The notes under the pieces: generated by a model
The model's input: the letters and a program-made list of their open reading frames with translations, nothing else
Databases searched by the model: none
Told to the model about the DNA's origin: nothing
IMG/VR virus record: IMGVR_UViG_2778261638_000005
Span: 6,684 to 70,683 of that record
Strand: one strand, 5' to 3'
From: a virus
Lineage: Duplodnaviria > Heunggongvirae > Uroviricota > Caudoviricetes
Length of the DNA stretch: 64,000 bases
Part shown: positions 1 to 64,000 of the stretch, in pieces
How the letters are laid out: each line of letters begins with the position of its first letter
How positions within the stretch are numbered: position 1 is the stretch's first letter
Translations under genes and position numbers: made by a program

Positions 1-492
1 CTAATCCCGCTTCCTGCGCCGTCCTGAAATCAACACCCTGTGCTGTCAGCCGTTCAAACTCAGAAAAACCCTGTAGAGAAGTTACCGCCGCAGCACCTCC
101 GACCGGACCACCGAGCGTTGTACCGACAACAGCCTGCCCGCCCATATCGAACAACCCATAAAGAACCTGCCCGGCGGTTCCGGTTGTCGCGGCATCAGGC
201 GTCAGCCGCTTAACCTGCTGCTCTGCTAGTTTTCTCTGCTCAGCAATGTATGAAACTGAAGTGTCATTGAGCGAGGTGTTTTCGTTAACAAACTGAGCAA
301 TCGGGGATACGATTTTATCCATCCCTGCCCATAGCAACTGATCTGGCTTTGCCACCAGCCCGGAGTACAAACCAGACAATGCCGCTCCTACAGCGTTGTC
401 GAAAAAACCAACATCGCTGTTAAAGCCAGCTGGATTTGATGCTGCTTCGTCAAGCTGCTGATTCTGGTTTACTGGATTAAGGCCAAAGTAAC
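1..492 (-). CDS. phage virion protein, N-terminal part (gene runs off the window start)
   Basis: ATG at 492 on minus strand, open to position 1; absent from ORF track because there is no in-window stop; Gly/Ala-rich; immediately follows the 837-aa virion protein. Confidence 0.4.
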
Positions 493-3006
493 TCATTGCG
501 GAATATCTCCGGAGAATCTCTGACGCTTCTGTGTCAGATTAAGAACAACGGGAGAACCATCATCTTTCAGCAGATAACCAGTACCAAGTTTCACCAGGTA
601 CTGACTATCGCCGTAACTTTGCAAACCATACTGACCAGGCGGTGTTTTTATCCCGGTGCCGACAACTTGTTCATTCCAAGCCTGATTAACCTGCTTATCG
701 AATTGCTCTGCAGACATTCCCCACGGCAAAAGGACATTCCCCATTCCGTTATAGTCATGCACGCCACCTGTAGCTACGTTAACAGCCTGTTTCCAGATAT
801 CAGTGTCAATTTCGCCTGATATCACGCCTTTTTTCGCCATCACACCAGCGTAATAGTCCTTTGCGATCTCGTATGCCATTGATGCCCCCTGAGCATCACC
901 AGCAAATGCATCCTTCACCATGTCAGAAAACTCAAGGCGAAGATCAGCATCTTTAGGCATCGGAATACCTTTCGCATCATCAGTACCTTTACGAGCCGCC
1001 GCGCCAGCAAGAATTGTCTGCGCAGCGGTTTCAGGAGACACGGAAACATCCGGATTAAACCAGTTTGTTTCTGCCAAAATACCACCAGGCTTGTCCATCA
1101 GTATCCCGGCAACGGCAGCAGATGGAGCGTTGGCACTGATCTGCTGTAGTGCTGACATATACACCTGCCCACCACCAGTGCTCTGCCTGATGGTATCGAG
1201 ATATGCTGCCTGTTGGGAAACTGGAGCATCACGAAAGAAAACACCGATCTGATTGGCCTCGTCTTTGGAAAAGAACGTCAGTGGAGTGCCATATGACTTA
1301 GCAAGGTCACTGATCTGAGCGGCACGCAAGGCAACGCTCTGTCCAAAGTTATCCTTATTGCTCATGTCGATAGGCTTTGCCTGTCCGGAGGCAAGAGAGA
1401 ACTGCACAGGATCCGACTGCCGCTGCTTTATCACCTGATTTGCAGCCGAAACAACGTTGTCATAAAGAGCTGCGCGAGACGCATAACCCTCTCCTGTCTC
1501 ACCAGTATCCGGGCGTAATTGCTCAACATATGCGGTAATGCTGCTTGTCGGCATGTTGCGGAAAGAGCCTATATACTGTCCGGCGATCTGCGTATTTCTG
1601 AACTCGGTATATCGCAGGTTTCCTTCTCTGACGCCATAAGCTGCAATAAAATCATCCTCACCAGGTGGGTTAGGAAATTCAACGCCACGCATATACGCAG
1701 CCGTCGCATCGCGAACCTTGCTGTCAATTATCGTTTTATATTCAGCCTGCTGCTGCCGACGCAGTTGATCCGCCTGTCGCATAAAACTTGCCTGAGCCTC
1801 AGGAGATGCCGCATCGAATGCTGCATTACCGGTATAGCGTTTGGTGTTGGTTGGAATTGTTGATAAACCAAGTGCTGCACTGACACCAGCAGTTAACTGC
1901 TGATCACTGTATGGCTGGCTACCGTTCTCATGATGGATAATGGCTGCACAAAGCGCCTTCAGGGTATCAGGATTAGATGCATCGAGAGGATCATCAGCAG
2001 AAACGCCAAGTTGTTCGCACACTGCTTTGATATACGACATAGTATCATTTTTATCAGTAGGCGGTGCCCAGCGATTAATTATCTCGCTGACGGTATCAAT
2101 ACCCTGCCTCTGATACGACATCAGGTTTCGCCCTAATGCACGAATCCCGTGTTCAGGTGTTTCGAATTTAGCAAATCGACCATCATCACCGGTCTGGCCT
2201 ACCCACGGATTAGTTTTGCTGTATTCGAGATTTCCTGGGTTATTGTTGCGTATGCCACGGGCACGCTCGGAAGAGTCACTATCTGCTACAGCACGGCGAG
2301 CTCCAGCAGCAGTATCACTTAACTCGCCATTATTTTGGATGAATGCGGTCGCATTGTTTGCCGACCACTGGGACAATGCGGCATCAGCAACCTTCTCTTT
2401 AAACTCGATTTTCTTGGCCTGGATTTGCTCGTCGCTCCAGCCATGCGCAATGCCGTAATCCTCAATTTGCTGGAAAGTTTGCTTATTAGCCAATACATAT
2501 GCGGCATTGTCGCCATACAATGCTGCGGCATTTTTACCATTATTCAGCAGCGTCGCCTGAAACTGACCTTCTTCGTAGGCATTAATTTGCCCTATCTCGT
2601 GCCGCCCGGCCTGCGTAGTGAACTGAATGCGCTGCTGCTGCGCCTGCTGCATGAAAGCATTACGAGTCTGTTCATCCGGCAGCGACATAGCCAGTTGCTC
2701 GACCTGGGCATCAAACTGCTGCGTATACTCCTGACCTTTTCCAATAGCATTTTTCCCTTTCAGGTTAAGCAAACCTGTTTCAGGGTTATTCAGCAGATCG
2801 CTGCTTATCTGGCTTAAGCTAAGAGAAGCATCCTGAGCCATAGCAACATTCGCACGCTGTTTTGCCTGCGCAATAATACCTGCATATTGCTCTGCAACAT
2901 CGCCAAGTACATCACCGACATTTGGTGTCTGAAACGATGAGAATCCCTGCGTCGAAATCCCTCTGCTCTGAACCTGACGGCCCGATGTTGTTGGTACAAC
3001 TGGCAT
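493..3006 (-). CDS. large internal virion / ejection-type protein with possible muralytic motif
   Basis: 837 aa, Gln/Ala-rich; central NNNPGNLEY...GIRALG motif; distal position in a podovirus-like structural module. Confidence 0.45.
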   Translation of the reverse strand: MPVVPTTSGRQVQSRGISTQGFSSFQTPNVGDVLGDVAEQYAGIIAQAKQRANVAMAQDASLSLSQISSDLLNNPETGLLNLKGKNAIGKGQEYTQQFDAQVEQLAMSLPDEQTRNAFMQQAQQQRIQFTTQAGRHEIGQINAYEEGQFQATLLNNGKNAAALYGDNAAYVLANKQTFQQIEDYGIAHGWSDEQIQAKKIEFKEKVADAALSQWSANNATAFIQNNGELSDTAAGARRAVADSDSSERARGIRNNNPGNLEYSKTNPWVGQTGDDGRFAKFETPEHGIRALGRNLMSYQRQGIDTVSEIINRWAPPTDKNDTMSYIKAVCEQLGVSADDPLDASNPDTLKALCAAIIHHENGSQPYSDQQLTAGVSAALGLSTIPTNTKRYTGNAAFDAASPEAQASFMRQADQLRRQQQAEYKTIIDSKVRDATAAYMRGVEFPNPPGEDDFIAAYGVREGNLRYTEFRNTQIAGQYIGSFRNMPTSSITAYVEQLRPDTGETGEGYASRAALYDNVVSAANQVIKQRQSDPVQFSLASGQAKPIDMSNKDNFGQSVALRAAQISDLAKSYGTPLTFFSKDEANQIGVFFRDAPVSQQAAYLDTIRQSTGGGQVYMSALQQISANAPSAAVAGILMDKPGGILAETNWFNPDVSVSPETAAQTILAGAAARKGTDDAKGIPMPKDADLRLEFSDMVKDAFAGDAQGASMAYEIAKDYYAGVMAKKGVISGEIDTDIWKQAVNVATGGVHDYNGMGNVLLPWGMSAEQFDKQVNQAWNEQVVGTGIKTPPGQYGLQSYGDSQYLVKLGTGYLLKDDGSPVVLNLTQKRQRFSGDIPQ

Positions 3007-3018
3007 CTTATTATCCCC

Positions 3019-3558
3019 TTATCGACCGGTTGGAGTGCCAACAGCAGCAGAAATCGGCGCAGCCTTCTGAGAGAATGGGCTCCACGTTCCTCCGCCCATC
3101 TGGTATGCACCGTATGCTTTTAGTGGTGCCGTTAACAAAGTGCTGGTCATCGATGATTTAGCAGCCGACTGAGCAGCAGCCCCCTGTGCCTGAGCATTCA
3201 TTCCCTGAACCTGATACCCATATGCCTCACGCTGAGCATTATTCACTGTCGTTAACGCATCAAGAGTGCCGAACTGAGCATTATCCGCAAAAACGTCAAG
3301 AGCTGTTCCGCTACTTAATTCCGCACCGGTAGCCCCCATAGTGGCCGCCGCAGTGCCTGAGCGTTGACGCATTTCACGACGACGCTGATCCGCTTCAATA
3401 TTCCCACGATTGATTGAATCCTGTGCCTGAGCTTCAGCAATTTCAGTATTCCGATCAGCTATGGCTGACTGGTATTTTGCCTGCTTGCTCTGGCTGTACA
3501 TTGACGCGGCTGTGGATGCCACTGTGACGGCAACCAAAGCGATGGCTGGGTTACACAT
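3019..3558 (-). CDS. putative internal virion protein
   Basis: 179 aa, N-terminal hydrophobic segment then Ala/Gln-rich region; structural-module position. Confidence 0.35.
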   Translation of the reverse strand: MCNPAIALVAVTVASTAASMYSQSKQAKYQSAIADRNTEIAEAQAQDSINRGNIEADQRRREMRQRSGTAAATMGATGAELSSGTALDVFADNAQFGTLDALTTVNNAQREAYGYQVQGMNAQAQGAAAQSAAKSSMTSTLLTAPLKAYGAYQMGGGTWSPFSQKAAPISAAVGTPTGR

Positions 3559-4022
3559 TATTTTCTCTCCATGTGAAATCTGTGGAAATTAAGACCAAGA
3601 GCACCATAAGGCGCGGCTTCTTCAAGCCTGAATCCAAGCCAGTGCAGCCATGCTTTGGCAACATGGTTTCGCTCGTCGACGTAGTTTTCCAGGCGCGGAT
3701 AAACTGCCAGCATCTGCTGCAATACAGGGCGGCAGTGGCGAAGAAATGTCTTCTGATATTTTTCAATACGGCTGGTTCCGACCAGCCAGGGCGTACCATT
3801 GCCACCAATCATTGACGCCGGAGATACACCAAACATGGTTACCAGTTCTCCGTTTGCAAATCCTGACCAGGCCATGGTCGCAGTGCGCAGACCAACACGC
3901 AGCGCATCTTCGGTAGTCATCAGCGATACAGCATACAGTTCGTCAATATCAGCCTGACGAACATCCGGCAAAATCATCTGAAGATGCTCTTCGGTTGCGG
4001 GAATAATTTGAACATCGATCAT
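3558..4022 (-). CDS. hypothetical protein, structural module
   Basis: 154 aa ORF, translationally coupled to neighbours. Confidence 0.35.
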   Translation of the reverse strand: MIDVQIIPATEEHLQMILPDVRQADIDELYAVSLMTTEDALRVGLRTATMAWSGFANGELVTMFGVSPASMIGGNGTPWLVGTSRIEKYQKTFLRHCRPVLQQMLAVYPRLENYVDERNHVAKAWLHWLGFRLEEAAPYGALGLNFHRFHMERK

Positions 4023-6493
4023 CAGAATCCCCCAACAGTAAGGCGAGGAATAACGGCAAGAACAGACAGCGGCAACGGATCAAGCTGACGGATTTTTACA
4101 CGTCCGTTTTTGCCCCAGTTACTGTCCAGTTTCACTTCTACTTTTCCGGTAGCGTCATCAACAGGATCATCGTAGAACTCGAATTCACGCTGTGGATATT
4201 CGTACCATTTACCGCCGGGAGTAGTCGCCCAGATGCCGCGACTGGCATTCACAACCAGAGTAACGGACGGGATCACCTGTTTTTTGTCCAGCAGCGTTTC
4301 CTGTCCGTTAATGTTGATATCCAGTGTTTCGAATTCAGCAGTTATTGGCAGGCCGATGTGCACTACAGCCCCTGGTGATTCAAGCGTGACGGCACCTCCG
4401 GAAACTACTTTCTGTGGTTCCACGTTCGCATCAGAGAGGATGTTTACGGTCTGACCTTCAAGATGAGACAAGCCGCCAAATGCCCGGCGCGCCATCTGCC
4501 AGTTCGTGGTGGCCACATTCCTGAGGGATGGCGGGACGTTCCTGTTAGCACGAACCACTACAGCGGTGTTGCTGGTTACAGAAATAATGTCGCAACGTAA
4601 TTCTTTTGACACTTCATCGCCAGTATCAGGATCAGTTCCGGTATAAGGGAACTGTAGTTGCGCACCGACATCACTACTGGTGAAGTACGCACCACCAGAA
4701 ATACTGATTGTATATTCCGCGCGGTAATCCCATTCGCCAGAACCACCAGTGATGGTCATCGTTCTGTCAGACGTATTTCTTCCATCATAGCTAAGGCCAG
4801 AATCAACAAAGAAAGCATCTTCATCGCTGGTAAATAAACGGCTGGACAGCCGCTCGATGTATCTCACTGTTTGCCCGTTAACGGTTCGGTTAACGACGAA
4901 ATACACCGCATCTTCATTGCCTTCGCTGATACTGCATGTGCTTTCATATTTTCCGGTACTGGATTGTGGTGCCCATGCAAAAACCTGCTGATCACGCAAA
5001 TAGGTCATCACCAGTAATTTACCGTCATCACGAATGCAGAAGGCGCTGGAGTAAGGGACAATAGAGAAGCACCAGTCAACAATGCTGTGCTTCTGAAAAA
5101 GATGATTGGCAAGGATGGTCAGGTCGTTCCCCTGATAGCCGTCAACATCGAATGAGTAGGCCAAATCACGGACAACACTGCCTTTCTCCTGGACGAACAG
5201 AGCAATATTCGCCACGGCAATTGGTGGGACATTGCTCGAGCCATTTGATCCCTGAGAGCTGAATGCAAATGATGATGGGGTTAACACTTTGTTCTGGTCG
5301 CCGGTGATGACGTACTCACCTCCGGAAGTCAGTGCCACCAGCGAACCGACATCAATCAGGTGGCGGATCTCATTAACCTGACGCCCGGCATAGGTGTAGA
5401 TAATTCTGTCGTCATCCTGCGTAGGATTGCTTTTGCCAAAATCCTTATAATCCCCGGTACGGCTGGCCCAGATAGTCTGAGGGAACGCAGTCGATGCGGC
5501 GAAGTAAAGACGTTGTTGATAATAAACAACAGTGCCAGGATAACCATTAACACTGTTCCAGGTATATTTAGCCCATTTATAGCTGGCATTATCCTCGCCA
5601 ACTACCTGCGAAGGGATATAGGAAATCACCTCGGCAGTTGCAGTAGTTCCATTTGCAGCAGTGATACGGGCAATGCCAAAACCACTGTGCAGATATTCCC
5701 ACTCAATGCCAGTATCATCATCACCGGATCCGCCCCAGCCATCCCATGATGTGCCTTCTGTATGCGAAGGGCGCAAAGTACCTGTTTTGCCTGCTGTAAC
5801 GGCGCGATAGTAGTTACTGTCTGCACGGCGAATATCGCCAATCGACGTACTCTTACTGGTTTCCCATACCGGCACTGAATCCACTGCAGGCTGTTCCAGA
5901 TAGAACAATTTTCCTACCTGCTCCGCGCCAAAAATAGAGGCGCTTGCCGTTAACGTAATTGTCCCGGTGCTGGCGCTGGCATAAACCGTCACTGACTCGT
6001 CAATATTGATATCTTCAAATGGCCCGTTCTTCGTTACCACATCAACCAGTTGCCAGTTGTCATGAGCATATCGGCGCAACTCTTTCGGCGGGTATGCCGG
6101 GTGAACCAGCGTAAGCACGTCGGCGCTTTGCGTGAATTTAATTCGGAACAGATCGGCTTCAGTATATGGCGTGGCAATTTCATAAATAACATTGCTGCTG
6201 TTCAGCACCAACGCACCATCTTTGATAACGCGCATGTACTGGTGTCCGAACTCCAGAGCATAGGTCTGAACCGTCGAGAACTGGAACGGGATCAGGCGGC
6301 ATTTCCGATTTGGGTATTTGGCGGCACCGACAAAACGCGTACCAGGTCGATTCTCAACGCCGCCATACTGCCGCACGATAAAGTTATCGCACTTGCGCAA
6401 TGCCACCTGGTACTTCGCCATGTCAATACGCCCGTACAACGACGGTCCAATCTCACCACCGGCAAAGCTGGGCTGGATCCAACTGATAGCCAT
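4022..6493 (-). CDS. tail tubular protein B-like (nozzle) protein
   Basis: 823 aa, directly after a tail tubular A-like gene; size and order as in T7-like gp11-gp12. Confidence 0.45.
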   Translation of the reverse strand: MAISWIQPSFAGGEIGPSLYGRIDMAKYQVALRKCDNFIVRQYGGVENRPGTRFVGAAKYPNRKCRLIPFQFSTVQTYALEFGHQYMRVIKDGALVLNSSNVIYEIATPYTEADLFRIKFTQSADVLTLVHPAYPPKELRRYAHDNWQLVDVVTKNGPFEDINIDESVTVYASASTGTITLTASASIFGAEQVGKLFYLEQPAVDSVPVWETSKSTSIGDIRRADSNYYRAVTAGKTGTLRPSHTEGTSWDGWGGSGDDDTGIEWEYLHSGFGIARITAANGTTATAEVISYIPSQVVGEDNASYKWAKYTWNSVNGYPGTVVYYQQRLYFAASTAFPQTIWASRTGDYKDFGKSNPTQDDDRIIYTYAGRQVNEIRHLIDVGSLVALTSGGEYVITGDQNKVLTPSSFAFSSQGSNGSSNVPPIAVANIALFVQEKGSVVRDLAYSFDVDGYQGNDLTILANHLFQKHSIVDWCFSIVPYSSAFCIRDDGKLLVMTYLRDQQVFAWAPQSSTGKYESTCSISEGNEDAVYFVVNRTVNGQTVRYIERLSSRLFTSDEDAFFVDSGLSYDGRNTSDRTMTITGGSGEWDYRAEYTISISGGAYFTSSDVGAQLQFPYTGTDPDTGDEVSKELRCDIISVTSNTAVVVRANRNVPPSLRNVATTNWQMARRAFGGLSHLEGQTVNILSDANVEPQKVVSGGAVTLESPGAVVHIGLPITAEFETLDININGQETLLDKKQVIPSVTLVVNASRGIWATTPGGKWYEYPQREFEFYDDPVDDATGKVEVKLDSNWGKNGRVKIRQLDPLPLSVLAVIPRLTVGGF

Positions 6494-7098
6494 CAGGACA
6501 ACCTCGCAATGGTAAACTCATCAACCGGTGGCTGTGGTTCCTGTGATTCATTCTGGCTATGCGAGCCAGCACTAAGAATCACGCGATTGTACATATTGAG
6601 GGCAAACGTACCGAGGTCTGCATTCCCAGTCAGCGCCATGTTAATAGCTGCCGCAAGACGCCAGGCCAACGCCTCCATAAAAATGGCATCAAACATGTTC
6701 ACATCTGTAACGCGAGAGACATACTTGAGCCATGCCTGAGGCTGGTCTGTGTAGATCAACTTTCCTGTTCCGTTGGTGTCTGCACCAACTTCGTACTGAA
6801 CGCGCATTGCTGCTGTTGGATTGCGTACACCAGGAAGCATAATTTCAGTAATGCGCAGACAATCGGACGGGTACTGATACGCATATTCCCAGTCAGGCGG
6901 TGGATTGCTCGTATCTGCAAGCGACACGCGTTTGGTAGCAAAGTTCCAGTCAAAATCAGAAAGCACAGCATCACGGCAGGCCTCAAAGTGCAGCGAACAT
7001 TCCCCCGCTTCCTTGCTGGCTTCCGTCAGGCTGTTAATGCTGCGGCTATTGCCAATATTGGACAGCGCACGATTGCAGATCTCTACTACAGAGGCCAT
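6493..7098 (-). CDS. tail tubular protein A-like (adaptor) protein
   Basis: 201 aa; N-terminal LSNIG...SL pattern recalls T7 gp11; follows the capsid genes. Confidence 0.4.
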   Translation of the reverse strand: MASVVEICNRALSNIGNSRSINSLTEASKEAGECSLHFEACRDAVLSDFDWNFATKRVSLADTSNPPPDWEYAYQYPSDCLRITEIMLPGVRNPTAAMRVQYEVGADTNGTGKLIYTDQPQAWLKYVSRVTDVNMFDAIFMEALAWRLAAAINMALTGNADLGTFALNMYNRVILSAGSHSQNESQEPQPPVDEFTIARLS

Positions 7099-7427
7099 TA
7101 CTCACCCCCATTGCCGTACAGGGTTTCAGCCGCTGATTTTTCTACATCCCCGGAAACAGGAGCGATCGCCATATCAGTGATCTGCAGATCGGCGCTGCGA
7201 TTAACACCATCGTCAGTTTCTCTGGCAGACAGGCCTCGAATAACAGCCTTTGCAGTTATCATCACTTCTGTTCCGACGCCCTGAGGTTGCGCCTTCAGCT
7301 TATTCAATGTGTCGTTATTAAGAGTGATGCACAGCCCCCACGGGTATTCATCGCGAGTTCTGGTTTCTCCGCTCTCATCCTGGTAGCTGTCAGTGCCGGT
7401 TTTGAGGTTTACGAGTTCCATATACAC
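7098..7427 (-). CDS. hypothetical protein
   Basis: 109 aa ORF in structural module. Confidence 0.35.
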   Translation of the reverse strand: MYMELVNLKTGTDSYQDESGETRTRDEYPWGLCITLNNDTLNKLKAQPQGVGTEVMITAKAVIRGLSARETDDGVNRSADLQITDMAIAPVSGDVEKSAAETLYGNGGE

Positions 7428-7436
7428 TCCTGCAAT

Positions 7437-7455
7437 AAAGGGGCCGAAGCCCCTT
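7437..7455 (-). terminator. candidate stem-loop terminator after capsid-proximal genes
   Basis: GGGGC-N4-GCCCC hairpin followed by TTTATT on the minus strand, intergenic between two minus-strand genes. Confidence 0.3.
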
Positions 7456-7471
7456 ATCTGATTCGCGAGGC

Positions 7472-7816
7472 TTACACGCCCAGTTCTTTACGCTTATCTG
7501 CGATCTTCTCGCGGAGCGTTTCGGCTTTGGCGTTATGGTGTGGCTTCTCGTTAAAGAGCAATTCGTACTCTTCACGGAGCTTATCCAGTTCACCATCATC
7601 TGACACATCGTTGATGATTTTGGTGCTGGTTGCTGCCATAGACACCTTTCCTGCTACCTTTGCTTTTGCCTGTCTGGCTGCATCGTTAACAGGTTCCAGT
7701 GCGCTACCAGGCTCACCTTCGTATTCGATTTCTGCCCCCTCCGGCCACAGTGTGTTATGGATATGAGAGAGGCGCAGAACGCGGTATCTTGGTTTCTCAC
7801 CTGACATCGATATCAC
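7472..7816 (-). CDS. hypothetical protein
   Basis: 114 aa ORF, charged C-terminus. Confidence 0.35.
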   Translation of the reverse strand: MISMSGEKPRYRVLRLSHIHNTLWPEGAEIEYEGEPGSALEPVNDAARQAKAKVAGKVSMAATSTKIINDVSDDGELDKLREEYELLFNEKPHHNAKAETLREKIADKRKELGV

Positions 7817-7817
7817 C

Positions 7818-8255
7818 TTAACCAGTTACTTTTGAGCGGATCGGATACGGCGTATTGGCATCAACATCAAGACTGATACCAGCAGTGAATTCGCCAGCCG
7901 TTAGTGGGCCAGTTGCGACGGAGTAGTTAACACGCAGATATCGCTTAACACCGGCAGGCACCTTTGCAGAAACAATTCGTTTACCTGCTGTCAGGGCGGT
8001 CTTTGCCAGTGCGCCACTATCATAAATAGTGGTCCATGAGCTGTTATTCTCACTCGTCTGCAACTGGATGTTTACAGTTGCATCACCGCTTGCCGCGGCG
8101 GCTGTGTTAACCAGCGCCCAAAACTCAAGCGGGTAACCCACGCCGATATCACGATGTTTTCCGTCAATTGGACCGAGATCGATTACGTCAGTAGAAGCCG
8201 CGGTATTCGTAACCGCCTGAGCTTCGGAGAACATCAACAGTTTGTCGGTGATCAT
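7818..8255 (-). CDS. putative head decoration / accessory capsid protein
   Basis: 145 aa, Thr/Ala/Ser-rich beta-type composition, immediately downstream of major capsid gene. Confidence 0.3.
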   Translation of the reverse strand: MITDKLLMFSEAQAVTNTAASTDVIDLGPIDGKHRDIGVGYPLEFWALVNTAAAASGDATVNIQLQTSENNSSWTTIYDSGALAKTALTAGKRIVSAKVPAGVKRYLRVNYSVATGPLTAGEFTAGISLDVDANTPYPIRSKVTG

Positions 8256-8306
8256 CTTCTTTCTCCATTAGTGGGTCTGTTACGACCCACAGGTTAATAA
8301 CAGGCG

Positions 8307-9299
8307 TTACACCACGCGGGCTTCTGTTTCCAGAAGCGCATCAGTTTCACGGATTGGTACACCACGGAATGAAGTCCACCACTCGCCTTCTGTCTCTTTT
8401 ACGCTGATCGCCAGAGATGTTTTCTCCAGAGATTGCAGATCAAGAGCCTGGCCTACAGTGCGGTTCATGTAGAACACTGGGCGCCCCATGCCACGGTTTG
8501 GAATGCGATGCAGTGCTTTAACCATCAACTTCGCAATATTTGCGGCAGAGGAAGGTTCTGAAAGATTGCTGACATCGATGTTTGCAATGCGAACGACATA
8601 ACGCCAGTCACGCAGAGCAAGTCCGTTATCCCATTTGTAATGGGTACGGTAGCCTTCGTACTTGCCGCCATTAGCATCTTCCAGTGTCACTTGGCCTTTA
8701 TCTTCCATCTGAATGCCAGCCTTCTGCCCTTTCGGGAAGATGCCATGCACGGTGTTTTCGCCCCACACCACTAACCAGATTGAGGTGTTATCTGTACCCG
8801 TGCCACCAGCATCAATGATGTTCTGAGCATTACCCGCAGACAGGCTGGAATAGCGGGAGGACAGTCCCATAAACTGCTGAGGGTTAACGCTGGAATCACC
8901 ATAAAACAGCGTCTGCGCCATCTGCTGATTCATCGCTTCAATAAATGCTCGGTCTTCAGACAGGCGGAATTCGGCGGTATTGCCGTTCAGATCAGCCAGT
9001 GACTTATCGACCTCAGCATAGGTTTCCAGCATGCCAACGGAATCGGTGACCTGCACTGTGGTTGATTTGCTTGGCTGTACGCCATAGTTCAGCAAACGCC
9101 AGGTAGCTGAAGGTAAACCAGAACGAATGGTGGTTCGGTGTCCGGTAGGAAGGTTCCCTTCGACAAAAGGCATATCCTGAAGGATCGGGTTAGTTTGACC
9201 GAGAAGCTCGATAATCTTATCGACTTTCCCGTTTGGATCGACGCGCTTACCCCAGTCAGCCAGCGTTAGCGCAGTTAAGCCTTTAACAGCCATTGTCAT
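8307..9299 (-). CDS. major capsid protein
   Basis: 330 aa ORF between scaffold and tail genes; typical size and position. Confidence 0.65.
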   Translation of the reverse strand: MTMAVKGLTALTLADWGKRVDPNGKVDKIIELLGQTNPILQDMPFVEGNLPTGHRTTIRSGLPSATWRLLNYGVQPSKSTTVQVTDSVGMLETYAEVDKSLADLNGNTAEFRLSEDRAFIEAMNQQMAQTLFYGDSSVNPQQFMGLSSRYSSLSAGNAQNIIDAGGTGTDNTSIWLVVWGENTVHGIFPKGQKAGIQMEDKGQVTLEDANGGKYEGYRTHYKWDNGLALRDWRYVVRIANIDVSNLSEPSSAANIAKLMVKALHRIPNRGMGRPVFYMNRTVGQALDLQSLEKTSLAISVKETEGEWWTSFRGVPIRETDALLETEARVV

Positions 9300-9307
9300 T
9301 TCCTCTC

Positions 9308-10009
9308 TTATTTGCCATAGAGCACTTCGGCCGCACTACGCTGGCCTTCATTACCACCGGTGACCATGCCATCTTCAGACATCGCCTTTCCGATTTTCAC
9401 GAACGTTTTGACCAGATCAGGGTGATTACCCAGCCCGGTGGCGTTCAGATACTCTTTGAGTTCAGGTGTCCCGAACTGGTCAAGCGCACGCTGTGCGGCG
9501 CTAAGGTTAGAAATCAACTTGTCGCCACCGATTTCTTTGTCAGCTTTTACATCCGCAGCCCACTGCTCGGTTGTTTTCTGCCAGGCTTCTGCCTGGCGCT
9601 GCTGAACACCTGCCAGAATCTTCGGATAAGCATCAACCAGCTTTTGCGCTTGCTCGTTGGTCAGGTTAAGTTCTCGCGCCACCGGCTCGAATTCCTTCAA
9701 CGCTTCTGTATCCAGCTCTACGCCTTCGGCAGCCTGAAACTCGTACTTCTCAGGCGCACCCTCCGGTTTATCGCCGTCCTTTTTTTCACCCTGCTTATCG
9801 CTTTCAGGCTTTTTGTCATCAGCAGGTTTATCGCCATCAGCAACAGGTTGTGTCTTATCACCTTCCTGTTGTGATGGATCACCAACTGGAGCAGGGTTAT
9901 CACCTGCAGGCGCTGACGGTTCTGACGCAGCCGGAGCTGCTCCACCATCGACTGGTTGCTCATTGCAAAGACGGCGATACAGCAAACGCTCAAATAAATT
10001 CATGATCAC
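9308..10009 (-). CDS. scaffolding protein
   Basis: 233 aa, highly acidic low-complexity N-terminal half (D/E/K/P-rich), between portal and capsid. Confidence 0.55.
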   Translation of the reverse strand: MIMNLFERLLYRRLCNEQPVDGGAAPAASEPSAPAGDNPAPVGDPSQQEGDKTQPVADGDKPADDKKPESDKQGEKKDGDKPEGAPEKYEFQAAEGVELDTEALKEFEPVARELNLTNEQAQKLVDAYPKILAGVQQRQAEAWQKTTEQWAADVKADKEIGGDKLISNLSAAQRALDQFGTPELKEYLNATGLGNHPDLVKTFVKIGKAMSEDGMVTGGNEGQRSAAEVLYGK

Positions 10010-10302
10010 TCCTGTTCACTGGCCTCTTTGGCCATCTTCAAATACTGTTCAGGGCAATGCGCCATAACGCGCTGAAACAGTTCCAGCGCCAGATTGCGTT
10101 GCCCCTCATTAAATGCCATTGCCATAGCGTCCATCGGTGAGATAGCGGAAAACACACGGCCTTTCTCCAGCACCGACCAGACAACGCGACGCCCCTGTTC
10201 ACTGCTCATGACAAAGCGAATGTCATCAATTTCACGCTGCGCCATGTCACGTTGCTTACGGGCGTTTTCTTCTTTCAGTTGATCGTCTTCGTAATCTGTC
10301 AT
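10006..10302 (-). CDS. hypothetical head-module protein
   Basis: 98 aa ORF overlapping portal stop and scaffold start. Confidence 0.4.
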   Translation of the reverse strand: MTDYEDDQLKEENARKQRDMAQREIDDIRFVMSSEQGRRVVWSVLEKGRVFSAISPMDAMAMAFNEGQRNLALELFQRVMAHCPEQYLKMAKEASEQE

Positions 10303-11978
10303 TGTGATTGCCCACCCTGACCACTAACTGCATTCGCCATAGCTGACAAAACACTCGGATCCGAAGTTTTAGCTTCGCTTAGCGTCTTGGCACCCTGTGC
10401 CGCCGCCATCCCCATCGCCATCATTTGTTGCTGCTGTTGTTGCTGTGCCCGTTGCTGGCGAGTCTGCTCAACCTGTTCCTGCGGAACAATGACGGTTGGA
10501 GACACTCCGGACATATCAGCGAATGCATCGATCGCCTGATCAACGTTGAGTTTGTCGAGAGCTTCTGGTTTCGCTTGCGCAAGTTGACCAATGAAGTTGA
10601 CCGTAGACGCCAGACTGGACAGGCCGATAGACTTCTGCGCCTGAGCCATGACGGAAATGTATTCGACCTTCAGGGGCATACCTTCCATCGCGTCAGGCGG
10701 TGGCGGCAGCATTTTTTTACGCACCATCATCGAGAAAGCGCGGTCAATGAGAGGATTAAGACATTCGTCGTTCAGACGCTCCAGAACCGGCCCCAACATC
10801 AGAAGTTTTTCTTCTTTCATTTCGATCACCGCTTCAACAGGCATCGAGCGGGTATTGATGTTCTGCAACATCATGAACAGATCGACAAAGTAGGCGCTGT
10901 TAATGATTTGGCGAGTGTCCTGAATGTCTGCTACCAGATCTGCTGTACTGGGGTTAACCAGATAAGCAGGCCTGAAACCATCCTGACCAGTAATCTGATC
11001 GATATACGTGATGTCGCCAGGAAGAAGGGAGGCGCGCTGATTCTTGAGGGAAGTCGGAGCAACCATCGGCGGATTGGTGGCTTTATCAATCAACTGCGAC
11101 TTGCGCTTCTGGAGAAGCTGCAATGCCTTAACAGGTCCAAGCGCCAGCATACCCGGGCATGATGATCCATAAACATCTTCGCCGTTAACTTCCCAGCGCG
11201 GAGCCATAATTGGAAACTCATCGAATCCGGACTCACGCAACAACTTGTCGTTATCGCCACCAACCTCGTAATAAACCGATTTGAATGGCTTGTTCTTGCT
11301 ATCCAGCTTCGATGTATCGCGGTCAATGTTCGGGTAAACCGAATGCATCACTTCAATCCACTTCTCGTAGGTGCCGCTTTCCCACATGCTTTTTACGGAT
11401 TCGCTGACGTTATTTAGCCCGAACTCCTGAACAAGCTGACGAACAGTCATAGAGAACTTGCGAAAACAGGTGTCCACACTGCCACGAGGTGAGTTAGCCA
11501 GGTAGTAACTGCCTATCGGGAATGGCATTGTGCGAATGATGTCCTCGTCATCCTCCAGCACTGCCATTGCACCAGTGCTGTATGTGCCGAGGCTTCCGTA
11601 TAACTGCGGCAGAGACTGATAGAGATTCGACTTATTGAACATATCGTTCATGCGGTTCTGCACCGCCTCAAGCCACAACTTAACAGGGCCATAATCCATC
11701 ATTTCAGGATCTGGCGTAGCCAGGCGAAACCACGGACGCGCGGGGCTTGTGATGCCTGACATCATGCCGCTGGCGAGAGTGCGCGCCGCCATAGTCCCGG
11801 TCGAATCAATAATGCGTGTATTGCGTCGATCGTTACGGTTGACCTCAGAAGTCAGAAAGCGGGAACCACGCGGGTTGATGTAATCACTCAACTCGCGCCA
11901 GTGCGGCTCGAACGACTGACGCTCGCTTTCAAGTTGTGCGAACTGTTTGTTCAATCGCTCTTTAGTTGTTTCCGCCAT
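10299..11978 (-). CDS. portal (head-to-tail connector) protein, podovirus/T7-like
   Basis: 559 aa; Gln/Ala/Met-rich C-terminal tail (QQRAQQQQQQQMMAMGMAAAQG...) like the T7 gp8 C-terminus as recalled; sits between terminase and scaffold. Confidence 0.8.
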   Translation of the reverse strand: MAETTKERLNKQFAQLESERQSFEPHWRELSDYINPRGSRFLTSEVNRNDRRNTRIIDSTGTMAARTLASGMMSGITSPARPWFRLATPDPEMMDYGPVKLWLEAVQNRMNDMFNKSNLYQSLPQLYGSLGTYSTGAMAVLEDDEDIIRTMPFPIGSYYLANSPRGSVDTCFRKFSMTVRQLVQEFGLNNVSESVKSMWESGTYEKWIEVMHSVYPNIDRDTSKLDSKNKPFKSVYYEVGGDNDKLLRESGFDEFPIMAPRWEVNGEDVYGSSCPGMLALGPVKALQLLQKRKSQLIDKATNPPMVAPTSLKNQRASLLPGDITYIDQITGQDGFRPAYLVNPSTADLVADIQDTRQIINSAYFVDLFMMLQNINTRSMPVEAVIEMKEEKLLMLGPVLERLNDECLNPLIDRAFSMMVRKKMLPPPPDAMEGMPLKVEYISVMAQAQKSIGLSSLASTVNFIGQLAQAKPEALDKLNVDQAIDAFADMSGVSPTVIVPQEQVEQTRQQRAQQQQQQQMMAMGMAAAQGAKTLSEAKTSDPSVLSAMANAVSGQGGQSQ

Positions 11979-11992
11979 TTCAATGACTCCGG

Positions 11993-12199
11993 TTACTGAC
12001 CAAGTAGCGTTTTACCGCTGGTATTAGCGGTTGATGTGTCGCCCTGAGAACCGGTAAGCAGCGTAGAACTACGACCAGCAGCAGCGCGACGGCGACGAGT
12101 TTCTTCGTCGCGGGCATCAACAACGGCGGCATCCTGCTCCTGTGGTGCTGCCTGAACTTCTGGTGTTGCAGGCACTGATGGTGAGCTACCCATGCACAT
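11993..12199 (-). CDS. small Ser/Thr/Ala-rich protein (putative)
   Basis: 68 aa ORF with GGAG RBS 8 nt upstream, just upstream of portal. Confidence 0.25.
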   Translation of the reverse strand: MCMGSSPSVPATPEVQAAPQEQDAAVVDARDEETRRRRAAAGRSSTLLTGSQGDTSTANTSGKTLLGQ

Positions 12200-12626
12200 A
12201 TCAATGACTCCGTACGCAATTAAATTATTACCAATTTAACCACATATGATTTATTTATCGTAGTCGGTTGACATTTAACGCACGAATTATTACCTTTCAG
12301 GTAACCAAAAAGTTCATTCCGGTTACTAACCTGACTGGCTTGTCGTTAAATTGAACAGGTGGAGTGAGCTTTTATTTTGAGCAGTACGGCGTATGGCACA
12401 TGCGCCGATAGCGGCCTGGATACGTTTAAGGGGCACCCTCCCTTGCTCGGGCAAACGAACCAGGTAGCCGGAATGTGCAAGTCGAGCGGTTTTATTCCGC
12501 GCACGGGGATTCACCATCCCGGCGATTCGGTGTGACGCCTCGGAAGAGACGAGGGTACAACGATGAGAGCATTTATGGAGCCGCGACAAAGTGTGGTGCC
12601 TTAACAGGCTAAGTGCTCTCAGCGTT

Positions 12627-12703
12627 GTGGCATTAGCTCAGTCGGACAGAGCAACCGCCTTCTAAGCGGTTGGTCGCAGGTTCGAATCCTGCATGCCACG
12701 CCA
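12627..12703 (+). tRNA. tRNA-Arg (anticodon TCT)
   Basis: Cloverleaf read from sequence: acceptor GTGGCAT/ATGCCAC, D-arm GCTC-AGTCGGACA-GAGC, anticodon stem ACCGC/GCGGT with loop CTTCTAA, T-arm GCAGG-TTCGAAT-CCTGC, discriminator G, CCA. Confidence 0.85.
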
Positions 12704-12864
12704 GAATCACGCCTAAGGACCGTGATGCCAGAAGTTCCAGTGCTTGGCGGTGATGGTTTCCCTTGAAGGACTATCACCGCACTTTTTACAGCAGGACGCC
12801 ATTGCGATGACTTCATGCTGTAAACCCGTACAGCCACGGAAGGAAGAACTCATTGCTTCCAGTT

Positions 12865-12889
12865 CGCCCGGTTCGCCGGGCATTTTTTT
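12865..12889 (+). terminator. rho-independent terminator-like hairpin
   Basis: GCCCGG-ttcg-CCGGGC stem followed by ATTTTTTT, downstream of the tRNA. Confidence 0.5.
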
Positions 12890-12900
12890 AAGGTGAGATT

Positions 12901-13257
12901 ATGAACGACCAGCAAATCGAAAAAGAAATCGTTGAGAAAGGCAAAACGGCACCGCGAGTTACGCCTCAATATATCGAAAGCATCATTCTTGAAGAGCATT
13001 TCTTTACTGCTTATGACGGCATTCGTGCCGCCAATATGGGCGTTGGCGATTCATGGACAGCGCATAACTCTACAGACCTCCTGACTTTCTGCGTACTGGT
13101 GCTGAAGAATGGCTTCACCGTCACCGGAGAGAGTGCCTGTGCAAGCCAGGAAAACTTTGATGCAGAAATTGGTCGGAAGATTGCCCGGCAGAATGCTGTA
13201 AACAAAATCTGGATGCTCGAAGGTTACTTGCTGAAGCAGAAGCTAAGCGAGCAATAA
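12901..13257 (+). CDS. hypothetical protein (opposite-strand moron-like gene)
   Basis: 118 aa ORF with AAGGTGAG RBS; only plus-strand gene in an otherwise minus-strand morphogenesis block. Confidence 0.5.
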   Translation: MNDQQIEKEIVEKGKTAPRVTPQYIESIILEEHFFTAYDGIRAANMGVGDSWTAHNSTDLLTFCVLVLKNGFTVTGESACASQENFDAEIGRKIARQNAVNKIWMLEGYLLKQKLSEQ

Positions 13258-13347
13258 CACCGTGACATGTCACAAACAGCCAGCCGATGAGCTGGCTTTG
13301 TTTTATCCTCACCAGAGGATATCAGCAGCATTATCCCCTCCAACGGA

Positions 13348-14823
13348 TTAAGCATAGGGATCGTAATCTGTGATGGCCTTGCCTTGCTGGTTCTGCTGCC
13401 CGGGAATTCGCAGACGCTTCGACACAGGGAACGCAAACGTCAGCAGTAGCGCATCGCCTTTACCCGGCGAACGCCCAAGCCGCTCCTTGATATCTTCCTT
13501 CGGTTCGATAACGATTTTACCGTCCACTCGAACTTTGTACTCAGCCGCCGACAGGTCGTCCGCTGTTTCCTGGTCATCAAGCATGCCACCCAGCCTCAGC
13601 CATGTCTTGCATGAGTTGAACATCTCCCCACGCTTGTTGAGCATCTGCGGGTCAGTAGACGCGCCACCGAACGGAACAAGTTGCCATGTACGACCCCAGC
13701 CGTCACCGATTGACTTCAGACCAGTTCCGTAACCGAAGTCGATGAACACTGCGTCAGCCTGGTACTGGTCTTCAAAGTCAGCGATACGCTTCGCCATAAT
13801 CAGATCGTCAGTGGTCTTGTTGCCAGTCCACAGCACCTTACTGTGCAGCCCCTGCCGCAGGTATATCACAGCGTCATCAACGCCGGAGTATGCCGGGTCA
13901 ACGCCGATTATCACCGGAGCATGTGCAACCTGCGCAGCGGTTACCACCCGTTTCATTGCCTCGTCAGTAAGGCCAGTAGGGATAAACTGCAATTCAGATG
14001 CATCCGGGAATATGCCGCGCACACGGATTTTAACGAAGTCGCTGTCTTCCCCGTAGTCATCAACCCATTTCTGCAACTGCTGTTTGTTAGTGCCTTCCAC
14101 CGTCCGGCTGTCAATCTGCGCACACTTCCAGCGGTGTTTGTACTTGCGGAAACATTCACGGAAACGCCCGGTGTTACGCGTCGGGTTTCCGAACGCCACC
14201 CAGATAATCTCAGTGTCTTCGTCCGTTAGCGCACCCTCGGCAACTTCCCACACCAGATCCGCAATGTTCGACGCTTCATCGAATACCACGATGATGCGTT
14301 TGCGCTCGTTGTGTAGTCCGGCGAATGCCTCAGTGTTGTGCTCAGACCAGGGGATTGCGTCAGCTCGCCACCGCTTGTCGTGCCCAGGGTCATTGCTGTA
14401 CATCGCGGTAGCGGTACAGGTAAACCAGTCTTTCGTGATAGCAAGGTTCGACCACTTGATAATTTCCGGCCAAGTCTTCGTTCGTAGCTGGTTGTCGGTG
14501 TTGGCGGTCACCACGACCTTACAATCCTCGCAAGTGGACATGCCCCAGTTGATCAGCATTGAGATGAATGCGGATTTACCAATACCGTGACCCGAAGCAC
14601 GTGCCAGCATAAGCGGCTGATAGCGCGTCTCTGGATTCTGCAGGTGATCACGTATCTCTCGGAACGCATCAGCCTGCCACTGACGTGGACCGGTGGCATG
14701 TGCTAATTCAGTCCCCTCTTCCCCCCACGGGAACGCATAGAGGGCATAGCCAAGCGGATCGTGAGTGAACCCTGCAATATCCTCGATCAACTGCTCTTCA
14801 GGAGATAACGCTGTATCTGTCAC
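13348..14823 (-). CDS. terminase large subunit
   Basis: 491 aa; Walker A-like SGHGIGKS and Walker B-like IIVVFDEAS; nuclease-type C-terminal half. Confidence 0.85.
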   Translation of the reverse strand: MTDTALSPEEQLIEDIAGFTHDPLGYALYAFPWGEEGTELAHATGPRQWQADAFREIRDHLQNPETRYQPLMLARASGHGIGKSAFISMLINWGMSTCEDCKVVVTANTDNQLRTKTWPEIIKWSNLAITKDWFTCTATAMYSNDPGHDKRWRADAIPWSEHNTEAFAGLHNERKRIIVVFDEASNIADLVWEVAEGALTDEDTEIIWVAFGNPTRNTGRFRECFRKYKHRWKCAQIDSRTVEGTNKQQLQKWVDDYGEDSDFVKIRVRGIFPDASELQFIPTGLTDEAMKRVVTAAQVAHAPVIIGVDPAYSGVDDAVIYLRQGLHSKVLWTGNKTTDDLIMAKRIADFEDQYQADAVFIDFGYGTGLKSIGDGWGRTWQLVPFGGASTDPQMLNKRGEMFNSCKTWLRLGGMLDDQETADDLSAAEYKVRVDGKIVIEPKEDIKERLGRSPGKGDALLLTFAFPVSKRLRIPGQQNQQGKAITDYDPYA

Positions 14824-15494
14824 TGATTACCATCCTGACGTTCTTTGAGTCGCTTCCTGGCTGCTGCTATGCGATCAGCAATTGTCACATTCACATTAAC
14901 ATCCAGACGTTCTTTGAACGCGTTGACATCAACATGCTTACCAATCAGCTCAAGGTTCTTCACCTTGTCAGGCCATTTAATTTTTTTGAGGATTGTCTCT
15001 ATCGAATCCTCGTTCATGTTCATGATGGTCGATGACAGATCAAAGCCACTAAGCGTAGTGCGCCAAATTTTCGGCCACTCACGGATTGGTTTAAGGCTCC
15101 CATCGTCGTTGAGGATGTCGATCACGTCCATCTGGTCGATCTCCACCAGGCGCATGAGAACGTAATCAGCACTGACGCGCATTCGTTTGTTGCGCTCCTC
15201 CATCAACTCGGCAATCCGTTTTTGAATGCGTTCATCGCGCATCATGACACTGGCTTTAACTGCCGCTGTATTTGGGGAGAATCCTGCGTTAATCGCTGCC
15301 TGAGTCTGGTTTTCAGGCGTTTTGATGTATGACTGGCAATAAGCCTCCTGCATTGCTGTTAGTGGCTTAAATTGCGTTGATTTGCGTTTATAGGTTTTAG
15401 GTTCAGCAGGCATCATAACCACCGTGGTAATAGTTACCGTTGTGGTAATAGTATCATGCAAAATAAAGCCGCCATAGTTGGCGGCAGTATTCAA
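14820..15494 (-). CDS. terminase small subunit
   Basis: TPENQTQAAINAGFS HTH motif typical of terminase small subunits; probable true start at MMPAEP (15416); coupled to large subunit. Confidence 0.7.
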   Translation of the reverse strand: MNTAANYGGFILHDTITTTVTITTVVMMPAEPKTYKRKSTQFKPLTAMQEAYCQSYIKTPENQTQAAINAGFSPNTAAVKASVMMRDERIQKRIAELMEERNKRMRVSADYVLMRLVEIDQMDVIDILNDDGSLKPIREWPKIWRTTLSGFDLSSTIMNMNEDSIETILKKIKWPDKVKNLELIGKHVDVNAFKERLDVNVNVTIADRIAAARKRLKERQDGNQ

Positions 15495-15534
15495 AACCCA
15501 TCAAATTCATCATGCATAATCTACTCGTGACATG

Positions 15535-15873
15535 TCACACTATTAATTTCGTTTCATGCCAGCCTTTAGTCACCCAGCATTGCGAGTCACCATTACACGG
15601 GCATGAATTAACTGGAACTCTCTCGCCGCACTTACCGCAACGTTTTCTGCTGATCGATTTTATACGCCCGCGCACGCGTGCATCATCCTGGCGGATCAGT
15701 AACGCTATATACTCACCAAATTCGTAAGGCGCACGCCCGGGGCGACGCGTGGCACAGTTACGCTCCAGCATTTCAATTTCCTGAGCATCAAGCACAATTT
15801 CCAGCTTACGCACACCAGATGCAGCTTGTCTGGCTCTCTGAGCGGCTTTGCGCTCTGCTGATGATTTAGCCAT
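15535..15873 (-). CDS. hypothetical protein, Cys-rich C-terminus
   Basis: 112 aa, CGKCG...CPC motif. Confidence 0.4.
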   Translation of the reverse strand: MAKSSAERKAAQRARQAASGVRKLEIVLDAQEIEMLERNCATRRPGRAPYEFGEYIALLIRQDDARVRGRIKSISRKRCGKCGERVPVNSCPCNGDSQCWVTKGWHETKLIV

Positions 15874-16288
15874 TCTGATTTTCCTGCATCATGAGAAATA
15901 CAATCATGGCGGCGCGGAGTGGGTTGTTGTCTATGGTAATAAATTCACAAAATCTATCCGCCTCCCACCAATATTCATTCTTCATTCCAGGATTATTTCT
16001 TTCGTATGCACATATGCTGATCTGATGTTTTGCGATTACAGGCCATGAGGCGCTCGGATCATTGCAGTAGTCAGGTAAAGGGTTTAATGGCTCAAAAGTT
16101 GTATCAGCATTTCCGTAATACCATTTGTTGGTGTTATTCCCTGATGTTTCCGGTTTACATGCCCAAAGGCCTTTAAAAATTATGTCTCCTACCATTCTGT
16201 TAATTTCAAAATCACTTAACTGTGAATAGTCCATTACTTCACCTCCTGCGGCGGTTCTGGTAGCGGCATCCAATTGATTACATCGCAT
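15866..16288 (-). CDS. hypothetical prophage protein
   Basis: 140 aa ORF, probable start at internal MDYSQL. Confidence 0.4.
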   Translation of the reverse strand: MRCNQLDAATRTAAGGEVMDYSQLSDFEINRMVGDIIFKGLWACKPETSGNNTNKWYYGNADTTFEPLNPLPDYCNDPSASWPVIAKHQISICAYERNNPGMKNEYWWEADRFCEFITIDNNPLRAAMIVFLMMQENQNG

Positions 16289-16617
16289 TCAGGGATGCTG
16301 ATATCATCACCAAGCCACCCTTGACCTTCAGACCAGCATTGCACGTAATACCCGTATTCTGTGTTCACTACGCACCACTGCGCGTCGTCCGGCATTTGCT
16401 CACTACAGCTTATCCAATCATCCGGAGTTACCGGAGAGTTGCCCGATAGCTGGTTCAACTTGTAAGTTTGGCTTACAGGTTCTGCTTCCAGCGATGCCAG
16501 TGCAATTCGTGCCAGCTCTTCCGCTTCTTCTGCTGGCAGTACAACGTTGCTACCAGGTCCGTATGTTTCGCGCCACTGCTTGATTGTCAGCAGTCGCTCT
16601 TTGGTTATAGTGGTCAT
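16234..16617 (-). CDS. DUF551-like prophage protein
   Basis: 127 aa, acidic Trp/Cys-containing C-terminal half typical of DUF551 proteins in enterobacterial prophages. Confidence 0.45.
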   Translation of the reverse strand: MTTITKERLLTIKQWRETYGPGSNVVLPAEEAEELARIALASLEAEPVSQTYKLNQLSGNSPVTPDDWISCSEQMPDDAQWCVVNTEYGYYVQCWSEGQGWLGDDISIPECDVINWMPLPEPPQEVK

Positions 16618-16874
16618 TTGTTAATCCTCAAAACTTTATGCCCGGGCGCAAAAGCACGCGTTTTGTCTTTGCTTATTCGCCAGCCATCCTTGCGCGCCTC
16701 TTTTGCACAGCCAGCCCATGACGTACCTATATACTCACCGAAGTCTGGCGACTTATATTTGCCATCTGTACATTGGAGGCAATCACAATAGAGATGCATG
16801 GTGTAACTTGCAGCGATAGCCATATCACTCTCCTTTAGTGCGCAAGTGGTTTTTCCAGCGGTTTTGCGCCGCAC
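16614..16874 (-). CDS. hypothetical protein
   Basis: 86 aa ORF, Cys-rich. Confidence 0.3.
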   Translation of the reverse strand: MRRKTAGKTTCALKESDMAIAASYTMHLYCDCLQCTDGKYKSPDFGEYIGTSWAGCAKEARKDGWRISKDKTRAFAPGHKVLRINK

Positions 16875-17182
16875 TGGGCTTTTTGCAACAGCTGTGACCC
16901 ATCACCCCGCAACACCCCGTCAACCTCACTCGTCTGTTACTAATCCTCAACCATCGCCAGACCCCAACACCGTTTCTGCTAGCTAACAGAATTTTTGCCT
17001 TACGGTTTTTCATCGTTTTGTTCTCCTGCGTTTCCTTGCTGCTCGTTTCGCCGCTGCAACGCCTGTACGGCGTTTCGGTGCCGGAATGATGCTGTCAGCC
17101 ATCAGGACATACGGCTTTGCAATTAGCGCAGAAGCCCAAAAACGAGTCGGGTACGGTAACAAGCCGATACATGCCACACGCA

Positions 17183-17854
17183 TTACTCACCTCCTTTGAT
17201 GCGAATGCCTGCGGCGCGTGGCACATTAACTTCCACGATGCGCACTGTTGGTTTGTACATCTCAATCGCTGTCAGCCAGTCAGCTCCTGTCATGCGCTTT
17301 TCCGCATCGCCATTAGTCCACTGAACCGGTACACCAATAGCCTTCATCGCAATTTCTATTTCCCCGGCAATGGCGCTTTTCCCGCAACCAGTAAAACCAG
17401 ATACAACGACAAGAACTTCGCCTTTGGCTGGTTTTATTTCCCGAGCTTCCAGTTCTGCTATGCGCTTACTTCCATCCGCGATTACTCCCTCGTAATACTC
17501 ACGCTGCTCGTTGAGTTTTGATTTTGCTTCCTCAAGCTCAACACGCAGTTCCCTTACCGTTAGCGCAATTTCCTCGTTCTCCTGGTCACGGCTTTTGATG
17601 TATTGCTGGTTTCTTTCCCGTTCATCCAGCAGCGCCTGCACTACTTCAGGGTTGAAATCTGCGATATAACGAGCGTTGTTCTCTGCGTTTTTCTGCCCAT
17701 CAAAGCCGGGCCATTTGATAACGTCTTCACATCGTTTATCACCAGGTGTATGCACCGCATATGTACCAGTACCAGACGAAATAAATGCGACCCATTCACC
17801 CTGTGTTGCCAGTTGCGCCGCTTCACGCAGTGCCTGATAGTCAATCTTGCTCAC
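17183..17854 (-). CDS. Ead/Ea22-like protein
   Basis: 223 aa; N-terminal MSKIDYQALREAAQLATQGEW and central coiled coil typical of the Ea22-like family. Confidence 0.5.
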   Translation of the reverse strand: MSKIDYQALREAAQLATQGEWVAFISSGTGTYAVHTPGDKRCEDVIKWPGFDGQKNAENNARYIADFNPEVVQALLDERERNQQYIKSRDQENEEIALTVRELRVELEEAKSKLNEQREYYEGVIADGSKRIAELEAREIKPAKGEVLVVVSGFTGCGKSAIAGEIEIAMKAIGVPVQWTNGDAEKRMTGADWLTAIEMYKPTVRIVEVNVPRAAGIRIKGGE

Positions 17855-18471
17855 TGGTTGCCTCCTTTGCGAAGCTGGGCGGCGATATCTTCGAGAACGC
17901 CATCAGAGAATGAACGGTCAAAATCGCCTTCCGGCGCATTAGCCATAAACTCAGTAGAGGTAAGAATCATCCGGGCAATATCAGCGGCGTTCTTCGCAGT
18001 ATCATCAATAAAACCAGCTTCCCAGGCAGCCAGCATTCTGTTCGCCACAAAGTAAGCGCCCTCCTTGCGTGCTTCAGTCTTCACTTCAGCCAAGAAAGCG
18101 TCGGTGGCTGGGGTTTTTATTTCGTTAAGTGCATCACTGAATCCACCTCTCTCCATACCTAGCTCTGCTTCGTAATCGGCATCGAATGCAGCGTCTTTGC
18201 AGAACTTCTTCAGCTTTGCATTCTCCGCTGCCAGCGCCGAAAACTTCTCGTGTGCCAACTTAACAGCTGCATCAGCCTGCTTAATTGACTCAATCGCTCT
18301 CTGGTGGTCTTCGGCCAGCGCATTAGCACGCACCAGTTGCACTTCCAATTGCGTTGCCAAATTGCTGATCAGCTTTGCCACACTACGCATATCAACGGCC
18401 CCACATTCTGCTTTCAGTTCCGAAGCCATCTCATGCCCGGCGGAAACTAACCCTTTGATATTACTTTCCAT
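17851..18471 (-). CDS. hypothetical protein
   Basis: 206 aa helical protein, overlaps neighbour by 4 nt. Confidence 0.4.
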   Translation of the reverse strand: MESNIKGLVSAGHEMASELKAECGAVDMRSVAKLISNLATQLEVQLVRANALAEDHQRAIESIKQADAAVKLAHEKFSALAAENAKLKKFCKDAAFDADYEAELGMERGGFSDALNEIKTPATDAFLAEVKTEARKEGAYFVANRMLAAWEAGFIDDTAKNAADIARMILTSTEFMANAPEGDFDRSFSDGVLEDIAAQLRKGGNQ

Positions 18472-18532
18472 CTTTACCCTCGCTTATCCACATAACTTAT
18501 TGATTACATTGATAACTAAAAAGATCGTCGAT

Positions 18533-18877
18533 TCAGAACTCTTCGATATTCCAGCCGCCACCTGCTTTCTTTGGCTTAACCGTTACCCCGATGATTCGGA
18601 ACGGATACTGATCTGCGGCGACTTTGGTTTTCACCCTGGCGTCGTCGGTCCAGAAACCTTTCACTTCATGCAGTTCCATCTCACCAGTGGCGAGCATCAC
18701 AGCGAAATCTGGCGTATAGAACGTGTTGTCAGCCAGCCGCAGCTTGATACCCTCGAACCGATACCAGGCGATTTCCCCTGCACGTTTACGCTGCTCAAGG
18801 TGCTGGCAATACGCAGATTCTGTTTTGTTCATCTGGCCTGTTTTGAGTCGACCAAGAGCCTGTATCTGCTTTCTCAT
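18533..18877 (-). CDS. putative PD-(D/E)XK-type nuclease family protein
   Basis: 114 aa; TPDF...GEMELHEVKG resembles a PD..ExK motif; first gene downstream of P in the resident phage. Confidence 0.4.
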   Translation of the reverse strand: MRKQIQALGRLKTGQMNKTESAYCQHLEQRKRAGEIAWYRFEGIKLRLADNTFYTPDFAVMLATGEMELHEVKGFWTDDARVKTKVAADQYPFRIIGVTVKPKKAGGGWNIEEF

Positions 18878-18880
18878 GAT

Positions 18881-18957
18881 TTACCCCTGAGGTAATTAAA
18901 AACCACATAAGACACGAAATCAATAGATTTTAGAATATTTCATTACCCAGAAGGTAA
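18881..18957. promoter_or_regulatory. two TTACC-N5-GGTAA palindromic operator-like sites
   Basis: Perfect copies at 18881-18895 and 18943-18957, same motif as at 58187-58201 and 58899-58913 in the immunity region. Confidence 0.45.
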
Positions 18958-18994
18958 TTATTGAGGCGTAAAAAAATGCGCTATCGCGCTGGTA

Positions 18995-19091
18995 TTACTT
19001 GATAAATCCTGCCGCCTTTCCCCGCCTGTATTCCTCCATCAGCCACTGCGCCGGTGTTATTCCCCCCAGGGTGGCGGCGTTAGGCATGCAC
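18995..19091 (-). pseudogene. displaced 3' end of replication gene P (separated from its 5' part by the Mu-like insertion)
   Basis: Joining host sequence at 56001-56004 to 19091 downwards with one GCAC copy gives an in-frame continuation of P for about 30 codons ending at TAA 18995-18997. Confidence 0.35.
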
Positions 19092-19100
19092 TAAAGCGCG

Positions 19101-19175
19101 CAAAATCATTTGATACCGTTTTGAATTTTTTTTGATACCACCCAAAACGGCACAACGAAAAATTATTTGATACTA
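19101..19175. repeat. right-end transposase-binding repeats (three TTTGATAC cores, attR-like)
   Basis: Cores at 19109-19116, 19131-19138, 19166-19173; 22-bp spacing of the first two as for Mu R1-R2. Confidence 0.6.
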
Positions 19176-19910
19176 ATCGGGAGTGCTTTTAGGGTATGGC
19201 TGAACCCTGAATAGCTTAGTATTTAGCCGCTTCCTTGCTCGCTTGTTCAGGAACCTGATGTAGCGATACTGATTAAATTTGTGCACCACGGCACGCTCTT
19301 TATTAGCCCGTAAATACACGCCTCGTTGTCCACCGCGCTTAATTGCGTTCATCGTTATCTCGTGATACCACTCACCATCCAGCTCGTAGAACGTGCTTTC
19401 ATGGCTGCCAATAAAATCAAAATTCGACGCCTGATACACAACGCCTGCGCGTCCGCAGCGTTCGTCAGCAAAGGACTGAACCCACTCCACTGACGGATAC
19501 AGTAATCTGATAACTTTCAGCGCGTAGCTGATGGCCCGTGATTCAGAGTTGCGGGGCATGTCGTCGTGTAGCCACATGCGATTCAACTCCATATAGCCCC
19601 GGTTATCCGTTTCAAGCACGACACGACGACCTGAGTTGGGGTTAAGGGCATATCCCCACTGGAGAACGCCAACCAGATCGCGTCCGCTGAATACTCCCAG
19701 GTGGAGGTAAGAGTTATTCACAAAACGGCGGGAATAGTGCTTTGTCTGAATAATTGTGCGGGCCAGCCAGCAGGATATGGTTTCAACGCGCAGCTCCTTT
19801 GAACCATAGCCAACAATCTGGCCTTCATACTCAATAACGCACGGTTTCGTCAGAATGCGTGATTTTTTCTCTTTTCCCACAATGTTTCTCCGTGGGATGC
19901 TCGCAGGCAT
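19173..19910 (-). CDS. mom: Mom DNA-modification protein
   Basis: Last gene before the right end, overlapping com as in Mu; start codon uncertain (ATG at 19910 or GTG near 19880). Confidence 0.7.
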
Positions 19911-20019
19911 TCAGCATTATGATGTGACGTTTGCAACGCGGACACCTGATTTCAATGTGATCAAAGGAATCCGCCTTAAATAACAGTTTGTTGCAGTTTT
20001 TACAGCGAATTGATTTCAT
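19831..20019 (-). CDS. com: Com zinc-finger translational activator of mom
   Basis: 62 aa with Cys at 6, 9, 26 and 29; directly upstream of and overlapping mom. Confidence 0.8.
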
Positions 20020-20130
20020 CTCACCTCCTTTGCATCAATTCGCCACTATCTTAAAAAACATCATGGGTTGAGTGTGGTTATTGGGGCATAATCGATCTGT
20101 ATTACCGATCGATTTAATTGATTCGATCGT
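20020..20130 (-). promoter_or_regulatory. mom operon regulatory region with three clustered GATC sites
   Basis: GATC at 20094-20097, 20107-20110, 20125-20128 within about 35 bp between gin and com, as in the Dam/OxyR-controlled Mu Pmom region. Confidence 0.55.
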
Positions 20131-20695
20131 CGTTTTCTATATGCGCTCGTTTCGCGGGGTGTTTTTTATACAGAGTTGACAGGGCCACATCGTAGATCAA
20201 TGCAACCTGCTTGCGGGGGATTCCTTGTGCTAATAAACGCCCGGCCTGCTCCCATTCCGCTTTGGTTAGTTTAGGTGGTCGCCCACCAATACGGCCTTTA
20301 TTTCTGGCGGCAGCAAGTCCAGCCATCGTTCGCTCGATGATTAGTTCTCGTTCCATTTCAGCCAGGGCACCCATAACGTGGAAGAAAAAACGCCCCATTG
20401 GAGAAGATGTGTCTATGCTGTCGGTCAGACTGCGAAAATTAATCCCTCGCTCCCGTAGTTCCCCGACGAGAGAAATCAGATGTTTCATGCTTCGCCCGAG
20501 GCGATCCAGTTTCCAGACAACCAGCGTGTCACCTTTTTGAAGGCGCTTTAAAGCGCGTTTTAATCCCGGTCGGTCTGTCTTTGTCCCGCTTAATTTATCT
20601 TCAAATATTTGTTCACATCCTGCACAAACAAGAGCGTTTCGTTGCAGGTCTGTATTCTGGTCATTTGTTGATACCCTTACATAGCCAATCAGCAC
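20114..20695 (-). CDS. gin: Gin-type serine DNA invertase
   Basis: 193 aa; N-terminal YVRVSTNDQ catalytic serine motif of resolvase/invertase family; C-terminal HTH; adjacent to invertible segment. Confidence 0.9.
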   Translation of the reverse strand: MLIGYVRVSTNDQNTDLQRNALVCAGCEQIFEDKLSGTKTDRPGLKRALKRLQKGDTLVVWKLDRLGRSMKHLISLVGELRERGINFRSLTDSIDTSSPMGRFFFHVMGALAEMERELIIERTMAGLAAARNKGRIGGRPPKLTKAEWEQAGRLLAQGIPRKQVALIYDVALSTLYKKHPAKRAHIENDDRIN

Positions 20696-20749
20696 TCTGG
20701 ATCTCCCGTTTAAAAGCGCAAATCATGCCATGCAGGCCGGAAACAACCA

Positions 20750-20777
20750 TTATCTAAAACCTCGGTTTACAGGAAAC
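20750..20777. repeat. gix recombination site (gin-proximal copy)
   Basis: TTATCTAAAACCTCGGTTTACAGGAAAC; inverted copy at 23813-23840 with 2 mismatches; matches the Mu gix sequence as recalled. Confidence 0.8.
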
Positions 20778-20931
20778 GGTAAACAGGGCTGGTAACGCCG
20801 TTCAAAAGACAGGCGATACCTTATCCGGTGGGCTTACTTTTGAAAACGACTCAATCCTTGCCTGGATTCGAAATACTGACTGGGCAAAGATTGGATTTAA
20901 AAATGATGCCGACAGCGACACAGATTCATAC

Positions 20932-21780
20932 ATGTGGTTTGAAACAGGCGACAACGGCAATGAATATTTCAAATGGAGAAGCAAACAAAGCACCACAACA
21001 AAAGACCTGATGAATCTTAAATGGGATGCTTTGTCTGTTCTTGTTAAAGCCCTTTTCAGCAGTGAAGTAAAAATATCGACAGTCAATGCACTGAGGATAT
21101 TTAATTCATCTTTTGGTGCCATTTTTCGCCGTTCTGAAGAATGCCTGCATATCATCCCTACACGAGAGAATGAGGGGGAAAATGGTGATATAGGGCCACT
21201 ACGTCCCTTTACGCTTAATCTCAGAACTGGCCGCATAACTATGGGGCATGGTCTGGATGTTACAGGAGATATAACAACTAACGCCTGGGTGTATGCAAAC
21301 AGGTTTGCTATTAATAGTGGCTCAACCTCATGGATTGATATGCGAAACCAGAATGTCATTTTTGGTAGAAACGCAGTATCAACAAGTTCTGCGCAGGCTT
21401 TGTTAAGACAAGACCATGCAGAACGCAAATTTTTTGTCGGTGGACTTGGTAACTACCAGTTTGGTTTTTACATGATTAATAACTCAAGGACAGCCAATGG
21501 CACCGATGGTCAGGCGTACATGGATAATAACGGTAACTGGCTTTGTGGCTCGCAAGTTATTCCTGGCAACTATGGCAATTTTGATTCCAGATATGTGAGA
21601 GATGTTCGCCTGGGTACGCGAGTTGTTCAATTGATGGCGCGTGGTGGTCGTTATGAAAAAGCCGGACACGCAATTACCGGATTAAGAATCATTGGTGAAG
21701 TAGATGGCGATGATGAAGCCATCTTCAGGCCAATACAAAAATACATCAATGGCACATGGTATAACGTCGCACAGGTGTAA
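20932..21780 (+). CDS. alternative tail-fibre variable domain Sv' (silent orientation)
   Basis: Open frame continues upstream to the gix site at about 20779; C-terminus INGTWYNVAQV parallels the S C-terminus INGTWYNAGSI; would fuse to the constant S part after inversion. Confidence 0.7.
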   Translation: MWFETGDNGNEYFKWRSKQSTTTKDLMNLKWDALSVLVKALFSSEVKISTVNALRIFNSSFGAIFRRSEECLHIIPTRENEGENGDIGPLRPFTLNLRTGRITMGHGLDVTGDITTNAWVYANRFAINSGSTSWIDMRNQNVIFGRNAVSTSSAQALLRQDHAERKFFVGGLGNYQFGFYMINNSRTANGTDGQAYMDNNGNWLCGSQVIPGNYGNFDSRYVRDVRLGTRVVQLMARGGRYEKAGHAITGLRIIGEVDGDDEAIFRPIQKYINGTWYNVAQV

Positions 21781-22311
21781 ATGATGCAGCATTTAAAAAA
21801 TATTAAGTCTGGAAATCCTAAAACGAAAGAACAATATCAGCTAACAAAGAATTTTGATGTTATCTGGTTATGGTCCGAAGACGATAAAAACTGGTATGAG
21901 GAAGTGAAAAACTTTCAGCCAGACACAATAAAGATTGTTTACGATGCAAATAATATTATTGTCGCCATCACTAAAGATGCCTCCACGCTTAACCCTGAAG
22001 GTTTTAGCGTCGTTGAGGTTCCTGATATTACAGCCAACCGCCGCGCTGATGATTCAGGAAAGTGGATGTTTAAGGATGGAGCTGTAGTTAAACGGATTTA
22101 TACGGCAGACGAACAGCAACAACAGGCCGAATCACAAAAGGCCGCATTGCTTTCCGAAGCTGAATCAGTCATCCAGCCGCTGGAACGCGCTGTCAGGCTG
22201 AATATGGCAACAGACGAGGAACGCACACGACTGGAAGCATGGGAACGCTACAGTGTTCTGGTCAGCCGTGTGGATACGGCAAATCCTGAATGGCCACAAA
22301 AGCCTGAATAA
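21781..22311 (+). CDS. alternative tail-fibre assembly protein U'
   Basis: 176 aa; N-terminus near-identical in pattern to U ([18 protein letters not shown]); convergent with U. Confidence 0.75.
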
Positions 22312-22316
22312 AAATT

Positions 22317-22338
22317 AAGGCCCGCTATCGGGCCTTGT
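22317..22338. terminator. bidirectional stem-loop between convergent U and U'
   Basis: GGCCCG-ctat-CGGGCC hairpin between the two stop codons at 22309-22311 and 22340-22342. Confidence 0.5.
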
Positions 22339-22339
22339 C

Positions 22340-22873
22340 TCATTCAGGTTGTTCGGGAAATGTTACTGGCAGGCTGGAGGTGTCTGTAGATTCGACTTTC
22401 TGCGCATAGAGCATCCACTCAGTTAATTTTTGTTTATTCTCGTCGGAAATGATGCCCAGCCGTAGCTGTGAGTCCCATAGCTGGGTTTTATCCCTGACAA
22501 GTTGCAACAGGCTTTGTTTTTCATTCTCTGCCTGCTGCCTTTGTTCCTCCTCGGTATAAGTTCGCTTTATCACTACGCCATCTTTGAACATCCATTTACC
22601 CGAAATATCAGCCCGGCGATTTGCTGTAATATCAGGAACCTCAACGACGCTTGCGCCTTCTGGATTAATTGCTGAAACATCCTTTTCAATACAAATAATA
22701 ACGTCGTTGTGGTCATAGACCATTTTCAACGTATCAGGCTGAAAGTTCTTTTGTTCCTCATACCAGTTTTTCCCATCCTCTGTATAAAGCCATTTGATGT
22801 TAAATTGTTTCGTTAGCTGGTATTGCTCTTTTGTTTTAGGGTTGCCAGCAGTAATGTTTTTTAAGTGCATCAT
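22340..22873 (-). CDS. tail-fibre assembly protein U
   Basis: 177 aa, paralogue of U', immediately after S. Confidence 0.8.
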   Translation of the reverse strand: MMHLKNITAGNPKTKEQYQLTKQFNIKWLYTEDGKNWYEEQKNFQPDTLKMVYDHNDVIICIEKDVSAINPEGASVVEVPDITANRRADISGKWMFKDGVVIKRTYTEEEQRQQAENEKQSLLQLVRDKTQLWDSQLRLGIISDENKQKLTEWMLYAQKVESTDTSSLPVTFPEQPE

Positions 22874-22875
22874 CG

Positions 22876-24336
22876 TTAAATACTCCCCGCGTTATACCAC
22901 GTCCCATTAATGCAATACTGAATTGGCCTTGCCTGAGTTGTATCAATTAATTCATCACGGTTTCCGTTAACTGAACCTGTAACGACATAACCTGACCTGT
23001 CAGACCAGCCGGGACCATTCCATGTCTGAACAGATGACAGACCGCCCAGGCGAATACCTGTAATAAACCTTGAGTTACATTCTGCCTGCGTATATGCACC
23101 AACATCCCCCGCAGAGGGTTTGCGGGTTGTGGTGTAAAACTCTGACCAGTTAGCTTCAAAGCCATAACCATCACGCGCTGAACGATAAAAGATACCGCCG
23201 TTCTTATAATTCACGCGGAACTGTACAGCAGGGCAACTCCCCGCATTCATATTGAAGTGGAGGATTAATGTCGATGCGCCACTGATATCTGCATCATAAA
23301 CGCCGCTATTCCAGTTCCAGCCAACAGCTTTATCATTTGCAACCCTGCTTCCTGTTTGCCCTAAAGCAAATGCAGGCTGCTGGTTTTTCGTGTTGTAGTC
23401 TCTTCGCCAGCCAGGAGCATAAGCATCACCATGATTAATATAAGTGAATTGAGCGTTAGTAATTCCGCCACCGCTGGACGTGCTCGGGGTGGTTACACGG
23501 ATGGTCATGGCTCCTTTATTACCCATAACCTCAATAACGCAACCTGCAAGATGAATAGTTCCACAGCCAGTATCGGTAATAATTTTATTATTGCCGTATG
23601 ACCATGAACATTTGCACATCCAGTATGGGTGATTGAATGCCCCTTGAGAATCCAGCCATTCAATCAATTGTGCCGTCGTCCAGTTTCCTGCACCTGTGCT
23701 AATAGCACTGTGAAAAGCGCGACATGCACCAATATTTTTTGTGAAAGTATCTTTTCCTGGAATATCTGCGCCGTTCTGGTTTTTCTGTAATGCGCCAGAA
23801 GCCTGATTTACCGTTTCCTGTAAACCGACGTTTTGGATAAACAGCGGCTTATTGGGAATATCTGCTCCGTTCCGGTCTTTTGCCAGACGGGCATTGGCAT
23901 TATCCATCGCAATTTTCACCGCTTTTGCGGTGGCTGCCAGCGTTTCACTGGGGCTGTCAGTGGCACTGGTTAGCTGAACGAGTCCTTTTTTGTTCAGGCT
24001 GGCATCATAGATATCCAGATTTTCACGTGCTGTACGCTGTGCTGATGCCCCGGCAGTTTTAATTTCACTGAGGTTATTTTTTATCAGCAGCGCGTTATTG
24101 CTCATAATGGCTTTAATGGACAGTGCAAGCTGGTTTAATTTTGTTTTATCCGGTTGAATACCGGCTTCTTCCAGCGTGTTTAATAACTCCGCCTGCACAA
24201 TATTAAACCAGTCCATGCCGGGCCATGTGATAACATTATTCCCGTCACCTTCTGAAAACCAGCGAACGATAGCACTACGCTGGGCGGATACGGGCGGCAT
24301 GACGGTTACGCCGCTGTCGTTATCAATATAAAACAT
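22876..24336 (-). CDS. tail-fibre protein S (constant N-terminal part plus variable Sv part inside the invertible segment)
   Basis: 486 aa; gix site lies inside the gene at 23813-23840; internal NGADIP repeat. Confidence 0.8.
   Translation of the reverse strand: MFYIDNDSGVTVMPPVSAQRSAIVRWFSEGDGNNVITWPGMDWFNIVQAELLNTLEEAGIQPDKTKLNQLALSIKAIMSNNALLIKNNLSEIKTAGASAQRTARENLDIYDASLNKKGLVQLTSATDSPSETLAATAKAVKIAMDNANARLAKDRNGADIPNKPLFIQNVGLQETVNQASGALQKNQNGADIPGKDTFTKNIGACRAFHSAISTGAGNWTTAQLIEWLDSQGAFNHPYWMCKCSWSYGNNKIITDTGCGTIHLAGCVIEVMGNKGAMTIRVTTPSTSSGGGITNAQFTYINHGDAYAPGWRRDYNTKNQQPAFALGQTGSRVANDKAVGWNWNSGVYDADISGASTLILHFNMNAGSCPAVQFRVNYKNGGIFYRSARDGYGFEANWSEFYTTTRKPSAGDVGAYTQAECNSRFITGIRLGGLSSVQTWNGPGWSDRSGYVVTGSVNGNRDELIDTTQARPIQYCINGTWYNAGSI
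23813..23840. repeat. gix recombination site (copy inside S gene)
   Basis: GTTTCCTGTAAACCGACGTTTTGGATAA, reverse complement of the 20750-20777 site with 2 mismatches. Confidence 0.8.
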
Positions 24337-24878
24337 TAGTTATCTCCGTCATGGTAAACAAATTTATAAATCTGATGTGCGGGTTTATATTTCTCCAGTA
24401 AACATTCCAGCGCACCCGATTCATAAACACGTAACGGCGTCAGAACATTATCCAGCACCGTTGCGTTGCGATAATTTTTAATACCGTAAATATTGACCTG
24501 CGTAACCCACTGGCCTTCTGTGGAATCCGTCAGCCTGACGGTAAAACCGTACTGTGCAGCCAGCCATTCATAAAAGCGCCGACTCAGATTGCCGGTCATA
24601 CGCATTTTATTCGCGGCAGCCCGCTGGCGTTCGGACAAGGTGCCGTTTTCGCTGGTACAGTCCGGCAACCCCAGAAATGATTCCCACTCCCCCAGATACC
24701 AGCGGGATGTGGACGGGAAACGCTCCCGCAGCATTTGCCGCGCATCATCCGCCGCAGTGGCAATCACGTCGCTGATGGCCTGCGCCAGCGCAGATAATTT
24801 GCTGTCGGGGCTTTTATTCCAGGCAAGCCCTGACGGCAGTAATTGCAGAAAGGCCGTCTGATAGGGTGTTACAGCCAT
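24336..24878 (-). CDS. baseplate/tail protein (Mu gp48 position)
   Basis: 180 aa; position and size in conserved Mu tail order. Confidence 0.6.
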   Translation of the reverse strand: MAVTPYQTAFLQLLPSGLAWNKSPDSKLSALAQAISDVIATAADDARQMLRERFPSTSRWYLGEWESFLGLPDCTSENGTLSERQRAAANKMRMTGNLSRRFYEWLAAQYGFTVRLTDSTEGQWVTQVNIYGIKNYRNATVLDNVLTPLRVYESGALECLLEKYKPAHQIYKFVYHDGDN

Positions 24879-25951
24879 TCAATTGTCCCCGGTGTTAACA
24901 GTTCCGTATTCTCCGAACGCTGGATCTCTGTCGGGAAACGCACTTCAAAATCATCCAGACCGGTAACACCTGCCACCGCACGGATAATACGGGAGGGGGC
25001 AAGTGCGCCGCCCGGCGTCACCTCATTAAAAAACATGGTATTAATGGCGTGGGTAATAGCCTGTTTCAGTTCGGCTGTCTTCGGTGATATATAAATCCGT
25101 GGATTTACCGGCTTTGCCTTTGGCGCAAATACAGTGACATTTACACCGTCAGGCTGTCCGACAATCAGACCGGTGATCGGGTCAGTATGACCGGCGATAT
25201 AATCTGCCACGCGTTCCACGTCTGCCGGTTGTGGAAAAATATTGCTCCGGTTATCCATAACAAACGTCACCCCGACTGTGCCACCGCCTTTCCATGTCGG
25301 AAAACACCAGGCACGGGTAACGCCGCTGACTTCACGTGCCCAGCGGACGTAATCAAACTGATTACCGCCGAACGGAGGATACTGGACACGATATTCCAGC
25401 CGTGACAGCAGCTCCGCTGCACTCTCAATATCAGCCCCACCGGAAAACCCTTTTACAGTGATGGCATCGGAAACAACACAGGCAACCGGGGTGATCAACG
25501 TTAAAAGGGTATTCTCACCGGTATTTCCTGCTTCACCGGCAGCCAGTGCGGTAACGGTAATTTCCGTCGTTCCTGCACGGTCAATCACAATGGCATCAGC
25601 CAGGCTGTAAACCACACCATCAGCACGCTGCCAGCGTGTACCGGCAGGAATGGTGGTCGCTGCCGATGTGGTGACAGTCAGCGGGCCGCTGGCGGCTGTC
25701 GCCTGTTTGCGGCGCACGCCCCAGAACCGGCAGTGCTCCAGCAACTCATCTTCATCTGCTGTCGACGGGATAATCTGCCGTCCAACCCATGAAATATGCT
25801 CGTGACAACCGGCAGCAAGGCCCGCCTGAGCATAAGCAATGGCACTCAGCGTTTTTTCACGGGCCTGAGGCCAGCTACCCGGCAGGCGCTGTTCAATATT
25901 CTGTTCTGTACGGGCAATCAGCGATGATAATGTCGGTGGTGAATAAGCCAT
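24869..25951 (-). CDS. baseplate J-like protein (Mu gp47 position)
   Basis: 360 aa; baseplate wedge position. Confidence 0.65.
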   Translation of the reverse strand: MAYSPPTLSSLIARTEQNIEQRLPGSWPQAREKTLSAIAYAQAGLAAGCHEHISWVGRQIIPSTADEDELLEHCRFWGVRRKQATAASGPLTVTTSAATTIPAGTRWQRADGVVYSLADAIVIDRAGTTEITVTALAAGEAGNTGENTLLTLITPVACVVSDAITVKGFSGGADIESAAELLSRLEYRVQYPPFGGNQFDYVRWAREVSGVTRAWCFPTWKGGGTVGVTFVMDNRSNIFPQPADVERVADYIAGHTDPITGLIVGQPDGVNVTVFAPKAKPVNPRIYISPKTAELKQAITHAINTMFFNEVTPGGALAPSRIIRAVAGVTGLDDFEVRFPTEIQRSENTELLTPGTIEWL

Positions 25952-26389
25952 TTAAACCCCGTTAAATGCTGCTTTAAACTCATAAGGAATAACGGAACCA
26001 TCCGGTAATGTCAGTGCAATGTAGAGGTATAACCAGCCCTGATGTAACTGTTCCGCTCTGATGTTAATCGCACTTACCCGGCCCGCTGTTTTCAGCCATT
26101 CCAGCGCCTCTTCGGCATACCCTCTGGCGCGTTCCAGCGTATCCGGTGTGGCTTTTTCACGTGATAACAGCCATAACCGCGAACCGATGGGGCGGTCGCG
26201 GTAACTGTCACCCCACCATCCACGGCGATCATCTGAACCATCCGGCAGCGTGTCAGAATCCAGCGCGCGCCGGTCTGTAAACAGGGAGATTGTCACATCG
26301 GTTGTCAGGCTGTCGTCGGTCAGCATATCAATGCCATCCTGTGCAATATCGCCGCGTCCGTTCGTCCAGATAATGGCTAAATCGGTCAT
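25952..26389 (-). CDS. baseplate wedge protein, GPW/gp25-like (Mu gp46 position)
   Basis: 145 aa, conserved order. Confidence 0.6.
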   Translation of the reverse strand: MTDLAIIWTNGRGDIAQDGIDMLTDDSLTTDVTISLFTDRRALDSDTLPDGSDDRRGWWGDSYRDRPIGSRLWLLSREKATPDTLERARGYAEEALEWLKTAGRVSAINIRAEQLHQGWLYLYIALTLPDGSVIPYEFKAAFNGV

Positions 26390-26979
26390 TGCATTGGCCC
26401 CGTGGTTCCGCCGCTGTCGCCACGGTGGATATGCTTATCCGTCGATTTGCCATTGATGATGGCATCCGGGGCAGTAATATTGCTGTCGAACTGGCTTTTA
26501 CCTTTAACGCCCAGACCTTTCTGGATCTCAACGTCGCCGGTAAACGTGGTTCTGGGTGTGTCAACGGTCATACTTTCATCAGCGTAAACCTCAACCGTTT
26601 TACAGGTAATGATGCAGCGTCCGTCCTTTGTCAGCCTGATACGATGCCCCTCGTGGTGGTAAATGCCTGCATCACCCGGTTCAAGATTTGTCGGGCGGTA
26701 GCGGCGGTCTTCCACCACAACGGCAATCCCCTGATCACGTTGTGCGCCTACACAGGCAATCAGCGCCTCTGCGCCCGGCAGGGGAACGCTGAAATGCCCG
26801 TAATTTTGCAGGCGCTCCACTTCATCAGATTCCTCATCATCCAGCAGGCCGACCTGCAGGTTCTGAACCTTTCGCCCGTCGTTAATCACGTTAACAACAG
26901 CGCGCGCAAGCATCAGGCGCACACGACGCATCAGCGGCGTCAGCAGGCGGTTCAGGGCGGAATCATTTACTCTTTCCAC
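26386..26979 (-). CDS. baseplate spike/assembly protein V-like (Mu gp45 position)
   Basis: 197 aa, conserved order. Confidence 0.6.
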   Translation of the reverse strand: MERVNDSALNRLLTPLMRRVRLMLARAVVNVINDGRKVQNLQVGLLDDEESDEVERLQNYGHFSVPLPGAEALIACVGAQRDQGIAVVVEDRRYRPTNLEPGDAGIYHHEGHRIRLTKDGRCIITCKTVEVYADESMTVDTPRTTFTGDVEIQKGLGVKGKSQFDSNITAPDAIINGKSTDKHIHRGDSGGTTGPMQ

Positions 26980-28106
26980 GGCGGCGTTTTCTCCGGGTGT
27001 CTGCGATAATAATCTTCAACCAGCGCATCAATACCGCCGTTACTGTCGCCGCCTTTCCTGTTTTTACGGTCGCTTTCAACCGGCACCAGAAAGCCTTCGC
27101 GTGGTGCAAGGCTGACGCGGGTTTTCAGCCCGTCCTGGTCATTCAGTATCAGGGTGACTTTGCTGACCAGTAATTCCGTGGTTTTGATGGCATATTTCGA
27201 GGCATCAATAGTGACCAGCAGGTTCGGCATCCAGAGTTGCCCGTCCTTGCGAGTCCATCCGTCAATTTCAGCCTCAAAGGTGATGGATTTTGCCAGTCTG
27301 CGGCGTTGCTCACGCAGGGCGCGGGCCTGTGCATCCTTCGCCGTAATTTTGCTGTCAGCAATGATGATCATCGGTCTGTAACGGGTTACATCACTGTCAG
27401 TGGCGGTCCCTTTCCGGGAGACGATACTTTTCGCATCAATATCATCACCCTCAGCACCGTTTGCGCGGGCATACCCCTTGACGGTGTATTCGCTGAACCG
27501 GTCGCGGAAGTCTTCCTCAAAATCCAGTGTCAGCAGATTTTCTCCGAGAACCAGCTCATCAGTGGCTGTGCTGGCAGCCCGGCTGAATACCAGCTCTCCT
27601 GCGGCATTGCTGGTCATCAGTACACCGCGTGCGCGGGAGGCACGCACCAGCGCCTCATAAACGGTTTCTGAATGGTCCAGCGTGAAGCCGGGAAAAGCTG
27701 CCGAACTTTCCTTATCGGAAAGCTCCCAGCGAACGGTAACGCCATAAGGAGCGCACAGGTCACGCGCAATCTGCTCCAGTGTGCGGTTTTTCCACTGTCC
27801 GCCACTGTAAACGGCAGCACAGTCAATCAGGTCAGCCGTTTTGTCACGTCCGGCGATAGTGATTTTCATGCTGTCAGCGGTCATCTGGCGTCGCCGCGAA
27901 TCGATATAACCGGTGCAGACAATCTGCCCGTCGATTTCCAGCGTGAACGCCTTCCCCGGTGCCAGCCCGGATAAATCTGTACCCGGTGGCACATTCACCC
28001 CCAGCTCAAAATATCCGGCTACGGATTCAATGGAGCGGGTGACAGAGACTGACGTCCAGCCGGTAAAAAGCCTGCCATCCGTTCGCAGCGTGACGGTATT
28101 ACTCAT
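26967..28106 (-). CDS. baseplate hub protein (Mu P position)
   Basis: 379 aa, matches Mu P size and order. Confidence 0.65.
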
Positions 28107-29586
28107 TAATCACCTCAATACTGACACCACCGGGAACAAACAACGGGTTGCTGATACCGTTCCTGCGGGCCAGCCGTTGCCAGTTCCGGCTGTTTCCTGT
28201 GTAACGGTACAGAGCCACCATTGCAGGCATCGTCTCCGGCAGGCGGTGCGTTTCACTGCCCGCCAGTTGCAGCCCGCGTTTTTCCAGGTCGGCAACAACC
28301 AGCAGACGCAGTTGCGTAAGCTGAACGCTGTCTGTCGAAAAGCCCTGCTCAGATGCCGTCAGAATGACGGTATCCAGCGCTGCCCCCAGCATGGTGGCTG
28401 TTTTTCCGATATCGGACACACTTTCAAATACCGGGGGCGTGGCTGTACCACTGTCTGAAAAGGATACCTGTGAAAAGCCGCCGTCCGGGGTTATGGCAGT
28501 TAACTGTAACTGTCCCTGTGTGACGGTAGCAGATGTGCTGCTGGCCCCGCTGGCTGTGCCGGTTGTGGTGGACGGAGCATCCAGTACAGGTGCACGGGCG
28601 GCATTATCCATCCGGCGACTGAAATCCAGTGCCGCAGTCAGTGCCTGGCTTGCTGCCTCCGCCCGGTATGTCTGCGCCGCTGCCAGCATGACGTAGTTCA
28701 GTGTGGCAATATTTTTTTCTGCAACCGGACTGTTGTACGAGGTTGTGATTGTCCCCTGTCTGCCTGTGGTGGCGGCATGGCGACGTTCGAATCGCTGCGC
28801 CAGACGGTTCCAGGTGGAAAATGCTGTCCGGGTATCGCATAACGATGAAACGCCGGACAGCGCCCCCATCAGCGAGGAGGCCAGCATGGCAGGCTGGTTA
28901 ATCAGGCTGGTCACAGAGCCTTTCATCGCAGAAAGCGATCCCATCAGACCGCTGACAGTCTGCGTAACCCCCAGATTGTCCACCGCATCACTGATATCAT
29001 CGATGACACCGGTTACAGCTTCCATCACGGCGGTTGCCGCCGCAGTGCCATCTTTTACGGTCTGCCAGACAGAGGACAGCGTATCTCCCAGAGAACCGGT
29101 TACAGCAACGGCCTGTGCCGGTACGGCTGCACTGGTGTCTGTCTCTGAGTCCGGGGCAGTATCCTGCAACGACGGATAAACGGTAACGGTGAACGCGTAA
29201 TAATTCAGTTCATCCGCTTTAGTGCGGCATTCCCATGAATCCACCATGACGTCCACAGTGCCGAAATCAGGATGTACCAGCTCACCGCTACCCGGAGCAT
29301 CAAGAGCATCCATCAGCGCACCCGCTTCATCTCTGGCTGTTTCTGCGTTGCTGTTCAGAATGCAGGCGCTGAATGTACGGGAGCGAAGCTTTTTCCCCAG
29401 GTCATTGACGCCGCCGGTATCACGTAACGGGTACTCGCGTTTAACCAGGCGACGTCCGCCAGCCTGTTTTTGCTCCTCGATGACGAGAAACGGCACGTTA
29501 CGAAACGTGCCTTTGCCGGTTGTTTTCTTACCACCGCTGATTTTATCCCGGACAGCATTAACGGCATTTAAAGCATCTTCAAACAT
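28099..29586 (-). CDS. DNA circularisation protein N-like
   Basis: 495 aa directly after tape measure, as Mu N. Confidence 0.65.
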
Positions 29587-29590
29587 GGTT

Positions 29591-31663
29591 TTACCAGCCT
29601 GTAATGTAGTTATCGCCCGCGTAAATATTCAGCCCCATACCGTCCTCGGTGACGCGGGAACTGGTCAGACGTAACCCCTCGCCAAGTTCGACGCGCAGCG
29701 AGGCTTCCGCATTCACTTTTTGTTCCTGCGGTTCCTTATCCGGGGCCGTCCATTTCTGATACAGGTCGGTTACAAAACCGCCCAGATACTCCCCGGCGAC
29801 ACTGCCCAGCGTGGCACCGGCAACCGTACCCAGCGGTCCGGCAAGGCTGCCAACGGCACCGCCGAGCCATGCACCGGCTGTACTGCCAATTGCGCCTGCT
29901 TTTTCATGGGTTGACGCCTGCTCATCCATCAGGACGGGGGCAAGCTGGAGTGCCCCCATTACCGGGCCACCCAGACGTGACAACGCACGACCGGCACCTT
30001 TCCCCATCCAGCCCAGCGCCCCGGCACCTTTTGTCACAACCCGACCGATCGCACTGCCTGCAAGTTTGTTTCCGATACCGGAAAACCACCCGCCAACAGC
30101 ACGCCCGGCATCAGCCAGCTTTCCGACCGTTCCCGTAACCAGTTGCCCGGCAGCACTGCCTGCAAGCCTGCTCAGAAGACCGGATTTACCGGGTAAAGGT
30201 AATGGTGCAGGCCGTGCTGTTACCGGTACGCCGGGTGGGGGTAATGCCAGTACAGGGCGTGGTGCAGGTAATGCCAGCGGCTGTGGCCCGGACAGCAATA
30301 ACGGCTGGCGGGGTAACAGCGGGGCCATTCTTCCGCCGCTCCGTCCGCGACGACCGCCGCCACTCCCGTAGCCACCAAATCCACGGGGCCAGTTGATGAC
30401 AAACACACGCTGAATGCCAATACCCTGCAACAGCGTCTCAGACGTCATGGCATCCGGGACCGGCAGACCTGCCTGCCCACGTTTGCGGTTTCGCATCCAG
30501 CGCCACATACGACGCCCGGTTTTAAACGGATAACTGGCAACCTGCCATGAGGGTTTTGCCACGGCCCAGCCTGCTCTCAGGGCTTTATTGGCAAGCCAGA
30601 CAGACACCAGAACAGCAGCCAGTTTTTTCAGGCTGACAATATTCTGGTCAACCCATGCCAGCGCATCTTTACCCGGTTTCAGCCAGCGCCATAATTCCTG
30701 CGCCGCGATTTTTACCGTTCTGAACGTGGTCAGAAATTTCTGACCAATGTTTTCTGCCAGTGCATCAAGTTCCCCGGATTTATCCGCCATGTCGTGCCAG
30801 TTAAGCACCCGGCGCATCTCGTTCTTGATTTCTTCAAAGGGGCCGCTGTTTGCCACCTTTATGCGAAATTCAAGCAGGTTGGCTTCCATCTGGGCGAACA
30901 TCCCGTCCCAGGAGTTCATCGCACTGGCCTGTGCACCTTTTGACTGTTCTGACAGCGTACTGAATACCGTCAGAATGGATTTCATGCCCAGCTTGCCCTT
31001 TGTACCCAGATCACGGATTTTTTTAACGTCCGTTCCCGTTGCATCCGCCAGCGCCTGATAAACGTTGATACCGTAACCGGTCAGCAGGTTGGCATCCGCC
31101 GCTGTGATTTGCTGGCGGGCAAACATCTGTTTCAGTTGCAGTGAGGCACCCTGTGCAGTGGGTAAATCCCAGCCGTGCATGGCCCCCTGATCCTGCAACA
31201 TGGTGATGAACTGTTTCGTCTGTTCATCCGTCATGCCGAAGCCTTTCGACGAACGGATCTCATCAAGAACACCACTCAGCCCCCACGTGGTGTCCTTCGC
31301 GTTCTGCTTCGCCCAGGCCATCATGGCCTGCGCTCTGACCTTATCGCCGTGATACAGCGAGTTCATGGCGATGATCTGCTGCTCACGCTGGGCGGCTGCA
31401 CCAATAAACAGTTTATTGGCGGTGTAACCCACGCCAGCGATACCCAGCGCCCCGGCTGACAGCATTCGGAATGTACGGGTTGACAGTGAACCCATTCTGT
31501 CAATGGCACCAGAAACGCGCACAACCTCCATACGCAGGGCACGAAGGGAACTTTGCCCGCTACGGGACAGGGCGTTTATCTGGTTCGAATACTGGCGGGA
31601 ACGCCGGGAAAGATTGCCATTAAGATCAATAATGACAGACGCCTTTAAGCGTTTCCCGGTCAT
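29591..31663 (-). CDS. tail tape measure protein
   Basis: 690 aa, long helical N-terminal part, Pro/Gly-rich repetitive C-terminal part. Confidence 0.8.
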
Positions 31664-31807
31664 AGAGATTTCCTGATTTAACGGTGATATTGAGAGAGGG
31701 TTTTAGCCTGCTGGCAGTGCCGGAAAAAGCGGGACAGCGGGAGAGACAAGGCCCATTCCGGGCCACTTTTCAGAATAACGCCAATCGCTGTCGCCGCTTT
31801 CTCAATA

Positions 31808-32242
31808 TCATTCCGGCACCGCAGCCACTCGCCCCCGTTCTTGTGTCAGCGATGCTGCCACAGCCATGTCGTACATTTCTGTAGCCAGCGACAGACGCTG
31901 GAAGTCATCAACAGACAGCTTGCGCATCAGCGCCAGCGATAACGGGCCTTTGATGCAACCCACGCTGGCAATCTGTCGGCGCAGCATTTCCAGTCCCATC
32001 CGGGACGGGGAACTGACCAGCACCGGGCCTTCCTTGCTCATTACCAGCTTTTCAGCAGCCGCCTGGGCATCAATCAGATCGCCTGCGGTCAGTTCACGCA
32101 GCGTCACGTCATACTGCATTTCAGTCTCGTCACCGGTGCCGAACGGCAGGCCGTCTTTCAGTTTCAGCACGCCGGACTGAATTTCTGCCACAATGCTGTC
32201 ATGCAGTTCCTGTGCTTCAGGACCTAAATTCATTTCGTCCAT
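31808..32242 (-). CDS. tail assembly chaperone (Mu gp41 position)
   Basis: 144 aa between tube and tape measure. Confidence 0.55.
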   Translation of the reverse strand: MDEMNLGPEAQELHDSIVAEIQSGVLKLKDGLPFGTGDETEMQYDVTLRELTAGDLIDAQAAAEKLVMSKEGPVLVSSPSRMGLEMLRRQIASVGCIKGPLSLALMRKLSVDDFQRLSLATEMYDMAVAASLTQERGRVAAVPE

Positions 32243-32251
32243 TGTTTCCCC

Positions 32252-32608
32252 TTATGCAATGCGTTTGCTTTGTTTTGCCATCAGTACCAGCGAAATTTCG
32301 CCGCCGTCGTTTTTCGGTTCATCTGCCTGCCAGGCATTCGCCATCATCCAGGTTTCACCGGTGTCTGCCTGAAACTCTGCCGTGATGTTTTCCCAGCCGA
32401 TGATTTCATCCAGACCGATATCACCACCGCCCGGAATTTTGCATTCCAGCTTTGCGGCACGTGGTTTACCTTTCCAGCCATAAACCCGCGAGCCGGTCAC
32501 TTCTTCACGGGTGATACCGGAAGGCGTGAAGGAGGCACCTTCCATCGTTTCAAGCTCCATGCCATTGACACGGATGAACGCCACCCCCTGACGCTGATTT
32601 CCAGCCAT
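32252..32608 (-). CDS. tail tube protein (Mu M position)
   Basis: 118 aa directly after sheath. Confidence 0.7.
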   Translation of the reverse strand: MAGNQRQGVAFIRVNGMELETMEGASFTPSGITREEVTGSRVYGWKGKPRAAKLECKIPGGGDIGLDEIIGWENITAEFQADTGETWMMANAWQADEPKNDGGEISLVLMAKQSKRIA

Positions 32609-32617
32609 AAATGCTCC

Positions 32618-34105
32618 TTACAGAATGAACTGAACTTGTGCCGCGAAAATGCGGAACTGGTTAATCAGATTCGGGCCGCACAGCACATCAAGACGGTCTT
32701 TGTCGTCCTTGTTACGTGCCACATACAGCTCCTCTTTGAACGTGTCGAAATCCTCGACCAGTCCGGCGTTTTCCCATTCTTCAAACAGTGCCAGCAGCTC
32801 CGTTTTGATCACGGATGGCGTCACCACGGCCTGACCGGTGGCAAAGCGGGTGCCATCACTTGCCAGCTTGTAGTTCGGGAATTTCTGCGTGATGCGGGTT
32901 CGCAGTGAATAACGCAGATAACTCAGCGTGGCGATGGTATTCACGTTCAGATAAGACGGATCACTGTCACCGTACTTGTTTGTGCGGTACATCGTGATCA
33001 TGCGTTCAATCTGCATTTCACCACCATCATTCACGTTAAACGTGGAGATGCCGTCAAACAGCAGCGCATTACGTTCTGACCAGGTGAAACGATCCCCCAC
33101 CGCAGGCGGCATTCTTCCGGGCAACGTCAGCGTCTGGAGAGGACGCGCCGGGTCGATGGAAAGCGCCTGGCTGGCAACGGCACACAGTGTGGCGGCGTAC
33201 AGATATGACGGTTCCGGTGCACCGGCAATCCCCATACAGGAGATCAGATGATCATTACGACTGACACCAAACGTGGAAATATCCCCATACGTGCCGGACA
33301 GCACTGTCACGGCAAAGCCATCAGCCTGATTGACCGGTCCCCAGCGTTCCTGCAATTCAGTGCGTAACAGATTCAGGTTCGGTTCATCGGTATAGGGCAT
33401 CACAATATATTTGTATTGCAGATCGCCCATTCCCGCGATACTTGCGCTGATATCCGGGTTGCCATTTTTCCCGGAGGCGGCTTTGAATGCCGTGATAATC
33501 CCGTAAGGGGTGGTTTCACCCGCGTAATAGTTCCAGCGCACATCCACGGCAGATAATGCACCCGTAAATTTTGCACTCAGAACCACATCTGCATGGGTGT
33601 CATCATCCCCGCTGTCTGCGCGAACTTCTGCCGTCACCGGTAAATCCGGCTGGCCTTTGATTCGGGCAACCAGCAGGTCAGCCAGCGCCGCTCCCGTTGC
33701 ACCTGCTGCGACAGATACCGCCAGTCGCTGACCGGCAATGTAAGTCACAAGCGAGCCGTTTTCGCCTGCCGTTCCTGACAGTGAAATTTCACCGACAGCA
33801 GCATTACCGGTGCCGTTCCCCTGCGGAATACACCACAGCTCCGCCACGCGGTTAGCGTTCAGGAATGCATCTGCCATCAGTGCCAGCATGGAACCCTGAC
33901 CAAACGCCGCACTGGCCTGTGAGCCGGAACGGATACGGACAGGCACGTCTGGTGCCGCACTGGCTTTACTTCCGCTTTGCCCGAACATCAGCACGCGCTG
34001 ACGGGGTGCCGGTGTTCCGCTGACGGCATTACTGTTATCAAATTCGATATACGTCAGAGGAACGCGAACATCTGACGGGATCGCGTTAAATGAAATATCG
34101 CTCAT
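32618..34105 (-). CDS. contractile tail sheath protein (Mu L position)
   Basis: 495 aa, size and order. Confidence 0.8.
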
Positions 34106-34308
34106 TTCGATTTACTCCGTTTTTTCGGCGCAGCGTCGGTATCATCCGCCGTGTTTTCGGTGCTCCCGACTTCAACCACATCACCGGCTGCAAGGCGACG
34201 TATCCAGAAACTGTTACGGGGCTTTTCTTCTCCCTCCGGAGCCAGTAATTTCATCGTGAGCGGGTCACGGATGGCTTTTCCCGCTGCGGGTTTAATTTTC
34301 AGCATCAT
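34102..34308 (-). CDS. small Mu-type tail/head completion protein (gp38 position)
   Basis: 68 aa coupled ORF. Confidence 0.5.
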
Positions 34309-34840
34309 GATCCTTTTCCTGATTCACATTGATATGTGCGGCAAATTCCGGGGTTTCGTCCGGGAATTTCCAGGTCTGCCAGTGACGCTCGTAATCATCC
34401 AGCGAATCCATGTCCACCACGGACGGCAGCGGGGTAGTGCCACTGAACAGAACGCCGTAAAGCACCACACCGGCATTGATACGGTTGTCGTCACAAAGAT
34501 TTCTGACCTGCGTCAGGCTCATCCCGGTGGTCGGGCCAAACGTCTGACCGTTAACGCCGGCAATCAGTCGCTCCACAATCTGATAAATACCGGGCCGGTT
34601 TACCGGTTCCCCGTTCAGCAACTCCGCCACGACAAAAAATGCCCAGCGACTTTCAACTTCCCGACGCGTACGCCCCTCACCACAGCCCATCCATGCCAGA
34701 AATACCGATGGCGGGGCCAGAAAGAGACGGTGCACATCCTCGTTAGTCCATGTGCCGGTAAGGGGTTCCACCTGCCGCAGGGTTGCCCCAAACGACTCAC
34801 GAACGCGCGCCAGCAGTGCGGCTTCGGTTTCTTCCAGCAT
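34292..34840 (-). CDS. Mu gp37-like virion protein
   Basis: 182 aa, conserved order. Confidence 0.55.
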   Translation of the reverse strand: MLEETEAALLARVRESFGATLRQVEPLTGTWTNEDVHRLFLAPPSVFLAWMGCGEGRTRREVESRWAFFVVAELLNGEPVNRPGIYQIVERLIAGVNGQTFGPTTGMSLTQVRNLCDDNRINAGVVLYGVLFSGTTPLPSVVDMDSLDDYERHWQTWKFPDETPEFAAHINVNQEKDHDAEN

Positions 34841-35265
34841 CAGATAAACCCCTTCTGTTTTCGTGAAAAAACAGGCGGATCAGACTGAACCTGCACAAGA
34901 TCCTCTCCCTCCGGCGACGCTGCCGTTCTGCTTTCCACGCCGGGATCTGTTTTGCCATCGCGCACCTGTTCCAGCCAGCGCACCGTGTCCCTGTAAGTTG
35001 CGGTGATCTGCTCGGTGGGTTGTGATTCATTCAGATAAAACCAGGCCACCACGCAACACTGCCGTTTCAGCAGTGAGGGGACGACGGTAAGCGGCAGAAC
35101 AAAGCGCGCGGCGAGATAGCCATCAATAAAAGCCGAAGCATCTGCCAGTGCCTGTTCTGCCACGGCATCATCCGGCTGCCCGTCCGCTGTTTTAGGGCGG
35201 GTGAGAATATCCAGCCGCGTACGTGTATAGCGGGCGCACAGGTCATTTACCGTCGCGTAATTCAT
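34840..35265 (-). CDS. Mu gp36-like head-tail joining protein
   Basis: 141 aa, conserved order. Confidence 0.55.
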   Translation of the reverse strand: MNYATVNDLCARYTRTRLDILTRPKTADGQPDDAVAEQALADASAFIDGYLAARFVLPLTVVPSLLKRQCCVVAWFYLNESQPTEQITATYRDTVRWLEQVRDGKTDPGVESRTAASPEGEDLVQVQSDPPVFSRKQKGFI

Positions 35266-35672
35266 GCATCCGCCTCAGCCAGCGCCGCTTTGATTTGCGC
35301 ACTGCTCACCGGTTCCCCCAGCGCCGCACTGACGGCTTTCACTTTGGGTTCTCCCCCTGCGGTAAAGTGCTCCGGGTTTGCCTTATCCAGACCGGCAACG
35401 GTCGCACGGATACGGGTATTCAGATCGCCCACACCCAGAACGTCCAGCCCCCCAGCCTCAGCGAGCGTTTCTGCTGACGATGCAGATACCACAGACAGCA
35501 CGCTGTCGGCACGAATGATCGCCAGTTGTTCTTCGGTGACTTCCACGGTGTTTTCGCCACGCGTAAAGGCGATTCCGGCGCGGCGGTAGACCGGACGAAG
35601 GCATTTAATAATCGCCGTGCAAGTGATGCGAGAAGTGTCCAGCCGTTGTGAATTAAGCGAAGTGCCTGACAT
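35262..35672 (-). CDS. Mu gp35-like protein
   Basis: 136 aa, downstream of major head gene. Confidence 0.5.
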   Translation of the reverse strand: MSGTSLNSQRLDTSRITCTAIIKCLRPVYRRAGIAFTRGENTVEVTEEQLAIIRADSVLSVVSASSAETLAEAGGLDVLGVGDLNTRIRATVAGLDKANPEHFTAGGEPKVKAVSAALGEPVSSAQIKAALAEADA

Positions 35673-35738
35673 AACACATGCTCCTCCTTTTCCTTTAAAT
35701 CAGGTTAAAAGGCGGTCTGAACCGCCTTTTAATGACGG

Positions 35739-36656
35739 TTACAGGTAGTCAGCGACAACCAGTTGCAGCTTGCCCTTCATCTCGTTGGAGACGGTGGTAT
35801 TGCCATCCGCGAACAGTTCACGGTTAAGCAGTTGCTCTGCGGCTTTTTCCAGCCCGACCGGTACAACGATATGCGTCGGCTTCAGGCCCAGCTTCTTACC
35901 GCCATCACCTTCAAAAGATCGCATCAGTTGCCAGCCCTTCCAGAGGTTATCCAGCGTCAGATCGCCTTTTACCGCGACAGCCATCTGCCAGAAGCCGTAA
36001 CCGGCAGCACGGCGGGCGCTGGCACCAAACAGGAACTCGTTATCCATAAAAACGTGGTCGTCATCGATACGGGTACGTGCGACCAGCTCCGGTTTGCGGC
36101 GCTCCTGGAAAATCAGCGGTTTGACTGCGCGGGAGCAGTCCAGCAGATAGAACGGCAGACCGCTGAAGCTGTCCTGCTCAACGATGTTGGAGGTATTAAC
36201 CGCGCTGCCCGTGCCGTCCACATTCGGATATACCGGATGCTCCTTGTCGAAGAAGTTCTGACCGTCATAGCACGGCTGGGTAAAGCCATCTTTCAGAAGT
36301 TTAAAAATCAGCTCATCCGGCTGAACTGCCGCAGAACGGCCCATCTCCTGAAAAATCGGCGCATAAATACCCAAATTGTCATCGTCAAAGTCATCGCGGG
36401 AAATACCCACGGTGCCTTCAAACGTTTTATTGGCGATGGAGTAGCCATGCGCTTCCATTTGCTGAATGGTTCGCTTACCCACCCATTCTTTCAGGGTCGG
36501 GAATTTACCCAGCCAGCCATAGGTATTACTGCGGGTGGAAGAGTTCACCACCATTGCAATTTTGCTGTACTGCGACGGGGCGTCTTCAAGACCGCCCTGA
36601 AAATCCTTACGCCAGGAGGTCATCAGGGCTTTAATGGATGCCGGGGTGACAATCAT
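35739..36656 (-). CDS. Mu-type major head subunit (T)
   Basis: 305 aa after protease/scaffold gene; matches Mu T size. Confidence 0.8.
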   Translation of the reverse strand: MIVTPASIKALMTSWRKDFQGGLEDAPSQYSKIAMVVNSSTRSNTYGWLGKFPTLKEWVGKRTIQQMEAHGYSIANKTFEGTVGISRDDFDDDNLGIYAPIFQEMGRSAAVQPDELIFKLLKDGFTQPCYDGQNFFDKEHPVYPNVDGTGSAVNTSNIVEQDSFSGLPFYLLDCSRAVKPLIFQERRKPELVARTRIDDDHVFMDNEFLFGASARRAAGYGFWQMAVAVKGDLTLDNLWKGWQLMRSFEGDGGKKLGLKPTHIVVPVGLEKAAEQLLNRELFADGNTTVSNEMKGKLQLVVADYL

Positions 36657-37738
36657 TTTTCTTGTTCCTGTTTCATTTTCAGATACTCAGCCTCAGTAAT
36701 GCCGAGCGCCTTCACTGCTGCCTGTTCATCAGCAGACAGCACCGCCACCGCCGGTTTTTCCTGCGACGGGATTTTCGCTGTGGTGGTCTGCATGGCAGAT
36801 AACGCAGCGATGGGCTGTTTTTTCTCAAGCTGTGCCGACAGTGCCGCCACGCCAATCTGACCGCCAAGCTGTTCCAGATAGGTACGTTCGCTTTTGAAAA
36901 TGCGGCCTTCCTGTTCCGCCTTGTCCAGAACGGCGCTCAGGCTGGCTGTGGCGCTTTGTGCAGTCGCCTGTGCCAGTTCATCACGCAGGGCGTTGTAGCT
37001 TTCCACAGGGACGTATTTCGTCAGGTCAACGGCGGCTTTCTGTGCCTTTTCCAGTTCGGCGGATAACGACGCCACTTTTCCGGCATCTGTTTCGAGCGCA
37101 TCAAGCGCACTCAGGGCCGCGCTGGCCTGTTCATCGGTGATGTCTGCATTTTCGGGGACAGTCACCCCAAGACGCGCAAGCAGCTTGCGCAGCGTTTCAT
37201 TCATGGGTTTGTTCTCCTGTTGAAGGATGTCGGGAAGGTCTGCCGCCAGTGCGGTCAGCTTTTTCATGCCGGTGGCACCGGGGTCATTGGTCAGCGCAGC
37301 AAGGCGGATTTGCAGCACCGCACCGGAGGCGGTGTCATACGGAAAAACAGCAGAGAGATAACCAAATTCGCCGTCATCGATGCGCTGCTGGGCCGCCGCC
37401 GTCCAGCGTGGGTGGATAAATAACCCTTCACCTTCACGCCACTGCATTTCATCGGCGTTAAACCAGCCAGCCGCGACGAGTTGTTCCGGGGGTAATCCTT
37501 TGTCCTTACGTAGCTGGTTATGCTCGTAATCAATCAGCACGTCCTGGTTGAGCGCGCGAACGCCTTCAACCAGACGCCCGGCAATCTCACCGTCGATGAA
37601 CCACCCCTGACCACCTGTCACATCAAACGGGCGACCATCACGGGCACTGAAATGACCGGCAGGCAATAGCTGGCACCAGCCGTCATCGTCAATGGACAGC
37701 GCATTCAGTGCGGCAATGCCAATCGCGTGTTTTTTCAT
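36653..37738 (-). CDS. Mu I-like head protease/scaffold
   Basis: 361 aa; N-terminal protease-like domain and Ala-rich coiled-coil C-terminal scaffold domain. Confidence 0.75.
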   Translation of the reverse strand: MKKHAIGIAALNALSIDDDGWCQLLPAGHFSARDGRPFDVTGGQGWFIDGEIAGRLVEGVRALNQDVLIDYEHNQLRKDKGLPPEQLVAAGWFNADEMQWREGEGLFIHPRWTAAAQQRIDDGEFGYLSAVFPYDTASGAVLQIRLAALTNDPGATGMKKLTALAADLPDILQQENKPMNETLRKLLARLGVTVPENADITDEQASAALSALDALETDAGKVASLSAELEKAQKAAVDLTKYVPVESYNALRDELAQATAQSATASLSAVLDKAEQEGRIFKSERTYLEQLGGQIGVAALSAQLEKKQPIAALSAMQTTTAKIPSQEKPAVAVLSADEQAAVKALGITEAEYLKMKQEQEK

Positions 37739-37934
37739 GTCCTGCTGCTCATCATGGTTTGTGAGCAGTCAGTTTGCGGGAGGTGCGGGAAAATCTGGGG
37801 TTATGCTATTTGAGTACTGGAGAAAGAAAGTGGAAGGAAGATAAAACGGGATTCATACACCGTTAAATACCGGTTTAAAAATCCCGTGGCGCGTTTTAAA
37901 AAATCTGTGCGGCTGATTTCATGTCTGATTCCGT
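37739..37934 (-). promoter_or_regulatory. central intergenic region between G and I: candidate strong gyrase site and/or C-dependent late promoter
   Basis: 196-bp non-coding gap about 18.1 kb from the left end, the position where Mu carries its SGS. Confidence 0.4.
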
Positions 37935-38405
37935 TTATTGCCTCAGAGCGGCGCTGACGCGTTTTCTGATGGCATCAAAAATTTCCTGTTCCCCGGTCTT
38001 ATCCAGCCCCATATAAGGACGCGCAGGAACGCCTGCCGGGCGGGGTGCCATATCGGGTGTACCGCCCCACTGATGAATGGCAGCATAAATTTTTGGCGAA
38101 CCAATCAGGGCATAATCCTGTCCATAATCGGTGGTAATGCTGCGCGCCAGATCGCCATGCAGGGTAAGAATACTGCCCGGAACAAATCCATGATCCTGAC
38201 GCCATGCCTGCCACGAATCGCTCCATGCTTCCCAGCCTTTCCCTGTATCCGGGTCTGCCTGCCGTTCAAATGCCTGTTCCGTGGATGACAGCAGCGCCGC
38301 AGCCATCACACGGGGAATGGCGCGGTCACGTGTAACGGTTCCCAGTTCATCCAGTGCAAGCTGAATACGTCGCACATCCACGGCAACGTTCATATCAAGA
38401 CTCAC
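37935..38405 (-). CDS. Mu G-like virion morphogenesis protein
   Basis: 156 aa, between F and I. Confidence 0.7.
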   Translation of the reverse strand: MSLDMNVAVDVRRIQLALDELGTVTRDRAIPRVMAAALLSSTEQAFERQADPDTGKGWEAWSDSWQAWRQDHGFVPGSILTLHGDLARSITTDYGQDYALIGSPKIYAAIHQWGGTPDMAPRPAGVPARPYMGLDKTGEQEIFDAIRKRVSAALRQ

Positions 38406-39757
38406 TTATTCACCTCCACATGCCCCTCCAGTACGTCAATCATCCCGTCAGCAATCGCGGCTTCAAGCGACTGTGCAGATACGCGGCTGATACTGACCAG
38501 CACATCCGCACGGTCATTCTGCCTGCCGACTGTCTGTGATGTTCTGACCACAATCCGGGCCATGCCGTCACGGGTTGCCACAACATACAGCAACTGGTGG
38601 TTCTCCCTGTCCCACAATACCGCCTGTGGTTTTGCCATCAACGACGGCAGACGCTGTAAATCCTCCGGTTTCAGGGCGGCATCAGCAGTGGTCGCCAGAC
38701 TTTTTCCATTCATTACAAGCAGACGGGCGGGCATATTCCCGGTGCGCTGATATACGGCCTTCGCCACGGATCCCGTCATAAACCCCAGCGCCCGGATTTC
38801 ATGTCCGGCCCGGCGTGATTTCGCCAGACGTTTAAGCCAGAGGGAAAAAGCAAGCTGACGCTCCCGGCTGTTATTCAGTGTCTGCACAACCTGCTCACGC
38901 AGCTGCGCGTCGTGAATTTCCACCAGTTTTCGAATCAGTGCCTGATCCGTACCAAACGCCGCCGAACCCGGGTTATATGACCAGCCCACATCCGGCGTCA
39001 TTTTTACCCGACCGTTGTCAAACGTGGTTGACGATGTGCGGAAAATCTCTCCGGTGCTTTCATCCGTACCGGCATCCACTTCGCGGGTATTCATGAATGA
39101 TGCACCATAACTGACCTGTAGCCCTGGTTCTTTCATGCGGGCCGCAGACAGCGCCCGGACGCGACAGCGGCAGTTCCAGCCATTGGGCGGGTAATGCGTC
39201 TGCCAGAAAATGTCGTCATACCGGAAAACCATATTGTGCAGCCGCGCATGTTCCGGGCGTGTTCTGCCATCCATAACGGCAACGTACTGCCAGTACGGAT
39301 ACAAATCTGCGGTATTCATCATCTGTGCATAACGTCCCGCCCCGTACGCTGTACGGGTATTGACGTTATAAATGGTTGCCAGACGACGCGGACTGCCCAG
39401 TTCGATTTCCTTCGCGTTTCCCTCTGCATCCACGATGATTTGTTTTCCCCACCATCCGAGTTTTTGCAGCCGGGGGGCCAGTGTGCGGGTAAATTCCTCA
39501 CGGGTGATGCCTTCACTGACAGCCCGCTCCACTTCCTCACGGATTGTGGTCAGGACATCCATCCGGGTGGCTTTGGCAACGGTAAAGGCGCGGGCGTGCG
39601 CGTCTGCCAGTTGTTCGTACCAGTTCCAGGTGATGTTGTAGCCTTTGGCGCGGAAATACGCGACAGCCTCCTTTGGCGGGAGGCGTGCGGCATACGCCAG
39701 ATCAATGGTCTGCTGCGGCATCCAGACGCCCCCATATATCGGCAACAAAAATGGCAC
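38402..39757 (-). CDS. Mu F-like head morphogenesis protein
   Basis: 451 aa, follows portal. Confidence 0.75.
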   Translation of the reverse strand: MPFLLPIYGGVWMPQQTIDLAYAARLPPKEAVAYFRAKGYNITWNWYEQLADAHARAFTVAKATRMDVLTTIREEVERAVSEGITREEFTRTLAPRLQKLGWWGKQIIVDAEGNAKEIELGSPRRLATIYNVNTRTAYGAGRYAQMMNTADLYPYWQYVAVMDGRTRPEHARLHNMVFRYDDIFWQTHYPPNGWNCRCRVRALSAARMKEPGLQVSYGASFMNTREVDAGTDESTGEIFRTSSTTFDNGRVKMTPDVGWSYNPGSAAFGTDQALIRKLVEIHDAQLREQVVQTLNNSRERQLAFSLWLKRLAKSRRAGHEIRALGFMTGSVAKAVYQRTGNMPARLLVMNGKSLATTADAALKPEDLQRLPSLMAKPQAVLWDRENHQLLYVVATRDGMARIVVRTSQTVGRQNDRADVLVSISRVSAQSLEAAIADGMIDVLEGHVEVNK

Positions 39758-41240
39758 GGGTCAGCATGTCGATAAGTTCTGCATCATCCATCTGCGGATA
39801 TAATGAAGCGGCTTTGTTCATGGCGGCTTCCGGGCCATCTTTCAGCACAGAAAAAATGACGGGTTTCAGCAGGGGATCAACCGAACGCTGCCAGTCTTCC
39901 GGTGAGACGCCCATCCGGTCGATATCATCCTCCTGCGGGATATCTTCAGCGGATAATGCGGCCTCTTTCTGCGGACCGTTATCCATGACGACCGGTTGAG
40001 CAGTAAACACGGCTTCATCACCGACCGGTTGTGGAATATGGAGTTTTTCCTGTATCCAGGAGACCGGAATACGCATTCCCGCCGCCAGTTTCGGAATGGC
40101 GTCAGACAGTGCCGTAATATCACCCGCTTCACTGGTATCAAATACAATGCCCGGCAGGCGGTTAATATCAATGGTGCTGTCACTGTTCAGTGCCAGCAGG
40201 GGATAAATCAGGTCACGGTTAATACTGCGGGCAAGCTGGCCCACATCCGCATTACGGATTTCCCGGCGAACCTCATCATGCACTTCACCCAGCGACCGCG
40301 CACCTTTATCGCCAGCCTCTGTGGTCAGGGTGCCGCCCAGAATGGCTTTTGAAATCGCTTTTTCTGCCCAGCCAATCATCGCCATAAAAGGGTCTGACTG
40401 ACCATCTGCGGCGCTCTGAAAATCCAGCGTCATCCCCATCGGAATAATGCCACCGGCACGTCGCCCGATATCCATCACGGCCTGCATCAGCGTGGCTTTC
40501 TCGCGGTTCGTTGAGCCGGTCGGATATTTACCGACGCGCATGGGGAGTCCGTAAATTTCCAGAAACTCTGCAAAATCACGCACGGAATAGTTTTTAAAAA
40601 TAAAAGGCCAGATAAGCGTGCGCACAAGGCCATTGGTGCCGACATACCCGGTGCGGGATTTGGCCCGGTGCATAAACCAGCCGAACGGTTGCAGCTCCAG
40701 CCCGTGATAAGACGCATCACGCAGGCGTAATTCGTTCAGATTGTCGGGGTTCGCGCAGAACAGCGCCGGATCGCGATGATGCAGCGCCACCGGCACGCGC
40801 ATTTTCCCCAGCCAGCCCCATTCAATCTCCTGCATGGAATAGCCCTTGAGAATGGCATCACCGGCATCAAACAGGGCATCTTCAAACCACGCCGCATCAT
40901 GCAGATATTCATTCAGCATGTCGGCGTCTTTTTTCTCCTGTGCGCTGGCATCACGTGCCGGAGCGATGCGCCATTCCAGCGCCTGAATGGCAAGGCGGCG
41001 TTTGCTCAGTTCGGAAAAAAGGTGGGTGTCCTTTTCTTCCATATCAAAGGCCAGGTCAGCCTGTGCTGTCAGATCACCGCGTTCGGCATCACGCAGCATC
41101 TGCGCGGCCCGGTTCGGCGTCACACCACTGGAAGGATGCTCCTGCGTACGCTTCATGACCATTGCCAGCTCATCGCTGCGGGTCTGCATTTCATCGTCAA
41201 AATCAAACGGCTGCCCGGAAATATCCAGAATACGGCCCAT
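39702..41240 (-). CDS. Mu-type portal protein (gp29-like)
   Basis: 512 aa immediately after terminase large subunit. Confidence 0.8.
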   Translation of the reverse strand: MGRILDISGQPFDFDDEMQTRSDELAMVMKRTQEHPSSGVTPNRAAQMLRDAERGDLTAQADLAFDMEEKDTHLFSELSKRRLAIQALEWRIAPARDASAQEKKDADMLNEYLHDAAWFEDALFDAGDAILKGYSMQEIEWGWLGKMRVPVALHHRDPALFCANPDNLNELRLRDASYHGLELQPFGWFMHRAKSRTGYVGTNGLVRTLIWPFIFKNYSVRDFAEFLEIYGLPMRVGKYPTGSTNREKATLMQAVMDIGRRAGGIIPMGMTLDFQSAADGQSDPFMAMIGWAEKAISKAILGGTLTTEAGDKGARSLGEVHDEVRREIRNADVGQLARSINRDLIYPLLALNSDSTIDINRLPGIVFDTSEAGDITALSDAIPKLAAGMRIPVSWIQEKLHIPQPVGDEAVFTAQPVVMDNGPQKEAALSAEDIPQEDDIDRMGVSPEDWQRSVDPLLKPVIFSVLKDGPEAAMNKAASLYPQMDDAELIDMLTRAIFVADIWGRLDAAADH

Positions 41241-42895
41241 TACCAGCCCCCTCGTTCAAACTGGTGATAATCATCAAAATCATCGTTATCAACATCATCA
41301 CCACGGTGGCGTGGTGGCAGCGCCTGTATGCTGTCCTCGTCGATAACAAAACCATTCATATAAGACGCTCTGACAGCCATACAGAGCGCCACGGCAAAGT
41401 CGCCATGTCGTCGGCCTTTACCGCCTTCATCTTTTGTGCGCCCCTTATCAATCTGCGGAATACCTTTGTCCACCTTGATATGAAGCAGGTCATCAAGTGT
41501 GGTCTGGTGCCGGGCAATCGTGATGTTCTGCGCTTCAAACTCGCCTTTCAGTTTTGGCATCCACTCCTGATACCAGGATGCGGTCAGATTCACACAGTCG
41601 ATCATCTCCGGGCCATAAATCAGACGGGCGGCTTCTGCCAGATAACCGCCGTTACCGGTGGCATCAAATGCAGCGCCGGTAAAACGGGGCAAACGGGACA
41701 GAATGAATAAAAGGATTTGTCGCTGCTGGTCATAGGTCACATTACGCAGCTCCACGCGGAAACATTCGCGTTTGCGTAAGTCAGGCGTGATGGCAAGTGG
41801 CACAAACACCGTCAGGTCGCCACGGCGTGCAAAGTCTTCGCCCAGTACGTGTTTATTGAGCGGCGACAGCGCATCGAGCAACGGGAGCAGCTCCTGTTCA
41901 CACCAGTCCTGAACGATGCCGTGGCGCATTTGTGGTGTCAGCGATTCAAAATCGTCCGGTGCTTCAAAACGCAGAATCGGGATATCCCGCGCTGGCGTCA
42001 TGGCGGCTTCAATCAGCACGCGTGACAGATAAGCGCCCCCGGATTTTTTAGGAATGCAGCCGTATTCCTCGTCGGCACTCTCTTTATTCGGCGCATTCCG
42101 GTACAGGCCATCACGCCAGGCTTTTTCCGCTTCCGGCGACCACGGCTGATTCGTGACGTAACAGATACGTCGGTACAACCCGTCAGCGATGGCATCATCC
42201 AGCGTGATGCGGTGAACGCTGTAATCCTTGCGCCCCTCGCGCGCATCCTGAATGTACTGATTAAACAGATTATCGACGCCGTTATGTGTCGATATGATCC
42301 GCACGCGGGCACCCCACATGGTGAGAGCAAAAGCCGCTTTCAGGAGTTCGTCCAGGGCTTCATGAAATGCCGCCTCATCAATCACCACGTCCCCCTGCAA
42401 ACCACGCAGGTTAGACGGACGGCTTGACAGCGCCTGCACCTTAAATCCGCTGTTAGGGAAACGGATCATATAAGTGAGGATTTCTTCTTTTTTGTCGCTG
42501 TCCCAGAAGGTCTGCTCCCATACGTCAGCCTTTGCCAGTTGGTTAAAGGCGCGGGCAAACAGGGCACAGGCGGCAATGTATTCCAGCGCCATTTCCTGAC
42601 GGGACCCCACATAAAAGACGTTGCGACCACCGCGACGCCTCGGCTTTGCGGCCGTCATGACATTGCGGCCCGCTTCGGCCCATGTCAGACCGGTACGACG
42701 GGATTTTTCAGCAATACAAATCTGGCTTTCATCCTCAAACCAGCGGCGCTGATAACCCAGAAAAACCGGTTCATTGCGAGGCTGTGCTTCCCCGATATCG
42801 GTAACGATATTCACGCCCAGCAGTTCGGCTTCCTCACGCAGGTCGATTTTTCGGGGGGCATGAAGGGCTTTAAGATTGTTTTCTCTGGTGTTCAT
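41240..42895 (-). CDS. Mu-type terminase large subunit (gp28-like)
   Basis: Track ORF extends to 43087 but probable start is MNTREN at 42895; about 551 aa. Confidence 0.8.
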   Translation of the reverse strand: MNTRENNLKALHAPRKIDLREEAELLGVNIVTDIGEAQPRNEPVFLGYQRRWFEDESQICIAEKSRRTGLTWAEAGRNVMTAAKPRRRGGRNVFYVGSRQEMALEYIAACALFARAFNQLAKADVWEQTFWDSDKKEEILTYMIRFPNSGFKVQALSSRPSNLRGLQGDVVIDEAAFHEALDELLKAAFALTMWGARVRIISTHNGVDNLFNQYIQDAREGRKDYSVHRITLDDAIADGLYRRICYVTNQPWSPEAEKAWRDGLYRNAPNKESADEEYGCIPKKSGGAYLSRVLIEAAMTPARDIPILRFEAPDDFESLTPQMRHGIVQDWCEQELLPLLDALSPLNKHVLGEDFARRGDLTVFVPLAITPDLRKRECFRVELRNVTYDQQRQILLFILSRLPRFTGAAFDATGNGGYLAEAARLIYGPEMIDCVNLTASWYQEWMPKLKGEFEAQNITIARHQTTLDDLLHIKVDKGIPQIDKGRTKDEGGKGRRHGDFAVALCMAVRASYMNGFVIDEDSIQALPPRHRGDDVDNDDFDDYHQFERGGW

Positions 42896-42902
42896 AACCC
42901 TC

Positions 42903-43493
42903 TCATGCCTTACCCAGCAGCACATCACGGATACGCTGCTCCAGCTCTTCGCTGATGCCATCCTGCCCGCGCAGTTCTTCACTGACGGCGTTTGCCGCTT
43001 CTTCTGCGAATGCCTGGCGGATTTCTTTCTCGCGCCGGTGGCTGGACATTGCCGTGGATTCCAGACGCTGTGCCGCCAGCATGGCATTTTTCAGCAGGTC
43101 AATATCCACGTCAGATTCCGGGTTTTCGATTTGCCGCATCATGGCCTTAAAAAGCTGGCTGCGGGCCATTTCCAGAATCAGCTTTGTGGTTTCTCCCATT
43201 GGCTTGTCACCAAGTTCTGCGGTCAGTGCTGACGTCATTTCACGCATCTGTCGCAGGTTATGGCCTACCTGCTCGACGTTCGTCGCGTAACGGTTCAGAC
43301 CGGAACGGGAGAGTTTCATCTCATCCGGCAGGCCAGCGTCTTCAATCAGTACGTTAATTTCTTCCAGAATGCGGGCCTGTGGGATCGCTTTATCACGCAG
43401 CATTTCATGCAGCGTTTTACGTACGTTTTCCGGCAGTAAATCCACTTTTGAAGCCCGGCCCCGTGTTTTCCTGTCCATCACGCCTCCTGTCAT
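42903..43493 (-). CDS. Mu gp27-like protein (putative terminase small subunit)
   Basis: 196 aa directly upstream of the large terminase. Confidence 0.6.
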   Translation of the reverse strand: MTGGVMDRKTRGRASKVDLLPENVRKTLHEMLRDKAIPQARILEEINVLIEDAGLPDEMKLSRSGLNRYATNVEQVGHNLRQMREMTSALTAELGDKPMGETTKLILEMARSQLFKAMMRQIENPESDVDIDLLKNAMLAAQRLESTAMSSHRREKEIRQAFAEEAANAVSEELRGQDGISEELEQRIRDVLLGKA

Positions 43494-43780
43494 GCACGGG
43501 GACGAGGACGCTTGACACCGGCAACGCGGGCACGACCTTCCGCCACATCCTGACCTCGGGAGGTCAGCGTTACGACATAAAAGCCGCGCAGGTTTTCCAC
43601 GGTGACCAGTTGCTGCTCTGCCAGCCAGTCAATCTGGCCGCGAACCACATCGCGGGAAACGTTGTGTCCGTATGCATCCAGACAGTCCTGAAGGATGGAT
43701 TCGTTTGCTTCGTTATTGCAGTCCATCAGGGAACGCAGGATGACCAGACGACGGTCTTCGGTCAGAATATCGTTAATCAT
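43490..43780 (-). CDS. Mu gp26-like protein
   Basis: 96 aa, conserved position. Confidence 0.45.
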   Translation of the reverse strand: MINDILTEDRRLVILRSLMDCNNEANESILQDCLDAYGHNVSRDVVRGQIDWLAEQQLVTVENLRGFYVVTLTSRGQDVAEGRARVAGVKRPRPRA

Positions 43781-44094
43781 GAATTACTCCGGTTTACTGC
43801 GTTTTCAAGCAGCAGCTCCAGTTGATGGGAAAATGACTGCACCCGCTGGGACAGCACCCGGATATCGCCGGACAGCTCTGCAATTCGCAGGCGCATTTCG
43901 TGTACATCTTCTGTGCCAGGGATGCTGGCGTAGCGGGTTTCCATTTCGGTCATCCGGTTTTCAAGACGCTCCACACGCTCAGTGCTGGCAAAACTACGAC
44001 GCATTGCCCAGACGGCCCCACCGGCCACAACAGGCAACAGGTAAGGCCATAACGCTAAAACTGAAATCAAATCCATTATTCTGCTCCACGGCAC
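43777..44094 (-). CDS. membrane/coiled-coil protein (lysis-region)
   Basis: 105 aa with N-terminal hydrophobic helix then coiled coil. Confidence 0.4.
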   Translation of the reverse strand: MPWSRIMDLISVLALWPYLLPVVAGGAVWAMRRSFASTERVERLENRMTEMETRYASIPGTEDVHEMRLRIAELSGDIRVLSQRVQSFSHQLELLLENAVNRSNS

Positions 44095-44270
44095 CAGTGG
44101 CAGTAGTTCGCCATCGGCTGCTGTCTCAGCACATCAGGCCGCAGCTCACGACCGCAACCGGCACACAATACAGGCGGGTCATACGCCGCCGGGCGGGGAA
44201 TATCACGGGTATCCCCCTGCCAGAGTTCAGCGAGCAGCAGCGCCACCGCCCGGTTCTGGTCTTCGTTCAT
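44076..44270 (-). CDS. small Cys-pair protein (lysis-region)
   Basis: 64 aa with CAGCG...CHWC. Confidence 0.4.
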   Translation of the reverse strand: MNEDQNRAVALLLAELWQGDTRDIPRPAAYDPPVLCAGCGRELRPDVLRQQPMANYCHWCRGAE

Positions 44271-44568
44271 AAATTTCTTTCCTTCGGGTCTCCTGTTCCC
44301 GGACTGATGCCTTGTCGCGGTTGCACTGCCCGAGCGCCATCAACAGGTCAGCATTCCAGAGAAGGGATGCTCCCCACGTCAGGGGCTGTGGCATGGGCGG
44401 AACGGGCGTTGCTTCCGTCAGTTCTGCATCAGTTTCGGGCAGGATCACCACCGATGGCACGGGTGCGTTTTTCGAGTTCCCGCAACCTGTCAGCAGCAAC
44501 GGCAGGCACAGGACGAGTGCTGCAATTGTCACCGGTAATGGCGGTTGTAATTTTTTGTTTTGCATCAT
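44227..44568 (-). CDS. o-spanin (outer-membrane lipoprotein)
   Basis: Probable start MMQNKK at 44568; signal peptide with lipobox LLLTGC; partly embedded in the i-spanin gene in another frame. Confidence 0.6.
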   Translation of the reverse strand: MMQNKKLQPPLPVTIAALVLCLPLLLTGCGNSKNAPVPSVVILPETDAELTEATPVPPMPQPLTWGASLLWNADLLMALGQCNRDKASVREQETRRKEIYERRPEPGGGAAAR

Positions 44569-44815
44569 GATGTTCTGTCTCGTCTGCCAGCCGCGCGGCA
44601 CGATTTGCGGCACGGATAGCGGAAAATACCTGCATCGTCTGTTCCTGACCGTGTAACAACCATTCAGCCGTGTTGCGGGCCTGTTGCTCCGTCTGTAATT
44701 CACGGCGCAGCGTCTGGTTATCGTGGCGGGTGCTGTCCAGCCTGTGCCACAACACCCCGGACAGAACGGCGGCAAACACGGCTGCCAGCAGTAAACTTTT
44801 ACTGGCGAAGGTCAT
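44429..44815 (-). CDS. i-spanin (inner-membrane spanin subunit)
   Basis: 128 aa, N-terminal transmembrane helix and coiled-coil periplasmic domain; overlaps o-spanin and endolysin. Confidence 0.6.
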   Translation of the reverse strand: MTFASKSLLLAAVFAAVLSGVLWHRLDSTRHDNQTLRRELQTEQQARNTAEWLLHGQEQTMQVFSAIRAANRAARLADETEHHDAKQKITTAITGDNCSTRPVPAVAADRLRELEKRTRAIGGDPARN

Positions 44816-45317
44816 CCGCCCCCCTGATATTCCAGATAGCCATTTCCACTTCGCGACGGTTCATCAGTCCTTTCCATTTATGGCCTGCGGCAAACACCCA
44901 GCGGGCCATCTGGTCACGCGCTCCGGCGTAATCACCGGCATTGAGTTTTTTCAGCAGCGTTGATTTACTGAATGCGGTAACACCGGTGTTGAAAATAAAC
45001 GTTGCCAGCGCCGTTTTCTGATATGGCGTCAGCGGCACCCTGACAAGACGATCGATTGCCGCATAAACCGGTTTTAAATCACTGTCGAGAAGAGCCATAC
45101 ACTCCGCATGGCTGTAACGGCGCATTTCGATATCCGGCCCGGTATGTCCCACACAGACCGTAAGCACACCGGCAATATCGCGGTAAGGCATATAAGCGAT
45201 ATTTTCCAGATGGATCAGAGACTGACGGGTCATTTCCTGATAACCACCCACACCGCCACCGGCAATCGTTGCCGCCAGCAGTGCGGCTTTCAGTTTTTTT
45301 GGTATCCCCGCCATCAT
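44799..45317 (-). CDS. SAR endolysin, T4-lysozyme-like (Mu lys position)
   Basis: 172 aa; N-terminal signal-anchor-release type hydrophobic segment (LKAALLAATIAGGGVGG) followed by lysozyme-like domain; downstream of C. Confidence 0.75.
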   Translation of the reverse strand: MMAGIPKKLKAALLAATIAGGGVGGYQEMTRQSLIHLENIAYMPYRDIAGVLTVCVGHTGPDIEMRRYSHAECMALLDSDLKPVYAAIDRLVRVPLTPYQKTALATFIFNTGVTAFSKSTLLKKLNAGDYAGARDQMARWVFAAGHKWKGLMNRREVEMAIWNIRGADDLRQ

Positions 45318-45408
45318 GCTTCCCTGAAAAAATGCGCTGATGGCAGTCTAAAAAATCAGATGGCAGGTGCGGGATTATGGTGACAGGAAATAACCGGCAG
45401 GATGCCGG

Positions 45409-45831
45409 TTATTTTGGGCTTTCAGGTGAGAACAGATCAGGCTGATGACGTCGTGTATGCAGCTTTCTCTGGCGGGCAATAATCTGGTAGATCTGCGGCT
45501 GGGACAGGCGGTACTGGCGACGCAGTTCTTCCATGTTACGACCATTAAACTGGCAGTAAAGCAAATCGTCACGTAACGCGGTCAGGATCGTATCGCCGCA
45601 GGGGATGTAAAACTGCCGTCCGCCCAGAAAACAGGACAGGGCAACGGCCTGTTTACGGGCAAGCTCACGGGGATTGCTGACGTTCTGGCGTTTCAGTTCG
45701 TTTTCCAGAACATCAATCAGATCAACCACCGAACGGGGCCAGCGTGATTCCAGTTCCGGGGCCGGGATGTTATCAATATGTCCGATTAACTGGCGAATTG
45801 CCGGATCGTGTTCAAATAAATCATGCTGCAT
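45409..45831 (-). CDS. late transcription activator C (Mor/C family)
   Basis: 140 aa; paralogue of mor product at 46810-47199 with shared C-terminal HTH pattern (FNGRN...ELRRQY). Confidence 0.8.
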   Translation of the reverse strand: MQHDLFEHDPAIRQLIGHIDNIPAPELESRWPRSVVDLIDVLENELKRQNVSNPRELARKQAVALSCFLGGRQFYIPCGDTILTALRDDLLYCQFNGRNMEELRRQYRLSQPQIYQIIARQRKLHTRRHQPDLFSPESPK

Positions 45832-45843
45832 ATTTTCCCCCGG

Positions 45844-45963
45844 TTAACAGACAGAAAGATACACCACGGCACTGATGGTTATCAGAACCACAAGGGCAAT
45901 CACTTTTATCGCACTCATCAGCGTGGACGGCCCGAAACATTCATCACTGAATTTTCTGTACAT
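45844..45963 (-). CDS. small single-pass membrane peptide (not in ORF track)
   Basis: 39 aa MYRKFSDECFGPSTLMSAIKVIALVVLITISAVVYLSVC; sits between 76-aa gene and C. Confidence 0.35.
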   Translation of the reverse strand: MYRKFSDECFGPSTLMSAIKVIALVVLITISAVVYLSVC

Positions 45964-46174
45964 GGTATTTTTCTCTGTAGCGCCGGCAATGGTGGATAAT
46001 TTCTGGCATATCAACGGACTGCCAGCCTTTCATGTAATAGCTCCCGTGGGTGCCATCGTGCCCTGTGTAATCCATTGGCTTTGGTGGCGGGCCTCCGGCC
46101 TCCCGATGTAATACCTCCTGTTGTAAACGTTCGCGCCTGCCGAACTGAAAGGACGCATCCCACCCTTTACCCAT
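45944..46174 (-). CDS. hypothetical small protein
   Basis: Probable start MGKGWD at 46174, ATG overlapping upstream stop (ATGGGTAA). Confidence 0.4.
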   Translation of the reverse strand: MGKGWDASFQFGRRERLQQEVLHREAGGPPPKPMDYTGHDGTHGSYYMKGWQSVDMPEIIHHCRRYREKYHVQKIQ

Positions 46175-46727
46175 GCAGAACCTCCCGACAGGCGCTGGCG
46201 AGCAGATCCAGACGGTTAAACCAGCCATTCAGATATTTCCCCTGCGAGGCACTGGATTTGATAATCCCTGCGTAATAGCGGGAACGACGCAGGAAGCACT
46301 GCAACAGCAGCCAGTCAGTATCGGCACGCAGAACGGCTGCGCGTGTGTTTTTACCGACGATGCCATCATCATCAACACCTGCTGCCGCCTGGAGGATCTG
46401 AATCGCGCGTTTAACACCGAGCTGAACGGCAGCATCAAAAACGAATAAGGAAACGCCATCAGGCCATTCGTTACACTTTGCCGCCAGCCAGTAATCACGC
46501 CAGTAGATCTGCGCCGCCTGCTCGCGGGTTAAATCCTTAATGCGGGTATCAGGTTTTCCGTCACCGTTAACATCGGTTTTGCCATCAATAACGCCGTCGC
46601 GACGGTCAGAGATACCGTATTTCGTTTCGCCGCCACGGTCAGTGGGATCATCAACATATCCACCTTCAACATCAGGTCGTATAACGAAATTCAGCGAATG
46701 AAGGAATGCAGGGGAAAACTCAGGCAT
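46167..46727 (-). CDS. GH108-type muramidase with peptidoglycan-binding domain
   Basis: 186 aa; GYVDDPTDRGGETKYGIS motif characteristic of glycoside hydrolase family 108; C-terminal PG-binding-like region. Confidence 0.65.
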   Translation of the reverse strand: MPEFSPAFLHSLNFVIRPDVEGGYVDDPTDRGGETKYGISDRRDGVIDGKTDVNGDGKPDTRIKDLTREQAAQIYWRDYWLAAKCNEWPDGVSLFVFDAAVQLGVKRAIQILQAAAGVDDDGIVGKNTRAAVLRADTDWLLLQCFLRRSRYYAGIIKSSASQGKYLNGWFNRLDLLASACREVLHG

Positions 46728-46809
46728 GTTGCCCTCCAGTCATGAACGTTTTGTCGTCACAACAGAATATTGAGGGCGTAAAAAAAGCCGGATTAACCGG
46801 CTTTACTGT

Positions 46810-47199
46810 TTACAGAAGTGAAGGCTGGTACTGGCGGTATTTCAGCCGTCGCATCCGGCGAATGGCCTTGTAAACCGTATTGAAAGTGACACCATAACGG
46901 GTGGTCAGTTCGCTGACGTTGCGACCGTTAAAATCATTCCAGATACGCAAATCCCGAATCAGCGAGTCCAGAACCTGACCGCGCGGAATGTAGACCTGAC
47001 CGCCCCCCAGATGCTTACAGATAGCCACAACAATCTCCAGTGAATGAGCAGGATCAACACCCAGCCGGGACAATTCCCCGCGCAGTAAATCGTTCAGCTC
47101 CGCCAGCAGTGCCGGAAAGCGTGACGTATCCTCTGCGGGATTGTCAAGATGTGCCAGGATGGTGTCATCCTGCAAATCACCAAATAAATCTTCCGTCAT
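46810..47199 (-). CDS. mor: middle operon regulator Mor
   Basis: 129 aa Mor/C family; upstream of C and lysis genes. Confidence 0.8.
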   Translation of the reverse strand: MTEDLFGDLQDDTILAHLDNPAEDTSRFPALLAELNDLLRGELSRLGVDPAHSLEIVVAICKHLGGGQVYIPRGQVLDSLIRDLRIWNDFNGRNVSELTTRYGVTFNTVYKAIRRMRRLKYRQYQPSLL

Positions 47200-47747
47200 T
47201 GTGCCATCCTCCGCGTCTTTCTGGCATGGGCATAAGCCGCCGTCATGGCATCATAGCCGCGCAGTTCACGACCGGACGGACTGACCGGCAATGGAAGCCC
47301 GTGACGGGAAAAGGCTTCACGAATACAGCGGATGTGCCACTGCTTGAGTGTTTCGAGGACTGTCAGCAGCGTGTCGCCATGACACCACGCCAGTGTGGAA
47401 ACGCCCTGTCCGCCGTTGCGTTTCGCGGTCAGGCGTTGAACATATCTGTCCAGCGCCACATCACCGCCATCGGTAATAAAACCGTCTTCTGCCATCTGCT
47501 GCCAGATTTTATACACCTTCTCGCGGGGTGTGACATGCCCCTTAAACCGACGGCGTGGGTGTTTATTCTGCTTCTTAAAGCCGCGTTCTTTCATGGCATC
47601 GAGCACCTGTTTCAGTTGCGTAACCGTAAGCTCGCGGCAACTGATTTTGCCCGTTTTCTGCATCAGAAAAGCGCGGTAAGTGTCGTCGTCGAGTTGTAGA
47701 TCACGACGGGCGACATGAATTAATTTAATCAGGGATGTGCGACTCAT
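47196..47747 (-). CDS. Mu gp16-like protein (DUF1018-type)
   Basis: Probable start MSRTSLIKLIHVARRDL at 47747 with GGAGG RBS; track ORF extends further upstream. Confidence 0.65.
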   Translation of the reverse strand: MSRTSLIKLIHVARRDLQLDDDTYRAFLMQKTGKISCRELTVTQLKQVLDAMKERGFKKQNKHPRRRFKGHVTPREKVYKIWQQMAEDGFITDGGDVALDRYVQRLTAKRNGGQGVSTLAWCHGDTLLTVLETLKQWHIRCIREAFSRHGLPLPVSPSGRELRGYDAMTAAYAHARKTRRMAQ

Positions 47748-47820
47748 GATCGTACCTCCGGAAAGGGGGCGGTGCTGCAACACCGCCTGTACTATTGATA
47801 ACACTGAAAATGGAGACAAC

Positions 47821-48060
47821 ATGTCTGTAGAAAACAATGCGTCAATCACTTTTAACCTGGTTTCAGGTCTGATGGTGAAACTTGTTCGTAACAAGATTCT
47901 GACAAAGTGGGAAGCTCAATCCATACTGGCCTCTGCAATTCTTGAAAACGTTCAGAACCAGGAGGGGGTTACTGATTCGGATCTTGATGCACTTCGTCTG
48001 AAACTTGCTATGTCGGATTTCAGCGTTGAAAAAGAGCCTCCACAAGACGATCAGGCGTAA
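47821..48060 (+). CDS. hypothetical protein, opposite-strand gene inside Mu early region
   Basis: 79 aa from ATG 47821 with GGAG RBS 5 nt upstream; fills the only gap in the minus-strand early gene array. Confidence 0.4.
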   Translation: MSVENNASITFNLVSGLMVKLVRNKILTKWEAQSILASAILENVQNQEGVTDSDLDALRLKLAMSDFSVEKEPPQDDQA

Positions 48061-48316
48061 TCACGTCTGATGGTTTAAGTCCCAGCCTGCGGCGAATAAA
48101 TGCGTCGCGGGCTTTTTTGTTATCCAGTGAAACTTCATCTGCAATAATATTAATTTCATGCTGGATAATATTCACAGTAACACGAGCAGAAAGCCCTTCA
48201 CGGATAGCAATATCAATAATATCGCGCATACGCTCAAGCATTTTAGCTTTCACCAGTTCTTCATCCAGGTCTTTAGGCGTAAATTTAGTTTCATTATTCA
48301 TATTATTCACCTTCAC
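48020..48316 (-). CDS. hypothetical early protein
   Basis: 98 aa ORF. Confidence 0.45.
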   Translation of the reverse strand: MKVNNMNNETKFTPKDLDEELVKAKMLERMRDIIDIAIREGLSARVTVNIIQHEINIIADEVSLDNKKARDAFIRRRLGLKPSDVITPDRLVEALFQR

Positions 48317-48485
48317 AATTCATGCACGCCGTGTCATCGCCCATATCGCAGTGGTTGCATTTCAGCCCGCCACAATGAGGGCACTCTTTCAGATATTCAG
48401 GGGCTTCATTACCGCAGGTCGGACATGCCTGTTTCACCGTGGTAAATTTCCCCAGCCACGAATACGATGTTTCATTGTTTTCCAT
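48303..48485 (-). CDS. small zinc-ribbon protein
   Basis: 60 aa with CPTCG...CPHCG...CNHC...CMNC. Confidence 0.45.
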   Translation of the reverse strand: MENNETSYSWLGKFTTVKQACPTCGNEAPEYLKECPHCGGLKCNHCDMGDDTACMNCEGE

Positions 48486-49023
48486 TGTTTACCCCCGCCT
48501 GTTCCAGTGCCATAACTGGTGCGTCAGAACAGTCAAGAATGAGATAGCGCAGTACATGGTCGGTGATATTCCATGCGTTTGAGCTGCAAATAAAACGCCC
48601 TGGCCGGATATCAATATAAGCCATCACAAAACGGGGCATTCCCTGTTCGCACATCCTGTTATCCACTTCTGCAACGATGTGAACGGATTCACAGGTCAGC
48701 ACGCCCGTTGCAAACTCTTTTGCCAGCGCGGGGATGGTATTACCTTCCACCCAGGGTAATGAGCGACGCCAGTTGCACCACACCGCATCATCAACAGCAG
48801 GCTGCTCAGTTGCGTTTCGTCTTACAGGCGGCGTCGGACGTGGGCGCGGAACGTCATAAAATCCGTTGCATTCGGTGAGAACACCGGCATCAACCGCATC
48901 ACGCAGGAAATACACCATTGACGAGGGCAGCATATTCATTTTTTCAGCCAGAACCCCGCAGGTCAGACGCCCGTAAGCCCGTAATAATGTGCTGACACCA
49001 TTCAGAACTTTTGCATCAATCAC
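48472..49023 (-). CDS. hypothetical early protein
   Basis: 183 aa ORF. Confidence 0.45.
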   Translation of the reverse strand: MIDAKVLNGVSTLLRAYGRLTCGVLAEKMNMLPSSMVYFLRDAVDAGVLTECNGFYDVPRPRPTPPVRRNATEQPAVDDAVWCNWRRSLPWVEGNTIPALAKEFATGVLTCESVHIVAEVDNRMCEQGMPRFVMAYIDIRPGRFICSSNAWNITDHVLRYLILDCSDAPVMALEQAGVNNGKQ

Positions 49024-49026
49024 CGG

Positions 49027-49581
49027 TTATTCCTCCGTCAGCGCCACAAATTCAGAATGTTTAATGCGCTGGCATTCGGCGGGAACCGGTCCCTTCACTT
49101 CGCCAGCCAGAAGGTACACCGCAAACAAAATGCTGAATCCGTCACGGCTGTGGTGCATTTTCCACACGGACCTGATGTCAAACAGGTCAACGTCGGTAGC
49201 CACGTTAAGTTCATTGCACAGCCAGCGCGGAAAATCCGGGTTTTTTTCGAGCTGATTTTCACAGTCCCGGATGAGCTTCCCGTACTCACGGCCTGCCGGT
49301 ATTGTCATATCCGGCATTGCGCCCCATAACTGAATATCACCAATGAAAAGTGTCCTTGATTTAATCTCCCATCCTTCCGGTGGTAAGTAGCTAAACCAGA
49401 CATGCGTAACCCTCTCAGGCCCTTTGTCACCAGACAAAGACACACCGATTGCTTTCACTGATTGCTGTAATGACTCAATAATCTCACCACGCTTAACAGA
49501 AACCTCTTTCAGCCAGCGAATCGTATAACCGTTAGCGGCTGTGTCACTCAGTTTAAAATAAGCACATGCTTTCATTTTCAT
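49027..49581 (-). CDS. hypothetical early protein
   Basis: 184 aa ORF. Confidence 0.45.
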   Translation of the reverse strand: MKMKACAYFKLSDTAANGYTIRWLKEVSVKRGEIIESLQQSVKAIGVSLSGDKGPERVTHVWFSYLPPEGWEIKSRTLFIGDIQLWGAMPDMTIPAGREYGKLIRDCENQLEKNPDFPRWLCNELNVATDVDLFDIRSVWKMHHSRDGFSILFAVYLLAGEVKGPVPAECQRIKHSEFVALTEE

Positions 49582-49672
49582 TCTCTCCGGTTCTGATTAA
49601 GGCGCGAGTAGTCCTCTGACGCATCGCGCCATAATTAAACGAATGTGAATTAATTAAATATTAATGGTGGTA

Positions 49673-50197
49673 TTAAATACCGGCTTCCTGTTCAAACGGA
49701 ATAATGGAAAAATCTTCAATTCCCGATTTAACCGTAATTCCGGCAACACCTGCGACGGCTTTTGGTTCCAGTAAAATCGCCTCCTTGTTGATTTCCTGCT
49801 TCGTGCGAATAAAGCGTTGCAGGCCAAGACGCTCCAGCGTTTCCATCACTGCATCCATACCACGAATACTTACTGATGGTGGACGGACCCGCCACGATAC
49901 ATCACCGGTGACAAGATTCGCCGTCTTCACTTTGCCGCCGTTCGTCAGTTCGTCGCGGTTCGCTTCACACCATCCCTGAACGCCTTTTGAAAGGGTTTCA
50001 ATATCGGTTTTAATCGGTGCAATTCGGGCCGCAAATTTCTCCGTAATTTCCGCGATGGCATCATTCATTTCCGTTTCCAGACGTGATGCTTCGCGCTGTA
50101 AATCCCCGATGCGTTTAATATCGGTAATCACCGCATCGCGGTTTTGTGGCACATAAGCCGCTGCGGCACTCTTGATACGTTTTGCTGGTTTAGCCAT
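49673..50197 (-). CDS. gam: Gam, Ku-like DNA-end-binding host-nuclease inhibitor
   Basis: 174 aa; N-terminus MAKPAKRIKSAAAAYVPQNRDAV matches Mu Gam as recalled. Confidence 0.8.
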   Translation of the reverse strand: MAKPAKRIKSAAAAYVPQNRDAVITDIKRIGDLQREASRLETEMNDAIAEITEKFAARIAPIKTDIETLSKGVQGWCEANRDELTNGGKVKTANLVTGDVSWRVRPPSVSIRGMDAVMETLERLGLQRFIRTKQEINKEAILLEPKAVAGVAGITVKSGIEDFSIIPFEQEAGI

Positions 50198-50216
50198 AAA
50201 TTAAAGCTCCTGTTAA

Positions 50217-50516
50217 TTAATATCCGCTGTATACAATGCTGGATACAGCTCGATTGCTTAATTCCATCTTTCGGGCAATGACATGAATATCCAGTCCTTC
50301 TTTATAAAGTTCACGACATAAATATTTGTCGTGTTCACTGATTCGGTATACACACAATGATATTCCGTGCCTTCTGGCATGTGCCCGGAGGGCGGTTGTG
50401 GCGACTTTCAGTTTTTCCGCCATTTCTTCAACGGTCATTTTCCCGACGTTGGCTTCGATAAATTCCCGGTCTTCGCGTGACCAGCGCTTACGATTATACT
50501 TCATGTCAGCCACCAT
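50217..50516 (-). CDS. putative DNA-binding early protein
   Basis: 99 aa, HTH-like MTVEEMAEKLKVATTALRAHARRHG. Confidence 0.4.
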   Translation of the reverse strand: MVADMKYNRKRWSREDREFIEANVGKMTVEEMAEKLKVATTALRAHARRHGISLCVYRISEHDKYLCRELYKEGLDIHVIARKMELSNRAVSSIVYSGY

Positions 50517-50936
50517 TCAGTACAGCAGAGGCTCGCGCAGTGATGCCGGAATATGCCGCAGCGATAACTGAACCGCTTTCAGGGCAAGCGAGGAATAACA
50601 GCAGCGCGCCCAGCCTTTTGCCATTAACCGGTAATCGCGCCAGATACGCTGCCACATTTCACGGGCTTCAGGGTCTGATGCGCAGATGTATTCCCGGTCC
50701 ATGACGTACTCCCATAAATCCACGTTGAACGCACCGCCAAATGCAATGGCGCGGGATATGCTTTCGCCGCAATAACGCGCACAGATGCTGTAATGGTCGA
50801 AAGCAATCAGGTAAGTCTTTTCACCACAATCATCAACTTTTCGGGCGCAAATAAACTCGCGTAATTCACCACCGTTGTTATTGCGTTCCTGAATTCGGAT
50901 TAATGCCTGAATTTCATTTCGGATTTTGACGTTCAT
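50517..50936 (-). CDS. hypothetical early protein
   Basis: 139 aa, Cys-containing. Confidence 0.4.
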   Translation of the reverse strand: MNVKIRNEIQALIRIQERNNNGGELREFICARKVDDCGEKTYLIAFDHYSICARYCGESISRAIAFGGAFNVDLWEYVMDREYICASDPEAREMWQRIWRDYRLMAKGWARCCYSSLALKAVQLSLRHIPASLREPLLY

Positions 50937-50956
50937 TGTCAGCGTTCCTTTGCGAA

Positions 50957-51226
50957 TTAATGTTTAACCACATTCACCGGACGTGGTACTAAATCACATT
51001 CAGCTTCCATACCCACTTTCTTCATAGTGGTCAGCATCTCATCTTTGGCCTTTTTAATAATTTCAGGAGCCATAGTCAGGACTATATTTGCCAGTAAATC
51101 ATGAGGCCCGGTATTTTCCGTTGGCGAGATATCTGCAAGACATGCTTTTGCATCCAGAACTTCTCTGCGCCCATTGCAACTGTCACTACTTTCCAGCCAT
51201 GTAAACTCAAAGATAACCTTTGCCAT
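50957..51226 (-). CDS. hypothetical early protein
   Basis: 89 aa ORF. Confidence 0.4.
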   Translation of the reverse strand: MAKVIFEFTWLESSDSCNGRREVLDAKACLADISPTENTGPHDLLANIVLTMAPEIIKKAKDEMLTTMKKVGMEAECDLVPRPVNVVKH

Positions 51227-51246
51227 TTTTCTTCTCCTTATTGATT

Positions 51247-51492
51247 CTAAATAACTGCGCTGGCTTTTACCTTCGCGCCTTTTACCTGCTTAAAGAAAAC
51301 TGCGCTGCACCACGGACAACATGTCAGGGAATCCCGAATTTCCTTTTCGGGTGAGCATTGCGTCATAATCTGTTCACCGCATCCTGGGCATTTATATGTC
51401 GTCAGCGGCACCCCGTGGCACTGACAGTGTTTAACCCATTCAATATATTTTTCAGCTTTAATACACATCGTTATCTCCAGATAATCTGGCAA
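51247..51492 (-). CDS. small zinc-ribbon protein
   Basis: 81 aa, CQCH...CPGCG...CCPWC. Confidence 0.4.
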
Positions 51493-51698
51493 CCATTAAG
51501 ACGGGCCGTCCATACAGAACGGGCCACCCCGGACTTATGCTCCATAATTCTGACCGCGTTTTTTACCAGTTCCACCGGTGGGTAAGTGATTTCAAGAATC
51601 GGACGCGCCACGCCGAGATATGATTCATTTACATGACTCCCGCGCGCCTGTAACCAGTTCTGCGCATCCGTTGCCATTTTTATATTTCGTGACATCAT
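51471..51698 (-). CDS. small early protein at the Mu kil position
   Basis: 75 aa, first gene downstream of B. Confidence 0.4.
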
Positions 51699-51709
51699 TA
51701 TTTATCCCC

Positions 51710-52642
51710 TTACCACCAGTTCAGTAATTTCGGGTTGCTGTAAACCTCTTTAAAAGCTGCTTTAATGTAGCCTTTGGATAGAGGAACGCCTTTCCCGCTG
51801 GCAGCCAGCCACGCCTGATTCAGCGTATGAGTTAATACACGTAATGCACCTGGTTTTTCCGCGATGCTCTGCATGAGTGATAATTCATCTTCGCCCTCAA
51901 TGCCCCAGGCTTTCGCAATTGCCACCACGTCAGCCTTTTTGGCTTTACGTAGTTGCTTTGTTCTGGCGAAACGACTGAACAAACGTGCAAGGTCATCTGT
52001 TCCCCGGTGTGTGGCTTTGGCTAACTGGTGTGGGTTGCCAATCAATACCATCCCGACGCCGGTTGCATCCTGAATGGCGCGTAACTGCTCCAGCCCGTCC
52101 ATGCTCAGGTGGTCAGCTTCATCCACAATAACCAGACCGCGTGTGCCATTCAGTTTTTTGCGAATGGCGCGGGTCAATGCGCCTTTATTCCTTTGCGGAT
52201 TATCAATTCCCAGCGCGTCTGCCAGCTCCAGCAGACACTCAGTCACTGTTGAGTGTGCAGGGGAAAGGGTCACCATCCAGGTATTAGATACACGGTTACT
52301 GTATTCACGGGCCGCAACGGTTTTACCAACACCCGGCACACCAACCAGAACGCTGATACAGCCCATAACACGCACGGTCTGAAACAGCTCGCGCAAATCA
52401 CGGAGGGTTTGTGTTTCCACAAGTTGTGGTGCGCCAGGTAACTCCAGACTTTTTTGCCAGCTCTGATGCCACATCAGTAATTTGTCATGCATCCCTTCGG
52501 TATCACCTTTGTAACGGCCTTTGCGAAGTTCAGAAAGAGTGGCCTCCGACACCCCCGCTTCTTTAGCAATAGCGCTTTGTGTTTTTACGCCGTCAGTAAT
52601 AAGTGTGTTAATCGTGTTGAAAACATCATTAATATCGGTCAT
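51710..52642 (-). CDS. B: transposition ATPase B (target DNA activator)
   Basis: 310 aa; Walker A GVPGVGKT, Walker B LVIVDEADHL; N-terminal HTH; downstream of transposase. Confidence 0.9.
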   Translation of the reverse strand: MTDINDVFNTINTLITDGVKTQSAIAKEAGVSEATLSELRKGRYKGDTEGMHDKLLMWHQSWQKSLELPGAPQLVETQTLRDLRELFQTVRVMGCISVLVGVPGVGKTVAAREYSNRVSNTWMVTLSPAHSTVTECLLELADALGIDNPQRNKGALTRAIRKKLNGTRGLVIVDEADHLSMDGLEQLRAIQDATGVGMVLIGNPHQLAKATHRGTDDLARLFSRFARTKQLRKAKKADVVAIAKAWGIEGEDELSLMQSIAEKPGALRVLTHTLNQAWLAASGKGVPLSKGYIKAAFKEVYSNPKLLNWW

Positions 52643-52715
52643 ATTATTCTCCGTTTATTCAAATCAGCTTTGTTTCCTTCGTTTAACAGTCCGTTCCCGC
52701 GGACTGTTTTTTTAT

Positions 52716-54803
52716 TCAGGCCAGCGGATCATCCTGTTCCTGTATGGCTACAAGCTTCTGCAAACCCAGCCTGAAATCGCGTTCATAATCTTCGTCGTAA
52801 TCCTCCTCATAATCCTGTTGCTGGATGGTTACCGTATTGCCAACCGGGCGATAAACATTATCCAGCCAGGGTTCAGCCTGTTTGTGCTCCAGTATCTGAA
52901 TGCCTTCATCCTCAGCATCACGAATTTTTTCCTCAGCACGTTTGCGCATTCCTTTAATACGCTGCTGTTGTTTGTGATATTCAGCACTGACAGCAAAGGC
53001 TGCGCGTTTATTGCCGTTCCATATCGCCTCACAGATAAAGCTGCCGTCCTTGCGACGTACCGTAATTCGCTCGGCGTCATGAATGTCATAACTGATAAGT
53101 ACTTTGCGACCGTGTTCGTCACGCAACTCCGGCGCGTAGTAAATATTGTTCAGCCACTGAATTTCGCACCGTCTTACCGGGCGTTCCACCATCGGGCGGA
53201 ACATGTCGCGCAGCTCAAGATCACTCAGCCACTCAATTTCGGTGCCTTCTTCTGCCAGGCGTTTTTTTCTGAACTCTGCCGGGCTGTAATGCCGCCCGTT
53301 CGGTTTCATTGGCAGCTCAGAATGCGGGCGGTTGTTGTACCATTCCACGCCTTCACGAATAGCCTCAATAAGCTCCGCCCACGATGGTAGCTCGCGCATT
53401 GCAGCTTTCTGGCGGTCGTTCAGAGGCTTGTCCTGTTGCATGGCGTTAAACGCTGAACGCAGATCACGGTTAAGTACACGCAACGATTCCCGGTCAGCAC
53501 CCTTGCCAAAATAGGTGCGATACCTCCTGGCTATACGCATCGGCAGTGTCCGGTTCAGGCGTTCAATAATGCCGCGCCCCTGTGGATTACCGGCAATACC
53601 GGTAGGGTGTTTAATCCCCAGGCGGGGCAGAATACCCACGATCTCTTTGTCCAGTATGTCAGCCGTTTCACCAGAACCATTATCCGAGTAATACAGAAAC
53701 GGTTTTCCGTGGTTGCGAATGCCGTGCTGTATCGCACCGGCAACGGCGAACACGTTCTCGGCAAGGTCAAGACTCCAGCCAACAACAAACCGGGTTCCAC
53801 CGTCGATCACAAATGTAACTTCCGGTGAGAATGGACGCCCGTGGATCGGATGTGCACATTTCAGCTTCATACCGTGACCGTCACCAATCCAGACATAATT
53901 CACCGGCATAGCTGTCCAGTCGCGGCGGGTGAATCCTTCAAGCTGACGGTATTCACTGCCGGTAACGCGCCCTTTTTGTTTCACCACTTCCGGCAGTTTT
54001 TTCATGGCATACCGGACAACATCATAGGAAGGCATCACCTCCAGCATGTATGGTTCGTCCGCATGGCGACGCTGCCAATCAGCGACAAAATCCTCATAGG
54101 CTTCAGACATAGGCCTGCCGTTAGCCTGACGATACTGCGCCAGAAATTCAGGCAGCCAGCTAATTTCTTCCGGTTTTATTTCGTCGCGCTTTCCTGGTGC
54201 CAGTAACAGCAGTCGTTCTGCGGCATTCTGTGCTTTGTTAAACGCAGCTATCCAACGTTTGAGCGTAATTGCGCTCAGAGTTCGCTCTTTTCCTTTACGG
54301 GCATTAGCAGTAATGACCAAAGATTCCAGGCGTTCTTCCAGGTTACCCTGCGCTAACCGCGACACAATAAAACGTATAGCGCTGGCACAACTGAATCCCG
54401 GCTCCTGGCTAATTCGTAGAACTTCACAGACAAGAGCAATGCGCGCTTCTGCAACTTTACGTTGATTTTCCGTAAGCGCATTCAGACGCTCTTCTACCAA
54501 TTGTGGCGAACCGCGATATGCCTCAACAGGCTGTACAACATTTTGTTTGCGTTCACGCTTTACAGGAGGCTGGGTAGTTATCTCCCGCGGGGCGCTTGCC
54601 ATCAGTTGAGCTACATGTCGCTCACGTAACGCCCGTTGTGTAACCGGAGGGAGGCAGTCGATGCTGTATTCAATGGTTTTTGAACCCGCACGTTTGCGCC
54701 TGAAATGCTCAGATGAGGCCAGTTTCCTTATGGAATACCGCACCCCTTGCGCAGTTCCCGGCATACCTGGTAACCCTACAAGCTCATTAACTGATACAAA
54801 CAT
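52716..54803 (-). CDS. A: DDE transposase A
   Basis: 695 aa; Mu-A-like catalytic core; N-terminal end-binding domain diverged from Mu A as recalled. Confidence 0.9.
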   Translation of the reverse strand: MFVSVNELVGLPGMPGTAQGVRYSIRKLASSEHFRRKRAGSKTIEYSIDCLPPVTQRALRERHVAQLMASAPREITTQPPVKRERKQNVVQPVEAYRGSPQLVEERLNALTENQRKVAEARIALVCEVLRISQEPGFSCASAIRFIVSRLAQGNLEERLESLVITANARKGKERTLSAITLKRWIAAFNKAQNAAERLLLLAPGKRDEIKPEEISWLPEFLAQYRQANGRPMSEAYEDFVADWQRRHADEPYMLEVMPSYDVVRYAMKKLPEVVKQKGRVTGSEYRQLEGFTRRDWTAMPVNYVWIGDGHGMKLKCAHPIHGRPFSPEVTFVIDGGTRFVVGWSLDLAENVFAVAGAIQHGIRNHGKPFLYYSDNGSGETADILDKEIVGILPRLGIKHPTGIAGNPQGRGIIERLNRTLPMRIARRYRTYFGKGADRESLRVLNRDLRSAFNAMQQDKPLNDRQKAAMRELPSWAELIEAIREGVEWYNNRPHSELPMKPNGRHYSPAEFRKKRLAEEGTEIEWLSDLELRDMFRPMVERPVRRCEIQWLNNIYYAPELRDEHGRKVLISYDIHDAERITVRRKDGSFICEAIWNGNKRAAFAVSAEYHKQQQRIKGMRKRAEEKIRDAEDEGIQILEHKQAEPWLDNVYRPVGNTVTIQQQDYEEDYDEDYERDFRLGLQKLVAIQEQDDPLA

Positions 54804-54805
54804 TT

Positions 54806-55042
54806 TTATGCCACCTTACGAGCGTAACGGCTGGGCCAGATCTCCTCCGGCGCAACACCAATAGCATCAGCAATAATGCGCTCATATTTTGGGCATTTGC
54901 GGTACAGGGCATTCTTTAAAGAATCCTGGTTTAAACCGGCTTCAATGGACAGAGAGCGTAAAGTAAAACCTTTTACATGCACCGCCGCGACAACATGCGC
55001 GGGGTGCCAGTCCTGTTTAACAACTTCATTTATAGACATCAT
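54806..55042 (-). CDS. ner: Ner-like DNA-binding regulator
   Basis: Probable start MMSINEV at 55042 with AAGGA RBS; C-terminal EEIWPSRY matches Ner family. Confidence 0.8.
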   Translation of the reverse strand: MMSINEVVKQDWHPAHVVAAVHVKGFTLRSLSIEAGLNQDSLKNALYRKCPKYERIIADAIGVAPEEIWPSRYARKVA

Positions 55043-55182
55043 TCGTTTATCCTTAAAAGTTATCTGCGCGGATAACACCGCCGGATAATCTCTACAGATA
55101 AATATTTGATCACTACAAAAGAAAAGTAAAGGTGTTTTATCTCTTTCTTTGGTTGTTTTTATCTACAAAAGGATATTTCTTT
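55043..55182. promoter_or_regulatory. divergent early promoter/operator region between ner and c
   Basis: 140-bp AT-rich intergenic region between divergent repressor and ner genes. Confidence 0.5.
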
Positions 55183-55767
55183 ATGAATCATATGGTTAAC
55201 AGAAAAGAAAGAAGCACTGAAAAAGAAAGTGATTTTTCTTTTCCTGTGTTTCAAAAAGAAAGCATTAAAGAGCGCCTAGCCATGCTAATGCGCGGGCGCT
55301 CCAAGACTGCCGTGGCGAAGGCGTGGGGGCTACCGTTCTCAACACTTAACAACTACTTTGAGAAAGATGCGACACCATCTCTACAAGTAGCTAGTCAGAT
55401 TGCTTTTGCAGAAGGGGTGAGCATTGATTGGCTTGTTTTTGGCAAGGAGGATATAGAACCAATATCACCTAAAATAGATGAAAACGTCCAATTGCCCCTA
55501 GATATAACGCTACAGCGCCTTCTTGCTATACTAAGTGCTTTAGAAGCATCAGAGGCAGAGCGATTATCAAAAATCCTCGCGCTAAATGGAGCTAAGTACT
55601 TGTCACGGTTACTTGAACCAGAGAATCAAGAACTAATCCAACTTGAAGGACGAAAACGTGCAGCAGCTCTACTTTTAGATCATTTATCGGATGAAAGAGT
55701 TAGAGAGATTTTGGCAGAAATTGAAAGCGATAAACTCTCAAGTAGTTTAGAATCGAAGGCGGGCTAA
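55183..55767 (+). CDS. Mu-type c repressor
   Basis: 194 aa from ATG 55183 (AAGGA RBS); divergent from ner, reads toward left end. Confidence 0.7.
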   Translation: MNHMVNRKERSTEKESDFSFPVFQKESIKERLAMLMRGRSKTAVAKAWGLPFSTLNNYFEKDATPSLQVASQIAFAEGVSIDWLVFGKEDIEPISPKIDENVQLPLDITLQRLLAILSALEASEAERLSKILALNGAKYLSRLLEPENQELIQLEGRKRAAALLLDHLSDERVREILAEIESDKLSSSLESKAG

Positions 55768-55794
55768 TTCCAATAGCCCGCGGCTGGTTTTTTA
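55760..55794 (+). terminator. terminator-like hairpin after repressor gene
   Basis: GCGGGCTA-N7-TAGCCCGC stem followed a few nt later by TTTTTT. Confidence 0.35.
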
Positions 55795-55829
55795 ACCTGT
55801 TTAAAACGTTAAAATCGCAGAAATCAGTA

Positions 55830-56000
55830 GTATCAAATATTTTTTCGTTTTTAGCTTTCTTTGCGACAGTAGTATCAAATCACATGTTGTGCGCATAACA
55901 CTGTTTTACGTCATAACTGTTTGTTTTATCCCATCAAATCCCGTTTGATCCACTTTCCTCCCGGATTTTTCAGCAGTATCAAATGATTTACCTCTCTATA
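55830..56000. repeat. left-end transposase-binding repeats (three GTATCAAA cores, attL-like)
   Basis: Cores at 55830-55837, 55872-55879, 55976-55983; spacing 42 and 104 bp mirrors Mu L3-L2-L1; adjacent sequence GAAAAATCCGGGAGG...GATGGGAT resembles the Mu left end. Confidence 0.6.
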
Positions 56001-56639
56001 GCACCCGAAACTTCGCCCTGGTGGATGGTAAACGTCTCTCCCTGTTTCCGGAGGCGTACTCATGGGTTCTGGCTTTGCCTGTATGCTGATCACCGGATCG
56101 GGTATCTGCTGTCCGGAAGCCACCTTTTTCGCCCAATCATCGAGCAGCCTGCGCGCGTGTTTCTCAACCTCAATCTCGCTAAGCTGGCGCTGATACATTG
56201 CACGGCGGGTATCACATACGACCCAGTACATAACCGGATGCCGCCACGGGAATCTTTCGGGACCACCAGGATATAAACTTTTTTCCTTGCTGTACCGGTG
56301 AAACTCCGTCATCACATCGTCAATGGTGACGCCAAGAACCATCTTGCTGTCTTTGCACCACTTGATGAATTGCCCTGGCGACGGCCAGAACGGAGAATCA
56401 CTGGCGCGGGCGTGGCGCATACCAGCAGAAACCTGTTCACGGGTTCGGATCCCCCCTTCAGCAAACGCAGCAATCCACTGCTGTTTTGCAGCAACTTCCT
56501 GCTCTGGCGTCTTCAGGTTGGTTACCACTGCCGCCGGAAACAGTTGTTTCAACTGTTTGAAAAGGGCATCAACAAGCCTCTCTGCTGACATGTTCACTAC
56601 GTTGTCATTGTTGGTGTACTGATGCTCATAACCTGACAT
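55926..56639 (-). CDS. lambda P-like replication protein, 3' end interrupted by Mu-like insertion
   Basis: FAEGGIRTREQVSAGMRHARASDSPFWPSPGQFIKWCKD matches lambda P core; the last 24 codons are encoded by the Mu-like left end. Confidence 0.75.
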   Translation of the reverse strand: MSGYEHQYTNNDNVVNMSAERLVDALFKQLKQLFPAAVVTNLKTPEQEVAAKQQWIAAFAEGGIRTREQVSAGMRHARASDSPFWPSPGQFIKWCKDSKMVLGVTIDDVMTEFHRYSKEKSLYPGGPERFPWRHPVMYWVVCDTRRAMYQRQLSEIEVEKHARRLLDDWAKKVASGQQIPDPVISIQAKPEPMSTPPETGRDVYHPPGRSFGCYREVNHLILLKNPGGKWIKRDLMG

Positions 56640-56689
56640 GCGAGAAAGGGCCTCTCCGTCACGGTTTTGTATTGCGGTAAAAACGTTGT

Positions 56690-57505
56690 TCACAAGAAAT
56701 CCTCCCATGCTTCAGGGCTGTTCCAGTGCGGAACGTTGTTATCAGGTAATGTTGATTGCTTCTGTCTGCTAATCTGCAGCCGCCTTGCCAGCTTCTGCTC
56801 CCACTGTGCCTGATGGTATGCCTTACCCTCAGCCATCCAGTAAATTCTGAACTCTGCAAGTTCCTGTGCCGTTGGCAGACTGTCCAGGTAGATCCCCTGC
56901 AATGAGCTTTTCCGAAGAAAGTCATCTGATGGCTGCCATTGTTCATGCATGACAAATTTGCCTAATTGCCCTGGCCCACCAGGAGGAACAAAGTTATTCA
57001 TCACGGCGTTGTTTGCGCCGGGGTCATGAGGCACAGAATTCCCGTTTTTTGTCCTGCTCTCCCTCTCTTGGTTAAATGACTGGTTATATGACTGGTTCTG
57101 GATCCCGTTTTTGGGATCATTCAACATCCCGTTTTTGGGATCATTCAACATCCCGTTTTTGGTTATATTACCGTTTTCGGGAACATTACCGTTTTCGGGT
57201 TCATTCCCCCCTTCCCGGTTGCCTTTAATGTTCCCGTTTTTGGTTATATTAAGAGAGAAAACCCGCACTCTTTTCGTCGCTCCCTTTCTCTCTTCGGTAT
57301 CTGAAATAAGCCCCATTTTCATGAGCGATATAAGCCCGGCCTGCACGGTTTTTTTATTCAGGCAAGTGTCTTTAACGAGGCGTTCTATGCTGGGGTAGCA
57401 GAGGTTATATTCATCGGCTCTGTCAGCCATCGAGAGCAGTATGAGCTTTAATGATGAGCTACCTGGATCTGTCTCCCAGGCCCAATCTGTTGCATGTCTG
57501 CTCAT
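56690..57505 (-). CDS. lambda O-like replication initiator
   Basis: 271 aa; repetitive Asn/Gly-rich central region encoded by DNA iterons; precedes P. Confidence 0.75.
   Translation of the reverse strand: MSRHATDWAWETDPGSSSLKLILLSMADRADEYNLCYPSIERLVKDTCLNKKTVQAGLISLMKMGLISDTEERKGATKRVRVFSLNITKNGNIKGNREGGNEPENGNVPENGNITKNGMLNDPKNGMLNDPKNGIQNQSYNQSFNQERESRTKNGNSVPHDPGANNAVMNNFVPPGGPGQLGKFVMHEQWQPSDDFLRKSSLQGIYLDSLPTAQELAEFRIYWMAEGKAYHQAQWEQKLARRLQISRQKQSTLPDNNVPHWNSPEAWEDFL
57120..57270. repeat. replication origin iterons inside the O-like gene
   Basis: Tandem repeats such as ATCCCGTTTTTGGGATCATTCAAC (x2), CCCGTTTTTGGTTATATT, ACCGTTTTCGGG (x2). Confidence 0.7.
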
Positions 57506-57520
57506 GATTAATCTCCGCTA

Positions 57521-57784
57521 TCAGCTTGAATGTTGTGGGGAGGAATTAATCATGATCTGCTTAATTTCTGCCCTGATGCGACGGTTTGATTCCATGGTGC
57601 ACTCAACACAGTGTCCGTTGTAAACCCAGCGTTCACTGTCATGTCCGTGCTTACATGGTTTTCCGGTGTAGTAGCGTTTAAGTCCGCGCTTTGCGGCATC
57701 AATACGTGTAATGATTTCCATGGTAAGCCCTGTTATTAGTATTGGGATTACGGTTATTTTGTGCTGACACAAAAAAAAGATCAA
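57521..57784 (-). CDS. small Cys/His-containing regulator (cII-position gene)
   Basis: Probable start MEIITRIDAAKRG; CKHGH...GHCVEC. Confidence 0.35.
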   Translation of the reverse strand: MIFFLCQHKITVIPILITGLTMEIITRIDAAKRGLKRYYTGKPCKHGHDSERWVYNGHCVECTMESNRRIRAEIKQIMINSSPQHSS

Positions 57785-57871
57785 CCAGATTTGGTTTTTT
57801 ATTACCTTTAAGGTGCGAATAGATATGAAAAGACCGCCGGATGGCGGTCTACAGAGGTTTGTGGCTGGATA

Positions 57872-58102
57872 TCATGAGTAGAAGAAGTATGCCAGTTCTG
57901 CTTTTGAGCGCAGCCATTGTCTTGTTTTACAGGCTTTAAAAAGCCCATTCATCAATACTTTACCTGGCATTTTGCGCTTACCTGTTAAGTGAGTCTGGAT
58001 ATAGTGACTCGTCGTTCCGGCTTCCTGTGCGAAGGCTTCACGCTCATCCGGAGTAAGTGCAAGCCAGTGCTTTTTGAAATCGAAATGTCCGTTATCGCTC
58101 AT
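57872..58102 (-). CDS. Cro/YdaS-like HTH regulator
   Basis: 76 aa, divergent from repressor gene, HTH-like TPDEREAFAQEAGTTSHYIQ. Confidence 0.5.
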   Translation of the reverse strand: MSDNGHFDFKKHWLALTPDEREAFAQEAGTTSHYIQTHLTGKRKMPGKVLMNGLFKACKTRQWLRSKAELAYFFYS

Positions 58103-58256
58103 AGCTATTGCCTGATATTTATTTCAGATAATAAATATTCACCCATAAGGTAACAAAAATCAAGGATAGTTACCTATGGGGTGCATTTACCTGTTGGGTA
58201 ATATTGCTTTAAATTGAATCATCTACTGATTCATATATGAGGCGATTTTCCAGAAA
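58103..58256. promoter_or_regulatory. immunity-region divergent promoter/operator
   Basis: Between divergent repressor and cro-like genes; TTACC-tgttg-GGTAA at 58187-58201 and GGTAAC...GTTACC inverted repeat at 58149-58174. Confidence 0.55.
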
Positions 58257-58841
58257 ATGAAAAATATCCAGGACGTCCGCAGGCAAAATCTCAACGACTT
58301 GATCGACCGTGAATTCAATGGTGTTCAGACGCGGATGGCAGAAAAACTTGGAACTCAGGCAAATCTGGTAAACCGCTGGGCTCTTGGCAAGAAGGTTATC
58401 GGCGACCAGGTTGCGCGAAAAATTGAAGCTGCCGCCAATAAACCACGTAACTGGCTTGATATCGATCGCTCGCTTTCTCAGGAGGGTTTTCAGCCTGTTG
58501 GACCAAGCGACATTGGTCAGCTGGCGGCTCACAACCTGGAACGCTGGATGAGTGAAAGCCGCGACCTTTCAACTCAGGGAAAACTTCACCGCGCATCCGG
58601 CGTCGCCCAGGTGACAATCAGCCGCCTGTTAAACAATGAGGTCAGCGTTTCCATTTCCACTCTGGAGAATGTTGCATCTGCATTCGGGCGTCACGGATAT
58701 GAACTACTGATTCACCCGCACGACCCTGCAACTATCAACTATGACCGCTCGCGCTACGCATTGTTACCTGAAACCGAGAAAGCAAAGATCGAAAGTTACA
58801 TTGAATTTGTCATCAACCAGAACGAAAAAAACAAACAATAA
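58257..58841 (+). CDS. putative prophage repressor (two HTH-like segments, no peptidase domain)
   Basis: 194 aa; position and orientation of cI relative to cro-like and O/P. Confidence 0.5.
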   Translation: MKNIQDVRRQNLNDLIDREFNGVQTRMAEKLGTQANLVNRWALGKKVIGDQVARKIEAAANKPRNWLDIDRSLSQEGFQPVGPSDIGQLAAHNLERWMSESRDLSTQGKLHRASGVAQVTISRLLNNEVSVSISTLENVASAFGRHGYELLIHPHDPATINYDRSRYALLPETEKAKIESYIEFVINQNEKNKQ

Positions 58842-58863
58842 AATCATATTTTTCAGTAAGTAA

Positions 58864-58886
58864 GCCGCCATTTGGCGGCTTTTTTA
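58864..58886 (+). terminator. rho-independent terminator after repressor gene
   Basis: GCCGCC-attt-GGCGGC followed by TTTTTTT. Confidence 0.6.
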
Positions 58887-58896
58887 TTGTCTATCT

Positions 58897-58915
58897 AATT
58901 ACCTTGCAGGTAATT
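58897..58915. promoter_or_regulatory. operator palindrome AATTACC-N5-GGTAATT at leftward-type promoter
   Basis: Perfect palindrome with core 58899-58913, followed by TTGACA at 58934. Confidence 0.5.
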
Positions 58916-58994
58916 TTTTTAACTCATATCTATTGACATCAAACCAAATACGCATAATTATTACCTCAACGGTAACAAGCCGAGGTGACAAGTT

Positions 58995-59147
58995 ATGCAG
59001 TGGAAAATTATCAACGGTTGGTACTGTGTTACTGCATGCGGATTCATGAGCTGGAAGTTCCGCACCTTACAGGAAGGCATTAAGTGGGCTTTCGTCAGCA
59101 AAGAAGCTCGCGATGTGGCCAACGATAACGAGATATGGGAGGGCTGA
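58995..59147 (+). CDS. small protein, first gene of the early-left-type operon (not in ORF track)
   Basis: 50 aa from ATG 58995 with GAGG RBS; stop 2 nt before next gene start. Confidence 0.3.
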   Translation: MQWKIINGWYCVTACGFMSWKFRTLQEGIKWAFVSKEARDVANDNEIWEG

Positions 59148-59149
59148 TA

Positions 59150-59449
59150 ATGAACGTTAATCAGCAGAAAAATCTTCAAAAAATCATGCTGGCGTTCGAC
59201 AAGGACTACCGCCTGTCAGAACAGCTATATGACCGACAAGTTGAACTGATTGAGAGCATCCGACTTCATCAACTGGCCTCAACTTTCGACGTTGTAACAG
59301 GCAAAGGCGTTCGCCAGGAAGTACTGGAGGCCGCTAAAGACAGCCCTGAGTTCGAAGAACTAATGGATGCCTACCGGCGAGAGGCAATGGCAATTATCGC
59401 CAGCTGGGATCTGGCAGATCAGCTTGATGGGCAGAGGGACGCGGCATGA
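59150..59449 (+). CDS. hypothetical early protein
   Basis: Probable start MNVNQQKN at 59150; overlaps exonuclease start. Confidence 0.45.
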   Translation: MNVNQQKNLQKIMLAFDKDYRLSEQLYDRQVELIESIRLHQLASTFDVVTGKGVRQEVLEAAKDSPEFEELMDAYRREAMAIIASWDLADQLDGQRDAA

Positions 59450-60267
59450 AACCGGGAATTTATTTCGACATCAGCAACGAAGACTACCACGCCGGTGACG
59501 GCGTGAGTAAGTCGCAACTGGACATGGTTGCCAAGAATCCGGCGCTTCTTAAATGGGTTCAGGCAGCACCAGAAGACGAAGAGAAAAAGTCTGCACTGGA
59601 TATGGGAACCGCATTGCACTGCCTGCTTCTGGAACCTGGAGAATTCGACAAACGCTTCATCGTTTCACCGAAATTCGATCGTCGGACAAAACAAGGTAAA
59701 GCTGACGAAGAAGCATTTCTTCGTGATGTGACGGATATGGGTATTGCGGTACTTGATGTCGAGCAGTGGCGAAAACTGGAGCTGATGCGTGATAGCGCAA
59801 TGGCTCATCCGGCGGCACGCTGGATGTTGGAAGCACCTGGTTACTGCGAAGCATCAATGTACTGGAACGATGAAGAAACGGGTGAGTTGTGCCGAATTCG
59901 TCCAGACAAATGGCTGAACGAGCACAACGTGATCGTCGACGTGAAAAAGGTTGCGGATATGGACCGTTTTGCACGCCACATCGAGGAATTCCGCTACCAC
60001 GTGCAGGACGCAATGTACCGCGAAGGCGCAATGAGGGTTACTGGTCAGCCGCATGGTTTTTTCTTTCTTGCCGTGAGCGAAAGCATTGATTGTGGTCGGT
60101 ATCCGGTACGCGTGTTCGAGCTGGATGCGCAGGATGTCGATGCCGGGCACACTCTGTTCCGCCGGGATCTGAATACCTATCACGAATGCCGCATCAATGA
60201 TGAATGGGGCGGTGTGGAAATCATTAAACGCCCTGAGTGGGCACGCAAACAGGATATGTACATATGA
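59446..60267 (+). CDS. PD-(D/E)XK recombination exonuclease (YqaJ/RecE-type)
   Basis: 273 aa, upstream partner of the annealase; acidic/Lys motif IVDVKK. Confidence 0.6.
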   Translation: MKPGIYFDISNEDYHAGDGVSKSQLDMVAKNPALLKWVQAAPEDEEKKSALDMGTALHCLLLEPGEFDKRFIVSPKFDRRTKQGKADEEAFLRDVTDMGIAVLDVEQWRKLELMRDSAMAHPAARWMLEAPGYCEASMYWNDEETGELCRIRPDKWLNEHNVIVDVKKVADMDRFARHIEEFRYHVQDAMYREGAMRVTGQPHGFFFLAVSESIDCGRYPVRVFELDAQDVDAGHTLFRRDLNTYHECRINDEWGGVEIIKRPEWARKQDMYI

Positions 60268-61205
60268 GCAACGACATCGCAAACATCAACGCACCAGTAG
60301 ACACAGCAATCGCTGGAACTGCTGCAACTATTTTCAGCCCAGACGGCTTGAACCAACTGATGAAATTCGCCGAGGTAATGGCGCAAAGCCGCGTAACGGT
60401 ACCGGCGCACCTCGCCGGGAAACCAGCTGATTGCATGGCCGTGGCAATGCAGGCTGCGCAGTGGGGAATGAACCCGTTTGCCGTGGCTCAGAAAACCCAT
60501 GTTGTGAACGGCACGCTAGGTTATGAAGCCCAATTAGTAAACGCAGTTATCTCAACAATGTCGCCAACAAAAGATCGCATCAACTACGAGTGGTTCGGGC
60601 CGTGGGAACGCGTGATCGGTAAGTTTGTTGAGAAAACATCCAAAAACGGCAATCCGTATATCGCACCAGGCTGGACTCTAAAAGACGAAGAAGGTTGCGG
60701 TGTTCGCGTATGGGCAACCATGAAGGGCGAGGATCAACCTCGAGTGCTTGAGTTAATGCTGTCTCAAGCACAGGTAAGAAACTCCACACTTTGGGCCAGT
60801 GATCCGAAACAACAACTCGCATACCTTGCGACAAAACGCTGGTCTCGCTTGCACTGTCCTGACGTAATCATGGGCGTCTACACACCAGACGAATTACAGG
60901 AAACGGCACCGCGCGTTGAGCGAGACATTACTCCGCAAACGATCACTGCTGCGGGAATGAACAGTCTGATCAACGCTAAACAAGTGAAAAAGCCTGATGA
61001 GCAAACGCGTAAAGCGGATAGCCGTGCTCCAGAAGAAATGCTAATGGCCTTTACCAGCGCAGCGATGAATTACAGCACTGTCTCCGAACTGGATAAGGCT
61101 TACAAATACATTGCACAAAAACTTTCAGATGATGACGAACTGCTGGCAAAAGCCACCGACGTTTACAGCGTTCGTCGGGAAGAATTAAACGAAACATCTA
61201 TGTAA
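60264..61205 (+). CDS. RecT/Red-beta family single-strand annealing protein
   Basis: Start ATG overlaps exonuclease stop (ATGA); ERDITPQTI resembles lambda Bet ERDITPVND. Confidence 0.6.
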   Translation: MSNDIANINAPVDTAIAGTAATIFSPDGLNQLMKFAEVMAQSRVTVPAHLAGKPADCMAVAMQAAQWGMNPFAVAQKTHVVNGTLGYEAQLVNAVISTMSPTKDRINYEWFGPWERVIGKFVEKTSKNGNPYIAPGWTLKDEEGCGVRVWATMKGEDQPRVLELMLSQAQVRNSTLWASDPKQQLAYLATKRWSRLHCPDVIMGVYTPDELQETAPRVERDITPQTITAAGMNSLINAKQVKKPDEQTRKADSRAPEEMLMAFTSAAMNYSTVSELDKAYKYIAQKLSDDDELLAKATDVYSVRREELNETSM

Positions 61206-61254
61206 CCACCACCGCGGCGCCATACGCGCCGCACTGCAACCAAGAGAGGTATTT

Positions 61255-61503
61255 ATGAAAGGTGCATTAGGTAAGAAGGAACTCCTGGCGGTGGTGCCAC
61301 TGTCATGGAGCACTATCGACCGTATGGAGCGCGCAGGGGAATTTCCTAAACGCTGGTATATCACCGATAAACGCTGCGCCTGGAACCGTGATGAAGTTGA
61401 GCGTTGGCTTGATGAACGTCAGGCAGCAAGCCCGGCAGAGTTCCAGGGTAAAAAACCTCCTGTTCAGCAACGTGTATATCGTCCCGTGAGCAACGCGGCA
61501 TGA
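61255..61503 (+). CDS. AlpA/excisionase-like DNA-binding protein
   Basis: 82 aa, winged-helix type motif LSWSTIDRMERAGEFPKRW. Confidence 0.5.
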   Translation: MKGALGKKELLAVVPLSWSTIDRMERAGEFPKRWYITDKRCAWNRDEVERWLDERQAASPAEFQGKKPPVQQRVYRPVSNAA

Positions 61504-61612
61504 GTGCGCTGCTAAGGCACTGGAGCAAATGGTCAGGATGGTACTTATTCCTGGCTTCTGTTTCAGCATGGCTTTATCTGCTGGCATTAATTTTCAGAGA
61601 GGGTTGGATTAA

Positions 61613-61912
61613 GTGAGAAAGTTAAGCCGACTTGAAAAATATCACATGAACAAGGTTTCAATGCGCAGTCCGTCAAAGATTGTCGCAGTTACTCCTGCGG
61701 CGATAGAGTTCGAAAAACGCGCAATTGAAAGAGAGAAAAAAGGACAGTTCCGCATTGCCGCTCACCTTTGGCTTCAGTGTATGGATGTTGCTTCTGGTGA
61801 TGTTGAGCGTGCAAGGATCGCGGTTCGCAGGGACCAATGTATCACAAAAGGTAACGGCCTTCGCCGTGGCGACTATAGCGGCATAGGATGTTGTGGGGTG
61901 GTTTATGACTAA
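61613..61912 (+). CDS. small regulator, possibly ANR-like
   Basis: Probable start MNKVS; FRIAAHLWLQCMDVASGDVERARIAVRRDQC pattern. Confidence 0.3.
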   Translation: MRKLSRLEKYHMNKVSMRSPSKIVAVTPAAIEFEKRAIEREKKGQFRIAAHLWLQCMDVASGDVERARIAVRRDQCITKGNGLRRGDYSGIGCCGVVYD

Positions 61913-62555
61913 GAAATACACACTAATCTATGCAGATCCACCCTGGGTATACCGGGACAAAGCCGCAGATGGTAATCGCGGTGCCGGTTTTAAATATCCG
62001 GTTATGAGTGTGCTGGATATCTGCCGCCTTCCTGTGTGGGATTTGGCCGATGAAAACTGTCTGTTGGCCATGTGGTGGGTGCCAACACAACCACTCGAAG
62101 CACTAAAAGTTGTTGAAGCCTGGGGATTCCGTCTGATGACCATGAAGGGATTCACGTGGATAAAATGTGGTAGTCGACAACCAGATAAACTGGTTATGGG
62201 TATGGGTCACATGACTCGCGCCAATAGTGAAGATTGCCTGTTTGCAGTAAAGGGAAAACTACCTCCGCGCATTAATGCAGGGATCGTTCAGTCATTTACC
62301 GCACCGCGGCTTGAGCATTCAAGAAAACCAGATGTCGTTCGTGAAAAACTTGTGCAATTGTTAGGCGATGTTTCTCGCATTGAACTGTTCGCCCGCCAGT
62401 CGTCTCATGGCTTCGATGTTTGGGGTAATCAGTGCGAAGACCCGGCAGTGCAACTACACCCTGGATACGCGTTGGATATTGCCAGATTAACAAATGCATT
62501 CAGCAATGCTCCGCTGTCACCAACAGACAACCAGGGGCGGGAGCGTGCAGCATGA
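61893..62555 (+). CDS. MT-A70 family N6-adenine DNA methyltransferase (orphan)
   Basis: LIYADPPW catalytic motif near N-terminus; no adjacent restriction gene. Confidence 0.8.
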   Translation: MGWFMTKKYTLIYADPPWVYRDKAADGNRGAGFKYPVMSVLDICRLPVWDLADENCLLAMWWVPTQPLEALKVVEAWGFRLMTMKGFTWIKCGSRQPDKLVMGMGHMTRANSEDCLFAVKGKLPPRINAGIVQSFTAPRLEHSRKPDVVREKLVQLLGDVSRIELFARQSSHGFDVWGNQCEDPAVQLHPGYALDIARLTNAFSNAPLSPTDNQGRERAA

Positions 62556-62746
62556 ACCGGGCATCACCAGCAGATTTAAGGAAATGCCTTGAAACTGCAA
62601 ACATGCTTGCACACAGCGGGATCAGGTTTGTTCCAATTCCCGCTGTCACTGATGCTGAATTTGCAACACTGTCAGCAATATTCGCAGATAAAATTGAATC
62701 ACTGGCAGCAGAAGCCGAGATGGAAGAAAATCAGCAGAATAATTAA
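62552..62746 (+). CDS. small hypothetical protein
   Basis: 64 aa, ATG overlapping methyltransferase stop (ATGA). Confidence 0.4.
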   Translation: MNRASPADLRKCLETANMLAHSGIRFVPIPAVTDAEFATLSAIFADKIESLAAEAEMEENQQNN

Positions 62747-62749
62747 ACG

Positions 62750-64000
62750 TTATTCCCCCGCCATCCACTTCTCAAACTTCGACGGGGAGAACGGAATCAG
62801 ATCCGTATGCTCCCCGTTAATCCAGGAATCAATCATATCGGCCCACTGCTGCAACATGTAGGCGCGCTGTCTGGCATATTCCGCTTTGTTATATACGGCG
62901 CGCACACCTTTCTGCTCATGTGCCAGAGCCTTTTCAATCCAGTCTGAAGGATAACCAGCCTCATGCAACAACGTACTGGCTGTACGGCGCATATCATGTA
63001 CAGTGAAGTCCTGAATATGCTCACCATCTTCATTTATTATTTTCACCGTTCTGTCGATCAGAGAGTTCAGCGCGGCATTAGATAATGGCTTCCGGAAGTT
63101 GTAACGACCAGGAACCAGATATTCACTTCCACCAGCGCACATCTGCAACCCTACCAATATATCCTGTGCCTGTTTAGGCAGGTAAATAACGTGCGCCCGG
63201 CTTCCCTTCATGCGGTCTGAAGGAATTGTCCATGTCCATTTTTTAAAATCTATTTCATCCCACGTTGCATTGGTGAACTCGCCTTTACGAACCATAGTGA
63301 TAAGCACCAGCTTTAAAGCCATTTTCATAGTGCCCATAGCACCAATGGCATCCAGCGTACGGAAGAACAGGCCAATTTCTTCTGGTGTCAGTGTTCGCTC
63401 TCGTGGTTTAAATATGGCGATAGACGAAGGTTTAATGTCAGCCGCAGGATTAAACAAACCATGACCACGGTCATTGGCGTGACGGTATACGCTGCTGATG
63501 ATCTCCCTGGCCTGTACTGCTGTTGCCCGGCCACCGCGTTCGACAATCCGGTCACACAAATCACGAACCATCGATGTGGTAATTTCAGCCATCATTTTGT
63601 TGCCAAGAACCGGAAGTATGTCACGGTCTATCACTGCCTGCTTCATTGCGCGGGTACTTTCAGCCAGGATGACGTGTTTCATATAACTGTCGGTATGTAC
63701 CGAAAACGTCTCGGCACCACGAATCTTTTTGATACCGTCACGTTTAGCCGTAGCCGGTGACTGGCCTGCTTTAAGCAGCTTCTTTGCAGCAATCAGTTCT
63801 TCTCGAGCTTCTGCCAGGCTGATACCGTCACGCCCATACTGCCCGATTACCAGTGTTTCGCGGCGACCGTTGATACGGTAGTCATAGCGAAACGAGACCG
63901 TACCTGACGTAAGTACAGCTACATACAGCCCGTCACGATCGGAGACTTTGTATAGTTTGTCCTGCGGCTTGAGGTTTTTTAATTTTGTATCGGTAAGCAC
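62750..64000 (-). CDS. tyrosine integrase (P4-type family), start at or just beyond window end
   Basis: 416 aa; N-terminal LTDTKLKNLKP; C-terminal catalytic region with R...HDMRRT...Y motif pattern. Confidence 0.85.
   Translation of the reverse strand: MLTDTKLKNLKPQDKLYKVSDRDGLYVAVLTSGTVSFRYDYRINGRRETLVIGQYGRDGISLAEAREELIAAKKLLKAGQSPATAKRDGIKKIRGAETFSVHTDSYMKHVILAESTRAMKQAVIDRDILPVLGNKMMAEITTSMVRDLCDRIVERGGRATAVQAREIISSVYRHANDRGHGLFNPAADIKPSSIAIFKPRERTLTPEEIGLFFRTLDAIGAMGTMKMALKLVLITMVRKGEFTNATWDEIDFKKWTWTIPSDRMKGSRAHVIYLPKQAQDILVGLQMCAGGSEYLVPGRYNFRKPLSNAALNSLIDRTVKIINEDGEHIQDFTVHDMRRTASTLLHEAGYPSDWIEKALAHEQKGVRAVYNKAEYARQRAYMLQQWADMIDSWINGEHTDLIPFSPSKFEKWMAGE

What the first reader, a model, noticed from the sequence alone, without database searches (positions are those of the whole stretch)
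37739..37934. Central non-coding region between G and I at the Mu strong-gyrase-site position
The only sizable intergenic gap in the head module lies about 18.1 kb from the left end, the position where Mu carries its strong gyrase site needed for efficient replicative transposition. It probably also contains a C-dependent late promoter for the I operon.
Basis: established knowledge. Interest (0 to 1): 0.35.

Follow-up and report, generated by a model that had tools for sequence, protein, structure and literature searches.

The report
Mu strong gyrase site and I-operon promoter

Summary
Window 37739-37934 is a 196-bp non-coding spacer between minus-strand genes G and I of a 36,910-bp Mu-family prophage (window 19091-56000). 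It is the only sizable gap in the head module.

The spacer is 192/196 identical to phage Mu 17860-18055. Mu's records annotate three features there: the gyrase cut site, a terminator and the late promoter P_I. Transferred to the window:
- the 150-bp strong gyrase site (SGS) is 37832-37981, running 47 bp into the 3' end of G;
- the 4-bp cleavage stagger is 37915-37918;
- the terminator hairpin is 37846-37887;
- P_I is 37751-37817, 67/67 identical to Mu.

The essential first 40 bp of the right arm are 40/40 identical. Three core substitutions (-16, -8, -4) form a natural haplotype shared largely or wholly with phages D108, Mu_3F6 and vB_YpM_5. The cleavage centre lies at 0.490 of prophage length (Mu 0.487). 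The activator C is 139/140 identical.

Novelty: already known.

Side observations: the transposase is only 22% identical to MuA; the SGS core is a polymorphism cluster; phased TTTGAA repeats persist in diverged relatives; the prophage sits inside a phiV10-like prophage.

The parts
37832..37981 (-). Complete strong gyrase site (SGS), 150 bp, corresponding to Mu 17813-17962 (-65..+85 relative to the cleavage centre). It extends 47 bp beyond the reported gap into the 3' end of gene G.
   Evidence: 146/150 identical to Mu. The anatomy is from Rovinskiy et al. 2019, PMC6463007 sec. 4.3.
37942..37981 (-). SGS left arm (-65..-26), inside the G coding sequence. Reported to be dispensable in Mu.
   Evidence: 40/40 identical to Mu. 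Dispensability is from PMC6463007, PMC10052514 and PMC13284261.
37892..37941 (-). SGS core or gate segment (-25..+25). It carries three substitutions relative to Mu: -16 A>G (window 37932), -8 G>A (37924) and -4 A>G (37920).
   Evidence: 47/50 identical to Mu. The same three-base haplotype occurs in phage vB_YpM_5, in the E. coli FDAARGOS_1059 and RM8082 prophages and in several IMG/VR contigs. D108 and Mu_3F6 share the -8 and -4 changes.
37915..37918 (.). Inferred 4-bp gyrase cleavage stagger. The + strand is cut at T37914|G37915 (5'-T/GATTT-3'). The minus strand is cut between 37919 and 37918 (5'-A/AATC-3').
   Evidence: The position is transferred from the Mu annotation 'gyrase cut site 17879..17880' and from PMC11626157. 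The window sequence was checked.
37832..37891 (-). SGS right arm (+26..+85), the essential arm that wraps the GyrA C-terminal domain. It contains A/T tracts phased at about one helical repeat.
   Evidence: 59/60 identical to Mu, and the first 40 nt are 40/40 identical. The 10-11 bp A/T periodicity is at about the 99th percentile of the window. Only one singleton variant falls between +7 and +83 among 23 relatives. Phased TTTGAA/TTTTAA elements are kept in diverged relatives.
37840..37887 (-). Probable intrinsic terminator closing the upstream late (lys to G) transcript. The hairpin is at 37887-37846 and a UUUUAU tract at 37845-37840. It lies inside the SGS right arm.
   Evidence: Identical to the TransTermHP terminator annotated in AF083977 at 17908-17953. 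The RNA fold gives -19.8 kcal/mol with z = -2.9. The simple consensus scanner did not call it.
37751..37817 (-). C-dependent late promoter P_I of the I-Z-T (head) operon.
   Evidence: 67/67 identical to Mu P_I, AF083977 17977-18043. It shares the CATAACCCC-type box with Plys, PP and Pmom, all of which are present in the window. No sigma-70 consensus promoter was found, as expected for an activator-dependent promoter.
37748..37750 (-). Ribosome-binding site of gene I, as annotated in Mu. The I start codon is at 37738-37736.
   Evidence: Transferred from AF083977 18044-18046. The sequence is identical.
45409..45831 (-). Gene C, the Mor-family late activator that would switch on P_I.
   Evidence: 139/140 aa identical to Mu C. 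Pfam Mor, E = 9e-34.
19091..56000 (-). The whole Mu-family prophage (36,910 bp), whose ends the SGS is thought to help bring together.
   Evidence: The boundaries were set by comparison with the FDAARGOS_1059 prophage and with the uninterrupted phiV10 sequence. Genes A and B are present (Pfam Mu-transpos_C and Phage-MuB_C).

Best explanation
The spacer is the orthologue of the central regulatory and topological region of phage Mu. Read on the minus strand, it contains three stacked elements.

(1) Strong gyrase site. It starts inside the last 47 bp of G. Host DNA gyrase binds with its gate segment on the core, cleaves with a 4-bp stagger at window 37915-37918, and wraps the phased, bendable right arm (37832-37891) around one GyrA C-terminal domain. 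Highly processive supercoiling from this central site is thought to extrude the prophage as a plectonemic loop with the SGS at its apex. This aligns the two prophage ends, each about 18 kb away, so that the transposase can synapse them when replicative transposition begins after induction.

(2) Terminator. A hairpin plus U-tract inside the right arm ends the upstream late transcript.

(3) Promoter P_I. It lacks a -35 element and is switched on by the phage C protein to transcribe I, Z, T and the downstream head genes.

Shown here: sequence identity with the characterised Mu elements, the central position, an intact activator, an intact transposition module, and the conservation pattern. Inferred from Mu literature: gyrase binding and cleavage, the role in end synapsis, and C-dependence in this particular element.
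For: - Identity: 192/196 over the spacer and 146/150 over the defined SGS. The essential first 40 nt of the right arm are 40/40, the terminator 46/46 and P_I 67/67.
- Annotation: the Mu records annotate a gyrase cut site, a terminator, the late promoter and an RBS in exactly this interval.
- Cleavage sequence: the window has 5'-T/GATTT-3', as reported for Mu SGS DNA in PMC11626157.
- Position: the site lies at 0.490 of prophage length, against Mu 0.487 and the FDAARGOS_1059 prophage 0.493. The literature says a central position is needed for optimal function (PMC6463007, PMC10052514).
- Core substitutions: all three are natural alleles. Phages D108 and Mu_3F6 share -8 and -4 and carry a different base at -16; phage vB_YpM_5 carries all three.
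- Conservation: the right arm is nearly invariant among 23 relatives. Relatives whose G is only 54-85% identical keep a 176-205 bp spacer. Six of the seven diverged representatives examined (G 55-85% identical) keep phased TTT(G/A)AA elements spaced 20-21, 11 and 10 bp apart at a fixed distance from the G stop codon. The O157 Sp18-like spacer has only one such element, but it aligns with Mu over a conserved right-arm block.
- Other parts: C is 139/140 identical, and all four late promoters are present with a shared box. Genes A and B are present.
- Proxy tests: in-register correlation with the Topo-Seq consensus GC pattern is at the 99.85th percentile of the window, and right-arm 10-11 bp A/T periodicity is at about the 99th percentile.
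Against: - No biochemical or genetic test exists for this element.
- The three substitutions lie in the functionally critical gate segment. The -8 change alters the bottom-strand -7G/-8C step described as a gyrase-induced bend site (PMC6463007). Site strength could therefore differ from Mu's.
- The proxy motif scan does not rank the site first, even in Mu itself, so it adds little.
- The transposase is only 22% identical to MuA and the ends differ. Dependence of this transposition system on the SGS is extrapolated.
- The in-house terminator scanner did not call the hairpin.
Confidence: 0.9

Rival explanations
1. The spacer is only a transcription boundary (terminator plus P_I). In this element the gyrase site is weakened or non-functional because of the three gate-segment substitutions, or because the unrelated transposase does not need it.
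For: The three substitutions fall in the core at -16, -8 and -4, and -8 hits a described bend step. The transposase is 22% identical to MuA and the ends are different.
Against: The -8 and -4 changes are present in D108 and Mu_3F6, and all three changes are present in vB_YpM_5. All of these are isolated phages. The essential right arm is unchanged. The 4-bp stagger and its +/-3 flanking bases are unchanged. The site is still exactly central. The right arm stays conserved across relatives, which argues for continued selection.
Confidence: 0.07
2. The spacer encodes a small protein (D108 'gene 31.5', or the antisense ORF annotated in Mu_3F6) or a structured small RNA.
For: D108 (GQ357916) annotates a 42-codon CDS '31.5' in the spacer, and LR595867 annotates an antisense hypothetical protein. 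The window has a 50-aa ORF on the + strand at 37692-37844.
Against: The D108 ORF begins with ATC (Ile), not a canonical start codon, and the window has no ORF of at least 20 aa on the phage coding strand within the spacer. The antisense ORFs overlap the promoter and the I start, and they are not annotated in the curated Mu record. There is no Rfam match. The only stable structure is the terminator hairpin.
Confidence: 0.02
3. The gap is non-functional filler, and its similarity to Mu reflects recent common descent only.
For: The close relatives are 98-100% identical everywhere, so identity alone does not prove constraint.
Against: Relatives whose G is only 54-85% identical still keep a spacer of 176-205 bp. 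Six of the seven diverged representatives keep phased TTTGAA repeats, and all keep a C-box-like element, while the sequence in between has changed. The Mu element itself has been characterised experimentally.
Confidence: 0.01

Closest known systems
[quoted passage not shown] 2006), Mu 17813-17962
   Same: Same position between G and I. 146/150 bp are identical. The cleavage tetranucleotide, the left arm and the essential part of the right arm are identical. The location in a ~37-kb transposable prophage is equally central.
   Different: There are three gate-segment substitutions (-16 A>G, -8 G>A, -4 A>G) and one at +84 (T>C). The host element has a transposase only 22% identical to MuA, a B protein 44% identical, and different terminal sequences.
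SGS region of phages D108, Mu_3F6 and Yersinia phage vB_YpM_5, and of E. coli Mu-family prophages (e.g. FDAARGOS_1059)
   Same: The FDAARGOS_1059 prophage and IMG/VR contigs L018, L021 and L022 have a 196-bp spacer identical to the window's. D108 and Mu_3F6 share the -8, -4 and +84 alleles. vB_YpM_5 shares -16, -8 and -4. The early region and ends also resemble those of FDAARGOS_1059 and vB_YpM_5.
   Different: D108 and Mu_3F6 have T instead of G at -16. There are a few differences in the promoter-proximal part.
Mu C-dependent late promoters (Plys, P_I, PP, Pmom; Margolin, Rao & Howe 1989, PMID 2522923 as cited in AF083977)
   Same: P_I is 67/67 identical. The shared CATAACCCC-type box is at the same position in all four promoters in the window. 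The activator C is 139/140 identical.
   Different: Nothing detectable for P_I. Plys differs at 3 of 67 positions.
Central SGS of the E. coli O157:H7 Sakai Mu-like prophage (Sp18), reported as the only other site able to replace the Mu SGS (Oram & Pato 2004, as summarised in PMC10052514)
   Same: Same G-I intergenic position. A short conserved right-arm block is shared (GATTTTnnAACCnGTATTTAACGG).
   Different: The rest of the spacer is not alignable, and the G protein is only about 54% identical. The window's site is the Mu type, not the Sp18 type.
Plasmid strong gyrase sites (pSC101, pBR322) and the Topo-Seq 130-bp gyrase motif (Sutormin et al. 2019, PMC6379681)
   Same: Same general architecture: a cleavage core flanked by regions whose GC/AT content varies with a ~10.7-bp period. 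The window site correlates with the consensus GC pattern in register, at the 99.85th percentile.
   Different: There is no sequence homology. According to the literature these sites do not support Mu replication (PMC10052514).

Membership tests
Mu strong gyrase site (SGS) | Sequence homology to the experimentally defined 150-bp Mu SGS (-65..+85) | tested here: met
   146/150 identical. The differences are at -16, -8, -4 and +84.
Mu strong gyrase site (SGS) | Essential right arm (+26..+85, with the first 40 nt critical) carrying phased bending signals | tested here: met
   The first 40 nt are 40/40 identical and the whole arm is 59/60. The 10-11 bp A/T periodicity is at about the 99th percentile of the window. 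The requirement itself is from PMC6463007 and PMC13284261.
Mu strong gyrase site (SGS) | Gate segment with the mapped cleavage sequence (4-bp stagger; 5'-T/GATTT-3' on one strand) | tested here: met
   The + strand at window 37914-37919 reads T|GATTT. The stagger and its +/-3 flanks are identical to Mu. Three substitutions lie elsewhere in the gate segment, and their effect on strength is unknown.
Mu strong gyrase site (SGS) | Central position between the two ends of a transposable prophage | tested here: met
   The cleavage centre is 18,084 bp from the left end and 18,826 bp from the right end, a fraction of 0.490 against Mu's 0.487.
Mu strong gyrase site (SGS) | Resides in an element with a Mu-type transposition module (A transposase and B ATPase) | tested here: met
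   Pfam finds Mu-transpos_C and HTH_Tnp_Mu_1 in the 695-aa A protein, and Phage-MuB_C plus an AAA domain in B. However, A is only 22% identical to MuA.
Mu strong gyrase site (SGS) | High score with the Topo-Seq gyrase position-weight matrix (Mu SGS scores 14.3 and is the top site in Mu) | tested here: inconclusive
   The matrix (Table DS10) is not held. A proxy built from the published consensus places the site at the 99.85th percentile, but it fails the positive control of ranking the Mu SGS first in Mu.
Mu strong gyrase site (SGS) | Single strong quinolone-induced gyrase cleavage, a very long-lived gyrase complex, and processive supercoiling | not testable with these tools
   This needs biochemistry or Topo-Seq.
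Mu strong gyrase site (SGS) | Deletion delays replicative transposition after induction | not testable with these tools
   This needs genetics on a lysogen.
Mu C-dependent late promoter (P_I) | Homology to the mapped Mu P_I, including the box shared by the four late promoters | tested here: met
   67/67 identical. The CATAACCCC-type box is shared with Plys, PP and Pmom in the window.
Mu C-dependent late promoter (P_I) | No recognisable -35 or sigma-70 consensus (activator dependence) | tested here: met
   The consensus scan finds no sigma-70-type promoter in 37600-38100 on either strand.
Mu C-dependent late promoter (P_I) | The cognate activator C is encoded by the same element | tested here: met
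   Window 45409-45831 (-) is 139/140 aa identical to Mu C and matches Pfam Mor.
Mu C-dependent late promoter (P_I) | C-dependent transcription start upstream of I | not testable with these tools
   This needs 5'-end mapping in an induced lysogen.
Intrinsic (rho-independent) terminator | Stable GC-containing hairpin followed directly by a U-tract, downstream of a stop codon | tested here: inconclusive
   The hairpin folds at -19.8 kcal/mol with z = -2.9 and is followed by UUUUAU. It is identical to the TransTermHP prediction in AF083977. The long interrupted loop means the simple scanner does not call it.

The most novel reading that the evidence does not exclude
The gyrase-site core may be under tuning or diversifying pressure, or may be mutated by gyrase itself, while the wrapping arm is held fixed. 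Among 23 close Mu-family relatives, the densest cluster of variable positions in 1.1 kb is the 23 bp around the cleavage site (7 sites). The adjacent 77 bp of the right arm have one singleton. One natural allele (17881 G>C in E. coli RM8082) equals the single base by which the pMP1000-derived laboratory 'Mu SGS' fragment differs from the Mu reference. In addition, the same SGS serves an element whose transposase is only 22% identical to MuA. That would make the SGS a transposase-independent, purely topological module that is exchanged along with the late genes.
Probability: 0.25. Interest if true: 0.4.

Novelty: already known. Interest (0 to 1): 0.12.

Why it matters
The Mu SGS is the textbook example of a single DNA site that directs gyrase to organise a 37-kb element into its own supercoiled domain, and it is the standard substrate for gyrase structural and single-molecule work. 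Finding it intact in another Mu-family prophage adds no new biology. It does confirm that the prophage is probably competent for replicative transposition. It also gives a natural allele series in the gate segment, and a natural pairing of the Mu SGS with a very different transposase. Both could be used to ask which SGS features set gyrase strength, and whether SGS function really is independent of the transposase.

Tried and rejected
The ends really do differ from Mu's. They were located instead by comparison with the FDAARGOS_1059 prophage and with uninterrupted phiV10.

(2) The Topo-Seq gyrase PWM could not be obtained. Table DS10 of PMC6379681 was truncated in the stored supplement, and neither PMC10117906 nor bioRxiv 2025.10.21.683783 holds it.

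(3) A proxy scan was run using the GC/AT pattern of the published 133-bp consensus. The SGS scores high and is register-dependent, but it is not the top site even in Mu. The proxy therefore fails its positive control and was not used as evidence of membership.

(4) The primary Pato and Oram papers (PMC1347280, PMC438558, PMC55030) are not held. The SGS anatomy was taken from secondary descriptions instead.

(5) The exact nuB1 and nuB103 base changes could not be established. The PMC6463007 figure legend (transitions at +/-3) and the pMP1000-derived fragment in PMC6379681 (G>C at +4) do not agree. No claim is made that any window allele is a nuB allele.

(6) A small protein or small RNA in the spacer was rejected.

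(7) The consensus terminator and promoter scanner found nothing in the spacer. This is expected for an activator-dependent promoter and a long-loop hairpin.

(8) A GTDB scan with the G protein returned only two loci. The IMG/VR scan gave the useful relatives.

Full report
**Observation.** The window carries a Mu-family prophage on its minus strand. ORF 37935..38405 (156 aa) and ORF 36653..37738 (361 aa) flank a 196-bp gap at exactly the reported coordinates, 37739..37934. The two proteins are 155/156 and 353/361 identical to Mu G and Mu I, and they hit Pfam Phage_tail_S and Mu-like_Pro. Every other junction in the head module overlaps or is at most 7 bp, apart from a 66-bp gap after the major head gene T. 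'The only sizable intergenic gap in the head module' is therefore correct.

**Prophage boundaries.** I fixed these by aligning the window with a closely related prophage in E. coli FDAARGOS_1059 and with the uninterrupted phiV10 sequence. The left (c) end is at window 56000 and the right end at 19091, giving 36,910 bp.

**What it is.** A blastn of the region against phage records gives 98.3-99.3% identity over 901 bp to Mu, D108, SfMu, Mu_3F6, PhiR68_1 and several Yersinia Mu-like phages. In both Mu records the interval between G and I is annotated:
- 'gyrase cut site' at 17879..17880;
- a TransTermHP terminator at 17908-17953;
- a 'late promoter, PMID 2522923' at 17977-18043;
- the I ribosome-binding site at 18044-18046.

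The window spacer aligns without gaps to Mu 17860-18055 with four substitutions. The coordinate mapping is: Mu coordinate m corresponds to window 55794 - m.

**SGS anatomy from the literature.** The SGS has a dispensable left arm (-65..-26), a gate segment (-25..+25) and an essential right arm (+26..+85, with the first 40 nt critical). Optimal function requires a central position in the prophage (PMC6463007 sec. 4.3, PMC10052514, PMC13284261). The numbering can be checked internally. The '+7G +8C' on the top strand and the '-7G -8C' on the bottom strand fall at Mu 17884-85 and 17871-70. This puts the cleavage centre between 17877 and 17878.

**The SGS in the window.** The 150-bp SGS is at 37832-37981, so it reaches 47 bp past the reported gap into the 3' end of G.
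- The left arm is 40/40 identical to Mu.
- The gate segment is 47/50.
- The right arm is 59/60, and its critical first 40 nt are 40/40.
- The + strand at 37914-37919 reads T|GATTT, the cleavage sequence described for Mu SGS DNA in the gyrase cryoEM study (PMC11626157).
- The cleavage centre is 18,084 bp from the left end and 18,826 bp from the right, a fraction of 0.490. Mu is 0.487 and the FDAARGOS_1059 prophage 0.493.

**The differences from Mu.** The substitutions are at -16 (A>G), -8 (G>A), -4 (A>G) and +84 (T>C). They are not private to this window. The identical 196-bp spacer occurs in the FDAARGOS_1059 prophage and in three IMG/VR contigs. The -8 and -4 alleles occur in phages D108 and Mu_3F6, and all three core alleles occur in phage vB_YpM_5 and in E. 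coli RM8082. At +84, Mu itself carries the minority allele. The -8 change alters the bottom-strand -7G/-8C step, which is described as one of the two gyrase-induced bend sites. A quantitative effect on site strength therefore cannot be excluded. However, the presence of these alleles in isolated, propagating phages argues against loss of function.

**Promoter and terminator.** P_I (window 37817..37751, minus strand) is 67/67 identical to Mu. The other three late promoters are also present: Plys 64/67, PP 67/67 and Pmom 67/67. All four share a CATAACCCC-type box at the same position. The activator C is 139/140 aa identical and belongs to the Mor family. No sigma-70 consensus promoter is found in the spacer, as expected for an activator-dependent promoter.

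The terminator hairpin (37887-37846, followed by UUUUAU) folds at -19.8 kcal/mol with z = -2.9, and it is identical to the one annotated in Mu. It lies inside the SGS right arm, so the same 60 bp serve as the gyrase-wrapping arm on DNA and as a terminator on RNA. The simple scanner did not call it, because the loop is long and interrupted.

**Comparative support.** I extracted the G-I spacer from 24 further loci (IMG/VR and GTDB) and from several phage and E. coli records. Every relative, down to 54% G identity, keeps a spacer of 176-205 bp.

Among 23 close relatives, 1,101 bp around the spacer contain 56 variable sites. The densest 23-bp window in the whole region is Mu 17862-17884, the cleavage core, with 7 variable sites against a mean of about 1.2. 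The 77 bp from +7 to +83 have a single singleton.

In six of the seven diverged representatives (G 55-85% identical) the spacer sequence is largely different. It still carries TTT(G/A)AA elements that start 33-37 nt after the G stop codon and are spaced 20-21, 11 and 10 bp apart, that is, in helical phase. These fit the 'phased bending signals' ascribed to the essential right arm. The O157 Sp18-like spacer has only one such element, but it aligns with Mu over a short right-arm block (GATTTTnnAACCnGTATTTAACGG). Its SGS is reported to be the only one able to replace Mu's (PMC10052514).

**Motif tests.** The published Topo-Seq PWM ranks the Mu SGS first in Mu (PMC6379681), but I could not retrieve it. 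A proxy based on the GC/AT pattern of the published consensus shows the expected register dependence: matches fall from about 80 to about 45 of 133 when shifted half a helical turn. It places the window site at the 99.85th percentile. It does not rank the true SGS first even in Mu, so I treat it as weak support only. The 10-11 bp A/T periodicity of the right arm is at about the 99th percentile of the window.

**Rivals.**
- A small ORF. D108 annotates 'gene 31.5' in the spacer, but it starts with ATC, and the window has no canonical ORF of at least 20 aa on the phage strand there.
- A structured RNA. No Rfam family matches.
- A transcription boundary with a dead gyrase site. This cannot be excluded without an assay. 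It is disfavoured by the unchanged right arm, the unchanged cleavage tetranucleotide, the central position, and the occurrence of the same alleles in active phages.

**Context worth recording.**
- The element is a mosaic. Its late region is about 98% Mu. Its transposase is only 22% identical to MuA, its B protein is 44% identical, and its terminal sequences differ from Mu's. The Mu-type SGS is thus paired naturally with a very different transposition module. This fits the view that the SGS acts through DNA topology rather than through contacts with the transposase.
- The prophage is inserted in the replication gene P of a phiV10-like (Uetakevirus) prophage. None of the 5,426 complete E. coli genomes searched has this junction.

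**Verdict.** The feature is the already-known Mu SGS, terminator and P_I region, so interest is low. The only mildly novel threads are the polymorphism cluster in the gate segment, the conserved phased repeats in diverged relatives, and the pairing with a divergent transposase.

Noticed in passing
window 19091-56000 within 1-64000; junctions at 56000/56001 and 19090/19091: The Mu-family prophage is inserted inside the replication gene P of a phiV10-like (Uetakevirus) prophage, so this is a prophage within a prophage. The empty site is phiV10 34939|34940. The two flanks share only GTGC (4 bp) rather than a clean 5-bp target duplication. None of 5,426 complete E. coli genomes has this junction.
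   Followed up: partly
window 51710-56000 (early region and left end) and 19091-19190 (right end): The element is a mosaic. Its late genes are about 98% Mu, but its transposase is only 22% identical to MuA and its B protein 44%. Its ends also differ from Mu's: the left end reads TATAGAGAGGTAAATCATTTGATAC..., with repeated ATTTGATAC motifs at both ends. The same module is found in E. coli FDAARGOS_1059 and in Yersinia phage vB_YpM_5.
   Followed up: partly
window 37910-37932 (Mu 17862-17884): Among 23 close Mu-family relatives, the 23 bp around the gyrase cleavage site form the densest cluster of variable positions in 1.1 kb (7 sites against a mean of about 1.2). The adjacent right arm is almost invariant. 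This could reflect tuning of site strength, gyrase-associated mutagenesis, or two old haplotypes recombining.
   Followed up: partly
L013 (E. coli RM8082), position equivalent to Mu 17881 / window 37913: This natural prophage carries G>C at +4. That is the only base by which the pMP1000-derived 'Mu SGS' fragment of Sutormin et al. 2019 differs from the Mu reference. pMP1000 is described elsewhere as carrying a nuB up-mutation of the SGS. The published descriptions of the nuB changes are inconsistent, so the equivalence is not established.
   Followed up: partly
L011, L015, L016, L033, L035, L036: first ~90 nt after the G stop codon: Diverged Mu-family prophages (G 55-85% identical) have a largely different G-I spacer. 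They keep three or four TTTGAA/TTTAAA elements spaced 20-21, 11 and 10 bp apart, starting 33-37 nt after the G stop codon. This is probably the conserved wrapping arm of their own gyrase sites.
   Followed up: partly
window 37840-37891: The terminator hairpin of the upstream late transcript lies entirely within the essential right arm of the SGS. One stretch therefore serves both as a DNA-bending and wrapping signal and as an RNA terminator.
   Followed up: partly
window ~20750-23840: The invertible G segment (tail-fibre S/U region) is in the opposite orientation to the Mu reference, and part of it is only about 87% identical.
   Followed up: no
window 46167-46727 and neighbourhood (45960-46760): Between mor and C the prophage carries sequence that is not in Mu. 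The related FDAARGOS_1059 prophage annotates a glycoside hydrolase family 108 protein at this position, in addition to the Mu-type endolysin downstream of C.
   Followed up: no
L006 (D108) 472-600; window 37801-37929 (-): D108 'gene 31.5', annotated inside the SGS and terminator region, starts with ATC and has no canonical start codon. It looks like an annotation artefact.
   Followed up: yes
L012 (E. coli O157:H7 strain 7409) 1157-1237: In the Sp18-like Mu-family prophage, RefSeq annotates a 'tRNA-OTHER' on the opposite strand between the F and G homologues. This feature is absent from the window's prophage.
   Followed up: no

Follow-up and report, generated by a model that had tools for sequence, protein, structure and literature searches.

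An overlapped two-component spanin gene pair in the lysis cluster of a mosaic Mu-type prophage

Lysis by phage Mu, reported to proceed without a holin, depends on gp22, a SAR endolysin, and on the releasin gp25, which is needed to free gp22 (Chamblee et al. 2022, mBio, PMC9239132). By amber mutation and complementation, the same study identified gp23 and the overlapping, formerly unannotated gp23.1 as the spanin subunits of Mu. For instance, an amber mutation at W65 of 23.1 resulted in spherical cells in the presence of Mg2+, and this defect was rescued by lambda Rz/Rz1 (PMC9239132). Two-component spanin genes occur in three layouts, and among the 528 pairs surveyed by Kongari et al. (2018, PMC6139136) the overlapped layout was the commonest (228 pairs, as compared with 182 embedded and 118 separated ones). 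Both Mu and D108 are listed in SpaninDB as overlapped, with the o-spanin in the +1 frame (PMC6139136).

We examined the lysis genes of a Mu-type prophage in a 64,000-nt stretch of viral DNA, hereafter the window. The region from 44227 to 44815, read on the minus strand, almost certainly encodes a two-component spanin of this prophage, arranged in the overlapped layout and belonging to a late lysis operon, lys-23-23.1-24-25. An earlier note, made from the letters of the window, had claimed exactly this span for two spanin genes, and the span coincides with the union of both genes in the ORF listing. What the note called a partly embedded arrangement is termed the overlapped architecture in the field (PMC6139136).

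All genes of the cluster lie on the minus strand. The cluster begins with the orthologue of Mu gp22/lys, a SAR endolysin gene for 171 aa at 44799..45314, which matches Pfam Phage_lysozyme (E = 1e-37) and PHROG 7 (endolysin) and occupies the position homologous to Mu_22. Its ORF is 44799..45317; the position equivalent to the start in the Mu annotation is 45314, and an extra in-frame ATG 3 nt upstream, at 45317, would give 172 aa. The residues E37, D46, T52 and K6/K7 are all found in its translation, and a single amino-acid change, V15A, separates it from the Mu protein. The i-spanin gene, the orthologue of Mu gp23 (Mu_23), encodes 128 aa from an ATG at 44429..44815 and matches the Rz-like spanin family PHROG 214 (E = 1.2e-34). 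Its first 17 nt (44799-44815) are shared with the endolysin gene and include the endolysin stop codon (TAA, 44799-44801), as the earlier note had pointed out. The o-spanin gene, the orthologue of Mu gp23.1 (Mu_55), encodes 113 aa at 44227..44568, opens with ATGATG, and matches Pfam LysC (PF23793, E = 7.7e-15) as well as PHROG 3001 and 456. Since its start lies 247 nt downstream of the i-spanin ATG, the o-spanin is read in the +1 frame. The two genes have 140 nt in common (44429..44568), comprising the last 46 codons and the stop of the i-spanin gene together with the part of the o-spanin gene for the signal peptide, the lipobox and the start of the Pro-rich linker, and the o-spanin gene continues for 202 nt past the i-spanin stop. 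The earlier note was thus right that the lipoprotein gene starts within the i-spanin gene in a different frame and extends beyond it.

Downstream, the o-spanin gene overlaps by 44 nt (44227-44270) the orthologue of Mu gene 24 (44076..44270), which encodes a 64-aa protein with a CxxC...CxxC motif, matches PHROG 3260 (E = 1e-42, unknown function) and corresponds to Mu_24, annotated as a hypothetical protein. The first 44 nt of gene 24 therefore lie inside the o-spanin gene, and the gene sits between the o-spanin and releasin genes. The releasin gene, the orthologue of Mu gp25 (Mu_25), encodes 99 aa with an N-terminal transmembrane domain at 43777..44076 and matches DUF2730 (Pfam, E = 2.5e-13); it is followed by gene 26, which in the ORF listing encodes 96 aa at 43490..43780. 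Genes 24 and 25 overlap by 1 nt (TAATG), and genes 25 and 26 by 4 nt (ATGA). The earlier note had described a compact overlap of three genes. This is correct for those three, but it is not the full extent of the arrangement, as six consecutive genes, lys/23/23.1/24/25/26, are chained by overlaps of 17, 140, 44, 1 and 4 nt. The spanin genes are placed directly downstream of the Phage_lysozyme gene and overlap it, and the releasin gene lies two genes further. A G-rich Shine-Dalgarno sequence (GGGGGG) precedes the i-spanin gene, and a weak one (GAG), annotated likewise in Mu, precedes the o-spanin start. A scan of the lysis cassette for promoters and terminators yielded nothing above the shuffle expectation.

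The cluster proved to be closely related to that of Mu. A 2.2-kb stretch of the window (43700-45900) is 98.8% identical in nucleotide sequence to Escherichia phage Mu, with 27 differences over 2201 nt in a base-by-base comparison, and 99.5% identical to phage PhiR68_1. Pfam matches over the region are Phage_lysozyme, LysC, DUF2730 and Mor. The curated Mu record (AF083977.1) has at homologous positions the regulator C, the C-activated late promoter, Mu_22, Mu_23, Mu_55, Mu_24 and Mu_25, and the neighbours C, lys, 24, 25 and 26 are the same in both phages. In that record, Mu_23 is annotated as the i-spanin (10979..11365) and Mu_55 as the o-spanin (11226..11567), with a lipobox LTGC at C29. The lengths of the two proteins (128 and 113 aa), the +1 frame, the overlaps of 17, 140 and 44 nt, and the position of the lipobox are all shared with the window. 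The identities that the earlier note gave to the endolysin, i-spanin and o-spanin therefore agree with the curated record and with the experiments on Mu (PMC9239132), and the comparison with the Mu spanins it had called for shows the two pairs to be orthologous. The i-spanins are identical at 124 of 128 residues (96.9%) and the o-spanins at 108 of 113 (95.6%); from Mu to the window, the substitutions are T15A, G21V, H48N and E87Q in the former, and K4N, L12P, I46T, T48A and I94T in the latter. None of them touches the core of the transmembrane helix, the lipobox or the cysteines, and W65 is found at the identical position of the window's o-spanin.

The layout is also that of P2 LysB/LysC, the prototype of the overlapped class, in which the o-spanin gene, shifted to the +1 frame, begins within the i-spanin gene and runs past its end. 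The window's o-spanin belongs to the LysC Pfam family as does P2 LysC, albeit P2 represents a different phage lineage and relies on a holin in place of the SAR endolysin and releasin of Mu-type cassettes (PMC9239132). Lambda Rz/Rz1 follows the same logic, an inner-membrane subunit being combined with an outer-membrane lipoprotein encoded in the +1 frame, but Rz1 is contained wholly within Rz. We detected no sequence similarity between lambda Rz/Rz1 and the window's spanins. The embedded type represented by lambda was rejected for the window, as the o-spanin stop at 44227 is 202 nt past the i-spanin stop at 44429.

The membrane signals and predicted shapes of the two proteins are textbook features of spanin subunits. 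One transmembrane helix, SLLLAAVFAAVLSGVLW, lies at the N-terminus of the i-spanin, with a hydropathy peak of 2.28 at residues 7-23, from which we infer an N-in/C-out topology. In the AlphaFold model, helices span residues 3-79, 83-95 and 103-120, and the break at around residues 80-102 holds Cys98, the only periplasmic cysteine of the protein. The lipoprotein signal of the o-spanin was judged by a pattern and hydropathy check, which called for [LVI][ASTVI][GAS]C with the Cys in the first 35 residues, a positive n-region and a hydrophobic core. The protein carries K5 and K6 in the n-region (two Lys among the first seven residues), the hydrophobic core VTIAALVLCLPLL, a 13-residue segment with a mean hydropathy of 2.75, and L-T-G-C29, and it matches the PROSITE PS51257-type pattern. 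The lipobox LLLTGC read by the earlier note is present within LPLLLTGC, with its Cys at residue 29. After Cys29 come Gly at +2 and Asn at +3. As there is Gly and no Asp at +2, the o-spanin bears no inner-membrane retention signal, and its sequence is that predicted for sorting to the outer membrane. The mature o-spanin would be 85 aa long, with 10 Pro and the conserved Cys82. Its AlphaFold model, based on a shallow alignment and of modest confidence, comprises a signal helix (12-27), a disordered Pro-rich linker (30-64) and a confident C-terminal helix (65-101). The predicted secondary structures of both proteins fit spanin subunits. As each protein has a periplasmic cysteine, Cys98 in the i-spanin and Cys82 in the mature o-spanin, homotypic disulfide links are probably formed through these residues. 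A unimolecular spanin of the T1 gp11 type was also considered and discarded, as the o-spanin ends in a charged C-terminus (...RRKEIYERRPEPGGGAAAR) without a C-terminal hydrophobic segment, and the two functions reside on separate proteins. Family searches for the i-spanin gave only a sub-threshold match to DUF2570 in Pfam and no significant match to a named LysB-type family; NCBIfam offered no useful family for either spanin, and a sequence search of solved structures returned no match to the i-spanin.

Relatives of the i-spanin are encoded at 23 IMG/VR loci. In each of the eight full-length loci that we inspected, among them the three with i-spanins of only 53-54% identity, a 128-aa i-spanin is accompanied by a 113-aa lipoprotein ORF in the +1 frame with identical start and end offsets. 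In the three divergent loci the lipobox is conservatively altered to LLTSC, and the i-spanin Cys is kept. We computed pN/pS in the three frames against one divergent locus (54%-identical i-spanin). In the segment belonging only to the i-spanin gene, the values were 0.42 in the i-spanin frame, 1.24 in the o-spanin frame and 1.28 in the third frame. The corresponding values were 0.61, 0.61 and 1.12 in the segment common to both genes, and 4.19, 0.19 and 1.00 in the segment belonging only to the o-spanin gene. Purifying selection thus acts on each frame precisely in those segments for which a coding role is proposed. A search of protein databases with the o-spanin returned just nine matches, as o-spanin genes of the overlapped kind are seldom predicted. 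When eight database homologues were aligned, Cys29, Cys82 and the block LGxCNRDK were the same in every sequence.

Two of the nine matches, P0001 and P0004, are i-spanin::o-spanin fusions, with lengths of 195 and 193 aa. A run of six A (AAAAAA, 44550-44555) lies just downstream of the o-spanin start, and programmed frameshifting at this run was considered and dropped. P0001 results from the deletion of one A in the run, on a Logan contig in which the endolysin gene is split and gene 24 truncated as well, so that an assembly or homopolymer error is its likely origin. The PHROG 214 profile spans both proteins, being matched by the i-spanin at positions 10-127 and by the o-spanin at 126-175, which suggests that such fusions contaminate this family.

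The prophage that carries the cluster occupies 19092..56000 (36,909 bp) in minus-strand orientation, with its left end at 56000. It splits the gene for replication protein P of a phiV10-like (Uetakevirus) prophage, of which the flanks are 1-19091 and 56001-64000; uninterrupted phiV10 sequence continues directly across the insertion junction. This prophage-in-prophage junction was not found in any complete E. coli genome of the collection searched. The late region is ~99% identical to Mu, but the early region and the ends of the element differ from those of Mu. The early module (51710-55767) contains genes for a transposase (52716-54803), a B protein (51710-52642), a ner-like protein (54806-55078) and, on the plus strand, a repressor (55132-55767). 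The transposase is only 22% identical to MuA, the nearest relatives being those of Haemophilus phage SuMu (43%) and D3112-type phages (31%), and the B protein is 44% identical to MuB. Yersinia phages vB_YpM_5/6 have this early module as well, as do 10 of 5426 complete E. coli genomes. The phage is thus a mosaic of a Mu late region and a SuMu-like transposition module. In its middle operon, the place of Mu genes 18 and 19, between mor and gene 20, is occupied by a gene for a 186-aa GH108 + PG_binding_3 muramidase (46167..46727, minus strand) without a signal peptide or transmembrane domain. It is shared with vB_YpM_5 and the prophage of E. coli WS1933D and is absent from the sister prophage of E. 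coli S6, and it is a second peptidoglycan hydrolase for a type of phage that reportedly has no holin.

The ends of the prophage, 5'-TATAGAGAGG...GCGCGCTTTA-3' (positions 55991-56004 and 19088-19101 of the window), are of the form TA...TA, unlike the TG...CA of Mu. We sought the left-end sequence of Mu, confirmed against the Mu record, in the window and found no match, which led us to recognise that the ends differ from those of Mu. The comparison of ends also took in vB_YpM_5. Four independent insertions are flanked by 4-bp target duplications: GTGC for the window's prophage, checked against the uninterrupted phiV10 target; GTGA in ydcO of E. coli 1290; TTAA in patD of E. coli S6; and AGCC in glpT of WS1933D. 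As a control, the same procedure applied to the true Mu prophage of E. coli W recovered TG...CA ends and the expected 5-bp duplication, GCCGC. Target duplications are 5 bp in Mu and 6 bp in B3 (PMC8705779), and the SuMu-like transposition module appears to make 4-bp ones. In the literature searched, we found no description of TA...TA ends with 4-bp duplications, and the paper on vB_YpM_5/6 (PMC10434027) does not discuss the ends.

Could the lipobox ORF be merely a chance open frame that yields no functional translated protein? When the codons of the i-spanin gene were shuffled, 9% of the resulting sequences had a +1 frame open across the 140-nt overlap (the final 46 codons), so that the openness of this frame is by itself weak evidence; many phage records carry no annotation of the ORF, and the Shine-Dalgarno sequence upstream of it is weak. 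These points are outweighed by the match to LysC, by a pN/pS that, past the i-spanin stop, is 0.19 in the o-spanin frame as against at least 1.0 in the other frames, by the invariance of the two cysteines, and by the retention of the 113-aa ORF and an intact lipobox in 54%-identical relatives, a degree of conservation on which the proposal of the earlier note depended. Above all, the W65 amber mutation in the same ORF of Mu gives a spanin-null phenotype (PMC9239132). Mu genetics effectively refutes the idea of a chance frame, to which we attach hardly any probability. A different proposal, that the o-spanin is real but starts elsewhere and overlaps the i-spanin gene to another extent, is possible, although we do not favor it. 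The alternative starts are the second ATG (44565, 112 aa), a GTG at codon 13 (101 aa) and a start past the i-spanin stop (73 aa). SpaninDB indeed gives D108 a protein of 112 aa with a 137-nt overlap, counted from the second ATG, and PGAP called lysC genes of 306 nt in E. coli S6 (L034 26642-26947) and 222 nt in WS1933D (L035 12202-12423). Nevertheless, the 101-aa form lacks the positive n-region with K5/K6, and the 73-aa form lacks both the signal peptide and the lipobox; thus, neither could be a lipoprotein. Furthermore, the 113-aa form is used by the Mu record and by the numbering of the W65 amber allele. A further, unannotated in-frame ATG that Mu has 15 nt upstream of the annotated start is ACG in the window (44582), a change synonymous in the i-spanin frame (D78). 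It follows that the o-spanin gene can do without Mu's upstream ATG, the conserved start being the tandem ATGATG. Whether the first or the second ATG is used (113 or 112 aa) is functionally trivial.

A third alternative leaves the two genes as read here and concerns the element around them: the spanin genes may be intact and yet have lost their role in lysis, the prophage that carries them being non-inducible and in decay. The location of the prophage within another prophage could be taken in its favor. Nevertheless, the element has its full length and both of its ends, flanked by a clean target duplication, and none of the six genes in the lysis cluster is interrupted, their proteins being 95.6-100% identical to those of Mu. 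In addition, the live phages vB_YpM_5/6 (PMC10434027) are isolates of sister elements, with 97-99% identity in the segments compared. We therefore regard a decayed prophage as very unlikely, and retain the reading of the gene pair as a Mu-type spanin in the overlapped layout.

Being orthologous to the Mu spanins, the window's genes should work in the same way, and the pair would, by analogy with the Mu orthologue (PMC9239132), be required for disruption of the outer membrane. We infer the topology, lipidation, disulfides and membrane fusion of the window's allele, and the steps below are carried over from Mu and lambda. The late activator C would turn on the lys promoter, giving one mRNA from which gp22, the SAR endolysin, is made as a protein tethered to the inner membrane, to be freed by the releasin gp25. 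The same mRNA would give the i-spanin, inserted in the inner membrane as a type II protein with a helical domain that is expected to span the periplasm, as well as the o-spanin, which signal peptidase II would cut at the lipobox with lipidation of Cys29. With Gly at +2, the o-spanin would be sorted by the Lol system to the inner leaflet of the outer membrane. The two subunits would bind each other by their periplasmic C-terminal parts, probably as disulfide-linked homodimers (Cys98 and Cys82), and the peptidoglycan mesh would keep the spanin complexes apart. Once the mesh is destroyed by the endolysin, the complexes could collapse and fuse the inner and outer membranes, and the cell would burst.

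It is attractive to speculate that the overlap chain lys/23/23.1/24/25/26 couples the translation of its genes and thereby sets the proportions of endolysin, spanin subunits and releasin, and that gp24 is an overlooked fifth component, or else a regulator, of the Mu type of lysis without a holin. gp24 is conserved and encoded between two lysis genes, and it goes unmentioned in the study on Mu lysis (PMC9239132). We consider this proposal unlikely on the whole.

The spanin pair described here is not new, as its class and the gene pair itself (in Mu) are known already, and the feature is real but ordinary. It does hold a lesson for annotation. The NCBI pipeline labels the i-spanin "hypothetical protein" in two sister prophages (S6 and WS1933D), and several records of Mu-like phages omit the o-spanin gene; a reading made from sequence only did better than several of the deposited and automatic annotations we examined. 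In itself, the spanin pair matters little. The more interesting biology lies in the host element, in which a Mu late region is combined with a SuMu-like transposition module.

Follow-up and report, generated by a model that had tools for sequence, protein, structure and literature searches.

The middle operon of a Mu-type prophage encodes a predicted GH108 muramidase in addition to the SAR endolysin located after C

Bacteriophage Mu is the model of a phage devoid of holin: its SAR endolysin gp22, the function of which was shown in Mu, has gp25 as its releasin (PMC9239132). Genes 18 to 20 of Mu are so far unexplained. A bioinformatic proposal had made gp19 and gp20 a holin-antiholin pair (cited in PMC9239132); however, neither protein was lethal when DNP was used as the trigger, whether present singly, as a pair or as part of the whole gene 18-25 cassette, whereas lambda S105 and phage 21 S68 were, and both gp19 and gp20 are dispensable (Chamblee et al. 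2022, PMC9239132). For Vibrio Mu-like phages a GH108 protein is given as cognate endolysin (PMC9239132 Table S1), and the role of the DUF2730 proteins found beside cytoplasmic endolysins in other Mu-like phages was left as a question by Chamblee et al. (PMC9239132). On Y. pestis, plaques are obtained with phages carrying a GH108 gene (vB_YpM_5 and vB_YpM_6) as well as with phages devoid of it (vB_YpM_3 and vB_YpM_23) (PMC10434027). Latent periods and burst sizes, from which the lysis of GH108-plus and GH108-minus Yersinia phages could be compared, are absent from this paper, as is any mention of a lysozyme or hydrolase. A literature search returned no paper combining "glycoside hydrolase family 108" and "Mu-like".

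The stretch of DNA analyzed here as a whole (64 kb, hereafter the window) carries a Mu-type prophage extending over about 19092-56001, as delimited by homology to vB_YpM_5 alone; Mu end sequences gave no match in a search for its exact ends. On the minus strand the genes follow each other in the order Mor, Pm, GH108, gp18, gp20, C, gp22 SAR endolysin, spanins and gp25 (Table 1), the Mor-dependent operon opening with GH108 and the middle operon ending with C. The start of gp18 and the GH108 stop share 8 nt (ATGGGTAA), and the gp20 ORF shares 20 nt with the 3' end of gp18 and ends 12 nt ahead of C. Gp22 opens with MMAGIPKKLKAALLAATIAGGGVGG, a SAR-type segment that matches Mu_22, and a gene annotated as "Rz1-like LysC" is found at the spanin position in E. 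coli relatives. All the ORFs listed by a previous sequence-only reading of this DNA were recovered at the same coordinates on the minus strand. GH108, gp18 and gp20 are real genes and not chance ORFs, since they are kept in phages and prophages and the divergence of GH108 and gp18 is mostly synonymous. The claim of the same reading that two different muralytic enzymes are encoded also holds, and the two are unrelated: Pfam matches identified a muramidase of the GH108 type within the middle operon and a GH24-type SAR endolysin after C.

Table 1. Features of the middle operon and of the adjoining lysis genes, with their positions in the window.
Feature	Position	Strand	Size, evidence or remarks
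Mor, activator of Pm	46810-47199	minus	Pfam Mor E 4e-33; = Mu_17
Early-operon terminator/Mor-binding dyad AAAGCCGGTTAATCCGGCTTTTTTT and middle promoter Pm	46728-46809, intergenic	minus	near-identity to annotated Mu Pm/terminator
GH108 + PG_binding_3 N-acetylmuramidase (predicted)	46167-46727	minus	186 aa; Pfam, PHROG
Mu gp18 (E18) homologue	45944-46174	minus	76 aa; small soluble three-helix protein
Mu gp20 homologue	45844-45963	minus	39 aa; Mu_20 identity and PHROG 19823
C, late transcription activator	45409-45831	minus	Pfam Mor E 9e-34; = Mu_21
gp22 SAR endolysin, GH24-type phage lysozyme	44799-45317	minus	Pfam Phage_lysozyme (PF00959) E 1e-37
Spanin pair	44227-44815	minus	ORFs and coordinates transferred from Mu_23 and Mu_55
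gp23 i-spanin	44429-44815	minus	overlaps gp23.1
gp23.1 o-spanin	44227-44568	minus	lipobox LTGC
gp25 releasin (DUF2730)	43777-44076 (or 44094)	minus	Pfam DUF2730 E 2.5e-13; Mu_25 annotated releasin

The Pm/terminator region is near-identical to that of Mu until about the transcription start, where the homology to Mu breaks; a leader of about 30 nt with a GGAGGG ribosome-binding site then precedes the GH108 gene. The Mor-binding dyad is also kept upstream of GH108 in an E. coli Mu-like prophage of the single-regulator form, which is devoid of C. From these similarities to Mu, we infer that Pm is active in the window and fires in the middle phase. A consensus scan of 45300-47300 for promoters and terminators found 5 terminator-like sites versus 2.2 ± 1.4 in shuffled sequence, no clear excess; it missed the known Pm/terminator and was hence left unused. 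Comparison of 44000-48000 with Rfam, E values of up to 1 being allowed, revealed no RNA element.

The first gene of the operon encodes a catalytic domain followed by a binding domain, both scoring above the curated Pfam cut-offs: Glyco_hydro_108 (PF05838) at residues 20-104 (E 8e-24, 84.4 bits, cut-off 21.2 bits) and PG_binding_3 (PF09374) at residues 107-173 (E 7e-14, 52.3 bits, cut-off 24.6 bits). It belongs to PHROG 315, "endolysin" (E 4e-50), and its relatives in the PDB are NMB1012, SagA and Sen1395/TtsA. The EGGY motif lies near the N-terminus as V-E21-G-G-Y24, in a catalytic flap that aligns with those of NMB1012, SagA and Sen1395 and in which the TtsA paper places the catalytic Glu (E14, "lysozyme-like catalytic triad"). 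E21, D27, D30, E34 and T35 are invariant across 124 aligned sequences and are kept in the window protein; the catalytic residues, singled out by the sequence-only reading as a point to verify, are thus intact. The window allele differs at two other sites, N26D (N in 121/124 sequences) and H103L (H in 123/124). These substitutions were rejected as a proof of inactivation, the aligned positions being occupied by Asp in SagA and Met in Sen1395; the allele could be weakened, although active relatives tolerate these residues. The N-terminus contains neither a signal peptide nor a SAR segment (mean hydropathy of the first 30 aa, -0.21), and no extra virion-attachment domain was found in the protein. 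The score against NCBIfam NF040573, "holin-associated N-acetylmuramidase" of type 10 secretion, was 69.4 bits for an equivalog cut-off of 240, which makes the protein a relative, and not a member, of the TtsA-type equivalog.

The distribution of these genes was surveyed in 80 gp18-anchored viral loci, 67 of which have GH108 directly upstream of gp18. Fifty-eight are single-regulator loci, combining GH108 with a holin-like gene and devoid of both C and GH24 lysozyme, so that GH108 is their only muralytic gene. The 22 C-type loci combine gp20, C and lysozyme; GH108 is present in 9 and absent in 13. In 4 further Vibrio/Shewanella genomes a DUF5675 protein fills the endolysin slot. The single-regulator order, found in Klebsiella, Raoultella, Pluralibacter, Vibrio and Shewanella and also in E. 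coli, is Mor, GH108, gp18, a 4-TMD protein, a GTA-holin-like protein, a TraR/DksA zinc finger protein (gp24), DUF2730 (gp25) and gp26. The GTA-holin-like partner, of 200 aa, is a candidate holin on the strength of matches to PF11351 (GTA_holin_3TM), sub-threshold in the 9 of 10 members that match (best E 6e-4). No such partner was detected in the 64-kb window when all its ORFs were searched by tblastn and HMM, the best hits (E 0.03-0.09) falling inside a tail gene, and a hidden holin of this type was rejected. Identity to the Klebsiella type is similar from gene to gene (GH108 71%, gp18 68%, Mor 63%, gp26 58%). Among the C-type phages, GH108 is carried by the window prophage, by vB_YpM_5 and vB_YpM_6 and by about 18% of E. 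coli Mu-type prophages (8 of the 44 complete genomes with C and gp20, 51 others having the single-regulator form); it is absent from Mu, D108 and SfMu.

The 76-aa protein encoded next is 82% identical to Mu gp18 and belongs to PHROG 2121 (E 3e-37); PF26867 figures in the precomputed annotations of all 58 relatives. The gp18 gene invariably comes right after the endolysin slot, and its 5' half co-varies with the presence of GH108, with pS values of 0.5-0.8 between the two forms. The 4-TMD gp19 of Mu is missing at the window locus. Mu gp19 and the 4-TMD protein found in single-regulator phages are taken as equivalent by position only, similarity being weak (hmmsearch E ~0.01, hhalign probability 29%). 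The sequence-only reading overlooked that the 76-aa protein is gp18, that GH108 is absent from Mu and that gp19 is missing here.

The 39-aa peptide shares 37 of its 39 residues (95%) with Mu_20, which is annotated as N-in C-out with one TMD, and matches PHROG 19823 over positions 1-39 of 39 (E 1.8e-29). It has a cytoplasmic N-terminus (MYRKFSDEC...) followed by a single C-terminal transmembrane segment, the last 19 residues being strongly hydrophobic (Kyte-Doolittle 2.77). This peptide had been described as unannotated, which is only partly right: its gene is omitted from the record of vB_YpM_5 and from E. coli prophages in RefSeq, whereas Mu, D108 and SfMu have gene 20 annotated. As to its conservation in relatives, gp20 is found in 22/22 loci with C and SAR-type lysozyme, counting an SE11-type variant of 41 aa that is about 50% identical. 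It is found in 0/58 loci in which GH108 is the only lysin. Among 1.84 billion proteins it spans only 3 representative clusters; at close range every change is non-synonymous, and a C-terminal frameshift is seen in one lineage. It has the holin-like traits of a small size and one TMD, but gp18 separates it from GH108. The proposal that it acts as a holin or releasin for GH108 is not supported, since the peptide is Mu gp20, which showed no holin activity in Mu (PMC9239132), and shows no co-variation with GH108. Judged from these comparisons, gp20 is a lineage-restricted, predicted small membrane peptide tied to C and outside the function of GH108.

GH108 is under strong purifying selection. All eight copies examined from dual-lysin phages are full length and their pN/pS is 0.03-0.05, with pS up to 0.18; the 90% cluster has 96 member sequences on 80 contigs. 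Such a selection fits poorly with a redundant enzyme acting after membrane breach and suggests a function or an export route unseen so far. It would be explained, in a phage devoid of holin, if the enzyme were exported or released with the aid of gp25, gp20 or gp18.

Taken together, these results lead us to favor the view that the GH108 protein is probably a soluble endolysin of ancestral origin, which this holin-less phage retains as an accessory or back-up lysin driven by Mor. It would be the soluble endolysin typical of one Mu-like (transposable) lineage, sitting in its ancestral slot after the Mor-activated promoter and before gp18. In the Mu lineage, a block made of gp20, C, Plys, the SAR endolysin and the spanins would have taken the place of the holin-like gene, and the region upstream of C would have become the "middle operon". 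In the middle phase, Mor would switch on Pm and GH108, translationally coupled to gp18, would build up as an active cytoplasmic muramidase, unable to start lysis for want of a signal peptide and of any recognizable holin in the phage. Lysis would be triggered by the C-dependent SAR endolysin gp22 together with the gp25 releasin and the spanins. GH108 would meet the wall only after the breach of the inner membrane and bring a dispensable help, speeding or completing the breakdown of the sacculus. From gene order and GH108 distribution, an older lysis cassette seems to have left its 5' part in Mu as genes 18-19, and the comparisons suggest that this cassette was Mor-driven and made of GH108, gp18, the 4-TMD protein and the holin-like protein. 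As to the direction of evolution, GH108 could have been retained from the ancestor or re-acquired by recombination with co-resident single-regulator prophages.

Other explanations of the GH108 gene have to be considered. The gene might have lost its function in the dual-lysin phages, or in this prophage if not in the others, and be heading as a relic for the loss that has occurred in Mu, D108 and SfMu. Such a decay would account for the fact that 13 of the 22 C-type loci, and about 82% of the Mu-type prophages of E. coli, lack it, for the full viability of GH108-minus phages, for the disappearance of the putative holin partner from the window and for the two substitutions at sites otherwise near-invariant in the clade. 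It is nevertheless unlikely, given the full length and low pN/pS of the dual-type copies at pS up to 0.18, the size of the 90% cluster and the intact catalytic residues, both substitutions being precedented in active homologues. We also regard as rather unlikely that, in dual-lysin Mu-type phages, the signal-less enzyme reaches the periplasm without a classical holin, aided by gp25 (DUF2730), gp20 or gp18. By analogy with the TtsA-type muramidases of type 10 secretion, a small exported fraction might instead have a non-lytic or pre-lytic role, remodeling or weakening the peptidoglycan of the middle phase. The position of the gene under a middle rather than a late promoter (as transferred from Mu), the kinship to TtsA/Sen1395 and to the NCBIfam "holin-associated N-acetylmuramidase", the fact that TtsA works though its holin is unidentified (PMC13284979) and the strength of purifying selection despite an intact SAR endolysin would agree with this role. 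However, GH108 is simply the endolysin of the lysis cassette in 58 related loci and its middle timing would follow from this history; with an NCBIfam score of 69 vs 240 bits and no evident export route, this role appears improbable.

A further possibility concerns the peptide: gp20, alone or with gp25, would be the holin or releasin of GH108, and GH108-gp18-gp20 a self-contained second lysis module. Its gene, the second after GH108 in one operon, specifies a single-pass membrane peptide, a holin-antiholin function had been proposed for the gp19/gp20 pair (cited in PMC9239132), and other Mu-like phages encode DUF2730 proteins alongside cytoplasmic endolysins. In tests made with Mu genes, the 95%-identical Mu gp20 showed no holin-type lethality, be it by itself, paired with gp19 or within the entire 18-25 cassette, and it was dispensable, which argues against this module. 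Thirteen loci contain gp20 but no GH108, and the 58 loci with GH108 as sole lysin all lack gp20. The peptide is also confined to three representative clusters, with non-synonymous close-range changes and, in one lineage, a C-terminal frameshift, and we consider this module very improbable. Phages with two muralytic enzymes often divide them between entry and exit, as do PRD1 and T4, and GH108 might likewise be a virion-associated wall-degrading enzyme for DNA entry. This deserves hardly any credence: the gene lies in the regulatory/lysis region, away from the tail and baseplate genes, its product has no virion-attachment domain, its orthologues are sole endolysins beside a holin-like gene, and the same hosts are infected by Mu, which is without GH108.

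If, as we favor, GH108 is a retained ancestral endolysin, the window prophage and the plaque-forming vB_YpM_5 and vB_YpM_6 keep an old soluble endolysin under strong selection while the holin is gone. Dual-lysin phages would thus represent a natural and genetically tractable system in which to ask whether a cytoplasmic endolysin can aid lysis in a holin-less phage and, a question raised by Chamblee et al. (PMC9239132), whether DUF2730 releasins act on non-SAR endolysins. Should GH108 be exported or released with the aid of gp25, gp20 or gp18, vB_YpM_5, vB_YpM_6 and the E. coli prophages would model both the role of DUF2730 proteins and the TtsA-type crossing of the inner membrane. Should it be merely a redundant passenger, they would offer a tidy case of phage mosaic evolution and nothing beyond.

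Compared to known systems, the locus is closest to Mu, with which it shares Mor, Pm/terminator, gp20, C and the downstream lysis cassette at 94-98% DNA identity, in identical order and strand. In Mu, in contrast to the window prophage, the GH108 gene is absent, Pm leads straight into gene 18 and the 4-TMD gene 19 is present. Orthologous GH108/PG_binding_3 endolysins are encoded by Klebsiella phage Kp4866-3, Vibrio phage 1.028.O (AUR82803), Shewanella phage MuM16-2 (p20) and the E. coli STEC1575 prophage, identity to the window protein being 71-74% for enterobacterial single-regulator forms and 42% for Vibrio/Shewanella. The position after Mor and its binding dyad, directly before the gp18 homologue, is shared with these phages; GH108 is their sole lysin and comes with the GTA-holin-like 200-aa protein, whereas the window has gp20, C, the SAR endolysin and the spanins at that place. 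The 200-aa partner, absent from the window, resembles the RcGTA-type holin (PF11351), which is likewise paired with an endolysin.

The releasin family of Mu gp25 (DUF2730) has a homologue downstream in the window, and a DUF2730 gene is kept in all related GH108 loci. Gp20 was rejected as a releasin of this type (PF10805), having no Pfam match and a C-terminal TMD; such a releasin would be expected to carry its TMD at the N-terminus (N-out, C-in) and some 80 aa of cytoplasmic domain, and gp20 has no cytoplasmic coiled-coil domain. As for the enzyme, it belongs to the same GH108 fold family as the muramidases TtsA/Sen1395 of Salmonella type 10 secretion, Brucella SagA and Neisseria NMB1012. In all of them a catalytic flap (E...D...T) at the N-terminus is combined with a helical, peptidoglycan-binding domain at the C-terminus, and none has a signal peptide. 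These proteins are distant from the window protein in sequence (E 1e-5 to 1e-18) and serve chromosomal secretion or autolysin functions, whereas the latter is encoded by a phage gene predicted to be under Mor control.

The Mu-like prophage lies on the minus strand of the window (~19092-56001), adjoins another prophage within the E. coli chromosome and is 98% identical to Yersinia phage vB_YpM_5 in its late region. The sequence-only reading had placed an extra muralytic enzyme and a small membrane peptide upstream of the late activator gene C. This observation was confirmed, and the coordinates and descriptions it gave for the region were correct: the 186-aa protein matched Glyco_hydro_108 (E 8e-24) and PG_binding_3 (E 7e-14), both well above curated cut-offs, as well as PHROG 315 ("endolysin") and the solved GH108 structures NMB1012, SagA and Sen1395/TtsA. 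It was also right that the phage has two muralytic enzymes, GH108 and the PF00959 SAR-type lysozyme encoded after C. GH108 and gp18 overlap at stop and start (ATGGGTAA), gp18 and gp20 by 20 nt, so that GH108, gp18, gp20 and C make up a single compact operon behind the middle promoter Pm, with GH108 as its first gene.

Features of the middle operon and lysis region in the window, and genes of the corresponding region in related loci (L handles)
Feature	Locus	Position	Strand	Remark
Mor	window	46810-47199	minus	
Spacer, Mor to GH108	window	46728-46809	minus	82 nt
GH108 ORF	window	46167-46727	minus	186 aa; Glyco_hydro_108 + PG_binding_3
gp18 homologue ORF	window	45944-46174	minus	76 aa; homology to Mu gp18
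gp20 ORF	window	45844-45963	minus	39 aa; 37/39 identical to Mu gp20
C	window	45409-45831	minus	
PF00959 lysozyme	window	44799-45317	minus	SAR-type N-terminus
Spanin pair, small zinc-finger protein, DUF2730 protein	window		minus	downstream of lysozyme
DUF5675 slot proteins	L014; L015; L017; L018	5550-5996; 5576-5998; 2670-3092; 5576-5998		140-148 aa; Mu-like prophages
Extra Mor-GH108 gene	L007	3053-3385		110-aa multi-TMD protein, Klebsiella type
Extra Mor-GH108 gene	L005; L006	2922-3371; 2917-3369		150 aa, signal-like N-terminus, Vibrio/Shewanella type

A second, unrelated prophage flanks the Mu-like one at window 1-12000; its genes include those for a portal, a major capsid protein, a peptidase and a "virion core protein, T7 gp14 family", and E. 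coli WP3-S18-ESBL-09 and O22:H8 strain 154 match it at 99.9% identity. In the tail-fibre/invertible G-segment region (21571-23840), vB_YpM_5 matched in both orientations at only 70-85% identity, which suggests a divergent or inverted G segment. The semi-essential early region (47789-52820) is mosaic relative to vB_YpM_5, the blocks at roughly 47790-48291, 49039-49591 and 51704-52819 having no counterpart there, and the GemA frame, about 184 aa long in relatives, is open here for 232 aa if read from a TTG start. The exact Mu ends of the prophage were searched for and not found; in the operon region an Rfam scan gave no result and a consensus promoter/terminator scan was unproductive.

All eight GH108 copies examined from dual-lysin phages have 186 codons. 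In the most divergent pairs, 22-24 synonymous changes stand against 2-3 non-synonymous ones (pN/pS 0.03-0.05 and pS up to 0.18 over the eight copies), and by this measure the gene is under strong purifying selection within the dual-lysin clade. The catalytic residues are kept: E21 (EGGY motif), D27, D30, E34 and T35, invariant in 124 sequences, are all present in the window enzyme. The window allele also carries N26D (Asn in 121/124 sequences) and, in the motif D-x-x-V-Q-H-G (VQHG), H103L (His in 123/124), both shared with one IMG/VR contig (L024). These changes were taken as a caveat and not as evidence of inactivation, because the active distant homologues SagA and Sen1395 have Asp and Met, respectively, at the aligned sites.

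The whole 2-kb region was matched only by vB_YpM_5 and vB_YpM_6; Mu, D108 and SfMu matched in two pieces. In an alignment of four forms of the region (window, vB_YpM_5 and Mu-group forms), which underlies the Mu comparison, sequence is conserved through the end of Mor, the terminator/Mor-binding dyad and Pm as far as roughly the transcription start, and GH108, together with its short leader and ribosome-binding site (GGAGGG), is found only in the window and vB_YpM_5. The comparison with Mu genes 18-20 that had been proposed from the sequence identified the 76-aa protein as a gp18 homologue (82% identity) and the 39-aa peptide as gp20; Mu gene 19, encoding four transmembrane domains (TMD), is missing from the window prophage and from SfMu. 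The peptide had been called unannotated, which holds for the vB_YpM_5 record and RefSeq E. coli prophages, where gene 20 is skipped, but not for Mu, D108 and SfMu. All gp18 homologues of the relatives (58 proteins, P0001-P0058) have a precomputed PF26867 assignment, local Pfam-A giving none for the window protein; a gp18 structure search was unproductive.

The sequence-only reading further proposed gp20 as a holin- or releasin-type candidate, and this idea was not supported. In Mu, which has no holin, gp19 and gp20 were once proposed as a holin-antiholin pair, and neither alone, together nor within the whole 18-25 cassette did they cause lethality after DNP triggering; the releasin role in Mu belongs to the DUF2730 protein gp25 (Chamblee et al. 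2022, PMC9239132). The absent lethality, and the absence of gp20 from all 58 loci with GH108 as sole lysin among 80 related viral loci, speak against a holin. As to a releasin, the window encodes its own gp25, and gp20 does not match DUF2730 and is built the opposite way round, with its TMD at the C-terminus (Kyte-Doolittle 2.77). The ORF itself is conserved, being present in 22/22 loci with C and a GH24 lysozyme, 13 of them without GH108. An exhaustive search of 1.84 billion proteins returned only three representative clusters. SE11-type prophages have a 41-aa form that shares about 50% identity and retains both the TMD and the MYR+FS-EC motif at the N-terminus. Close relatives differ at few positions, each time by a non-synonymous change. 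One Mu-type lineage (L036; P0180, P0181) has a frameshift near the gene end, changing ...AVVYLSVC-stop to ...AVVSFCLLTGGKYAA-stop, which points to a C-terminus tolerant of change. Taken together, these results indicate that gp20 is a genuine gene, confined to its lineage, under weak constraint and linked to C, and not a partner of GH108.

The nearest GH108 relatives outside the Mu group belong to other transposable phages and occupy the same map position (Klebsiella phage Kp4866-3, 71% identity; nine Vibrio phages and Shewanella phage MuM16-2, about 42%). The single-regulator order is GemA - Mor - (small ORF) - GH108 - gp18 homologue - (4-TMD) - 200-aa protein - TraR/DksA zinc finger - DUF2730 - gp26, the 4-TMD protein occurring in enterobacterial forms only; unlike the window prophage, these phages lack C and the GH24 lysozyme. 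The window has no counterpart of the small gene that they carry between Mor and GH108. A gp18-anchored search recovered 8 genome loci and 80 viral loci. Among the latter, GH108 lies directly upstream of gp18 in 67; 58 are of the single-regulator type and 22 of the Mu type, in which gp20 - C - lysozyme replaces the 200-aa gene and GH108 is present in 9. GH108 and gp19 occur in all four combinations of presence and absence. A third Mu-type variant (L010, an E. coli SE11 prophage, 1050-2127; also L021) has the order GH108 - gp18 - 126-aa gp19-like - 41-aa gp20-like - C-like activator, then a short 142-aa lysozyme (partial PF00959 match) and directly DUF2730; no gp23 spanin or gp24 homologue was detectable in it.

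In four Vibrio and Shewanella genomes the site before gp18 holds a DUF5675 protein (Pfam E 3e-20, L018 protein), most probably the same soluble protein to which Chamblee et al. assigned, from synteny, the endolysin role in Vibrio phage Martha (PMC9239132). Since either GH108 or DUF5675 stands there, the position is, on synteny, an endolysin slot accepting alternative types. Table S1 of the same study lists GH108 as the endolysin of the Vibrio phages, and for the Yersinia phages only PF00959 (PMC9239132), and some public records name the single-regulator enzyme "Mu phage endolysin Lys". Of 10 members of the 200-aa partner family, 9 matched PF11351 (GTA holin, 3 TM), none of them reaching the gathering score (best E 6e-4); no homologue of the partner was found anywhere in the window, nor any holin-like partner of GH108 in the phage.

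A single-regulator E. coli prophage likewise has the conserved Mor-binding dyad ahead of GH108, and the identities between window and Klebsiella type (GH108 71%, gp18 68%, Mor 63%, gp26 58%) are similar, which fits common descent of the block. The simplest account would derive Mu-type phages from a single-regulator ancestor whose Mor-dependent operon opened with a lysis cassette of GH108, gp18, the 4-TMD protein and a holin-like protein. The holin would have given way to a block comprising gp20, C, Plys, SAR endolysin and spanins, and the part upstream would have become the middle operon. Mu gene 18 and, probably, gene 19 would then be remnants of that cassette; gp19 and the 4-TMD protein correspond by position only, a sequence comparison of the two giving no clear homology. 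The GH108 of dual-lysin phages may have been retained from this ancestor or regained by recombination within gp18. The coexistence of both phage types in E. coli makes the latter plausible: among 5,426 complete genomes, 44 have C and gp20, 8 of these with this GH108, and 51 further genomes have the single-regulator form, its GH108 about 74% identical at the DNA level. The 5' half of gp18 co-varies with GH108 presence and is old (pS 0.5-0.8).

GH108 is an ordinary member of a known endolysin family; the arrangement found, in which a phage lacking a holin has kept a soluble endolysin, was not discussed in the searchable literature, where no paper was found to treat a GH108 gene in a Mu-type phage. 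Placed behind the conserved Pm, coupled to gp18 and selectively maintained, GH108 would be switched on by Mor in the middle phase. The protein has no hydrophobic N-terminus and no export signal; it would accumulate in the cytoplasm, unable to start lysis. Lysis would be triggered by the SAR endolysin expressed under C, together with the spanins and the releasin gp25. A breach of the inner membrane would be needed before GH108 could reach the wall, where it would serve as an accessory or back-up lysin that the phage can do without. In keeping with such dispensability, Mu, D108 and SfMu are viable without GH108, and GH108-plus and GH108-minus Yersinia phages plaque on the same host. Such a late, redundant role does not easily explain a pN/pS of about 0.04, which is its weak point. 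GH108 could take a holin-independent route to the periplasm, perhaps with DUF2730, or could have a pre-lytic role comparable to that of TtsA, which likewise has no known holin.

Follow-up and report, generated by a model that had tools for sequence, protein, structure and literature searches.

A gp15-family gene opposite to the early operon of a Mu-like prophage: conservation, gp14 partner, and candidate terminator

Organization of the early region

The window, i.e., the whole stretch of 64,000 nucleotides of viral DNA that was analysed, carries a Mu-like prophage. According to the ORF table and to family searches, its early operon is encoded on the minus strand. The genes and features considered here are listed in window coordinates.

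55132-55767, plus strand: repressor gene c
54806-55078, minus strand: ner, early operon
52716-54803, minus strand: A, early operon
51710-52642, minus strand: B, early operon
49673-50197, minus strand: gam, early operon
48472-49023, minus strand: gp11-like gene, early operon
48303-48485, minus strand: gp13-like gene, early operon
48020-48316 (98 aa, GTG start) or 48020-48301 (93 aa, ATG start), minus strand: gp14-family gene (phrog_6075, E = 4e-36)
48084-48123, plus strand: intrinsic-terminator-like hairpin with T-run TTTTTTGTTAT, from the terminator scan (11 pairs, 8 of them G-C)
47821-48060, plus strand: gp15-family ORF of 79 aa, as read from the sequence (ATG at 47821, TAA ending at 48060)
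47812-47815, plus strand: Shine-Dalgarno sequence GGAG, as read from the sequence, 5 nt before the ATG
47790-48270, no strand: divergent island with gp15 and most of gp14, from sliding identity
47768-47787, no strand: GGCGGTG-CTGCAA-CACCGCC, a perfect inverted repeat in the interval that separates the gemA start from the ORF
47196-47747, minus strand: gemA (Pfam PF06252, E = 1e-31)
46810-47199, minus strand: mor, early operon

The interval between gp14 and gemA (47748-48019) measures 272 bp. As all remaining intergenic gaps from ner to mor in the ORF table are 91 bp or shorter, it is the only large gap in this part of the operon. An earlier note on this DNA had described minus-strand early genes from ner to mor with a single large gap, and our coordinates confirm this. 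The note had also placed in the gap a plus-strand ORF of 79 aa with a GGAG ribosome-binding site, which overlaps the upstream minus-strand gene convergently by 41 bp. Both the ORF with its GGAG and the overlap were found in the sequence as described, the overlapped gene being the gp14-like gene that ends at 48020.

Coding potential of the 79-aa ORF

Chance alone could give an ORF of this length: a stretch of 14 kb contains 120 ORFs of 40 aa or longer. It is conservation, not length, that sets the 79-aa ORF above chance. The identical protein was called on 113 contigs, and its context was always the same. In related prophages, two variants with 89% and 85% protein identity keep the 240-nt frame without indels, together with the 41-bp overlap. 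The DNA of the two ORF variants diverges by 8-11%, and the differences are skewed to codon position 3 (10/20, 14/27, and 16/32). In the ORF frame, dN/dS among the window-type variants is 0.29-0.33. On the minus strand, each of the three frames across the ORF is interrupted by 2-5 stops.

Purine-rich motifs resembling a Shine-Dalgarno sequence are equally placed in the cassettes of Mu, D108, L036, and L045. An alternative in-frame GTG at 47737 would extend the product to 107 aa, and the family alignment favours the ATG at 47821.

We searched with a family HMM made from 28 members, from which every window-type sequence had been excluded. Among 7,648 six-frame ORFs, the window ORF was recovered with E = 1.4e-8 (33 bits), and with E = 4e-7 when P0035 was left out as well. 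Within the 64-kb window, the 79-aa ORF was the only ORF to reach E ≤ 10. The homology search on the product that the earlier note had recommended has thus placed it in the gp15 family. We regard the plus-strand ORF as very probably a genuine protein-coding gene.

Relation to gene 15 of phage Mu

The earlier note had suggested a comparison with Mu and D108 at this position, and had named absence or lack of conservation of the ORF in close relatives, together with transcription of the minus strand only, as refuting its proposal. Each of the two phages carries a homologue, and it lies at the same position, so the proposal is not refuted on this count. In RefSeq, Mu gp15 (Mup15; NP_050619.1; NC_000929 7896..8162 complement) occupies the gp14-gemA interval. 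It is a protein of 88 aa (L001 1819-2085) that is already known and annotated as a hypothetical protein. The D108 counterpart is an unannotated ORF of 119 aa (GQ357916.1 7853..8212 complement; L002 1818-2177; phrog_38610). The window, Mu, and D108 proteins are about 26% identical and have the N-terminal helical core in common. A BLASTP comparison of the window protein with the D108 ORF gave E = 4e-5 over the core motif, which in the family alignments is kept as h-x-h-h-x-x-L-h-x-x-L-V-x-K/N-G/K-h-I/L-T-x-x-E/D-A-x-x-I. The homology to Mu is detectable by profiles and synteny only, tblastn being silent. By these measures, the window ORF is a very divergent local allele of phage Mu gene 15.

Members of the gp15 family range from about 60 to 120 aa and keep a common hydrophobic pattern at 20-30% identity. 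The window protein falls within this size range and has the helical core. In the 76 loci that were fetched, matches of the family HMM were confined to the slot preceding gemA in Mu-like early regions, on the strand opposite gemA. The distant loci L082 and L085 have the same arrangement as the window; in L088, an opposite-strand gene of the family adjoins a gp6-like gene rather than gemA. Every feature by which we defined the family is present in the window gene: profile homology, slot, orientation, gp14 partner, size, and core motif. PHROGs splits the family into phrog_8747 (Mu), phrog_38610 (D108), and phrog_32893, which match one another; phrog_32893 also matches the window ORF weakly (E = 0.038). 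Compared with current annotation, it is new that the three PHROGs and the window type form one family and that D108 carries a homologue without annotation.

A profile search against 1.84 billion representatives returned only 30 small proteins. Three distant profile matches (P0036, P0030, and P0024) come from short contigs that show no Mu context, and these could be false positives. When P0019 and P0036 were searched for in viral contigs, nothing was found.

The databases conflict at this locus. RefSeq has gp15 on the complement, nothing is annotated in D108, and the current GenBank record of Mu, AF083977.1, has dropped gp15 and shows Mu_54, an ORF on the early strand, together with a promoter at 8151-8217. 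Following the latter record, there would be no plus-strand gene, and the gap would hold the 'semi-early' promoter of gemA and/or an early-strand ORF such as Mu_54; the frequency of chance ORFs of this length would fit with this. The comparison of Mu with the L036 type points the other way. At 33% nucleotide difference, the 267-nt gp15 frame is intact, free of indels, and has an omega of about 0.37, whereas the antisense frames have omega values of 0.5-1.1 and contain 3-6 stops. Neither the start codon nor the sequence of Mu_54 is kept in the L036 type. In addition, the annotated promoter takes up only some 70 of the 272 bp, on the gemA side, the window has stops in every minus-strand frame across the ORF, and the plus-strand frame is conserved across nine types. 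The comparative evidence supports the opposite-strand gp15 over Mu_54, and a gap without a plus-strand gene, which these data largely refute, seems to us barely credible.

Predicted structure and database searches

The 79-aa protein is acidic, with a pI of 4.4 and a net charge of -5.5, and is predicted to be soluble and all-helical. Structure prediction, as the earlier note had proposed, gave an AF2 model with three helices (residues 4-23, 29-46, and 52-64) at a pLDDT of 72, and fold searches with the protein offered no clue to function.

For gp15 and gp14 alike, no match above threshold was obtained in Pfam, NCBIfam, or PADLOC. A PDB sequence search by family profile gave chance-level matches only, the best being MotA with E = 0.03 over 23 residues. 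A SHOCT domain (PF09851, PF20612, PF22746) was considered and rejected, as no family member exceeded the Pfam gathering threshold. SHOCT-like_DUF2089-C appeared below threshold in 3 of 25 gp15-family members (best E = 0.0014), which is a resemblance only, and the window protein itself had no SHOCT match in the Pfam search. No Rfam family matches the region. With tblastn, the 79-aa protein had no match among phages at E ≤ 1. A megablast search against 5,426 complete E. coli genomes matched no more than the initial 42 bases, which correspond to the inverted repeat and the gemA leader. A literature search returned nothing on the function of Mu gp15.

A divergent island shared by gp14 and gp15

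The DNA flanking the gp14/gp15 region is 90-100% identical to Mu and D108. Within the island, the sliding identity drops from about 1.0 to 0.3-0.6, starting at 47790 and extending to about 48270 in the comparison with Mu or to about 48200 in that with D108. Both edges are sharp: one lies just past the inverted repeat at 47768-47787, and the other lies inside gp14 at about 48200-48270. The amino acid identities to Mu are as follows.

mor: 99%
gemA: 97%
gp13: 95%
gp11: 93%
gp14: 44%
gp15: Mu match not detected by tblastn

All gp15-family genes that were examined converge on a gene of the gp14 family (phrog_6075). This family has the signature K-A-R/H-x-x-h-h-R/C-R-E/R-L-G, which is also present in the partners in L085 and L088. 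The 3' ends of gp14 and gp15 overlap by 41 bp in the window and by 4-98 nt across types, and gp14 types map one to one onto gp15 types (nine types). Since the pair in L088 adjoins a gp6-like gene, the pairing of gp15 is with gp14 and not with gemA. From these comparisons, gp14 and gp15 form a co-inherited, fast-diverging, hypervariable module in the conserved Mu backbone. Such a paired module goes beyond current annotation. For gp14, the structural model is all-helical and had no informative fold match.

The co-diversification could be explained by a cognate interaction, in which gp15 would bind the C-terminal domain of its own gp14 and neutralise or regulate it, e.g., to dampen the effect of leaky early expression in the lysogen. 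The family was never found without a gp14-family partner in nine types, and the pairing persists in L088 beside the gp6-like gene. The position of the island edge inside gp14 is also consistent with an interaction, as the C-terminal two thirds of gp14 always change together with gp15, and so is the overlap of the 3' ends by 4-98 nt. However, overlap and adjacency alone suffice for co-inheritance, L030 keeps an intact gp14 without gp15, which speaks against a toxin-antidote dependence, and neither Pfam nor PADLOC gave a match to a toxin-antitoxin or defence family. We consider a cognate interacting pair unlikely. A toxin-antitoxin-like pair was rejected on the locus without gp15 and on the lack of a recognisable domain in either protein.

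Presence, absence, and replacement

A gp15-family member was found in 22 of about 46 enterobacterial Mu-like loci, and the rest have deletions, no gap, or other cargo. In L030, gp15 is deleted and gp14 is intact (99% identical to Mu); in L014 and L052, both genes are deleted. In many Mu-like prophages, other early genes are directly coupled to gemA. The gp14/gp15 module thus appears dispensable. The distribution also suggests that gp15 is not a foreign one-off insertion: this is its usual place in enterobacterial Mu-like phages, where it is paired with gp14.

About 10 loci carry an unrelated DUF2513-like ORF on the opposite strand in the gp15 slot. This cargo was considered as a distant gp15 homologue and rejected, as hhalign gave a probability of 11% and aligned a 15-residue motif only.

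Promoter search and the inverted repeat upstream of gemA

For five cassette types, the ORF strand was scanned over the 260 nt that precede the ATG, and no sigma-70-like promoter matched at 8/12 or better. The scan of the window at 9/12 gave no sigma-70-like site. Scans of L082 and L088 gave none either. A check by eye for sigma-54 sites and Mor/C-type sites yielded nothing convincing. Among promoter-like features, positional conservation was limited to one weak AT-rich patch, which lies in codons 5-10 of gemA. If a leftward promoter, i.e., one that reads gp15 against the early operon, lies in conserved DNA upstream of the ORF, the first approximately 100 bp of gemA are the only place for it.

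The inverted repeat is kept in Mu, in D108, and in all gp15 loci adjoining gemA, with the spacer pattern GGCGGTG-N6-CACCGCC. It stays in L030, L014, and L052, from which gp15 is deleted, and in Mu it falls in the stretch annotated as the 'semi-early promoter' (AF083977.1, 8151-8217). By this distribution, the repeat belongs to the upstream region or expression of gemA and not to the gp15 cassette. The gem operon is reportedly constitutive in lysogens (Paolozzi and Ghelardini 1992, as cited in PMC3820752).

A strand-specific hairpin within the gp14 coding sequence

The hairpin at 48084-48123 begins 24 nt past the gp15 stop and lies within the coding sequence of gp14, where the codons spanning it encode KKARDAFIRRRLG (K-K-A-R-D-A-F-I-R-R-R-L-G). 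In a scan of 20 kb for terminator-like sites, it is listed first and has the most G-C pairs. A hairpin is present at the same position in 10/10 representatives of the nine types, and the stem sequences differ. On the gp15-sense strand, 99 of 100 cells are paired versus 82 of 100 on the early strand, and the dG values range from -13.5 to -22.4 versus -9.7 to -17.8; slid controls gave 38-56% pairing. Compensatory changes were found at two pairs, and only two of the 500 shuffles scored as high as the observed covariation. G-U wobble accounts for much of the variation; in the early-strand RNA, it would be an A-C mismatch. The T-rich tail (6-8 T in 10) is found on the gp15-sense strand only, and the Mu and L036 types have weaker T-runs. 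As the hairpin sits in a conserved amino acid motif of gp14, coding constraint could explain part of its conservation. The strand asymmetry is the best indirect evidence we have and argues for leftward transcription that passes through gp15 and would be stopped here, with early transcription passing. A strand-specific terminator embedded in the gp14 coding sequence is likewise beyond current annotation.

A transcript ending here would be complementary to the 3' end of gp14 over about 100 nt (48020 to about 48120). The functional product could then be an antisense RNA against gp14, with the ORF incidental. The topology resembles that of lambda oop against cII. Lambda oop is a short convergent antisense transcript inside the early operon, and the window unit would likewise be short and oppose the early operon, share its 3' part with that of the upstream gene, and stop at a strong intrinsic terminator. 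Unlike oop, the window unit encodes a conserved protein, and it has no RNA family match. Purifying selection acts on the protein frame, the family-wide hydrophobic pattern is kept at 20-30% identity, the Shine-Dalgarno sequence is conserved in all types, and the overlap varies in length from 4 to 98 nt. For protein-level constraint and for the missing Rfam match, a cis-antisense RNA regulator was rejected as a class, and a product acting as antisense RNA alone is highly unlikely in our view. Of the antisense regulatory locus that the earlier note had offered as one possibility, the antisense overlap with gp14 would hold, whereas a purely antisense-RNA role is contradicted.

Proposed expression and role of gp15

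We propose that gp15 would be transcribed leftward as a short unit of its own, against the direction of the early operon. Its promoter would be weak or non-canonical and would lie in or next to the first approximately 100 bp of gemA. The transcript would end at 48084-48123, which would keep antisense transcription out of the early genes. The strong early promoter would read head-on through gp15, and gp15 would therefore be made mainly while the early operon is silent, i.e., in the lysogen and in the first minutes of infection. After induction, gp15 would be shut off by transcriptional interference. More weakly, presence/absence polymorphism, fast divergence, and replacement of the slot by an unrelated opposite-strand gene suggest a dispensable accessory protein, which may have a part in conflict between phage and host or between phages, or in the tuning of gp14, and not in core replication.

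These steps differ in strength. From its gene arrangement and hairpin, gp15 is likely to be an independent transcription unit. The lysogen-biased accessory role, for which the timing of expression was deduced from the layout of the locus, is put forward tentatively and is perhaps somewhat less probable than its opposite. For the whole package, namely a real gene of the Mu gp15 family with its own leftward unit, expression mainly with the early operon silent, and an accessory role, we see about an even chance.

Instead of in the lysogen, gp15 could act during infection or the lytic cycle, e.g., in anti-defence or host takeover, from a phage-dependent promoter. The middle and late promoters of Mu are activator-dependent (Mor- and C-dependent), and the missing sigma-70 promoter would fit with activator-dependent transcription. 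A small acidic protein in a hypervariable island is also typical of anti-defence genes. Against a lytic role, strong early transcription runs head-on through gp15 in lytic growth, gp15 matches no known anti-defence or defence family, and a Mor/C-type site was not identified. We judge it improbable.

A more far-reaching reading is that gp14 and gp15 form a hypervariable, convergently overlapping two-gene conflict module of a kind not recognised before in Mu-like phages. In this module, gp14 would be an early lytic protein and gp15 its opposite-strand partner, made with the early operon off; gp15 would gate or counteract its cognate gp14, or the two would be a polymorphic specificity pair for exclusion or anti-defence, with the terminator in the gp14 codons insulating the early operon. 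Such a module is doubtful on present evidence. Where phage backbones are nearly identical, hypervariable islands often point to immunity, exclusion, or anti-defence genes, and the hypervariability of this island makes the gp14/gp15 pair a concrete and cheap experimental target. Mu is a model phage, and most of its semi-essential early region is without assigned function. Even if gp15 turns out to be ordinary, the annotation of Mu, D108, and hundreds of enterobacterial prophages can be corrected. For a Mu specialist, the result is useful and not very surprising unless the pair is a conflict module.

Comparison with known systems

Morons: A moron is an additional gene that sits between backbone genes of temperate phages such as the lambdoid phages and HK97 and brings along a promoter and a terminator of its own. 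The window gene is similar in that it is accessory, present or absent among backbone genes, followed by its own terminator, and lower in G+C than gemA. It differs in that no promoter was found, in that it is an old, family-specific resident tied to gp14, and in that its terminator lies in the coding sequence of a neighbour. The proposal of the earlier note that the ORF is a lysogen-expressed moron therefore holds in part: its own Shine-Dalgarno sequence, the conserved strand-specific terminator, and the presence/absence pattern speak for it, and the finding that it is not a foreign insert speaks against it. Our scans gave no sigma-70-type promoter, but a weak or activator-dependent promoter could escape a search of the sequence alone.

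Mu gp15: The Mu gene shares the gp14-gemA slot, the opposite orientation, a Shine-Dalgarno sequence and ATG about 70 nt from the gemA start and past the same inverted repeat, the convergent overlap with gp14, the hairpin in gp14 after the stop, and the N-terminal helical core motif. The two proteins are only about 26-28% identical and differ in length (79 aa in the window versus 88 aa in Mu); their overlaps with gp14 measure 41 bp and 62 bp, respectively. The T-run is much better in the window (TTTTTTGTTAT) than in Mu (GTTTCATTTTG).

D108 ORF: The ORF of 119 aa agrees with the window gene in slot, orientation, and convergent overlap (53 bp in D108), and the hairpin tail GGGCTTTTTTGTTAT is identical. 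In contrast, D108 has an acidic N-terminal extension of 26 residues, the sequence of its hairpin stem differs, and the net charge is -15 compared with -5.5 in the window.

DUF2513-like ORF: The ORF of the SfMu-type prophages (phrog_585) also occupies the slot upstream of gemA in opposite orientation and converges on the preceding early gene. It encodes an unrelated protein of 134-138 aa, starts 31 nt from the gemA ATG, and is found at loci that lack the GGCGGTG inverted repeat.

Annotation of the gp15 site in Mu and D108

The gp15 family comprises small opposite-strand genes, usually between gp14 and gemA. At this site, the two records of phage Mu, RefSeq NC_000929 and GenBank AF083977.1, carry conflicting annotations:

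7896..8162 of Mu (1819-2085 of our Mu locus, plus strand there), complement: gp15, RefSeq NC_000929
7960..8127 of Mu (1854-2021 of the locus, minus strand there), early strand: Mu_54, present version of GenBank AF083977.1 (AAF01092.2)

When Mu was compared with prophages carrying another gp15 cassette type (L036 type), the gp15 frame was unbroken with an omega (dN/dS) of 0.37, the Mu_54 start was unconserved, and the frames antisense to gp15 had omega values of 0.5-1.1. Hence, these sequence comparisons favour gp15, rather than Mu_54, as the gene at this site.

Phage D108 has a family member as well, with a Shine-Dalgarno sequence and, downstream, a hairpin with a T-run. It is unannotated in GQ357916 and NC_013594, which both show an empty 376-bp gap instead:

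1818-2177 of our D108 locus, plus strand (GQ357916.1 7853..8212, complement): 119-aa gp15-family ORF

The slot upstream of gemA

Three Mu-like loci are natural deletion derivatives of the gp15 region (coordinates local to each locus):

L030, 2449-2500: most of gp15 gone, gp14 retained
L014, 2390-2500: first codons of gp15 fused to the gp14 start
L052, 2440-2500: gp12 through gp15 gone

All three retain the gemA leader and an inverted repeat, which in the window is:

47768-47787: GGCGGTG-N6-CACCGCC, a perfect inverted repeat with 7-bp arms, 20 nt ahead of the gemA start

Mu, D108, and most relatives share the repeat, and it persists where gp15 is deleted; in L045, a locus with a further gp15 cassette type, its loop is inverted. 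It overlaps the annotated "semi-early promoter" of Mu and may form a hairpin at the 5' end of the mRNA or serve as a binding site for a protein.

In SfMu-type prophages, the slot is occupied by an opposite-strand ORF of 134-138 aa that is unrelated to gp15, belongs to phrog_585, and has weak similarity to DUF2513. Besides the two loci listed, it is found in about eight others:

L018, about 2054-2470, minus strand: SfMu-type slot ORF
L034, about 2066-2470, minus strand: SfMu-type slot ORF

As only 31 nt separate its start codon from the gemA ATG, its promoter would have to lie inside gemA.

Other features of the early region

The window differs from Mu at further positions:

46167-46727, minus strand: GH108/PG_binding_3 endolysin-like gene between mor and the gp18-like gene
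49027-49581: 184-aa ORF without a Mu match, between gam and gp11 (gp11-like gene, 48472-49023)

Mu lacks an endolysin-like gene at the mor/gp18 position. The window gene is additional to the usual lysozyme, which is located further on. A gp12 homologue is absent from the window, the match to Mu gp12 being 18 residues only; its absence and the extra 184-aa ORF indicate more mosaicism of the semi-essential early region.

Besides the site after gp15, the early operon contains a second leftward-specific terminator-like site, and several promoter-like sites are present on the plus strand at 51088-52645:

52685-52708, plus strand only: strong hairpin of 10 pairs, then TTTTTTATT, intergenic between A and B
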